From a candidate division WWE3 bacterium RIFCSPHIGHO2_01_FULL_42_13 (GTDB lineage: Bacteria; Patescibacteriota; WWE3; UBA101185; UBA10185): a stretch of 37,193 nucleotides of DNA. The notes under the pieces were generated by a model. The model saw only the letters and a program-made list of their open reading frames with translations, had not been told where the DNA came from and ran no database searches. Of the stretch, positions 1-37,193 are shown in pieces. The stretch lies in the NCBI GenBank assembly GCA_001772625.1, contig MEVA01000016.1, forward strand, positions 298 to 37,490, in the 5' to 3' direction. Position 1 is the first letter of the stretch. Each line of letters starts with the position of its first letter. The position numbers and the translations under genes are program-made.

Positions 1-485
1 CACATGACACTTTCCATATACGTGCGGTCTGTAGTTTTGTAAGAGTGTTCCATATCTACCCATCTTCCAATTCTATCTATGTACCATTTCCATTCAGATG
101 AGATTCTTGAGGTATATTCGTAGCAGGCCTGGGTAAACTTTTCTAAGCCGTATGCTTCAATATCTTTTCGATTTTTTATACCTAACTCTTTTTGAACCTT
201 ATTTTCGATTGTTAATCCGTGCGCATCCCAACCCCACACTCTTTCAACCCTTTTTCCTTTCATAGTCCAGTAGCGTGGAATTATGTCTTTAGCAATTGAT
301 CCTAAAAGATGCCCATAATGAGGAAGTCCAGAAATAAAGGGCGGTCCATCGTAAAACACGTATTGATTGTCTTTTGGTCTAAATTCAACAGACTTTTCAA
401 AAATCTTATTCTTTTCCCAATAATCTCTTGCCTCATCTTCCAAAACGGGAATACTTTTATTTTCAATGGTCTTAAACCTACTCAT
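1..485 (-). CDS. ileS: Isoleucyl-tRNA synthetase, type 2, N-terminal part (runs off window start)
   Basis: Not in ORF track. Manual translation from ATG at 485: MSRFKTIENKSIPVLEDEARDYWEKNKIFEKSV...YVFYDGPPFISGLPHYGHLLGSIAKDIIPRYWTMKGKRVERVWGWDAHGL. The DGPPF, HYGH (HIGH variant) and GWDxHG motifs are IleRS-like. GGAGGT SD lies upstream. Confidence 0.93.
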   Translation of the reverse strand, partial: MSRFKTIENKSIPVLEDEARDYWEKNKIFEKSVEFRPKDNQYVFYDGPPFISGLPHYGHLLGSIAKDIIPRYWTMKGKRVERVWGWDAHGLTIENKVQKELGIKNRKDIEAYGLEKFTQACYEYTSRISSEWKWYIDRIGRWVDMEHSYKTTDRTYMESVM

Positions 486-609
486 ACACTACCTCCGCAG
501 TATTTAAGAAAAAATCATCTGTTGCTTTGGCGCGTGAAACTAAGACCCCAATAACGTAGGCCGCAAAGGCTATTAGTAACAAAAAGAGAAATAAAGTTTT
601 TTTACTCAT
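478..609 (-). CDS. Small 43-aa hypothetical single-pass membrane/secreted protein
   Basis: Manual translation MSKKTLFLFLLLIAFAAYVIGVLVSRAKATDDFFLNTAEVVYE*. It fills the whole pduO-ileS gap, overlaps each neighbour by 8 nt, and has a basic N-terminus plus a ~20-aa hydrophobic helix. Confidence 0.65.
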   Translation of the reverse strand: MSKKTLFLFLLLIAFAAYVIGVLVSRAKATDDFFLNTAEVVYE

Positions 610-1153
610 TTTTATCAATCCAAATAATGTCTTCTACATTTTCGGTGAAATTAAGGTAGCGTGCAAGGGTAAAGAGTAAGTCGGAAAGTCTATTCACAAA
701 CTTTATAACGAACTTTTTCCCCATTGGATTTTTATCAAAATAGTTTACGAGATCTCTCTCAAGTCTTCGGCAAACTGTGCGGGACAGATGAACCTTTGCC
801 GAGCCTTCAGTACCACCTGGAAGTATAAAGTTTCGAAGTTCGGGAAGTTTTTTTTCCATTTCATCAATATAGTTCTCAATAAGTGTGGTCCGCCCCTCCA
901 ACCACTCAAAACTTTGGTCGGTAGATTTAGGGTTGGCTATGAGGGATCCAATCTTAAAAAGATCCCTTTGAGTGTTTATGAGAAAGTCGCGGGCTTCGGT
1001 GGTAAACTTAATTTCCGCCAGAATCAGACCTAAGGTTGCATTAAACTCGTCAAGCATTCCAAGGACATCAAAAACCGGAGAGGCTTTTGATTCTCTTATA
1101 TTTCCTATTAGTGACGTGTCACCTGAATCGCCCCTACCTGTGTAGATTGCCAT
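602..1153 (-). CDS. pduO: ATP:cob(I)alamin adenosyltransferase, PduO type
   Basis: IYTGRGDSGDTSL N-terminal motif, LDEFNA, FILPGG, RTVCRRLER, NRLSDLLFTLAR; directly downstream of a class II RNR. Confidence 0.92.
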   Translation of the reverse strand: MAIYTGRGDSGDTSLIGNIRESKASPVFDVLGMLDEFNATLGLILAEIKFTTEARDFLINTQRDLFKIGSLIANPKSTDQSFEWLEGRTTLIENYIDEMEKKLPELRNFILPGGTEGSAKVHLSRTVCRRLERDLVNYFDKNPMGKKFVIKFVNRLSDLLFTLARYLNFTENVEDIIWIDKNE

Positions 1154-1162
1154 GATGGGATT

Positions 1163-3601
1163 TTAACACACGCTATAGCCGCAGTTATAGCATTTGGCGC
1201 AACCTTCTTCTTTCACCAAAGAGGAGTTGCCACACTCGGGACACATGTCGGCATGCGCAGAGGTTTTTGGCGTGGGCTCGGTGGGTTCGGATACAGCAAT
1301 GGAGGGGGCGTTTATGTCTAATTTGAACTCTTCAATCAAAACTCTGGCAACAGCGTCGGCAATAGACGAAATTCTATTCTGGCCAAAGCCAACGGACCGG
1401 GAGCCGCCAATTCCACGCAGCTGAGTAGACATTTCAGCGACAGTGGCATGTGTATCAGCGGAAGCCTGTAACCACCCGGATAAAGCCCTTCCCAGAGCTT
1501 CAGCAAGCCCTGAAACGTCGCTGCCGGCTTTTCCAACGCTTAAAAATATTTCGAGCGGGTTGCCAGCTTCGTCGCGATTAAGGGTTACATAGGCGTTTCC
1601 TTGAGGTGTTTTTAGCTTATAAGTAGACCCCGTGAGTTTTGTAGGGCGCGCTAATATTGCTGGTCTGCCAGCGACAACAACTCCGGTTTTTTTATCTTTT
1701 GTTCCCTTGGTTTCTAAAACTACTTCGCTTCTACTTCCCGTTACATATACGGTTAGGCCTTTGCAGCCAAGTTCCCACCCCATTTTGTAAGCCGCGGCAA
1801 CATCTTCTCTTGTGGCATCAGCAGGAAAATTACAGGTTTTTGAGATTGAGTTATCAATGAAAGCCTGAATCGAAGCCTGCATTCTAAGGTGCTCGTCTGG
1901 GGTTATGTCTGCCGAAACAACAAAGGTATTTCGAATTTCCTCGGGTAAAATTTTTATATTCTGGCACGAACCTGCCTGCAAAATTTCGTCAACAATAGCT
2001 TTCCTTTCGTCACCCGATATACCAAGGTTATCTAAAGCTTTCTCAAACATCGGGCTTGTGTAAGTTAAGGTAAGTCCTGCTTCGTCCATCGCGGCTTGGT
2101 AAACGTTTCGGTAGTAAGCAAGCGCAAATACAGGTTCGCAACCGTAACCCTCAACTCCTGCCACCGTGGAGATCGTTCCTGTTGGTGCAACCGTTGTTTG
2201 AGCCGCATTCCTTATTCCATGCTCTTTGATTCCAGTTGTTATCTCAGTCCAGTCTACCGCCGGCATTCCAAAATCTCTCTTATAGGGAACTAGGGGTCTT
2301 GGAAATTCCCACCTAAAATTCTTTGGGTCATAAATACTTCCTTCAAACTTTGCGAAAGGGCCCTTTTCTTGTGCCAAAGCAATTGATGTTTTCATAGAGT
2401 GAAATCTCATAAATTCTGTGACTTGGGCCGCAAATTCCTGGCCTTCCTCACTTCCATATCTAATCCCCATCGAATACATTAAGTCAGCCAAGCCCATGAA
2501 ACCTAAGCCTATTCTTCTTGCGCCAAGCGCAGCTTCTCTTAAACGTGGGACTTCAGCAACGTAACTATTTTGAGTTACAACATTATCTAAAAACCTTGTG
2601 GAAAGTTCTATTGTTTTTCTGTAGGACTCCCAGTCAAGCTTTCCGTTTTCATCTAAATGCTGGGACAAATTTATGGAACCTAAGCAACAATTTTCATAAG
2701 GTCCAAGCCACTGCTCACCACATGGGTTTGTAGCTTTAAGTTCATATAAGTGAGGGACGGGATTAGTTCTATTTGCTTTATCTATAAACAAAACTCCAGG
2801 CTCACCATTTCTATAGGCATGCTCAACAATTAAATCAAAAATTTCGCGTGCTTGAGGTATTTCCGCTACCTCTTTTGTTTTTGGATTTATTAGTTCGTAT
2901 GTAGTGTCGTTTTGAACTGCGTGCATAAATACGTCAGTTATCGCCACTGATATATTAAAATTTGCCACAGACCCTTCCTGAGACTTACATTTAATGAAGT
3001 CTCGGATATCCGGATGATCAACTCTTAAAACAGCCATGTTGGCACCTCGTCGAACCCCGCCCTGCGCGATTTCGCCAAAAGCGGCATCATAAACCTTTAA
3101 AAAGCCGACCGGGCCGGTTGCCTTGCCGGCACTTTTTGAAACAAAGGAACCTTTCGGGCGCAAATCGGAAAAAGAAAATCCGTTCCCTCCACCAGTTTGC
3201 TGAATAAGAACGGCATTTCTTAACGTTGAGAAAATTCCATTTTCGCTACGTCCCATTTCATCGTCAATTGGAAGTACGAAACATGCGGCAAGTTGACCAA
3301 GTGGAGTTCCCGCTCCTGTGAAGGTAGGAGAATTGGGGAAAAACTTCTTAGTAGTTAACATGTTATAAAATTCAGTGGTTGAAAGTTCTACATCCCTATA
3401 TCCCTCATCTGCCTCAGCCATAGCTTTGGCTATTCTTTCAAACATCTGCTCGATTGTTTCTACAGGAGTTCCGTCTTCTTTCTTTCGCAAATATCTTTTT
3501 TCTAAAATAGTTCGGGAATTATCGCTTAACTCAATAGTTTTGTTCTTTTCGGGAACACTTATTTCAACTTGTTTATTTTCGGACTTTTCTAACCACTTCA
3601 T
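1163..3601 (-). CDS. nrdJ: Adenosylcobalamin-dependent (class II) ribonucleotide reductase with C-terminal TSCPD-like/zinc-ribbon region
   Basis: [41 protein letters not shown] and ISKTCN motifs; C-terminal CPECG...CYNCGYSVC. No N-terminal ATP cone, no nrdB nearby, PduO adjacent. Confidence 0.93.
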
Positions 3602-3690
3602 ATTTAGGGAATTTCAGGGGGCGACAAGCTTCTACTGCCAGAAACAAATCTGTCGTCTGCTGAAATTACTTTTGTAACTTACTTTGGTAC

Positions 3691-3727
3691 AGAAAAAAGA
3701 AAGAGATATCGGGACGGACAACATCTC
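3691..3727 (-). terminator. Intrinsic terminator-like hairpin between ftsZ and nrdJ
   Basis: Minus strand GAGATGTTG-tccgtcc-CGATATCTC (9 bp with two G-U pairs) followed by TTTCTTTTTTCT. Confidence 0.55.
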
Positions 3728-3794
3728 GTTATGTAATATAAACACATTCGTTGAACGAGAGTCAATACTTTATGAACTTTTATGTGAAATTATG

Positions 3795-4973
3795 CTAATT
3801 ACCTCTTAAAAACGCAGGGATGTCGTACTTTCTATCGCCTTCTGGGTCAAAATCATCATCGCTAAGGCGTTCTTTCTTCTCTTCCTGTTGCGGAGCGTCC
3901 TTGCTACCGCCTGTAACTTCAATTTCAACTTCTTCTACACTTACTTCCACGTCTCGCATTTCCCGTACCTCTCTTCTTCTAGCACCTTCGGGCATACCTA
4001 ATTGCGACCTTATGTCTAACTCTGCACCAAATCCTGTAGCAATAACTGTAATTTTTATCTGATCGGTCATGTTGGCATCAATTGTGGTACCAAAAATAAT
4101 TTTGGCCTCCGGGCTTGCCGCCTCGTTAATAATTTTTGCCGCAGCATCTACTTCCTGCATGCTCATATCCAATCCACCAACAATGTTAAACAATATACCG
4201 GTTGCGCCTTCAATATCTACCTCAAGCAATGGCGAGGAAATTGCCGCTTTCGCAGCCGTAACTGCTCTGTTTTCTCCGGTACCAATACCAATGCCCATTA
4301 AAGCTGAGCCTGCGTTCTTCATAATTGTTCTTACATCCGCAAAGTCAACATTTATAAGTCCGGGCATAACTATCAAGTCTGAAATGCCCTGAACACCCTG
4401 GTGCAAAACACTGTCCGAGACTCTAAAGGCCTCAAGTACCGACATTTTTTCATCGGCTATTTCTAATAATTTTTCGTTTGGAATTGTTATAAGTGCGTCA
4501 ACTTCTTTTCTAAGAGCCGCGATCCCTACTTCCGCACTTTGCATTCTTTGGGCACCTTCAAAATGAAAAGGTTTGGTTACAACCCCAATTGTAAGCGCTC
4601 CCAAATCCTGAGCAATTTGGGCAATAATAGGAGAGGCACCTGTGCCCGTTCCACCACCCATGCCCGCGGTTATGAAAACCATGTCACTTCCTTCAAGGTT
4701 TGCTTTAATAATTTGAACAGATTCTTCCGCGGCTGTTCTACCAATTTCTGGATCAGCACCCGCCCCTAAACCTTTTGTTATTTCCTGACCAATTGGAAGT
4801 TTAATCGTGGCTTTATTTACAGAAAGCGCCTGAGCGTCTGTATTAATTGCGATAAACTCAACTCCTTGAATTTGTTGAGAATCAATCATTGTGTTAATGA
4901 CATTACATCCGGCTCCACCAACACCTACTACTCGAATTTTCGCAAATTTTTCTATTTCAGGTTTTACAAACAT
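3795..4973 (-). CDS. ftsZ: Cell division protein FtsZ
   Basis: [22 protein letters not shown] tubulin signature, NVDFADV T7 loop, C-terminal DIPAFLR peptide. Confidence 0.99.
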
Positions 4974-5029
4974 ATTTAAACACTACACTATAACTAGTAG
5001 TCCAATTATATATCTACATTACAAACTTT

Positions 5030-6283
5030 TTAGGGCAGGAAGGATTTTGCTTTCTCCAATAGTCTGGACAGGATGTTTCCAATCTTACCTCGTCCGGCTT
5101 CAAATGACAATAAGGAACCGCTTCTTATAAGCCTTGACCCATAAATTACTTCCCCTACTGTTGCGGCGAATGCCGGACCTTCTATCTCATCTATAAGACC
5201 TGTCACACCTTTTGGATAACCTATTCTCACGGGAGCCTTAAGGACATATTTGGCAATTCTCTCAATTCCAGAGGTTAAGGAAGCGCCTCCAGTAAGTATT
5301 AGCCCTGCTGGAAGCTTGCCCTGTAGATCAGCTTTCTTAATTTCTAAGGCTATAAGGCTGAAAATCTCGTTTAGACGCGCATCTATAATTCCATAGAGGA
5401 GTTTTTTTGGCACCTTCTCCATATCCAAGCCAAATCCCGAAACGTCTAAATCTTCGCTGTTCATATCCCTTTCCAAGGGGCTTAGGCTTTCTCTCTCCTC
5501 ACTTAGTTTTATTTTTATGCTTTCGGATGCCTCCATATGGGCACGCAGACCAATAGCAAGGTCACTTGTAATGTGTTTCCCTCCTATTGGAAGGACATCG
5601 GAGTAAACCGGACTTCCTTCGTGGAAAGCGATAACGGAAGTGGTTCCGCCGCCTACATCTACCAGCAGGCAGCCCAAATCCTTTTCCGTATCAGTTAAAA
5701 CTGCTTCAGCCGACGCTACACCTACGTAAACCATATCCTCAACCTCAACACCCACCTGTTCAACACACTTGGCCAAGTTTCTCATTGCTGTAGCCGAACC
5801 GTGAATGATGTTAGTTTCAACCTCAAGTCTTATACCCGACATCCCGATCGGATCTCTAATACCGTCCTGGCCATCAACCATAAAGTCCCGCGGGATCACA
5901 TGGATAATTTCCCGTGTGGAAGGCAAAGAAACAGCCTGTGCCGCCTCTGTAACCCTGGCTACGTCTTCATTTGTTATTTCCGCGCCTTGATGAGAAACTG
6001 CCACCACGCCGTGTGAATTTAGAGTTTCCAAATGGCTACCGTTTATTGTCACAAAAGCCGAGGAGACTGAAACGCCTGCCATTCTTTCAGCCCGTTCTAA
6101 ACTATTGGAAATTGCCTGGACAGCATCGTCTATATCTACGACATTGCCTTTCTTTATTCCTTGTGATGGGACATTTCCGCTAACTCCAATTACGGAGATT
6201 TTATTATCGGTAAGCGCGGCTATGATGGTGCTGATTTTCGAAGACCCTATATCTATTGCTGTTATGATTTTTTCTTTGGACAT
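5030..6283 (-). CDS. ftsA: Cell division protein FtsA
   Basis: DIGSSK, DVGGGTT, LTGG actin-fold motifs; C-terminal amphipathic helix; immediately upstream of ftsZ. Confidence 0.98.
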   Translation of the reverse strand: MSKEKIITAIDIGSSKISTIIAALTDNKISVIGVSGNVPSQGIKKGNVVDIDDAVQAISNSLERAERMAGVSVSSAFVTINGSHLETLNSHGVVAVSHQGAEITNEDVARVTEAAQAVSLPSTREIIHVIPRDFMVDGQDGIRDPIGMSGIRLEVETNIIHGSATAMRNLAKCVEQVGVEVEDMVYVGVASAEAVLTDTEKDLGCLLVDVGGGTTSVIAFHEGSPVYSDVLPIGGKHITSDLAIGLRAHMEASESIKIKLSEERESLSPLERDMNSEDLDVSGFGLDMEKVPKKLLYGIIDARLNEIFSLIALEIKKADLQGKLPAGLILTGGASLTSGIERIAKYVLKAPVRIGYPKGVTGLIDEIEGPAFAATVGEVIYGSRLIRSGSLLSFEAGRGKIGNILSRLLEKAKSFLP

Positions 6284-6295
6284 TCTGTTTAAAAT

Positions 6296-7051
6296 TTATC
6301 TATACGATACTATTACTTTATCATACCGTAAATCAACCCTCTTAACATCCCTGCCCTGTGTGGCAAGTTGCTTTAGTAACGCCGAAAGCAGAGAAGCCGC
6401 TTCGTAGACATTTCTTTCCCTACTTACCAAAACCTCTATGGAGTCCGGAATAAAAAGGGAAACGTAATCTGAATGCACACTCATGCTGGACGCGCTTATC
6501 TTTTCTACGTCCAAAGCCTGCAAAAGTCCAAAGTAGGCTGAAACTAGGTTTTCGTCCAAAAAGTATCCAACGGCGATTTGGCCTGAATATAAAATTTCCG
6601 GAAAGTTTGTGGTGCCAGGCTCAATTTGCCCCAAAACATAACCTTCCTCGTCCACCAGGTAAAAATTCTCCTTTTTCTCATCATACATAACTACGGCTGG
6701 AGTTCTTTCTATTACGGAAATTTTTAGGGTGGAAGGAAAACTCTTTCGTACAAAAATTTCTTTTGCTCCCTGGAAGCTCTCCAGTAAAGACGTCTCTAAC
6801 GCTCCGGAATTAAAAATTAAAATATTTTGTCCAAAGGCACGCGATTTAACCAACTCTGCTACATCAACTTGGCTGACGAAACTTTTTGTACCGGTAACCT
6901 CCACACTTTGAATTCTAAATGCTCCCCTCTCGATAAAAACAATGTAACCTGATAAAACTATGATCAATAAAACCAAGAATAAGGTTATATAAGAGGCAAG
7001 CCTAGCAAACTTTCTTCTAAATTTATTTTTTGACGATTGAGAGTACTTCAT
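6296..7051 (-). CDS. ftsQ: FtsQ/DivIB-type POTRA domain cell division protein
   Basis: Basic N-terminus, single TM, POTRA-like segment (VEVTG...RKSFPSTLKISVIER), LVDEEG, C-terminal VDLRY; position between murG and ftsA. Confidence 0.88.
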   Translation of the reverse strand: MKYSQSSKNKFRRKFARLASYITLFLVLLIIVLSGYIVFIERGAFRIQSVEVTGTKSFVSQVDVAELVKSRAFGQNILIFNSGALETSLLESFQGAKEIFVRKSFPSTLKISVIERTPAVVMYDEKKENFYLVDEEGYVLGQIEPGTTNFPEILYSGQIAVGYFLDENLVSAYFGLLQALDVEKISASSMSVHSDYVSLFIPDSIEVLVSRERNVYEAASLLSALLKQLATQGRDVKRVDLRYDKVIVSYR

Positions 7052-8120
7052 TTACAATCCGCTCCGCAGAATCTGAAATCATATTCTCTTTAATTTTTCT
7101 ATCTCTTAATTTCATTTGATCTAAGTTCTCCAAAGCAAGTTTTACGGTTGTGACTAAAGATTTAGGCGATAAGTCCTTTTGTTCAAGGATCCGGGCAAGC
7201 CCTGCTTTATAAAGTAAAGCTGCATTTTCGAACTGCTCATTATGTGAAACCGCAGGTAACGGAATTAAAATGGCCGGCTTTTCCAGTGCTAAAAGTTCAT
7301 AAATAGTGTGAGCCCCGGATCTCCCAACGACTAAATCTGTTTTTGCAAAAATTTCACCAATCTCATCTTCCATAACAAAACTCTTCAGATTATATTTCCC
7401 TGGTGCAGTTATAGCCTCTGACTTTTTCAGCAATTTCTGGTAGTCATTAAAGATTGAAGTGTCCCCGCACTGATGGATTACATTCGATACTGACAGCAGT
7501 TCGGATAAAACCTCCAGAACCGCTTTGTTTAAGGTATGCGAACCAGTCTTGCCGGCTGTTATATAAATTGTGGGGAGGTCTGGGTTCAAGTTTAGTTTAT
7601 TAGTTTCCTGTTCGAAAATTTCTTTCCTTAGGGGAAGGCCAACCGTTACAACATTCTTGCCCGGAAAATACTTTTTTGATTCTTCCCAGGTTACCAAAAC
7701 TTTTTTTGTAAACTTAGCCACAAATTTATTGGCATAGCCCGTTACCACAGTTTGTTCATGAGTAATTGACGGTATGCCAAGAAACCACCCGGCAAAAACC
7801 ACAGGTGCAGCAAGATACCCACCAAAAGATAGAATCACGTTGGGCCTAACCTTTTTTAAAAGATAGAGAGATTGAAAAAACCCAAACGGAATTTTTAACA
7901 AACGGATAATATTTGTTGTTCTATATAATTTTCCGGCTTTAAGGTCGTAGAAAGGAACTCCAAGCGCGGTAATTTCCCTATATTCCAAAGTTGGATTTTT
8001 ATCTCTTGCTATTGAATATTTATGGCCAAACCAGAAAATTTGAACTTCGGGGGTTTTTCTAAATTCTTTAATGACAGGGATTGCGCTTGTATGATGCCCT
8101 CCGGTTATTACTACTTTCAT
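7023..8120 (-). CDS. murG: MurG-family N-acetylglucosaminyltransferase (GT28)
   Basis: TGGH, FGGY, HEQ, RSGA and QxxNA motifs. Start moved to ATG 8120 (MKVVITGG) because a TTGCAC-18-CATAAT promoter occupies 8156-8127. Confidence 0.92.
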   Translation of the reverse strand: MKVVITGGHHTSAIPVIKEFRKTPEVQIFWFGHKYSIARDKNPTLEYREITALGVPFYDLKAGKLYRTTNIIRLLKIPFGFFQSLYLLKKVRPNVILSFGGYLAAPVVFAGWFLGIPSITHEQTVVTGYANKFVAKFTKKVLVTWEESKKYFPGKNVVTVGLPLRKEIFEQETNKLNLNPDLPTIYITAGKTGSHTLNKAVLEVLSELLSVSNVIHQCGDTSIFNDYQKLLKKSEAITAPGKYNLKSFVMEDEIGEIFAKTDLVVGRSGAHTIYELLALEKPAILIPLPAVSHNEQFENAALLYKAGLARILEQKDLSPKSLVTTVKLALENLDQMKLRDRKIKENMISDSAERIVNEVLSIVKK

Positions 8121-8156
8121 GTGGACATTATGCCCACCTACCTCGCGGCTGTGCAA
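8121..8156 (-). promoter_or_regulatory. Sigma70-type promoter, probably leaderless, for murG
   Basis: TTGCAC (8156-8151), 18 nt, CATAAT (8132-8127), 6 nt, ATG. Confidence 0.55.
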
Positions 8157-8174
8157 CTAGGCATCCCTCTCATA

Positions 8175-9371
8175 TTAGGAATTTCGCGCGGAAATGTTAG
8201 CCAGCAAACCTAAACCCATTAAGCTAAAAACCAATGAGGATCCGCCGTACGAAACCAAAGGTAACGGCACGCCCGTTAGAGGAATTAGTCTGGTCATTGC
8301 GGCTACGTTCACAAAAAATTGAACGGCGATCCAGGTTGTGATTCCAGTTGCTAAAAGCCTGCCTAATAATGTTGTGGAATCTTTGGCCAGCATAAATCCT
8401 TTATAAATAAAAAAACTAAAAATTAAAATAAAAACCGCGGTACCAATAAAACCAAATTCTTCGCCAATGATCGCAAAAATTGAATCCGCGGCAACCTCAG
8501 GTAAGTACTGAAACTTTTGCCGGGATTGCCCAAAACCTAATCCCCACAACCCACCGGATCCTAAAGCAATTTGAATTTGTCTTATGTGATAACCCAAAGA
8601 TAAATCACCTGACTCTGCGGGATTTAAAAATGTTAAAAGTCTGGCCCGCCTGTAATCGGACGAAAGAATGAAACCAACCCCGGCAAGAAACAGCGGTGGC
8701 AGTAGAGCTACTAGCGGCGCTAAACTCGCCCCCGACACAAAATACATAGAAAGGCCTATTATAAAAAGGAGCGCCGCCGTGGACATGTTAGGCTGCATCA
8801 AAACCAACACCGATGTTAGCCCCACTACAATAATAAAAACCCAAAAGGGCTTTTCTTTGTTGCGCACAAATTTATCTAAAAGCACTCCTAAATAAATGAC
8901 GAGGGCAAGTTTCGCAAACTCACTGGGCTGAAAGCCCAAAACACCTAACAATGGAATTTGTGGTAAGGGCGGAGGATTAACATAAAGCCATCTATGAGCG
9001 CCATTTACGCATGGCGCAAAAATAAGGCCACCGGAACCACAGCCCGAAAAAAGGTTGGCCAAAGATAATACAACTAATGAAAGGAGGGCAATTCCAAATA
9101 GAGACAGGGAGATTCTTCTTAAAGTATCAAAATCTAATTTGAAGAAAAAGTAAAATCCTAACAAACCAATACCAAGCCATCCCACCTGCAACAAGGCAAA
9201 TCTATACGCTCCACCAAAAGCACCTTGCGAATAGACTCCGGTAGCGTTGTATATCATAACAACCCCAAAAACCAGTAGTGCAATCAGAAGAATCAGAAAA
9301 GACCTGTCTATATCTTTGATGCCATATCCAGCTTTATAAGAACTTTCCCTAGTTTTTTTTCTTGGAGACAT
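8175..9371 (-). CDS. ftsW: SEDS family glycosyltransferase FtsW
   Basis: Multi-TM; NGAHRW, FQPSEFAK, GSGGLWGLG, LPEVAADSIF, GVPLPLVSYGGSS; dcw context. Confidence 0.95.
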   Translation of the reverse strand: MSPRKKTRESSYKAGYGIKDIDRSFLILLIALLVFGVVMIYNATGVYSQGAFGGAYRFALLQVGWLGIGLLGFYFFFKLDFDTLRRISLSLFGIALLSLVVLSLANLFSGCGSGGLIFAPCVNGAHRWLYVNPPPLPQIPLLGVLGFQPSEFAKLALVIYLGVLLDKFVRNKEKPFWVFIIVVGLTSVLVLMQPNMSTAALLFIIGLSMYFVSGASLAPLVALLPPLFLAGVGFILSSDYRRARLLTFLNPAESGDLSLGYHIRQIQIALGSGGLWGLGFGQSRQKFQYLPEVAADSIFAIIGEEFGFIGTAVFILIFSFFIYKGFMLAKDSTTLLGRLLATGITTWIAVQFFVNVAAMTRLIPLTGVPLPLVSYGGSSLVFSLMGLGLLANISARNS

Positions 9372-9375
9372 AGAT

Positions 9376-10461
9376 TTACAACAGAGCTACCAATAATCCC
9401 AAAAAGGCAAATAAAGCTCCCACCAGCCAGAATCGCAGAGTCACCTTGGTTTCATGCCAGCCTAAAAGTTCAAAATGGTGGTGTACAGGTGCCATTCTGA
9501 ATAATCTCTTTTTCGTCAGGGCATACGAAAGCTGTTGTAACGGGCTGGAAATACCATCTAACAAGAAAACTATGGCGACAAGCAAAACCGCCACCTCTCT
9601 ATGCATAACTACACCTAAAACGGCAATTGTTGCCCCCAACACGTGTGAGCCCACGTTGCCCATAAAAATTCGCGCGGGGTTCACGTTAAAATATAAAAAT
9701 GGCAACAAGGCGCCTACAAAGGTCGCGCTAAAGAGTGCAAGTTCATTGTAATTTAGTTCGCTAGCCATAACCCACAGGGCAATGAAGGCTATTAATCCCA
9801 ACCCGCCTGCCAACCCATCCAAACCATCGGTAAAGGCAACGGAATTCAAAACCACTATAAACATGAGGAAAATTACCACGGGATATAACCACCCGATGTG
9901 AACATCGCCCAACAATGGAAACCAAATATAATCCCATCCCAATTTAAAATAAGTCCAGTATGAAACAAAACCGCCGATTAGAGACTGAATTAAAATCTTC
10001 TGGTAAGTTTTCATGCCTGACTCGTCAGAACTTCCAACTATTCGCCAAAATTCTTTAAATCCCCTCCAGGGTGTAAGCAGTGCTTGAATCATAAATCTTA
10101 AAGGCGCTATCAAAAAAATCTTTCCCAACCATACATTTCTAAAATAAAATCTAAAACCGGTTGTTTTATATATTTTTCCGAAATCTTCCATGATTCCAAA
10201 AAACCCGGCCATACATGCCACAAGGACGGGGAAAAGTGTTTGGGTTCTGGAACGGTTAAAAAGAAGTGTGATCACAGAGACGATTAGGATAAAAACCAGG
10301 CCACCCATTGTTGGGGTTCCGAGCTTTTTCAAATGGGATTTCGGTCCATTACCGCGGACTTCCTCACCCATGTGATATTTATAAACGAAATTAATCCAAA
10401 GCGGATAAAGTAAACCTGTTAAAACTACTGCTAAAAGTAAATAAAGGAGCTGCGCGTGCAT
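9376..10461 (-). CDS. mraY: MraY-family polyprenyl-phosphate transferase (atypical active site)
   Basis: GPKSHLKKLGTPTMGG, TDGLDGL, NPARIFMG and APVHHHFE motifs. The canonical DD and MGD motifs read ED and MGN. Confidence 0.9.
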   Translation of the reverse strand: MHAQLLYLLLAVVLTGLLYPLWINFVYKYHMGEEVRGNGPKSHLKKLGTPTMGGLVFILIVSVITLLFNRSRTQTLFPVLVACMAGFFGIMEDFGKIYKTTGFRFYFRNVWLGKIFLIAPLRFMIQALLTPWRGFKEFWRIVGSSDESGMKTYQKILIQSLIGGFVSYWTYFKLGWDYIWFPLLGDVHIGWLYPVVIFLMFIVVLNSVAFTDGLDGLAGGLGLIAFIALWVMASELNYNELALFSATFVGALLPFLYFNVNPARIFMGNVGSHVLGATIAVLGVVMHREVAVLLVAIVFLLDGISSPLQQLSYALTKKRLFRMAPVHHHFELLGWHETKVTLRFWLVGALFAFLGLLVALL

Positions 10462-10480
10462 ACTAAGTTTTAGTATATCA

Positions 10481-11809
10481 CTATTCTACGGCTGAAATGT
10501 TGGCCCCAAGGCTTGCGAGCTTGGATATAAAGTCTTCGTAACCGCGGGTTACATTTTCGAACCCTACAATCTCACTTTTACCCTCGGCGGCAAGGGCGGC
10601 TATAACTAAAGTCGCACCGGCACGCAAATCAGGCACATAAAGTTTTGTGCCGTGCAAAGGAGTCTTTCCGGTTATTTTAGCTACGCTTTTTGGTTCCCCA
10701 AGTTTTTCGAGATCATATGTATCGTCATTAACTTGTACTTCCAAACCTGATTCTTGAGGCGTGGTTAAATTTATTTTCGCACCCATTCTATTTAGATCCA
10801 CTGTGTAGCCAAATCGATCCCAGTAAATTGTGTCGTGGACAGTGCTTTCCCCGGAAACTTGCGTGAGAAGCAGCGTGATTAGGGGTTGCCAGTCGGTCAT
10901 GAAACCTGGGGCTGGCGCTGTTGTTATATCAACCGGTAGCAAATCCTCTCCAGATCTCCAAATTCTCATTTCATCGTCATTAATTTCAAACTTAGCCTCC
11001 ATTTTGGTTAAAACGTTCACAAACGAAAGTAAATGCGCGCGGTTAACACCTTTTATTGTCATGTTTCCGTTTGTAACAAGCGCAGCAACAGCGTAAGTTA
11101 CAACCTCATTCCTATCCGGCTGAACTGTAAAAGAAGCGCCGTTAAATTGCTTGCTGCCTGTAACTTTTATTCTTGTTGATTCCAATCTTTCTACTTTGCC
11201 GCCAAGAAGGTTTATAAACTCTATTAAATCATCAACTTCTGGTTCTTGAGCAGCGTTGTTTATTATTGTCTCTCCGTTTGCAAAGGCGGAAAAAAGAATA
11301 GCCATATCTGTTCCCATGTGTGTATTTCTCTGGAAATTAATATTGCTTCCAGACAAGGTCTGAGCGTCCAGGTAAATGAACTTTTCATCGTTTTTAACAC
11401 TTATGCCAAGCGCTTCCCACACACCAACCCACCTGTTAATAGGCCGCGGGCCAATTTTGCAACCGCCTGGAAACGGGACCACAGCCTTGCCAAATCTAAA
11501 AACTAATGGCGCGGCGTATAAAGGGGCTGTTCTATTTTTGCTACCAAGTTCATACGGGATTTCAAAAGTGTTGACGCCCGACCCATTTATCAAAAGCTTA
11601 TTTGTACCTAACCATTCAACCTTTCCTCCCAAAAGCTTTACAATTTCAAGGTCTGCGTCCAAGTTTTCTATTCTGGGAACATTATCAAAAACAACATCTT
11701 CGTTGCATAAAAGTGCAGCTGGGATTAATTTCAAAATAGAATTTTTCGAGCCGGAAGTTCTTACAGTTCCTACAAGAGGGTTGCCACCTTCAACTAAAAC
11801 GTTTGACAT
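10481..11809 (-). CDS. murA: UDP-N-acetylglucosamine 1-carboxyvinyltransferase
   Basis: GSKN, PGGCKIGPRP (catalytic Cys loop), PGFMTDWQ, DLRAG, RGYE. Confidence 0.96.
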   Translation of the reverse strand: MSNVLVEGGNPLVGTVRTSGSKNSILKLIPAALLCNEDVVFDNVPRIENLDADLEIVKLLGGKVEWLGTNKLLINGSGVNTFEIPYELGSKNRTAPLYAAPLVFRFGKAVVPFPGGCKIGPRPINRWVGVWEALGISVKNDEKFIYLDAQTLSGSNINFQRNTHMGTDMAILFSAFANGETIINNAAQEPEVDDLIEFINLLGGKVERLESTRIKVTGSKQFNGASFTVQPDRNEVVTYAVAALVTNGNMTIKGVNRAHLLSFVNVLTKMEAKFEINDDEMRIWRSGEDLLPVDITTAPAPGFMTDWQPLITLLLTQVSGESTVHDTIYWDRFGYTVDLNRMGAKINLTTPQESGLEVQVNDDTYDLEKLGEPKSVAKITGKTPLHGTKLYVPDLRAGATLVIAALAAEGKSEIVGFENVTRGYEDFISKLASLGANISAVE

Positions 11810-11812
11810 AAA

Positions 11813-12037
11813 CTAACTTAGAAAAACAATTACAAGAGAATTAATTACAAAAATTACTCCAAAAGTCACGGTTAAACCAAAAATTAACTTTTCAACACCT
11901 CTGCGTGTCCTGTAAAATCCACCAACATTACTAAAAGCGCTTGAAAGGCCAATGCCTTTGGACTGAATCAACACAAAAAGGGTTAGAAGGGCGGCGAGGA
12001 GTATTTGTAGTAATTTACTTAGGTTCAAAAAGTTCAT
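11813..12037 (-). CDS. secG: Preprotein translocase subunit SecG
   Basis: 74 aa, two TM helices, VLIQSKGIGLSSAF and TRRGVEK motifs. Confidence 0.92.
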   Translation of the reverse strand: MNFLNLSKLLQILLAALLTLFVLIQSKGIGLSSAFSNVGGFYRTRRGVEKLIFGLTVTFGVIFVINSLVIVFLS

Positions 12038-12039
12038 GC

Positions 12040-12450
12040 TTATCTTTTTTCACACAACCACTCAAAGAAGTGGTAAACAAAACTTAAAACAAACGCTGAA
12101 GCTGCGGCGGACTCAACCACCGAAAGCAGCCTTGATGGTAACACAAAGCCGAAAATTCTCAACTCGGGAAGCGTTGTTTCCACAATACTCAAATCCGTAA
12201 TAAAGATCGTCAGAATATACAGAACAGTAAGTGTGAGTAGGAAGTTTAAAAGTATAAAACCTAAGCCCATGTGTGGAAGAGACAGGATTCTAAGAATCGG
12301 GATTATGAACAGATTTAAGAGAACTAAAGCAACAAGAAGTAGGATCATGTTTTGTTCGGGATTCGCACCAAAGTCAATTCCACTAACAAGTCTTTGAGCT
12401 ATTTGAATAGAGGCGTACGAAATAAGAACTGAGCGTAAGATTAATCTCAT
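12040..12450 (-). CDS. YvlD-like / 'phage holin family' four-TM membrane protein
   Basis: Four hydrophobic segments with LNLFIIPILRILSLP, matching the N-x3-P-x6-LP pattern of this family; lies between uvrC and secG. Confidence 0.7.
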   Translation of the reverse strand: MRLILRSVLISYASIQIAQRLVSGIDFGANPEQNMILLLVALVLLNLFIIPILRILSLPHMGLGFILLNFLLTLTVLYILTIFITDLSIVETTLPELRIFGFVLPSRLLSVVESAAASAFVLSFVYHFFEWLCEKR

Positions 12451-12457
12451 GCATTAA

Positions 12458-13807
12458 TTATAACCCGCTACCTATCTTTCTCAACCTAAGCTGCATATGG
12501 TATTTTTTGGCAAACCTGTGCGCCTCATCCCTTAGTCTCTGCAAAAGCTTTAAACCTGCATTATCTTTTGACAGTGAAACTTCCGATAACCCGGACAAAA
12601 CTATAGTCTCAAGCCTTTTTGCCAGTCCGATAATGGGAATTGAGAGTCCAAGTTTCTGCAAAACCTCAACCGCTGCTGAAACCTGCCCCTTTCCACCATC
12701 TATCACAATTAAATCTGGCGTTCCCCACTTCTTCATATTTTTACTTTCAAGCTTCTCCCGCGCAAACCTTCGCCTTAAGACTTCTCGGATCATTTCAAAA
12801 TCATCTGGTGTTTCCTTAAACTTAATTCTAAATTTTCGGTATTCACTTTTATCAATACGCCCATCGGTTGCCACAACCATAGAACCCGTCGCGTCTTTTC
12901 CAAACAGATTTGAAATATCGTAACATTCAATCCTTGACGGGAGTCTTTTTAATTCAGGAATATTTGCAACCAACTCATCTAACGCTTGTGAAACTAAATC
13001 TTCAATTAAATAAGGGTTATCCATGTACTCTTCCGGATCTCTAAAGTTGCGGGTTATATAGTTTATTTTTGAAAGAAGATCCCGCTTTTGAGCCGCCTCC
13101 TCATATTTCATCTCTTTAGAAAGTTTTCTCATTTCTTTTTCCAGCGAACCTAGAAGTCTTGGACTTTCACCTTCTAAAAGTCTTTGGAGTTGTTTTATTT
13201 GAGCCTTATATTCATCAACGGAAACAGCATTGGTACAAGGCGCAGGACAAAGACCAACATGTCCATAAAAACACGGCGAGCCAAGACCCTGGTACCTTTG
13301 AAACTTGGAGGTAGAACAGTCTCTAAACGGAAACATTCGACGAAGAGTCCGTAGCAAATACTTTGCAACGGTTCCGTGAGCGTACGGGCCGTAGATTTTA
13401 TCATTAGGTTTTAGTTCAGTTGCACGCGCTGTAATCACTACTGGAAGTTTTACCGGTTTTCCATTAATCTTTACTTCCTCGTTTCGAATAACAATATGAA
13501 GCGAAGATTTGTCATCTTTTAAAGCGACGTTATATTTCGGATTGTGTTTTTTAATAAGAGAAGCTTCAAGAATTAATGCTTCAAGTTCCGTTTCAACTTC
13601 GATAGTATCCAGATCCACAATTTGTCTAACAAGAGCTGCAGTTTTTGAACTTGTGTCAATTGCTATAACAAAATAGGATTTAACCCTGTCATACAATCTT
13701 ATCGCTTTACCAACATAAATAACCTTCCCACTTTCATTTTTGAACATATAAATGCCTGGGCGTTTGGGGAGATTATTTACTTTTTGTAGAAGTTTGTTTG
13801 GAGACAC
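12458..13807 (-). CDS. uvrC: Excinuclease ABC subunit C, short form without C-terminal HhH domain
   Basis: GIY-YIG (PGIY...IYVGKA), four-Cys region, UVR motif, RNase H-like domain (IECYDIS, PDLIVIDGGKGQ, RDEAHRFA). GTG start. Confidence 0.93.
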   Translation of the reverse strand: MSPNKLLQKVNNLPKRPGIYMFKNESGKVIYVGKAIRLYDRVKSYFVIAIDTSSKTAALVRQIVDLDTIEVETELEALILEASLIKKHNPKYNVALKDDKSSLHIVIRNEEVKINGKPVKLPVVITARATELKPNDKIYGPYAHGTVAKYLLRTLRRMFPFRDCSTSKFQRYQGLGSPCFYGHVGLCPAPCTNAVSVDEYKAQIKQLQRLLEGESPRLLGSLEKEMRKLSKEMKYEEAAQKRDLLSKINYITRNFRDPEEYMDNPYLIEDLVSQALDELVANIPELKRLPSRIECYDISNLFGKDATGSMVVATDGRIDKSEYRKFRIKFKETPDDFEMIREVLRRRFAREKLESKNMKKWGTPDLIVIDGGKGQVSAAVEVLQKLGLSIPIIGLAKRLETIVLSGLSEVSLSKDNAGLKLLQRLRDEAHRFAKKYHMQLRLRKIGSGL

Positions 13808-13842
13808 AAAGGGATTTTATAGCTTAATTAGGGAATAGACAA
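13808..13842 (-). promoter_or_regulatory. Probable leaderless promoter for the uvrC-holin-secG-murA unit
   Basis: TTGTCT (13842-13837), 17 nt, TAAAAT (13819-13814), 6 nt, GTG. Confidence 0.55.
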
Positions 13843-13884
13843 AAAACAAGGCTTAGGAAAAGCGGTGATGCTCCTAAGCCTTGT
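13841..13884 (-). terminator. Intrinsic terminator of orphan gene 13908-14222
   Basis: Perfect 13-bp inverted repeat ACAAGGCTTAGGA / TCCTAAGCCTTGT with a T-run on the minus strand. Confidence 0.85.
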
Positions 13885-13907
13885 AAGATAGCTACGTTAG
13901 TACTTAC

Positions 13908-14222
13908 TTAACGGTAGCTTGGGTGCCGACGCCAATTGGCGCGCTGGGTCGGCGTAGCGTTGCGCAGGTATACCTTCGGCCGGTGAGTAGGGCTACCGCG
14001 GCCGCTGCGCACGAATGGGCGCTTGTTCCGGGGGTCACGCTTGCTCCACACCTGCTGCACGGGCTCTGATTTCTTGCCCAGCAGGACCGGTACCAAGTTG
14101 CCTGTAGTCGCGATATTGCGACGGACCGGCGAAAAGGTAGGGCGGCGCCCTGCGAACAGCATAGCAGCGCCACCAAGGAAAGCAAAAGCTACCAAAAAGA
14201 CTAAAATCAACGTCGGGTTCAC
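13908..14222 (-). CDS. Hypothetical small protein: N-terminal TM/signal segment plus Arg-rich tail
   Basis: GTG start 5 nt after AGGAGG, own promoter and terminator. 15 Arg + 5 Lys versus 2 acidic residues. GC-rich (84/120 GC over 13921-14040 by hand count). Confidence 0.75.
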   Translation of the reverse strand: MNPTLILVFLVAFAFLGGAAMLFAGRRPTFSPVRRNIATTGNLVPVLLGKKSEPVQQVWSKRDPRNKRPFVRSGRGSPTHRPKVYLRNATPTQRANWRRHPSYR

Positions 14223-14257
14223 CTAAGCCTCCTGAGCTTTTGAAAGGAATTTCTGTA

Positions 14258-14286
14258 ATTATACCCTATAATAGCTTTACGTGCAA
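14258..14286 (-). promoter_or_regulatory. Sigma70 promoter of orphan gene 13908-14222
   Basis: TTGCAC (14286-14281), 17 nt, TATAAT (14263-14258). Confidence 0.75.
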
Positions 14287-14334
14287 CCTATAGGTCCATA
14301 GCCACCTCTTACCGCATCTTGTATTATTAGTGCA

Positions 14335-16233
14335 ATGCCTAGAATACTAAAGTCGTTAACCTTAGCCACTTTTCTGATTATTACCTCTCTTTTGCTACCC
14401 CCCGCTTTGGCAGACGAGCTATTCGACACAGAATTCAATGTCGTCTACAACATCGCCCCAACCGGTGAAGCTAGCATTGTTCAAAACATAAAAATTACCA
14501 ACAAACAGGATGACGTGGTTGCGACAAATTATTCGCTAACCATAAAAGACATGAACATTTACGATGCGGCAGGAACTGATGATGAAGGTGAACTAAAACT
14601 TGAAACATCAAAAGACGTAAACACAACTACACTTAAAACAGAATTCAATGAACAAGTAATTGGAGCCGACAGAAGTTACGAATGGCAACTTAAATACAAG
14701 TCTGGAGATATTGCCACTAAAGTTGGCGAAGTTTGGAACGTACATATACCACAAGTTGAGGTTTTGGATTTAACTAAGGATTACAACGTAACGCTAGTGG
14801 TTCCAAAGGAATTTGGACCGGAAATTTTTATTTCGCCCCTACCAACAAAAGCAACTGATGAAGGTGCCTCAATAACCTATTTTTTTGATAAAAAAACCCT
14901 GGCCGAAAAAGGAATAACCGCGTCTTTCGGAAATTTTCAGACTCTAAACTTTCAACTCAAATATAACCTGTCCAACGAATCGGCTTTTACTTCATACCAG
15001 GAAATTGCTCTGCCACCGGATATTACTAATACACAGCAAGTTTTGTATAAATCATTGGAACCTAAACCCTACAGTTTTCATACAGATGATGACGGAAACC
15101 TAATTGCGACATATAAACTTGGCGGGCATGATGAGGTAGAGGTTATCCTCACCGGCTCTGCAAGAATTGCTGGCAAACAGATAAATCCGTTTTTTGGGGG
15201 AAGTTTGAGCGAAATACCGGGGGAGTTGAAGCGCAAGTACACCGGCGCGGAGAAATATTGGGAAGTAGACGCACCTATGATAAAGGATCTTGCCAGTTCA
15301 CTTAAAGATACAGGATTAACGACATCTCAAAACGCACAAAGGGTTTACGAATATGTAACTCAAAATCTCAAATACGATTTTGATATTGTAAATAAGTCTT
15401 TTGTCGATAGAAACGGCGCGTTAAACGCATTAACAAACCCCGGTCCATGGGCGTGCATGGAATTTACCGACTCATTTATTGCAATTACGCGTGCAATGGG
15501 GATTCCCGCCCGGGAATTAAATGGTTATGCTTTTGCCCAGGAAAGTAACCTCACTCCCCTATCAATAAATTTAAAAGGCGGGGACTTACTTCACTCGTGG
15601 GCGGAATTTTATGATCCTAATTTTGGTTGGGTGCAGGTTGATCCAACATGGGGAAATACTTCGGGGATTGATTACTTTACAAAACTAGACACAAACCACT
15701 TCGTATTTAGCATAAAGGGCACAAGTTCTGAATACCCGTTTCCTGCGGGCGCGTATAAAGTAACAGGAAACGAAAAGCAGGTTGAAGTGGATTTTGCCCA
15801 AAACCCAGAAGAAATAAACTTTAATGAGAATATAAAAGTTTACGAAGAAGCAAATCCAAGCCTTATACTAAAACTGCTTAGCCGCTTTAGGGAATTAAAA
15901 ACGTACACCATCTACAATCAGGATGGAATAAAACTTTACAACCTCAACCGAAAAAGACAAATCTTGCAACCCTTCTCTACTGCAACCGTTCAGCTTCCAA
16001 AAGACTCTAACGAATTGTATTTTGAAGATTTTACCGGAAAAGGAAAGGTTTTAAGTTTCGCGGTTTCGCAAGGCGAGCCGCCAGAAACGCCTAAACCAGT
16101 TTTTTCTCTTTTTGGAGTTGCTGCCTTAGCACTTCTGCTGTGTACGATGATTTATTGGCTGGCAATTCATCCCGAGGCCCTGAAAAAAGTATCTCGCCGC
16201 CTGCCTCACCGCCCTCAGGCCCAAGGTCAATAA
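14335..16233 (+). CDS. Secreted/membrane-anchored transglutaminase-like domain protein
   Basis: Signal peptide (ALA-D); Cys-His-Asp triad motifs ACMEF, HSWAEF, VDPTW; RAMGIPAR; C-terminal TM helix. Confidence 0.88.
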   Translation: MPRILKSLTLATFLIITSLLLPPALADELFDTEFNVVYNIAPTGEASIVQNIKITNKQDDVVATNYSLTIKDMNIYDAAGTDDEGELKLETSKDVNTTTLKTEFNEQVIGADRSYEWQLKYKSGDIATKVGEVWNVHIPQVEVLDLTKDYNVTLVVPKEFGPEIFISPLPTKATDEGASITYFFDKKTLAEKGITASFGNFQTLNFQLKYNLSNESAFTSYQEIALPPDITNTQQVLYKSLEPKPYSFHTDDDGNLIATYKLGGHDEVEVILTGSARIAGKQINPFFGGSLSEIPGELKRKYTGAEKYWEVDAPMIKDLASSLKDTGLTTSQNAQRVYEYVTQNLKYDFDIVNKSFVDRNGALNALTNPGPWACMEFTDSFIAITRAMGIPARELNGYAFAQESNLTPLSINLKGGDLLHSWAEFYDPNFGWVQVDPTWGNTSGIDYFTKLDTNHFVFSIKGTSSEYPFPAGAYKVTGNEKQVEVDFAQNPEEINFNENIKVYEEANPSLILKLLSRFRELKTYTIYNQDGIKLYNLNRKRQILQPFSTATVQLPKDSNELYFEDFTGKGKVLSFAVSQGEPPETPKPVFSLFGVAALALLLCTMIYWLAIHPEALKKVSRRLPHRPQAQGQ

Positions 16234-19078
16234 CCCAATCACAGTTTGCTATCACATCAATGTTATGTTCTATTACCAAAACAGTGTTTCCACGGGAAGT
16301 AAGACGTTTAATTATCGTAATAAGTCTTTCTAAATCAGCAAAATGAAGTCCAGTTGTAGGTTCGTCCAAAATATATAAGGTTCTACCTTTCATTTTCTTT
16401 GAAAGTTCGGTTGCAAGTTTTACTCTTTGAGCCTCACCACCAGAAAGTGTTGGCGCAGGTTGTCCAAGCTGAATGTAACCTAAACCTACATCATTTAAAG
16501 TTTTTATTTTTCTACGGATGGCCGGAACATTTTCAAAAAACTGTAAGCCCTCTTCAACAGTCATGTCTAAAACTTCGCTAATGTTTTTATCCTTGTAGGT
16601 TACCTCCAAAGTTTCGCGGTTGTATCTTTTACCTCTACAAACTTCGCAGTTAACATAAACATCTGGCATAAACTGCATTTCAATTTTAATTTGGCCCTCG
16701 CCATCGCACGCTTCACAACGCCCACCCTTAACATTAAAGCTAAACCTTCCGGGGCTGTAACCGCGGATTCTTGCCGCTTCAGTTTTAGCAAAAAGGGTGC
16801 GGATATAATCAAAGGTTTTGGTGTAAGTGGCGGGGTTGGATTTAGGTGTTCTGCCAATTGGGGATTGATCTATTGCAATTACCTTATCGACATGTTCGGT
16901 GCCTTCTATTGATTTGAAAGGTTCGGCTCTTTCATAAATCTTTAAACCAAAATCTTGTCTTAAAGCCGTATATAAAGTATCCATAACTAAAGACGACTTT
17001 CCCGAACCCGAAACTCCGGTAACACAAACGAATTTTCCAAGCGGCACTTCAAAATTAATATTCTTTAAATTTCTTCCGGTTGCGCCTTTTAGTTTCAAAA
17101 ACTCGCCGTTATAAACTCTTTTTTCTTCGTCCTCATCAATAGCTTCAATGTGCTTCATAACTTGCTTGCCAACTTTCTTCTTTCCGGATAAGTACTGGCC
17201 GGTTAGAGAGTTTTTATCTTTCATTATTTCTGCAGGCGTGCCCTGAGCCACAACTTTTCCTCCGTGTGCACCAGCTCCAGGCCCAAAATCCACAATATGA
17301 TCGCTTTCCATCATAGTCTCGGTATCGTGCTCAACTACCAAAACCGTATTTCCCAGATCTCTTAAGTTTTTCAAGGTTTTAATCAAACGTCCCTGATCCT
17401 TTTGATGAAGCCCAATTGAAGGTTCGTCCAAAACATACAAAACTCCGGATAACCCCGAGCCAATTTGCGAGGCGAGTCTAATTCTTTGAGCCTCACCACC
17501 AGATAAATCTCCAGCAGCTCTACTTAAAGTTAAGTAACTTAATCCCACGTCAACCAAAAACTTAATCCTATACATAATTTCTTTCATAATTGGCGTTGCA
17601 ATGGTTTGTTCACGTTCCGAGCTTTTTTCATGAAGTTCCCCGCACCACTTAGCTAAAATATCCACGGACATTTCAGCAATCTCAAATATACTTTTTCCAT
17701 CTATAACCACACCCATCGCCGTGTCATTCAAACGTGAACCTAAACACTTGGGACACGGTTCCTTAACCATATACTTTTCAATTTCACGTCTTATAAAATC
17801 GGAATTGGTCTCTTTATGTCTGCGGATTAAATTTGGGACAATTCCTTCAAAACGCGCGTGGAAAACATTTCTTTGTCCATCCTTAACATACTCAACTTTA
17901 AACCTTTCATCGGTTGGGGTTCCGTAAAAAAGAATTCTGCGTGAAGCTTTATCAAGTTCGCCAATTGGAGTTTTTAAAGAAAAGCCGTAGGTCTTAGAAA
18001 CAGCTTCCACAACCCTTGCCGTCCATGAGTACGAGTCAAAAAGGCTTGACCACGGGAAAACCCCGCCCTCTTTAATACTTAGCCGCGGATTTACTACCAA
18101 GTCTTCCTCGATGTTTAGCTGCGTCCCCAAACCATCACAAACTAAACAGGCTCCGTGAGGCGAGTTAAACGAAAACATTCTAGGTTCCAAGTCCGGTAAA
18201 GAAATTCCACAGTGCGGACAAGCAAAATTTTCCGAAAACATCTGGTCTTCAAACTTTTTGGGTTTGGAATCTGCGGTAAAATCAAAATCTTTATCTTTAA
18301 CAATTGTTAAAACAACATAACCACTACTAAGTTTTAACGCAGTTTCTACAGTTTGATGAAGCAAACTGTGCAAAGCTTTTTCCTCCCCTGCCTCCTTAAG
18401 TTTTTTGTGGGTTACTATTTGACGGGAAAGAATAGCTTCAATTGTATGTTTGTTGGTTTTTATAAGCTCCAGGTGATCACTTAAGTCGTAGATTTGACCG
18501 TCAATACGGGCTCTAACGATACTCTGCTTTTGAAGGTTTTCAAAAAGCGCAGAATACTCTCCCTTTCGATCTCTAATCACCGGAGACAAAATCATTAAGC
18601 GAACTCCCCGCGCTGTTTTAAACTCCGGCTGCTCATGAATAGTTTTTAAAATATTATCAACAATTTGTTGTGAACTTTGTCTGCTAATCTCACGCCCACA
18701 CTGCGGACAATGAGGGTGACCAATTCGCGCGTATAAAAGTCGCAAGAAATCGTAAACTTCGGTAACAGTTCCAACGGTTGAGCGTGGATTATTGGAAGTA
18801 GTTTTTTGATCAATAGCAATTGCGGGGGAAAGTCCTTCAATACTATCAACATCAGGCTTGTCCATTACTCCTAAAAACTGCCGCGCGTAAGCGGAAAGGC
18901 TTTCAACATATCTGCGCTGGCCTTCGGCATAAATTGTATCCATCGCAAGAGACGATTTTCCCGAACCGGAAACGCCAGTAAATACCACGAACTTATTTTT
19001 GGGAATTTTCAAATCAATGTTCTTTAAGTTGTGCTGACGGGCACCACGGACTGTAATTGTATCTTGAGGGTTTGGCAT
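16091..19078 (-). CDS. uvrA: Excinuclease ABC subunit A
   Basis: GARQHNLK, two GVSGSGKSS Walker A motifs, two LSGGEAQR signatures, zinc-finger Cys pairs. Confidence 0.99.
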
Positions 19079-19087
19079 GACCTATTT

Positions 19088-19116
19088 ATATTACGGTAAA
19101 GTTTCGGGTTTGTGAA
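19088..19116 (-). promoter_or_regulatory. uvrA promoter with overlapping candidate LexA operator
   Basis: TTCACA-17-TAATAT on the minus strand. Plus-strand TACGG-taaagt-TTCGG at 19092-19107 covers the spacer and the -10 edge. Confidence 0.7.
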
Positions 19117-19138
19117 TAGGAAATTGAAAGTGTATACT
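19110..19138 (+). promoter_or_regulatory. Promoter of fbp, divergent from uvrA with overlapping -35
   Basis: TTGTGA (19110-19115), 17 nt, TATACT (19133-19138), followed by the small hairpin TGCGG-AAAA-CCGCA and an AAGGAG SD. Confidence 0.55.
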
Positions 19139-19187
19139 CGTCTTTATCCTATAAGCTATGTGCGGAAAACCGCAGAAGGAGAGACCA

Positions 19188-20327
19188 GTGGCAAATTCAA
19201 ACTTGCTTACCCTCACTGCTATTAAGGCAGATGTTGGAAGCAGAGGAGGGCACACCCAACCTTCAGAAGAAATGGTTGCGGTGTGTGAGGAAGAAATGCA
19301 CAATGCAGTTGGCGAGACACTCTTGGACTGTCGTGTGACAACTACAGGCGATGATATTTGCATGTTGATGTCGCATCTTCCGGAGAACGGCCCAAGCGTA
19401 AATGATCTTGCATGGAAAGCGTTGGATCGGGCCGGGGACATTGCAAAAACGCAAGGTCTCTATGGAGCAAAGCAAGACTTGCTCACAAGCGCGCCATCTG
19501 GAAATGTCCGAGGGGCAGGGCCTGGTGTCGCTTCAATCACCTTCGCCACAGACGCCCCGGAACGCCCAGCCGAAACATTCATGGTGGTGACAGCCGACAA
19601 GTGTGGGCCAGGCATTTTCAACTTCCTGTTCGGAAAGGTTTTCACCGATCCCGACATGGCTGCCGGCTTGATGTTACCAAATATGCTTGATGGGTTCACT
19701 TTCACCATGATTGATATGGAGCATGTTGAACCAGGAAAGAATGTTGACAGGGTAATCAGGCTCGACGGTGGGAAGGAACTTCCCAAACTGAAGTTGCTAC
19801 TTCGTGGAGAAGATGAGTATGGGATTTTAGCGATCCACTCCAACCGATACCCGCACCAACAGGTGGCATCGACATCCACCGACAGACTCCATTCGATTGC
19901 CGGTGTCTACAAGGGTAAGGATGATCCCGTAGGGCTCGTTCGCACACAAGGCATCTTCCCTGCACCAGAAGAGCTTATGTCACCCTTTACGGTAGCGCCA
20001 TATGTTGCGGGTGACGCGCGTGGCAGCCATAACATGCCTCTCATGCCTGTGCCTATCAACACAGCCGTAACTGGGGTGTACTGCTTGCCGATCGTGTCGG
20101 CGATGGCGTACTCCATTACGCCAGAGGGGATGTTTTCTGAGGGCGTAGACATGTTTGACAACCCAGCTTGGGACAGCACTCGTAAAAAGGCCCAGCTAAA
20201 AGCTATGCTGATGCGCGAACAAGGATCCTTCGGATGTGCCATGCTACCTTACAGCCAGCTTGAATATGCTGCCTACAGGAAAGTTATGGAGGATCTTAAT
20301 GAAAGGTTTGTAACTGAGAGTCGTTAA
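19188..20327 (+). CDS. fbp: Fructose-1,6-bisphosphate aldolase/phosphatase (FBPase class V)
   Basis: IKADVGS..GH, GDD, QGLYGAKQDLL, GNVRGAGP, ADK.GPG, YKGKDDP (Tyr and Schiff-base Lys), RGSH..PLMPV. Start placed at GTG 19188 behind AAGGAG. Confidence 0.93.
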   Translation: MANSNLLTLTAIKADVGSRGGHTQPSEEMVAVCEEEMHNAVGETLLDCRVTTTGDDICMLMSHLPENGPSVNDLAWKALDRAGDIAKTQGLYGAKQDLLTSAPSGNVRGAGPGVASITFATDAPERPAETFMVVTADKCGPGIFNFLFGKVFTDPDMAAGLMLPNMLDGFTFTMIDMEHVEPGKNVDRVIRLDGGKELPKLKLLLRGEDEYGILAIHSNRYPHQQVASTSTDRLHSIAGVYKGKDDPVGLVRTQGIFPAPEELMSPFTVAPYVAGDARGSHNMPLMPVPINTAVTGVYCLPIVSAMAYSITPEGMFSEGVDMFDNPAWDSTRKKAQLKAMLMREQGSFGCAMLPYSQLEYAAYRKVMEDLNERFVTESR

Positions 20328-20344
20328 AAATCAGTGCAAAACTA

Positions 20345-20395
20345 TGGCACTCGTGCCAAAGGGCAGTTCATTCTTTGAACTGTCCTTAGTTTTTT
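20345..20395 (+). terminator. Tandem hairpins/terminator between convergent fbp and ROK genes
   Basis: TGGCAC-tc-GTGCCA, then GGGCAGTTCA-ttctt-TGAACTGTCC followed by a T-rich run. Confidence 0.7.
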
Positions 20396-21225
20396 CTTAC
20401 CATTTCGTTTATCAAATCGAAGCCGCCTAAAACCCCATTTATATCACCAAGGTCTGATTTCACGACTTTGGGAATCTCGACAATGTTTTCCTCAATCTCT
20501 TTAAACATCGCATCTTTAAACTTTTCGAACTGATTAGACACTCCCCCTCCAAGAATAACTATTTGCGGGCTCCACAAAGCTTGTAAATTAATTATTCCGG
20601 AAGCCACATGCCTTCCAAACTCATCCCAAACCTTCTGATCCTCGCAAGTTTCGGGATCAACCCCATAAAATTCTCTAAGAGCTGAGCCTGAAGCATAAGC
20701 TTCAAAATGTCCTTTGGGAACTTCCCTATTAGGAAATCTTCTTCCGCCTTCTAATATGACTTGTCTACCCGGCTCCAAATTTCTAGGCGTGTTGAGTATT
20801 TTCTTATCCAAAATTAATGTGCCGCCAAGGCCAGTGCTTAAAGTTAAGTATGCAACCGCTCTGTAGTTCTTTCCTTGACCTCTTATAGCTTCCCCAAGTC
20901 CAGCTAGTGCGGCGTCATTTTCTACAATCAGATTGGCACCTTTCTCAACTCCAAAGAATTCTTCAAAAGGCATGTCTTTTACACCTGGGATGCGGGGTAT
21001 TCTAAGAACCTTTCTCTCATATCTATCGATCGCTCCCGGAACTCCAATACATACATATTCAACCTCCTCACCATCAATAACTTTAGAAATTGCTTGATGA
21101 ACGGACTTTCTTAATCCTTCAATATCAGGTATCGTTAAAAACCTTTCAATCTTATAAATCTCCTTCAAATCTTTCGAGGAGGCAACCCGTGTATTTGTTC
21201 CGCCTAAATCTATTGAGATATACAT
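20386..21225 (-). CDS. ROK family sugar kinase
   Basis: IDLGGT, ENDA, STGLGG, EAYASG, ILGGGV; no Cys-rich Zn motif. Confidence 0.9.
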   Translation of the reverse strand: MYISIDLGGTNTRVASSKDLKEIYKIERFLTIPDIEGLRKSVHQAISKVIDGEEVEYVCIGVPGAIDRYERKVLRIPRIPGVKDMPFEEFFGVEKGANLIVENDAALAGLGEAIRGQGKNYRAVAYLTLSTGLGGTLILDKKILNTPRNLEPGRQVILEGGRRFPNREVPKGHFEAYASGSALREFYGVDPETCEDQKVWDEFGRHVASGIINLQALWSPQIVILGGGVSNQFEKFKDAMFKEIEENIVEIPKVVKSDLGDINGVLGGFDLINEMVRKN

Positions 21226-21884
21226 ATTACCTCCACATCTTCCATTTCTTTAAAAACTAACGCCGGAAACTTAGCAATTTCTTCTTCTCTCATTATATCC
21301 TCAAAAGCTTTAAGTTTTTCTTTGGTATTCAAAAGCACAATGGCAACATCAACATGATTTCTTATGGTATTAAGGGTTAAGGTAACTCTTTCACCGTATT
21401 TATCCCCACTTTTATATCCAATCACTAACTCTTCTGAAGCAATAGCTGGACTGTCCGGAACAATACCCGCAATATGTCCAGCCTCACTTACCCCAAAAAC
21501 TCCAATTATTCTTCCAGCGTATTCAACAAAAAGGTCAGATAGCTTTGACGCGTAAAGTATCGAGGTCTTTTCAACAGTGTTTTCGCCTATTAGCATAGGA
21601 TGAAACCTTCTACCTTCTCTTTCTATGCGAACCAGTAAGCCCGAGTCCTTAATCATTCTATAGTTACTAAACTCATGCATGGGAAAGGTTCCCCAGCGGT
21701 CATCAACCTGTGCGGTGTCTCGTGGCAGTTTGAAACTATCGTTATTAGCCATCTGAAAATAGAGTTCTTCAGGAGATTTACCACCGGAAAGAAGTAATAA
21801 ATAATCGTTAAATTTGTTTAACAGGTTTATAACGTACTCGGCCTGTTTTTCAACAGATTTTACTTTGACGATTCTTATGGACAT
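21210..21884 (-). CDS. 6-phosphogluconolactonase / NagB-like family protein
   Basis: LSGGKSP, VDDR, GVSEAGHIAGI, ERVTLT and FPA resemble the 6PGL fold motifs SGGxTP, DER, GxDGHxAS and RITLT. Confidence 0.75.
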   Translation of the reverse strand: MSIRIVKVKSVEKQAEYVINLLNKFNDYLLLLSGGKSPEELYFQMANNDSFKLPRDTAQVDDRWGTFPMHEFSNYRMIKDSGLLVRIEREGRRFHPMLIGENTVEKTSILYASKLSDLFVEYAGRIIGVFGVSEAGHIAGIVPDSPAIASEELVIGYKSGDKYGERVTLTLNTIRNHVDVAIVLLNTKEKLKAFEDIMREEEIAKFPALVFKEMEDVEVICISQ

Positions 21885-21892
21885 TAAGAAAA

Positions 21893-22441
21893 TTATACAT
21901 GGAAGCGGAGGAACTCAAAAAAGCTAACAGCAAGCTTAAAATCCATCGGGAAAAGCCCAACAAGCCCAAGCCTGCGATTTCCAAACTCTTTATAGATGAA
22001 AGCCACGTTATTAAGCCTAGATGAACTTATATTAATGTGATTTGTTACAAGTGTCGGGTAAAGCGAAAAGTTGTCTTCAATAAAATTCCAGATCTTCTTT
22101 GGGTTTTCAAGAAAATTCAGAACCTTGCCAACCTCATCGTGAGTTTCTAAATACCTTAAGCCGCGTAGTTTTACGCTCTTTTTGCCTAAACTAAAGGCAC
22201 AACAACCCAAAGCCTCTGAAAAATACTCCAGCAAACCACCTATATCGTTGTTTCTCACAACTTCTTTAACAAAATTGTCTAAACGAAGTTGATAGTGCAG
22301 CGGCAACTCAAAATCGTTAAAAACAATTTCTGAAAGGTACTTCCTAAAAAGCTTATCGGTGACGACGTCTGAATCTTCACCATTAAGCTTTTGAAATACC
22401 CTTATATTTAAGTTTGTTAGTTTAGTTCCACTACTTTCCAA
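21893..22441 (-). CDS. Hypothetical protein, degenerate HrcA-like without DNA-binding domain
   Basis: VTDKLFRKYLSEI resembles PTDKGYRxYV; LGLVGLFPMDF resembles GVIGPxRMDY. TTG start uncertain. Confidence 0.5.
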   Translation of the reverse strand: MESSGTKLTNLNIRVFQKLNGEDSDVVTDKLFRKYLSEIVFNDFELPLHYQLRLDNFVKEVVRNNDIGGLLEYFSEALGCCAFSLGKKSVKLRGLRYLETHDEVGKVLNFLENPKKIWNFIEDNFSLYPTLVTNHINISSSRLNNVAFIYKEFGNRRLGLVGLFPMDFKLAVSFFEFLRFHV

Positions 22442-22480
22442 CCAAAACCAGTTGAGCAGGTGAACTGTCTTTCAATCTTA

Positions 22481-22861
22481 TTAATAATTACAGCTTACGG
22501 TAAGTTCTTGTCCTTCACTTATCTCCGACCAAACGCTTAGGCCATTTTCTGCAGCAATGAGGTTGTACATTTCTCCATCACCACAAACTCTTTCTGCTAC
22601 CTGCCAAAGCCCCTCGCCAGCCTGAACTGTAACTATGTTAGGGGTGCCTGCGGTTTCTTCTGTTTGAGTTTCCTGCGCGTTGAAGATTTCGTTAAGTAAC
22701 CCGCCTCTGTCTTCGGAAGTGTTACCAAAGTACCAAATGCTAAAAGCGGCAATAAGAACAAGAATTACGACTCCGGTAAGAAGATTTCCCCAGTTTGCTT
22801 CGGGGTTATCCCTTCTTATAGAAGCCATGAAATTGTTTAAACCTTGTCTAAATCTATTCAC
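22481..22861 (-). CDS. Membrane-anchored LysM domain protein
   Basis: Single TM then VTVQAGEGLWQVAERVCG...IAAENGL...ISEGQELTV. Likely GTG start at 22861 behind GGGGGTGA (ORF track start 22876). Confidence 0.88.
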   Translation of the reverse strand: MNRFRQGLNNFMASIRRDNPEANWGNLLTGVVILVLIAAFSIWYFGNTSEDRGGLLNEIFNAQETQTEETAGTPNIVTVQAGEGLWQVAERVCGDGEMYNLIAAENGLSVWSEISEGQELTVSCNY

Positions 22862-22884
22862 AAAGTTCACCCCCAATCAAAGAA

Positions 22885-25230
22885 TTAATCATCGTTATCA
22901 TCCTTTTTGTTATCATCGGAGGGATCGCACAGGTGTGCGGGGGCAGAACCCTTAACAAATACTTCACTTCTATTATCACATTCTGGGTCAACTTTTACAA
23001 AGACGTTGGAGGGGGCTTCAAAAGGCTCATTTGGCTTTCCCTCTAAGAGAACTAGCATTATTTTATTCCAGATAGGCGATGCTCCCGAAAGTCCCGAACT
23101 GAGTATTGGGTTCATCGGGGTGTTGTCGTTATTTCCCACCCACGTTCCAACCGTAAAAGAGGGCGTATAACCAAATGTCCAGTTATCACGTTTGGAATCT
23201 GTAGTTCCGGTTTTTACCGCAACCTGATGGCCTGGTATAACTAAAGTGCTATTGGGGCCAAACGCCGCGCTTCTTGCATTGTTATCCGACAGAATATTTG
23301 AGATTAAATACGAAACCCCTTTTGAAATAAGCCCACGGCCCTCGGATTCAGCATTGTAAATTTCATAACCGTTAGCGTCTTTTATAGATAAAATTGGCTC
23401 AACCTTTTTGTACTCGCCACTACGCGCAAAAGTGGCGTACAAGTTCGCTAGATCCAAAAGTCTTATTTCTTTTCCACCCAAAGTAATGGAAATTCCATAC
23501 GATCCGTCAACTTCCCATCTTTGAAATCCCAGCTTTTTGCCAAATTCTACAATTTTGTCAGGTCCTAAAGTGTTTGCCACTTTTACCGCCGGTATATTGT
23601 ACGAATTGGCAAGCGCCTGCCTTAACGTAACTTTCCCGTGATATCTCCCATCGTAGTTTACTGGCGTGTAGGGTGCAGAACCTGGAAAACTAAAGGTAAT
23701 CTTTTCGTCTTCTATAACGGTTGCGGGCGTAAACCCGTTTTCTAAAGCTAAGGCGTAGGTTAGAGGCTTGATTGAAGAACCTGGCTGTCTGAAAGCCGTA
23801 ATAATATCTACTTCTCCGTCAATTGTGTCGCTGAAAAAGTCCGTGGAGCCAACATAGCTTAAAACTTCACCATTTCTTGAGTCTAAAACCAGCGCCGCCC
23901 CGTTTGAAAAGTTAAGATACGAGTTATTAACCACTTCGCTTGTCACAATATCCTGAACCTTGTTTTGCAAATCCAAATCTAGAGTTGTTGTAATTGTAAG
24001 ACCGCCTAAATTTACCAGACGGGTTCCGTATTCATGCTCCAGTTGGTCGCGGATGAAATTAACAAAATGGGGCGCTCTTATGTATTCTGTCTGTGGCGAG
24101 AAGTTTAGGGTTTCTGCTAAAGCCAAATCCACATCTGCCCGGCTCGCGTATCCTAACTCAACCATCTGCTCTAAAACCTGCGTCTGCCTCTGCTTACTCG
24201 CCCTTACATTCCCCGTAAAAGGCGAAAAAGAAGATGGTGACGAAGGAAGGCCAGCAAGAAAGGCCGCTTCTGCCAGATTTAAATCTTCAACATTTTTTCC
24301 AAAAAACTTTTGCGAGGCTGACTGAATTCCCCAAGCTGTGCCTCCATAAGAAATGTTATTTAAGTACATCTCAAGAATTTCGTCTTTTGTGTAGGCTTGC
24401 TCGGCCATTAAAGCCACAACTATTTCCTTAGTTTTTCGCGATATTGTTCTTTCAGGATCAAGGAGCACGTTTTTTACCAATTGTTGAGTTATAGTTGAGC
24501 CACCCTGCAAACCACCATTGAAAAGATTATTCCATGCAGCCCGTAACATTGCCCTAAAGTCCACACCAATGTGAGAATAAAAACCTCTATCTTCTATAGC
24601 CAAAGTTGCCTGAATAACATGTTGGGGAATTTTATCAAGCGAAACCGGGTCATAGTTTTTGTCAACATAGATTTCGTAAAGAAGGTGGCCCTGCCTATCT
24701 AAAATGCGTGTGGATTTATGATTTACTTGTGAAAGAAGTTCCGGGCGCGGAAGTTCGCGGTACCAGATATAAACTCTAAAAGGTGTATAAATAAACAAAA
24801 GCGAGAAAATAATTCCGAGAACAAAAGGCGCGTACCTGCTACCCTTAAGCGTTTTTCTAACCTTTCTAACAATTTTACTTTTTTTGCCCTTTTTTAATTC
24901 TTTGACCAAATTTGTGAATTGGGGCTGCAATTTCTTAACGGCCTCCACAGCAAACACTGCGATCTTCAAAACATGTGGTATTAATTTTTTGTAAAATTTG
25001 CGAATTTTCTTTGAAATCGGCTTTAGGTTTGAATTAAGCCTAAGTTTACGAATAGGGCTTTTGATTTTTGGGAATTTGAATTTAAGTTTAGGAAATCTTT
25101 TTGGCTTTAATTTAATCTTGGCCGAAAACCTGACAATTTTTTCAAACGGTAGCAAAACACTTCGGCCAACAAAAATAACAATACCAATCAAAGCAGCTAT
25201 AGAACTGTTTAAAAGCTTTTTAAAATTCAT
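22885..25230 (-). CDS. Class A penicillin-binding protein (PBP1A family, transglycosylase + transpeptidase)
   Basis: EDRGFYSH, GGSTITQQLVKN and RKTKE transglycosylase motifs; SSIK, SYN and KTG transpeptidase motifs. Confidence 0.96.
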   Translation of the reverse strand: MNFKKLLNSSIAALIGIVIFVGRSVLLPFEKIVRFSAKIKLKPKRFPKLKFKFPKIKSPIRKLRLNSNLKPISKKIRKFYKKLIPHVLKIAVFAVEAVKKLQPQFTNLVKELKKGKKSKIVRKVRKTLKGSRYAPFVLGIIFSLLFIYTPFRVYIWYRELPRPELLSQVNHKSTRILDRQGHLLYEIYVDKNYDPVSLDKIPQHVIQATLAIEDRGFYSHIGVDFRAMLRAAWNNLFNGGLQGGSTITQQLVKNVLLDPERTISRKTKEIVVALMAEQAYTKDEILEMYLNNISYGGTAWGIQSASQKFFGKNVEDLNLAEAAFLAGLPSSPSSFSPFTGNVRASKQRQTQVLEQMVELGYASRADVDLALAETLNFSPQTEYIRAPHFVNFIRDQLEHEYGTRLVNLGGLTITTTLDLDLQNKVQDIVTSEVVNNSYLNFSNGAALVLDSRNGEVLSYVGSTDFFSDTIDGEVDIITAFRQPGSSIKPLTYALALENGFTPATVIEDEKITFSFPGSAPYTPVNYDGRYHGKVTLRQALANSYNIPAVKVANTLGPDKIVEFGKKLGFQRWEVDGSYGISITLGGKEIRLLDLANLYATFARSGEYKKVEPILSIKDANGYEIYNAESEGRGLISKGVSYLISNILSDNNARSAAFGPNSTLVIPGHQVAVKTGTTDSKRDNWTFGYTPSFTVGTWVGNNDNTPMNPILSSGLSGASPIWNKIMLVLLEGKPNEPFEAPSNVFVKVDPECDNRSEVFVKGSAPAHLCDPSDDNKKDDNDD

Positions 25231-25303
25231 TAAACGCGATGGCAGGGGAATTTACGCTGGCTTCATTTAACTTCAATGGTAGCCTAGAGTCAAGGAGTTT
25301 GGG

Positions 25304-27379
25304 TTATTCGAGGTATTTCTTAATACCTCTAACTTTGTCTCTCAAAAGAGCCGCTTTTTCAAAATTTAGTGTCTCGGCTTCGTACTTCATCATTTCGGTT
25401 AGGCGCTTGATTTCCTTTTTGATCTCATTTGGCGGCAGTTGGGCAAAATCAATCTCATCTATATCTTTGCCCAGTTTCTTAGACTCAAGTTGCTCCTCAA
25501 GTAGTTCGTCTATTAGTTTTTCTCTGAAAGGTTTTTCGATCTGGGTTGGTTTTACGCCACGGTCTTTATTGTACTTTTCCTGAAGAGCTCTTCGTCTGTC
25601 TACCTCGGCAATGGCACTTTTCATACTGTCGGTAAAATTATCAGCGTACATTATAACCTCACCCTCCAAATGCCTTGCAGCACGGCCCATGGTTTGAACC
25701 AAAGACCTCTCAGATCGCAAAAAGCCTTCTTTATCCGCATCTAAAATGGCAACCAGCGAAACTTCGGGCAAATCCAAACCTTCCCTTAATAAGTTAATTC
25801 CAACCAAAACGTCGTAATTTCCCCGCCTTAAGTCATCTAAAATGTTAGTTCTTTCCAGGGTCTCAATGTCAGAGTGTAAATAAGTAACTTTAATGTCTTT
25901 TTCAAGCAAAAACGACGAAAGCTCTTCGGCCATTCTTTTCGTTAAGGTTGTAACTAAAACCCTTTGGCCTTTTGAAACCTTATCTTTAATCCTTGCCTCC
26001 AAATCCTCTATCTGACCTTTTGTTGGCAAAACCGTAACTTTAGGATCAGGAATGCCGGTTGGACGAATAAGCTGTTCAGCAACATTTCCAATGGACATGC
26101 TCATCTCCCAATCAGCAGGTGTAGCGCTGGTATAAATAGTTTGATTTATTTTTCGCTGAAATTCATCAAAATTTAAAGGACGGTTGTCGGCGGCGGAAGG
26201 AAGCCTAAAACCATATTCAATAAGATTGCTCTTTCGCGCGTAATCTCCGTTGTACATTCCGCGGATCTGCGGGATTGTAATATGAGACTCGTCAATAATA
26301 ACTAGAAAATCTTTTGGAAAAAAATCAAGCAGTGTGTAAGGGCTTTCTCCAGGCTGCCGGCCATCAAAATACCGCGAATAATTCTCAATTCCTTTGCAAT
26401 ACCCGATTTCCTGAATCATTTCCAAATCGTATTTTGTTCTTTGCTGTAAACGATAAGCTTGAATTGCCTTACCGGATTTATTTAATTCTTCAACCCGCAA
26501 TTCCAAATCTTTTTCAATTTGTTTTATTGCCCCCTCTCTTCGTTCTTCCGCGGTAATATAGTGCTTGGCAGGGTAAATTACTCCCCAATTCCCTTCTTTC
26601 ATCCGATGTTCAGTATAATCCTGTTCGTCTTGGGTTAGCGATCTTGAATGGCTTCCACGTCGCTCTGTAGGCAAGATACTGCGGTCTATTCTGGTTCCCG
26701 TCAAAGGATCAAAATGAGTAACTGAAACTAAAGTATCGCCTAAAAGCTCCAGCCGTACACCATAATCCTGATACGCCGGAAAAACGTCAACCACATCTCC
26801 GCGAACCCTGTAAGTGCCGCGCTTAAACTCAAACTCGTTTCTTTCGTAATGAAGCTGATCTAATCGTTTTAGCAAATCCATTTGGCGAAGTTTCATGCCG
26901 CCAACTAAACCTAGCGCAACTTTTGAGTACTCAGCAGGAGAACCTAAATTGTAAATGCATGAAACAGACGAAACGATAATTACGTCTTTTCTCGTCATAA
27001 GTGAGGTTGTTGCCGAAAGCCTAAGTTTATCTATTTCCTGATTTATGTCAGCATCTTTTTCAATGTAAGTGTCGGTTTGAGGAATGTAGGATTCGGGCTG
27101 GTAATAATCGTAGTAACTTACAAAATATTCAACGGCATTTTCCGGAAAATAATCTCGGAATTCTTGATAAAGTTGGGCTGCCAAAGTTTTGTTATGCGAA
27201 ATAATGAGCGTTGGTCTTTGAACATTTTGAATAACGTTGGCAATCGAAAAAGTTTTGCCCGAACCTGTAACCCCGAGAAGAGTTTGGTGCCTTTCACCCT
27301 TTTTCAAACCTTCAGTTAGCTGCTTTATCGCAGTTGGTTGGTCTCCCGTTGGTTTGTAATCGGAAACTAGCTTAAACAC
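25304..27379 (-). CDS. uvrB: Excinuclease ABC subunit B
   Basis: GDQP, GVTGSGKT, YYDYYQPE beta-hairpin, DESH, GRAAR, C-terminal UVR motif. GTG start. Confidence 0.99.
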   Translation of the reverse strand: MFKLVSDYKPTGDQPTAIKQLTEGLKKGERHQTLLGVTGSGKTFSIANVIQNVQRPTLIISHNKTLAAQLYQEFRDYFPENAVEYFVSYYDYYQPESYIPQTDTYIEKDADINQEIDKLRLSATTSLMTRKDVIIVSSVSCIYNLGSPAEYSKVALGLVGGMKLRQMDLLKRLDQLHYERNEFEFKRGTYRVRGDVVDVFPAYQDYGVRLELLGDTLVSVTHFDPLTGTRIDRSILPTERRGSHSRSLTQDEQDYTEHRMKEGNWGVIYPAKHYITAEERREGAIKQIEKDLELRVEELNKSGKAIQAYRLQQRTKYDLEMIQEIGYCKGIENYSRYFDGRQPGESPYTLLDFFPKDFLVIIDESHITIPQIRGMYNGDYARKSNLIEYGFRLPSAADNRPLNFDEFQRKINQTIYTSATPADWEMSMSIGNVAEQLIRPTGIPDPKVTVLPTKGQIEDLEARIKDKVSKGQRVLVTTLTKRMAEELSSFLLEKDIKVTYLHSDIETLERTNILDDLRRGNYDVLVGINLLREGLDLPEVSLVAILDADKEGFLRSERSLVQTMGRAARHLEGEVIMYADNFTDSMKSAIAEVDRRRALQEKYNKDRGVKPTQIEKPFREKLIDELLEEQLESKKLGKDIDEIDFAQLPPNEIKKEIKRLTEMMKYEAETLNFEKAALLRDKVRGIKKYLE

Positions 27380-27457
27380 TGATTTATTGTAACATCAAAA
27401 CCTCTTGACATCTTCGGTAAAAGTTCGCTAATATGAATATACCGAAAGAAACACAAA
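27380..27457. promoter_or_regulatory. Divergent uvrB/lexA promoter region with candidate LexA operators
   Basis: lexA: TTGACA (27405-27410), 18 nt, TAATAT (27429-27434), with TTCGG-taaaag-TTCGC in the spacer and a weaker inverted copy at 27442-27457. uvrB: TGtTACAAT 6 nt before GTG. Confidence 0.72.
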
Positions 27458-28086
27458 TGAGTCCAGTTACACTTTATAAACGCCAAAAAGAAATCTTAAA
27501 CTTTATCTCTCAATACATTCAGAAAAATGGAACTTCGCCCACCCTTCAAGAAATTGCCAATGCCATGAACCTTTCGTCCCTTGCCACCGTCCACGAACAC
27601 TTGCAAACACTGGCCAGAAAAGGCGTCATTAGAAGGTTTGAGGGCACAGTTAGAGGAATTGAGGTTTTGGATCAAACAATTGAAGCGTCATTGCAAGGAA
27701 TTCAGCTTCCACTAGTGGGCTACATTGCCGCAGGTGAGCCAATTGAGGCTCTTGAGAACCCCTTAGAAACCGTAACTGTAGCTCCAGACCTAGTTTCGCA
27801 AACAAAGCGCTGTTACGTTCTTCAGGTTAAAGGCGATTCCATGATTAAAGAGGGTATTTTTAACGGCGATAATGTGGTCATTCAGCAGCAAGAAACGGCA
27901 AATAACGGCGATATAGTGGTGGCTTTACTTCACAACGAATTTGCAACTCTAAAAACCTTCTACCGTGAAAAGGGTGGAAAAGTGAGACTCCAACCCGCCA
28001 ACGACACAATGGATCCGATAATTGAAGATGCGAAAAACATTAGAATTCAAGGAAAAGTTACCGGGGTCATAAGACGGTACATCTAA
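27457..28086 (+). CDS. lexA: SOS response repressor LexA
   Basis: RQKEIL...PTLQEIA wHTH, IAAG cleavage site, GDSM catalytic Ser, TLK catalytic Lys. Start moved to 27457 because ATG 27433 overlaps the -10 box. Confidence 0.97.
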   Translation: MSPVTLYKRQKEILNFISQYIQKNGTSPTLQEIANAMNLSSLATVHEHLQTLARKGVIRRFEGTVRGIEVLDQTIEASLQGIQLPLVGYIAAGEPIEALENPLETVTVAPDLVSQTKRCYVLQVKGDSMIKEGIFNGDNVVIQQQETANNGDIVVALLHNEFATLKTFYREKGGKVRLQPANDTMDPIIEDAKNIRIQGKVTGVIRRYI

Positions 28087-28088
28087 TA

Positions 28089-28763
28089 CTATCTTTTAAA
28101 CCTTTTTTGTAGATTTTCTATAAAGCTATCTCCCCCACCAGAACGTCTCCTTTGATAAAACCAAATCACAAGAACTGCTAAAAGAGCAAATATTATTACG
28201 TAGCCCACACTTTCCCATGTTTCCAAACCTTCGTTCAAACTCTCCAGTGTTGTAAAGCCACTAAAACCTAAATATAAGTACAAGATATTTCGAACTAAAG
28301 TTCCCCAAAACGTTGAGTTTAGGTACGTACGAAGTTTAAGTTTTAGCAGGCCGCTTACGATTGACACTGGAGCGGTTGGAACAATTGGAATGGCGCGAAG
28401 TAAAAATAGAATTAGATCATCTTTTATACCACCGCTAAGAAGTTTACCAATTCCTTCAACCTCTTTATGCGAAACCCCTAAAAATTTCCCGAACTTTCCT
28501 AAAACTAGATCCTCCGCCTTATCGGAAACAAAATAGACTACCCAGCTACCAAGAGTTTTTGCCGCTGCACCAAGCAATGCTAACAGTAGCAAAAACACCA
28601 CAGGCCTGCCCTGGGCCTCAGCAATGGAGCCTGCTAAGGTCATAACTAAGGGTGATGGAATAGGCGCTATAACTTCCTCAACAAATGCCCCTACTGTAAC
28701 AAATATAGTGACGGGTATTTTTGTAGCGAGGTGTGTTAGATAGCCAACAGTGGCGGTAAACAT
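28089..28763 (-). CDS. DedA/VTT (SNARE-associated) family membrane protein
   Basis: EEVIAPIPS, LGSWVVY, RAIPIVP...SIVSG; multiple TM segments. Confidence 0.88.
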   Translation of the reverse strand: MFTATVGYLTHLATKIPVTIFVTVGAFVEEVIAPIPSPLVMTLAGSIAEAQGRPVVFLLLLALLGAAAKTLGSWVVYFVSDKAEDLVLGKFGKFLGVSHKEVEGIGKLLSGGIKDDLILFLLRAIPIVPTAPVSIVSGLLKLKLRTYLNSTFWGTLVRNILYLYLGFSGFTTLESLNEGLETWESVGYVIIFALLAVLVIWFYQRRRSGGGDSFIENLQKRFKR

Positions 28764-28800
28764 AAACTTTATTCTAACAGCTTGTGTTAATATTTAGTAG

Positions 28801-29496
28801 ATGAGCTTGCCCGAGTTGCCACAATTATACGAAAAATATGGAAAAGAAAAGGTTGATGAGGCTATCAGCTTTTTAACTTACCGCCACACGACTCCACTTC
28901 CCAAGGACGAACCTTTAGATACCCCGATTTTATATGTTTTCAGACATGGCCAAAGCCAGGACAATCTAGACCTTCTTTTTAGCGGCTGGCGTGATGTTGA
29001 TTTAACAGACGAGGGTGTCGAGCAGGCGGAAGTTTTAGCAGAGAAGTTAGCGGACAAAAAAATTCAAATGCTTATTTCTTCTGACCAAAAGCGCACTTAC
29101 AAAACGATGCAGATAGCGATGTCAAAAAATCTCCATGCGCAAGGTTTAGAAACAATTCTTGATAAAAGACTTCGGGAAAGAAGTTATGGAGACTGGCAAG
29201 GGACAAGCAAGCTTGTAATGCAGCTTGAAGATCCGAAAGGTTTAGCGGAAGTAAGGCGGGGCTGGAAAAAGCCTGCCCCAAATGGAGAAAGTTTAGTTGA
29301 TGTCAATAAAAGGGTAAACGAACTTTTAGACGAAATAATCCCACAAATGAAAGAGCATAAGATAAATGTGGCAATTGCCTGTAGCAGCAACTCTATTAGG
29401 CCAATTAGAAAAAGGTTTGAAAATTTAAGTGAGGATGAAGCCGCAAACATAGAAACTCAACTTGCTCAAGATTACGCCGCCTACCCAATCAAATAA
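28801..29496 (+). CDS. Histidine phosphatase family, cofactor-dependent phosphoglycerate mutase-like
   Basis: RHGQSQDN, FSGWRDVDLT, LRERSYG, PNGESL, NSIR; the second His motif is altered (ACSSNS). Confidence 0.85.
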   Translation: MSLPELPQLYEKYGKEKVDEAISFLTYRHTTPLPKDEPLDTPILYVFRHGQSQDNLDLLFSGWRDVDLTDEGVEQAEVLAEKLADKKIQMLISSDQKRTYKTMQIAMSKNLHAQGLETILDKRLRERSYGDWQGTSKLVMQLEDPKGLAEVRRGWKKPAPNGESLVDVNKRVNELLDEIIPQMKEHKINVAIACSSNSIRPIRKRFENLSEDEAANIETQLAQDYAAYPIK

Positions 29497-31387
29497 GCTT
29501 TGCCAGAAAATATTTCCCCCACCCGCCAATATGCCACACAAAATCCCAAATGCTCCACGCGCCAATAAAGTAGTCGGAGATTGCATAATTTAATTTGTAG
29601 TCGTCCGGAAAAATATCCTGGAAAATAAGTTTTGCTCTTGTCATATGATCGGCTGAAGTTATTATTACAACATCTTTTATATCGTGGGCTTTTAAAATCT
29701 CAAGCGCACCCAGGGCGTTTTCGTCTGTGTTCATCGAAGTTTGCTCAACAAAAACTTTATCCTGCGGTACACCTCTTGTTACTAAATAATCTTTCATCAA
29801 AACTCCCATGGGTATTTCCGAGTCATTAAAAAGCCCCGCCCCACCGGTTGTAATAAGGTAATCTACTTTGTACTGTTTAAAAATCTTGATTCCCTCTTCC
29901 AATCTTCGAATGGAACGCTCGGAAAATTTACCGTTCCAATACACGTGTCCAAGTATTACTCCCGCGGTTGCAGCCTTTTCGCACTTAAAGATCGTAACAA
30001 TTGAGATGTTGCTAGGGCCAAAAATTTTTTCGATTTGAGGACAATTTTCATCCCACACCTGGCGCCTGTTCCAATCGACAGATCTAATTACATAATCAAC
30101 GTCTGGATTAAATTCGCGAACAACGGTTCCTTTGAAGTAAAACAAAAACGACTCAATATTATCCGGAACGTACACAACAGCATCTGGCCCAATAGAATTT
30201 AAGTAGCTCGCGGTCTGGGCAAAATATTCACCGCTATTATCATAAACTTGAACCTTCATAGCGCCATTAAACCCGTCAAGAATCGGTGAGTAATACGCCG
30301 AATAAACCGGGTGGTAAATGTGTGCAACATAAACGAAAAATAAAAGGACTCCGAATAGACAGACAGAAAGTTTTTTAAACGACAGCTCCGAAAGATAAAG
30401 TGAGACAATAAGAATAATCGGAGGAATAAAAACCAAGGCGTACCTATCAATTTTTTGACCTGCAACGGAGAGGAACAGATAATAAATCCCGAGGTAAGCA
30501 AACACGTAGGAAGCTTTTATTTTCTTAAGCATCGCAAGCCCAAAGAAAAGCAGCGTTAGCGGGCTTAGTTTAAATAGCAAAATAGCGGCGTAGTAAAACG
30601 ACCCTGGTAAAATAACAGATTCTCCTCTAATTTCATTTGTAACGGCTCCGAGAAGTGCTTCTTTTACATTTTGGAAAACGGTTAGCGGAGCAACCCACAA
30701 AGCTGGGAACAGGACAAACAAACTCAAAAGAAAAACAAGCAAAAATTCCACTAACCTCTTTTTGTTCGTACGAAAAATTATAAATACAAAAAGTGGGAGA
30801 AGTATAAGCGAAGTGAATTTGGCCAAAACCGAAAGTGAAAGAAGTGCCGCGGAGAGTAAAAGTAGTTTTCTGTTCTGATCCTTAAGCCATAACAGCAAAG
30901 CCAAAAACGCGGTAAAACCAAAGTAAATCTCAAGGGAAGTAACATGGTACCAACGGTCAACTCCTATCAAATAAGGTTCTAGAGCAAGAAGTGAACCATA
31001 AATCACCGCAGTTTTTTCACCGTACAGCTTGCGCAAGGCAAATAACTGGGCCGCAAAAAGAATAGTCAAAACCCCCACTATACTTGCCTGCCCAACCATG
31101 TTGATCGTGGGAAAGTAGTCGGCATGCTCCAAAAGTCCTTTATAGACAAAGTGTTTGGCGGGGATGCTGACCCACATTAAAGTTACGCCGGGCTGATAGT
31201 GCTGGTAGGTTGAAGCAAAATCAAAGTTCGCGATTGCGGAAATAAAATTTTCTGTCCGTCTATGCCATCTTGTGGCGTCGGAATTGGCTATGTCGCTACC
31301 AAGCCCAACCGTTCGCACGAACAAAAACAAAATCGTTAAAATCAATAATTTGTGCACAAAGTTCAACCTGTAATAGAATTGCTGCAT
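29489..31387 (-). CDS. GT-C (ArnT/PMT-like) membrane glycosyltransferase fused to C-terminal DUF218 (YdcF/ElyC/SanA) domain
   Basis: About 11 TM segments, NSDA near the N-terminus, LAKFT, DRY; C-terminal VILG, RRLEEG, TTGG, SMNTDENA, TSADHMTRA. Confidence 0.8.
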   Translation of the reverse strand: MQQFYYRLNFVHKLLILTILFLFVRTVGLGSDIANSDATRWHRRTENFISAIANFDFASTYQHYQPGVTLMWVSIPAKHFVYKGLLEHADYFPTINMVGQASIVGVLTILFAAQLFALRKLYGEKTAVIYGSLLALEPYLIGVDRWYHVTSLEIYFGFTAFLALLLWLKDQNRKLLLLSAALLSLSVLAKFTSLILLPLFVFIIFRTNKKRLVEFLLVFLLSLFVLFPALWVAPLTVFQNVKEALLGAVTNEIRGESVILPGSFYYAAILLFKLSPLTLLFFGLAMLKKIKASYVFAYLGIYYLFLSVAGQKIDRYALVFIPPIILIVSLYLSELSFKKLSVCLFGVLLFFVYVAHIYHPVYSAYYSPILDGFNGAMKVQVYDNSGEYFAQTASYLNSIGPDAVVYVPDNIESFLFYFKGTVVREFNPDVDYVIRSVDWNRRQVWDENCPQIEKIFGPSNISIVTIFKCEKAATAGVILGHVYWNGKFSERSIRRLEEGIKIFKQYKVDYLITTGGAGLFNDSEIPMGVLMKDYLVTRGVPQDKVFVEQTSMNTDENALGALEILKAHDIKDVVIITSADHMTRAKLIFQDIFPDDYKLNYAISDYFIGAWSIWDFVWHIGGWGKYFLAKLI

Positions 31388-32936
31388 GCTACCACTTATT
31401 CTAGCAGTTGGGGTATTATTTAGACTTTTTAATCTTGGGTATTCGGACTTTCAGGGCGATGAGGTAGTGGCCCAAAACTATCTTTGGGATGAGAGAAGCT
31501 TTGTTACTTTCCTCCTCACACGAACCATTGGGCCCGGGCAGTTTATTATTTCCAAAATTATGAACTTTTTCTTTCTCGACTCTCCCCGCCCCGAGTTTTA
31601 TCAAAGACTTCCTTTTGCCCTCGCAGGAATTGCTCTTCTCATCGTCGCCTACACAATAATTGCAAAATGCTTTAACAAAAACGCAGCGATCATAACTACA
31701 CTTTTACTTGCAACGTCAGGTTTACTTATTGCCTTCGCAAGAATTGTTCAGTATCAAACTTTTGTGATGCTCTTTAGCCTCCTGGCAATCTACACCTTAC
31801 ATTTGTACTTTCAGCAGCGTAAAGAGAAGTTTTTAAACATTTCTGCAATTTTGTCAGCTGTTTCGCTTCTTTTTCATTACGATTCCCTAAGTTTTATTTT
31901 GCCCATAATCTTCATACTAGCCTTTACGAAAAGCTTTAGGGCGTTGTTTAAGTATCTGATCATTGTGGGCGCTATAGCGGGGAGTTTTTACATTCCGTTT
32001 ATCCTCACACCAACGTTTAAAACAACGTTCTTCTTTTTACTAGGGGAGCGAATTTCTTCCGGAACCTCACACGATTCAATATTTTATTCGGTAAAACTGC
32101 TTTTCATATACCATCCAAAAGAATTGCTGGTTTTATACGGGTTGGGTTTTCTAGCGGTTTGGATAGGTTTTATGAAAAATGCATCGAAACTCGAAAAAAC
32201 CAGTTGGCTTCTAACACTCGCGCTAATTCTTCTACGATTTTATTTACAAGCTTCTAATCCAATTTTAATTTACTCATCTACTTTGATTCTTTGTTTGCTG
32301 ATTCTTAATTTCTTGATGAAAATGACAAAAACTATACCTTCGTTTAAAAATCTAATTGAACTTTGGTTTCTAGTTTCTTTTACTTCTTACGCAGTTTTTA
32401 TGAATTTGCCCCTTACTCATATCTACAACTTCTTCATACCACTTTTTATACTGGTTGGCATCGAGTTTACAAGTCTAAAAAGTACGAAGAAGACTCTTAC
32501 AGCAGGGGTTGCAGCTTTGGTGCTAGTTGTAGTAGTGTCTGCTCTCTCCTTTAATTTCAAGGCTTTCATAGATACATCCCCTGAGTACCCGTGGAATTCA
32601 AAAAGTTATATCTTCGGTCAAATGCCTAGAAATGTTGCTGGGGGTGAGGAGGTTAAAGGAATATTTGGATTTCCTTACTACCGAAACTGGAAAGAAATTA
32701 AAGGCTTTATCGATACAAAGGGGCTTTCTACTTATAACTCAAACGAAAAGTACAGGCTTGTGAAATATTATATGAAACCCCACGAATGGATTTACGGCGA
32801 CGTAAGATACTACATTTACATTAAACTTCCGCAGAGTTTATCAAAATATGAAAAGCCGCAGGAAATTCCAGTTTTGGAAGGCCCTACCTTTGCCATTTAC
32901 GAAAATCTTGTTTATAAGAAGGAGATGACTGATTAA
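31386..32936 (+). CDS. GT-C (ArnT/PMT-like, GT39/GT83) membrane glycosyltransferase
   Basis: FRL.NLG....QGDE loop-1 motif, RLPFALAG, ARIVQYQ, FHY; multi-TM with soluble C-terminal domain. Confidence 0.82.
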   Translation: MLPLILAVGVLFRLFNLGYSDFQGDEVVAQNYLWDERSFVTFLLTRTIGPGQFIISKIMNFFFLDSPRPEFYQRLPFALAGIALLIVAYTIIAKCFNKNAAIITTLLLATSGLLIAFARIVQYQTFVMLFSLLAIYTLHLYFQQRKEKFLNISAILSAVSLLFHYDSLSFILPIIFILAFTKSFRALFKYLIIVGAIAGSFYIPFILTPTFKTTFFFLLGERISSGTSHDSIFYSVKLLFIYHPKELLVLYGLGFLAVWIGFMKNASKLEKTSWLLTLALILLRFYLQASNPILIYSSTLILCLLILNFLMKMTKTIPSFKNLIELWFLVSFTSYAVFMNLPLTHIYNFFIPLFILVGIEFTSLKSTKKTLTAGVAALVLVVVVSALSFNFKAFIDTSPEYPWNSKSYIFGQMPRNVAGGEEVKGIFGFPYYRNWKEIKGFIDTKGLSTYNSNEKYRLVKYYMKPHEWIYGDVRYYIYIKLPQSLSKYEKPQEIPVLEGPTFAIYENLVYKKEMTD

Positions 32937-32938
32937 AA

Positions 32939-34165
32939 CTAGTTTGAACTAAGCTCTAGAAAAATCTCAAGCAGCCTATTGTACTTAGCCACTCTTTCAC
33001 CTCTTGCCGGCGCGCCGGATTTCATGAATTCAGCCCCTACCGCCACCGCAAGATCTGCAATAAACGTATCTTCGGCCGTATCCCCACTCCTATGTGAAAC
33101 TATGACTTGCAGATTATTATCTTTAGCGATTTTTATAAACTCAAAAGTTTCAGTTAAGGTTCCGATCTGGTTAGGTTTGGCAATAACCGCGTTTATTAAC
33201 TTCATGGGAATAATTTGCTCCAGCACTGAGGGGTTCGTAACCGTTAAATCATCACCAACAATCATCAAGGTCTCGGAAAACTCATTGTAAAACTTCTTCC
33301 ATGCCGCAAAATCTTCTTCCTGAAACGGATCCTCCAGATAAATAAGCGGAAAATCTTTCAACAAATCGCGGTAATAATCAGCTAAGCCTTCGCTATTTAA
33401 ATGCAAGCCCTCCTCTTCAATAAAGTAATTCAAAATTTCCTTAAAAGAGTCGGCCGCCACATCAATTCCAAAAAAAACATTGCCTCCGGGTTTGCTTCTT
33501 TCAGCTGCACATTCTTTTATAAACTCAAGAGCCAGTTTTGGTGTTAAGCCATTTGGCGCAAACCCTCCCTCATCTCCAACATCAATATCCATACCAGCTT
33601 TCGCAAGGTTTTTCTCTAAATCATGGTAAATGTTTACACCCATTTCATATGCTTTATCAAACGGAACTTTTTTAGCAGGCATTACCATAAACTCCTGAAA
33701 GCTTAATTTATTATTCGCGTGCTTTCCGCCATTTAAAATATTAAAGGCAGGTGTTGGAATTGTGTATTCGTTATTCCCTGGATCAAAAATTTCCCTTAGA
33801 TATTTGTAAAGGGGCGTTCCTTTTGAAGCGGCCGCAGCCTTGCTTACAGCCAAAGAAACAGACAAAATGCTATTTGCTCCAAGATGCCTTTTATTTTCCG
33901 TTCCGTCAATTTCCACCAAAGTTTTGTCTATATTGCCCTGATTAAATGGGTCTTTTCCCAATAGCGCCGCGTTTATTACATTTGAGACTAAATCCACGGA
34001 TTTTTCGGGCAAAATGTCCACCGCCTCTTTTTTTCCTTTTGAAGCGCCCTCCGGAACGCTTTGAACCCCCACCGACCCGTCATCAAGCGTAACCTTGGTC
34101 ATAACAGTCCAGTCTCCCCGGGAGTTTACTATCTTATGGCATGAAATATTAGAGATTTTGGGCAT
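32939..34165 (-). CDS. eno: Enolase
   Basis: SRG, GAS, LGANSIL, NGGKHA, QEFM, GDEGGFAP, EDP, VGDDL, KPNQIG, SHRSG, RGERVAKYN. Confidence 0.97.
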   Translation of the reverse strand: MPKISNISCHKIVNSRGDWTVMTKVTLDDGSVGVQSVPEGASKGKKEAVDILPEKSVDLVSNVINAALLGKDPFNQGNIDKTLVEIDGTENKRHLGANSILSVSLAVSKAAAASKGTPLYKYLREIFDPGNNEYTIPTPAFNILNGGKHANNKLSFQEFMVMPAKKVPFDKAYEMGVNIYHDLEKNLAKAGMDIDVGDEGGFAPNGLTPKLALEFIKECAAERSKPGGNVFFGIDVAADSFKEILNYFIEEEGLHLNSEGLADYYRDLLKDFPLIYLEDPFQEEDFAAWKKFYNEFSETLMIVGDDLTVTNPSVLEQIIPMKLINAVIAKPNQIGTLTETFEFIKIAKDNNLQVIVSHRSGDTAEDTFIADLAVAVGAEFMKSGAPARGERVAKYNRLLEIFLELSSN

Positions 34166-34186
34166 TATAGTTTTTTTCTTCCTACC

Positions 34187-36466
34187 TTACTTCTTGGATT
34201 TTCTTTTCAGCAAGCCCTGTTCGGCATCATAAATGATCTTTCGCGTTTTATCTATTACGTCAGGGCTTATGGAAACCGAGGTCATTCCCCAACCAACAAG
34301 TTTTTTCACCAAATCGGGATACTCAGAAGGGGCCTGTCCACAAATAGAGGAAGTAACTTTATATTTTTTCGCCGTAGTGATAACTTTTTCCAAACACCAC
34401 AACATGGCCGGATCCAACTCATTGTAAACACTTATTACTTTCTCATTATCTCTGTCAACTCCTAATATAAGCATGGTCAAGTCATTTGTTCCTACTGAAA
34501 CCCCATCAACCCCCTCGTCTAGGAACTCTTCCAACGAAATAACATTAGAGGGAATCTCCACCATCATCCAAAGTTTAAAATTACTACTCCTTCTTAATCC
34601 AAATGAGGCCATTAACTTTTTTACCTCCCTTAGCTGTTCAACCGTTCGAACAAACGGTAGCATTACATATAAATTCTTGTAGCCTTTTTTATTACGGACA
34701 ATTTTTATAGCTTCGATTTCCATTTTAAAGACATCTGCATCGTCCAAGTATCTGGAAACCCCTCTAAAACCTATCATTGGGTTTGGTTCTTCAGTTTCAA
34801 ACTGAGCCCCACCCTTTAAATTTCGGTATTCATTTGTCCTAAAATCTGTTGTCCTATAGACAACGGGTCTGGGGTGAAAGGCCTTGGCAAAGGTCTCTAA
34901 ACCTTTAGCCATGTGATTTATAAACTCCTTTTGCCTTCCCTCCTGCACAAATTTCCTCGGGTGTGTGCCCATGTGAGCTATCATAAATTCAGCGCGCAAT
35001 AACCCAATACCATCAACATTTCTTTTTGCATGCAGGTCTGCAAGTTCGGGTTCGGCAAGATTCAAATAAACCTTTGTTGCAGTTTTGATACTTTCTTCCG
35101 AAATGGAAGATATACTTTCTTTTTTACTTAACGCAACCACAATGTTTCCCTCAAACACCTTTCCATTTGAACCATCAACACTAATAATTTCACCATCTTG
35201 TAGTATTTTTGTGGCCTCGCCGGCCCCAACTACAGCTGGAATCCCAAGCTCACGACTTACAATTGCGGCATGTGAAGTTCTTCCTCCCTTATCAGTGAGA
35301 ATTGCAGCTGCCCGTTTCATTGCTGGAACATAATCAGGGTTAGTCATTTCGGCAACTAAAATATCGCCCGGTTGAATTTTTGTAATTTCTCCAGACGACT
35401 TAATAATTCGTACAGGCCCACTAACAGCTCCCGGTGAGGCTCCCAAGCCCTCAAGTAGCAGCTTGGCATTCTTCTCGTCAGAAATTTTAATCTCTCCTAC
35501 AACATTACCTCCCATTTTCAACGTAGTAACCGGCCTGGACTGAACAATATACAGAGTTTTGTCCTGATATCCCCACTCCATATCCTGCGGCCTGCCATAG
35601 TGCTTTTCCACTTTCATACCAAGTTTAGCCAGTTCAATCACATGTTTGTCATCAAGCTTTTGTTTCTCCTGGTAGGCCTTTGAAACTTTTACCTCGCCCG
35701 CATCTGTAAGCTGCCAGGTCTGCTTTACAATTTGTTTTTTCGTAATTTTTCCCGTTTCTTTGCTTACAATAAACTGGTCTGGAGTTATTTCACCTGAAAC
35801 AATGGGCTGACCCAAACCATAAGCCGCTTCAATTGAAACTTCGCTCGAACTGTTCGTAATAGGATTAACCGTAAACATTATTCCAGAAACCTCGGACTGC
35901 ACCATTAGCTGAATGGGAACGGCAATTCCCACCTTCATATGATTAAATTTATTTTCGGTTCTATAAAAAATCGCGCGCGCTTCAAACAGAGACGCCCAAC
36001 ACTTTTGAACAGACTTAATAACGTCTTTTGCACCTTGAATGTTTAAGTAAGTTTCCTGCTGACCTGCAAACGAAGCATCGGGCAAATCCTCGGCCGTAGC
36101 AGATGAGCGTACTGCCACCCTCTTATCAAACTCACCACTTAGCTCGTGATATGCCTCGGCAATAAGTTTAGCCAGGTCTTTTGGCATTTGTGCCGCTAAA
36201 ATGGCGGTTTTAATGTTTTTTGAAGCTTCAATAAGTTTTTTGGAATCCTGGGTATCCAAACCTGAAAGTTCAGTTAAAATCTTTTGACGTAATGAGGTCT
36301 TTTTCAGAAATTCAAAATAGGCGTAGGCGGTAACGCAGAAACCGTTCGGAACGGGAATTCCAGAACGGTACATTTCACCAAGGTTTGCGCCCTTACCTCC
36401 AACCAAAGATATACTATTTTTTGAAACTTCTTCGAACCAGAGAATTTGAGCAGTTTTTCTGGGCAT
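34187..36466 (-). CDS. ppsA: Phosphoenolpyruvate synthase (pyruvate, water dikinase)
   Basis: VGGKGANLGE, AVRSSATAEDLPDASFAGQQET, GGRTSHAAIVSRE phospho-His, EPNPMIGFRG, SICGQAPS. Confidence 0.97.
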   Translation of the reverse strand: MPRKTAQILWFEEVSKNSISLVGGKGANLGEMYRSGIPVPNGFCVTAYAYFEFLKKTSLRQKILTELSGLDTQDSKKLIEASKNIKTAILAAQMPKDLAKLIAEAYHELSGEFDKRVAVRSSATAEDLPDASFAGQQETYLNIQGAKDVIKSVQKCWASLFEARAIFYRTENKFNHMKVGIAVPIQLMVQSEVSGIMFTVNPITNSSSEVSIEAAYGLGQPIVSGEITPDQFIVSKETGKITKKQIVKQTWQLTDAGEVKVSKAYQEKQKLDDKHVIELAKLGMKVEKHYGRPQDMEWGYQDKTLYIVQSRPVTTLKMGGNVVGEIKISDEKNAKLLLEGLGASPGAVSGPVRIIKSSGEITKIQPGDILVAEMTNPDYVPAMKRAAAILTDKGGRTSHAAIVSRELGIPAVVGAGEATKILQDGEIISVDGSNGKVFEGNIVVALSKKESISSISEESIKTATKVYLNLAEPELADLHAKRNVDGIGLLRAEFMIAHMGTHPRKFVQEGRQKEFINHMAKGLETFAKAFHPRPVVYRTTDFRTNEYRNLKGGAQFETEEPNPMIGFRGVSRYLDDADVFKMEIEAIKIVRNKKGYKNLYVMLPFVRTVEQLREVKKLMASFGLRRSSNFKLWMMVEIPSNVISLEEFLDEGVDGVSVGTNDLTMLILGVDRDNEKVISVYNELDPAMLWCLEKVITTAKKYKVTSSICGQAPSEYPDLVKKLVGWGMTSVSISPDVIDKTRKIIYDAEQGLLKRKSKK

Positions 36467-36506
36467 AGTTAAAGTATAACATCTGAAAAAGGATGTGGGT
36501 AAAGTT

Positions 36507-36543
36507 CAAGATCCCCCTTTCTGTGTGAGAAAGAAGGATCTTG
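36507..36543 (-). terminator. Hairpin downstream of orphan gene 36559-36915
   Basis: Minus strand CAAGATCCTTCTTTCT-cacac-AGAAAGGGGGATCTTG (16 bp, two G-U pairs); weak U-tract. Confidence 0.6.
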
Positions 36544-36558
36544 TTTTGTCAGGCCCTA

Positions 36559-36915
36559 TTACCGGAACTTTATCTGAGCCAGTCCGATCGCAACCCCTGC
36601 CAGCAACATCGCGATGACTGGGATGTAAAGTCCAGTCAGGTCGGGAGCAAAGCCAGGATTGCCCATGGAGAGTAAGCCGACACACATAAAAGCGCCAATT
36701 CCCACAAGTGTCGCAAGTAGCCCCACACCCATCCACCAGGCCTCCCAAAGAGGCGTCCACATGTACACCTCGCAGTCGGCAAAGGCAAATAAACCGGCGG
36801 CGAGCAAAAGCGAAACCCAAACCTGCATGCTCAGCTGATAGGAAAATGCTACGAAACTGCCAATCGCCAAGGCAGCTCCCACCAGGTGAAACCACTTAAT
36901 TCTAACACTCGCCAT
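36559..36915 (-). CDS. Hypothetical four-TM membrane protein
   Basis: ATG behind an AAGGAG SD, own promoter and downstream hairpin; four hydrophobic segments; GC higher than neighbours. Confidence 0.8.
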   Translation of the reverse strand: MASVRIKWFHLVGAALAIGSFVAFSYQLSMQVWVSLLLAAGLFAFADCEVYMWTPLWEAWWMGVGLLATLVGIGAFMCVGLLSMGNPGFAPDLTGLYIPVIAMLLAGVAIGLAQIKFR

Positions 36916-36960
36916 TTCGAGCTCCTTTACTCCTAGGATTGTGAAAGATTTGTTTCGGCT

Positions 36961-36989
36961 ATTATAGCAACAAAATTCTATAACGTCAA
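36961..36989 (-). promoter_or_regulatory. Near-consensus sigma70 promoter of orphan gene 36559-36915
   Basis: TTGACG (36989-36984), 17 nt, TATAAT (36966-36961), with extended TG. Confidence 0.85.
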
Positions 36990-37017
36990 CGCTATAGGGT
37001 TACGCTGTGAGATAAGT

Positions 37018-37193
37018 TTATAAAGGAAGCGTGAAAACTACTCTCGTACCACGGGGTTTATTATCTTCAACCCAAATTTTACCACCGTGCGCCTCGACAA
37101 TTCCCTTGGTAATGACCAACCCAAGTCCGGTGCTGGGCATTTCAGGATCATTAGATTTATGTAATTGCGCAAACTTGTGAAATAGCTGAGGTT
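37018..37193 (-). CDS. Sensor histidine kinase, C-terminal HATPase_c fragment (runs off window end)
   Basis: Not in ORF track. Manual translation [57 protein letters not shown] shows F box, G2 box and HGG. Confidence 0.92.

Follow-up and report, generated by a model that had tools for sequence, protein, structure and literature searches.

A compact late-stage peptidoglycan and cell division gene cluster in a genome in which the muramyl-peptide precursor enzymes were not found

Background

The window analyzed here, a stretch of 37,193 nucleotides, carries murA, mraY, ftsW, murG, ftsQ, ftsA and ftsZ in tight succession, and it raises the question of what a bacterium can build with the late steps of cell wall synthesis if the enzymes that produce the peptide-bearing precursor are encoded nowhere in its genome. 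A reading made from the sequence alone (the sequence-only reading) had proposed that, if MurB, MurC-F and Ddl are absent genome-wide, the cluster may either build a lipid-linked glycan that has no peptide, with enolpyruvyl-UDP-GlcNAc as one possible starting material, or use host-derived precursors.

Genomes and searches

The genome that contains the window (G000) comprises 641,607 bp in 17 contigs and is 87% complete; its relatives suggest that the lineage belongs to the Microgenomatia (CPR), and it is that of a very small, probably host-dependent bacterium. Gene content was compared across a class sample of 92 genomes, made up of 91 genomes of at least 90% completeness and G000 itself, with smaller samples for the transpeptidase and MurJ (31 genomes), the MurA catalytic loop (39 genomes) and several other families (5 genomes). 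G001 belongs to the same genus as G000, and G008 is the sole family member with a full mur set; G008, G022 and G024 are the full-pathway genomes with which MraY was compared. Absences were determined with profiles after a permissive first filter, and very divergent or non-homologous replacements would escape such searches; the control search for MurB gave a match in 10 of 10 bacterial control genomes.

Cluster organization and missing enzymes

The seven genes share the minus strand, and the tight spacing described in the sequence-only reading was reproduced together with the coordinates. The UDP-GlcNAc enolpyruvyl transferase gene murA (10481-11809; TIGR01072, 405 bits against a cut-off of 392.7) is followed after 19 nt by mraY, which encodes the phospho-MurNAc-pentapeptide translocase (9376-10461; TIGR00445, 230 bits against a cut-off of 192), and this after 4 nt by ftsW, which encodes the SEDS glycan polymerase (8175-9371; PF01098, 300 bits; TIGR02614, 285 bits). 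A further 18 nt separate ftsW from murG (7023-8156), the gene for the GlcNAc transferase that converts lipid I to lipid II, and murG overlaps by 29 nt with ftsQ (6296-7051; POTRA_1 and FtsQ_DivIB_C domains), beyond which lie ftsA (5030-6283; TIGR01174, 377 bits) and ftsZ (3795-4973; TIGR00065, 420 bits). MurG has both the N and C domains of Glyco_transf_28; its score of 207 bits against TIGR01133 is below the cut-off of 250, as is that of the MurG of full-pathway G008 (176 bits), and alignment to solved MurG shows its GGH, HEQ, RxGAxTxxE and QxxNA motifs. Directly upstream of murA, on the same strand, is a gene for a small 4-TM protein (12040-12450) with a weak PF04020 match (23.6 bits against a cut-off of 28.8), a homologue of which precedes murA in 17 of the 20 genomes examined from the family and the order. 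Between G000 and the same-genus genome, at a dS of about 0.86, dN/dS is 0.026 for murA, 0.035 for mraY, 0.043 for ftsW and 0.055 for murG, and these four genes are under strong purifying selection; the value for the small 4-TM protein is 0.046.

This compact gene order is the norm within the taxonomic order of G000. The relative order of MraY, FtsW, MurG, FtsQ, FtsA and FtsZ is that of the canonical dcw cluster and lipid II pathway of E. coli and B. subtilis, with which MurJ and class A PBPs are also shared; the locus differs from it in having no MurB-F or Ddl, in the position of murA directly upstream of mraY, and in being split in two, with a separate mraZ-rsmH-(small ORF)-ftsI block on the same contig at a distance of about 30 kb. 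The genes murD, murE, murC and murF are indeed absent from the cluster, but the slots from which the sequence-only reading took them to be missing were the E. coli ones; in G008, murD-murE-murC-murF all sit between ftsW and murG.

The claim that the stem-peptide enzymes are missing genome-wide held in profile searches of G000, where a search for a full murB/murC-F/ddl set outside the cluster found none; of the precursor pathway MurA, MraY and MurG are present, while MurB, MurC-F, Ddl and the racemases were not detected. The MurB profile (TIGR00179) gave neither a match nor a candidate in G000, and the same genome had no match to Mur_ligase_C or Dala_Dala_lig_C (PF07478, Ddl) and no ATP-grasp candidate (PF07478, PF13535). 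Its one Mur_ligase_M match is a MurT-like gene truncated by the beginning of contig C3, so that its first 165 residues are left. Among five genomes including G000, FAD_binding_4, Ala_racemase_N and the GlmU equivalog had no match, Asp_Glu_race was found only in G008, and UppS was found in one genome other than G000. The sole nucleotidyltransferase of G000 (NTP_transferase, PF00483) is ManC-like, resembling mannose-1-P guanylyltransferase, and no AmgK-type APH kinase (PF01636) was found in G000 or G001. The pattern of GlmU, UppS and the nucleotidyltransferase suggests a wider dependence on outside supply.

Loss across the lineage

An assembly or binning artefact, with the missing genes hidden in the 13% of the genome that was not assembled, has very little probability. 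Such an artefact is consistent with the 87% completeness and with a murT cut by a contig end, the C-terminus of MurT, GatD, Wzy_C and a binding protein all being missing from the assembly, but the assembly does cover the ftsW-murG junction and the syntenic MurE slot, and neither contains them. This slot, which in G001 holds MurE and lies between GDSL and M23 genes, is occupied on contig C9 of G000 by the gene for a 674-aa membrane protein, and no MurE remnant was found there. Profile searches of G001 likewise found no MurB, MurC, MurD, MurF or Ddl. The relatives bore out the absence on a larger scale: in the class sample MurB occurs in 28 of 92 genomes and Mur_ligase_C in 39, while 45 have neither, the single-contig genomes G018, G091 and G034 among them, and at the family level neither is found in 35 of 60. 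Because nearly half of the class genomes share the absence, and three of these are single-contig, it is a loss in the lineage and not an assembly gap.

MraY is present in 89 and a MurA homologue in 86 of the 92 class genomes, and the 45 genomes without MurB and Mur_ligase_C retain MraY in 43 cases and a MurA homologue in 41; a MurA homologue occurs without MurB in 58 of the 92. The precursor pathway has decayed piecemeal, with remnants that differ between relatives (MurE only in G001; MurE and MurB in G013; MurF only in G003 and G009; Ddl, MurF and MurB in G010), and the remnant mur genes resemble each other as they would under vertical inheritance. Two published accounts describe the peptidoglycan pathways of CPR bacteria as essentially complete, or as complete when taken as a whole (PMC7143001, PMC12114108), and a review goes no further than to report a complete pathway in some of them (PMC13293708). 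The picture from these 92 genomes of a CPR class differs, in that about half have neither MurB nor C-domain Mur ligases and nearly all have MraY.

Retained enzymes and the state of MurA

The MraY of G000 aligns with solved MraY structures and has the TDGLDGL and HHH motifs. Its usual D-D pair is E-D, and the Asp of FMGD, the third Asp, is N; work on E. coli and B. subtilis has these Asp residues as essential. There is nevertheless no sign of an altered substrate, because the same variants occur in the full-pathway genomes G008, G022 and G024.

The PBP transpeptidases, FemX-like proteins, MurJ and MurT/GatD, all of which act on or need the stem peptide, are retained. A transpeptidase domain occurs in 31 of 31 genomes, and G000 has three PBPs (two class A and one FtsI-like) with intact SxxK, SxN and KTG motifs. 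MurJ is found in 30 of 31 genomes, G000 included, the FemAB family (FemX-like) in 5 of 5, with two genes in G000, and L,D-transpeptidases in 3 of 5. MurT_C is present in 18 of 18 family relatives; the N-terminus that alone was assembled in G000 is 88% identical to the G001 MurT over 165 residues. In G001 and G018, which have the full MurT/GatD pair, the ATP site of MurT (GTNGKTTT), the DGRD motif of its C-domain and the GatD Cys/His are intact, as in the pairs of S. aureus and S. pneumoniae (PDB 6gs2, 6fqb), although the family pair scores about 150-180 bits against NCBIfam equivalog cut-offs of 400-800 and the middle region of the family MurT is shorter by about 50 residues. The operon dnaA-murT-gatD-Wzy_C-SBP is conserved, and was dropped as a candidate precursor uptake route because it is equally frequent in full-pathway genomes.

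The MurA of G000 has the K22-N23, PGGC (Cys117) loop, TD, DLRAGA and RGY motifs and is on this basis predicted to be catalytically intact. In 27 of 39 genomes examined, however, the MurA next to MraY is without its catalytic loop, and the same is true of 26 of the 34 MurB-less genomes examined, in which the RGY arginine is lost too. Since the loop has been lost while the gene remains full-length, syntenic and under purifying selection, the loop-less MurA of the relatives appears to be a pseudoenzyme, predicted to be catalytically dead; the G000 protein, which has lost neither the Cys loop nor the RGY arginine, is of the intact type. With the loop gone in 26 of 34 MurB-less relatives, the compact cluster is evidently independent of the production of enolpyruvyl-UDP-GlcNAc, and because MurA is dead yet conserved in most relatives, its retained role is probably other than catalysis. 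The counterpoint is that G000 MurA keeps all of its catalytic motifs, under purifying selection, though no MurB follows it; we know of no use for the MurA product without MurB.

It is conceivable, though distinctly unlikely, that the MurA-like protein invariably encoded directly upstream of MraY acts as a non-catalytic partner of the translocase, taking or passing a pirated host precursor such as UDP-MurNAc-pentapeptide, in a module dedicated to wall-precursor piracy in the Microgenomatia of which G000 would represent an intermediate stage, with MurA still an enzyme. What is observed is the pattern of loss, a MurA that stays conserved though dead in relatives, and the close linkage of murA to mraY; under this idea the protein would also have to bind and capture the precursor.

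Possible sources of the precursor

The explanation to which we give somewhat better than an even chance is a wall assembly line that is restricted to the late stages and fed with a muramyl-peptide precursor supplied from outside. The cluster would represent the late stages, at the division site, of an ordinary peptidoglycan pathway whose cytoplasmic steps leading to UDP-MurNAc-pentapeptide (MurB, MurC-F, Ddl and the racemases) the lineage has lost. Because the assembly machinery is kept while the enzymes for the peptide-bearing precursor are lost, the building block would most likely come from the host, ready-made and probably as a soluble nucleotide precursor from the host cytoplasm. MraY would place it on the polyprenyl phosphate carrier, MurG would then add GlcNAc, the FemX-like enzymes and MurT/GatD would modify the stem peptide, and MurJ would flip the product over the membrane, where FtsW with the FtsI-like PBP and the two class A PBPs would polymerize and cross-link it at the division ring of FtsZ, FtsA and FtsQ. 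The analysis identified neither a transporter nor any other route by which a muramyl-peptide precursor could be taken up; to our knowledge uptake of UDP-MurNAc-pentapeptide has not been demonstrated in any bacterium, and a literature search on it found nothing relevant.

The two options of the sequence-only reading thus fare differently, the host-derived precursor becoming the favoured one. A peptide-less glycan is suggested by the adjacency of murA and mraY with no MurB or ligases and by the substituted Asp residues of MraY, but these substitutions are shared with full-pathway genomes, MurA is dead in most relatives with the same compact cluster, and peptide-dependent enzymes (three intact transpeptidase PBPs, two FemX-like genes, MurJ, and MurT/GatD, of which G000 shows the MurT N-terminus) are kept; this option is very improbable. 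A lineage that makes no wall and carries the late-stage genes as vestiges, as the missing precursor pathway might imply, is scarcely credible given dN/dS values of 0.03-0.06 on murA, mraY, ftsW and murG, largely intact catalytic motifs, and the near-universal presence of MraY and PBPs.

Salvage of wall fragments, in which muropeptides or free stem peptides shed from the peptidoglycan of the host or the environment would be imported, re-activated by unrecognized enzymes and fed to MraY, would produce the same pattern of gene loss, and it gains from the M23-like peptidase and GDSL hydrolase at the former MurE locus, from the carbohydrate-type binding protein within the murT operon and from the L,D-transpeptidases. 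It is nonetheless unlikely: G000 and G001 have no AmgK-type kinase, the only NTP_transferase of G000 is ManC-like, no Mpl-like or other Mur ligase was found that could re-attach peptides, and the binding-protein operon is not specific to the genomes with the loss. Moreover, D,D-transpeptidases need pentapeptide donors, and mature wall fragments are mostly without the pentapeptide. Replacement of MurB and the four Mur ligases by a non-homologous cytoplasmic route, with the intact MurA supplying its first intermediate, would account for the selection on murA in G000 and for the many class genomes with MurA and no MurB, and these genomes contain many genes without an assigned family; it is highly doubtful, as a genome of about 0.64 Mb would have to encode five or more new enzymes, G000 has no ATP-grasp or FAD_binding_4 candidates, and loss of the MurA loop and RGY arginine leaves no enolpyruvyl-transfer route in most of the MurB-less genomes examined.

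Comparison with known systems

Dependence on an external muramic-acid compound, as proposed here for the late-stage assembly line, is shared with Tannerella forsythia, a MurNAc auxotroph that has MurC-F but neither MurA nor MurB, and with the AmgK/MurU bypass; G000 keeps MurA, has no MurB-F, and yielded neither an AmgK-type kinase nor a MurU-like transferase. In the nested symbiosis of mealybugs, a mosaic peptidoglycan pathway operates intracellularly with the missing Mur enzymes encoded by the host. Supply of cytoplasmic Mur steps by a partner would be common to both cases, but G000 is presumed to be epibiotic and is missing everything that follows MurA in the cytoplasmic branch. Among obligate intracellular bacteria whose peptidoglycan gene sets are reduced, the genes for lipid II synthesis are generally kept and the losses fall on synthases. 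G000 is their mirror image, having lost precursor synthesis and retained the translocase, flippase, polymerases and transpeptidases; host association and partial machinery are the points of likeness. A review of such bacteria describes Wolbachia as needing lipid II (PMC5814848).

The first cultivated member of the Microgenomatia, the class to which the G000 lineage is assigned, is strain OT8, which offers context for a host-derived precursor: it lives as an obligate ectoparasite on a Chloroflexota host, whose cytoplasmic material it appears to reach; the accessible portion of the preprint concerns RNA uptake and does not mention Mur genes (10.64898/2026.06.21.733656). Because a co-culture has been reported, the ideas of a host-derived precursor and of a MurA pseudoenzyme are now testable. 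A literature search found no description of the late-stage-only loss pattern or of a conserved dead MurA, and the predicted pseudoenzyme beside mraY in 27 of 39 genomes is new here; it would be a new bacterial pseudoenzyme, probably with a structural or regulatory role in wall synthesis. If the precursor is host-derived, epibiotic bacteria would have a metabolic dependence of a new kind, which would be one reason for their resistance to pure culture and, as far as we know, the first case of uptake of a late peptidoglycan precursor.

Neighbouring envelope genes

Most of the envelope genes that the sequence-only reading had placed near the cluster were recovered, and nothing was found to tie the GT-C, DedA or transglutaminase-like genes to the cluster as a single system. 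The class A PBP (22885-25230, minus strand), a glycosyltransferase and D,D-transpeptidase, matches Transgly with 215 bits and Transpeptidase with 100 bits and has the motifs EDxxFxxHxG at 213, RKxxE at 265, S485xxK, S543xN and K673TG. The LysM protein (22481-22876) remains a sub-threshold candidate at 16.8 bits against a cut-off of 20.9. Domain matches were obtained for the DedA/VTT protein (28089-28763), the two PMT_2 GT-C proteins (29489-31387 and 31386-32936) and the transglutaminase-like protein (14335-16233).

Gene content and arrangement of the cluster

Positions 11809 to 3795 of the minus strand are taken up by a head-to-tail series of seven genes, murA, mraY, ftsW, murG, ftsQ, ftsA and ftsZ. 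In order from murA they are spaced by gaps of 19, 4 and 18 nt, an overlap of 29 nt, and gaps of 12 and 56 nt, and all seven identities are supported by both Pfam and NCBIfam, so that the tight packing reported in the sequence-only reading is borne out by coordinates, spacings and profile matches. MurA (405 bits) and MraY (230 bits) score above their equivalog cut-offs, while MurG (207 bits) and FtsW (285 bits) score below theirs; the MurG of a relative with the full Mur pathway scores lower still, at 176 bits, and the MurG motifs are intact in the genome that carries the window (G000). Purifying selection on the cluster genes is strong when G000 is compared with G001, a genome of the same genus, the dN/dS values being 0.026 for MurA, 0.035 for MraY, 0.043 for FtsW and 0.055 for MurG.

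The complete compact order is found in 15 of the 20 family and order genomes with fetched loci, the remaining five comprising two loci cut by contig ends, two rearranged loci, and that of G008, which has a ligase insertion. The second half of the split dcw cluster lies about 30 kb further on the same contig and consists of mraZ, rsmH, a small ORF and an FtsI-like class B PBP, after which comes a divergently oriented LytR-CpsA-Psr gene. Directly upstream of murA is a gene for a small 4-TM protein (12040-12450, minus strand; weak PF04020 match, 23.6 bits), which occupies this position in 17 of the 20 family and order genomes examined and is under purifying selection (dN/dS 0.046); uvrC is also upstream of the cluster, and a B12-dependent ribonucleotide reductase is downstream.

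Absence of the stem-peptide enzymes

The window occupies positions 298-37490 of contig C16 in the G000 assembly, which comprises 641,607 bp in 17 contigs (87% complete, 42% GC). Every absence reported here is the outcome of profile searches run on six-frame translations after a permissive initial filter. Genome-wide, MurB (TIGR00179) produced no matches and no candidates in G000, and no matches were obtained in that genome for Mur_ligase_C, the D-Ala-D-Ala ligase C domain (Ddl-type ATP-grasp), ATP-grasp_4, FAD_binding_4, alanine racemase or Asp/Glu racemase. The empty MurB, Mur_ligase_C and D-Ala-D-Ala ligase searches support for G000 the genome-wide absence of the stem-peptide enzymes on which the earlier suggestion depends, and no alternative ligase or reductase was found by the Ddl-type ATP-grasp, ATP-grasp_4 and FAD_binding_4 searches. 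The sole Mur_ligase_M match is to a MurT-like gene truncated by the start of contig C3, of which the N-terminal 165 residues are assembled; this fragment is 88% identical to the MurT of G001.

A gap in the assembly is argued against by two places at which the sequence is assembled and ligases are missing. A bona fide MurE (435 bits) is encoded in G001, flanked by a GDSL hydrolase and by an M23-like gene. The same flanks are assembled on contig C9 of G000, where the slot contains no MurE remnant and is occupied by a gene for a membrane protein of 674 aa that matches no NCBIfam family (G000:C9:25896-27920, in fetched locus L191:897-2921, minus strand). In G008, the sole family member with the full set, murD-murE-murC-murF stand between ftsW and murG; in G000 this junction is the assembled one of 18 nt. 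Tandem pairs of genes for weakly matching Ddl-like ATP-grasp proteins of about 340-390 aa were observed in G004, G005, G006, G009, G011, G020 and G021, most of which have no Mur ligases; no such tandem paralogues were found in G000-G003.

Distribution of the loss among related genomes

In a sample of 31 genomes (G000, 18 from the same family, 3 from the same order and 9 from the same class), MraY and a transpeptidase domain are present in all 31 and MurJ and MurA in 30 each, while MurB is present in only 10 (four of the 18 from the family and none of the 3 from the sister family). A survey of the class Microgenomatia covered 92 genomes, 91 of them at least 90% complete together with G000, which as related genomes are non-independent observations. 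With thresholds of E <= 1e-25 for MraY and E <= 1e-20 for MurA, it detected MraY in 89 of the 92, MurA in 86, Mur_ligase_C in 39 and MurB in 28. MraY went undetected in three genomes, all of them assemblies fragmented into 80 to 100 contigs. Neither MurB nor Mur_ligase_C was found in 45 of the 92 genomes (35 of the 60 family members and 10 of the 32 others), among which are the single-contig genomes G018, G091 and G034; MraY is present in 43 of these 45 and a MurA homologue in 41. MurB together with at least three ligase C-domains occurs in only 9 of the 92.

The ligases that are left over vary by lineage: MurE alone remains in G001, MurE and MurB in G013, MurF alone in G003 and G009, and Ddl, a MurF paralogue and MurB in G010, while G026, from another family, also retains MurE. 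The mutual resemblance of these remnants fits vertical inheritance. The pattern is the signature of a pathway for which the need has ceased altogether and which many lineages are losing independently of one another.

The product of the remaining pathway

The sequence-only reading had proposed that the cluster might build a peptide-less lipid-linked glycan. That product is not borne out, since PBPs, FemAB, MurJ and MurT are retained and MraY gives no sign of a new substrate. G000 encodes three PBPs, namely the FtsI-like protein and two class A proteins, one encoded in the window and the other on contig C6; all three carry the SxxK, SxN and KTG motifs and both class A proteins the GT51 motifs. 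It also has two FemAB-family genes in tandem, known relatives of which add amino acids to the stem peptide, and a MurJ (258 bits). All 18 family relatives have MurT_C, and a comparison of G001 with the solved S. aureus structures indicates that the Cys and His of GatD, the ATP-binding site of MurT and the DGRD motif are all kept, the MurT of G001 being about 50 residues shorter in the middle. The PBPs, FemAB, MurJ and MurT/GatD of these genomes all act on the stem peptide, which argues against a product that has none.

In MraY (9376-10461, minus strand) E-D replaces the customary D-D pair, and the Asp of FMGD is replaced by N. A change of substrate as the meaning of these variants was rejected, because they are identical in the full-pathway genome G008 and equally present in the full-pathway genomes G022 and G024; the class contains three or more subtypes of MraY motif, and that of G000 occurs in full-pathway genomes as well. 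A second GT4 polyprenyl-phosphate sugar-phosphate transferase, a WecA/MraY-like protein of 494 aa, adjoins a decaprenyl-phosphate phosphoribosyltransferase-like gene of the UbiA family (235 bits) at G000:C2:1014-3461 (L192:15-2462, minus strand), a pair which hints at another lipid-linked glycan pathway.

The source of the precursor

We propose that, of peptidoglycan synthesis, the cell would carry out only the steps at the membrane and in the periplasm, and that the muramyl-peptide precursor, which the cell would not make, would be supplied from outside in a form, from a source and by a transporter that we infer. The GlmU equivalog was found in 0 of 5 genomes and UppS in 1 of 5, which was not G000, and G000 yielded no uridylyltransferase candidate; these results point to wholesale import of activated building blocks. 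Access to the UDP-MurNAc-pentapeptide pool of a host cytoplasm is plausible.

No transporter for a muramyl-peptide precursor was identified. One candidate, the carbohydrate-type binding protein downstream of murT-gatD-Wzy_C, belongs to an operon, dnaA-murT-gatD-Wzy_C (O-antigen-ligase-like)-SBP_bac_1, which is conserved in 14 of the 15 family loci examined, that of G002 being cut by a contig end. Copies in relatives are at L009, L007 and L155-L169, and the G000 copy (G000:C3:3-497, L001, minus strand) ends at the contig end after 165 codons of murT. The candidate was rejected as a muropeptide importer, because full-pathway genomes (G008, G025 and G030) carry the operon too, so that it is not linked to the loss. 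Salvage through AmgK/MurU was rejected, neither being found in G000.

Intact and degenerate forms of MurA

A MurA homologue is present without MurB in 58 of the 92 class genomes. When the MraY-adjacent (or sole) homologues of 39 genomes were aligned, the PGGC catalytic loop was found to be intact in 12 and missing in 27 (the degenerate form), G009 being one of the 27 and keeping a Cys in an EGC loop. Among the five MurB-positive genomes of this set MurA is intact in four, and the fifth, G010, has a second, intact MurA adjoining MurB; among the 34 MurB-less genomes 26 are degenerate and 8 intact (G000, G001, G053, G061, G054, G077, G043 and G033). This alignment largely accounts for the retention of MurA in the absence of MurB. 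In alignment A1, which has 36 rows, none of the 25 degenerate ones keeps the glycine or the cysteine of the loop or the C-terminal RGY arginine, residues which we take from work on E. coli MurA to be catalytic; 63 other positions are conserved in both groups.

The degenerate form is, judged from its sequence, an old and conserved pseudoenzyme, because its genes are of full length (about 440 codons) and at the expected locus, often with a short overlap of a few nucleotides with mraY, because protein identity within one genus is 86-91% with synonymous sites saturated, and because 15 degenerate sequences, drawn from many genera, are united in a single clade of a maximum-likelihood tree (support 97/97), on which the intact/degenerate label changes about 3 times (bootstrap range 1 to 3). 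Examples are found at L104:11574-12899 (G018), L118:9877-11205 (G012) and L123:9141-10505 (G016). The prediction made for a MurA-MraY complex (score 0.00, mark 0.32) gives no answer and counts neither for nor against binding.

The MurA of G000 is intact and falls among other intact sequences; it may be read as an intermediate stage. The closest relatives of this MurA carry titles such as Levyibacteriota, Gottesmanbacteria, Roizmanbacteria and "Patescibacteria group", and on this ground we treat the organism as belonging to the class Microgenomatia (CPR). A second MurA paralogue (about 27% identical; G004, G007, G009, G010, G016 and G017) was considered and has no conserved neighbour except MurB in G010. 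In G004 the MraY-adjacent homologue is split into ORFs of 266 and 180 aa (L111, G004:C6, about 34404-35668) and is possibly a pseudogene; another MurA copy is present elsewhere in that genome.

Comparison with known systems

Tannerella is without MurA and MurB and keeps the ligases. Partial peptidoglycan pathways are known in host-dependent bacteria, the familiar ones generally keeping precursor synthesis and losing the synthases (PMC5814848); the pattern in Microgenomatia is the mirror image, with precursor synthesis lost and the late stage kept in about half of the class. Two papers describe CPR pathways as essentially complete, or complete in aggregate (PMC7143001, PMC12114108), and one review refers to a complete pathway "in some" CPR (PMC13293708). 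Literature searches found no published account of the loss of MurB-F with MraY, MurG and PBPs kept in Microgenomatia (gene tables in the supplements of the OT8 preprint and of large CPR surveys may bear on this novelty), none of a MurA pseudoenzyme, the matches being mostly to an author name, and none of uptake of UDP-MurNAc-pentapeptide.

Other genes in the window

The envelope genes previously assigned to the surroundings of the cluster are present, with the exception of LysM, for which there is a sub-threshold match only. Interleaved with envelope genes are uvrC (12458-13807), uvrA (16091-19078), uvrB (25304-27379) and lexA (27433-28086). The true start of uvrA is probably further in than that of the listed ORF, because the latter shares about 140 nt with the end of the transglutaminase-like gene. 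The region 19158-21884, beside the class A PBP, encodes a fructose-1,6-bisphosphatase of class V, a sugar kinase of the ROK family and a 6-phosphogluconolactonase/NagB-like protein, and enolase and pyruvate phosphate dikinase are encoded at 32939-36466.
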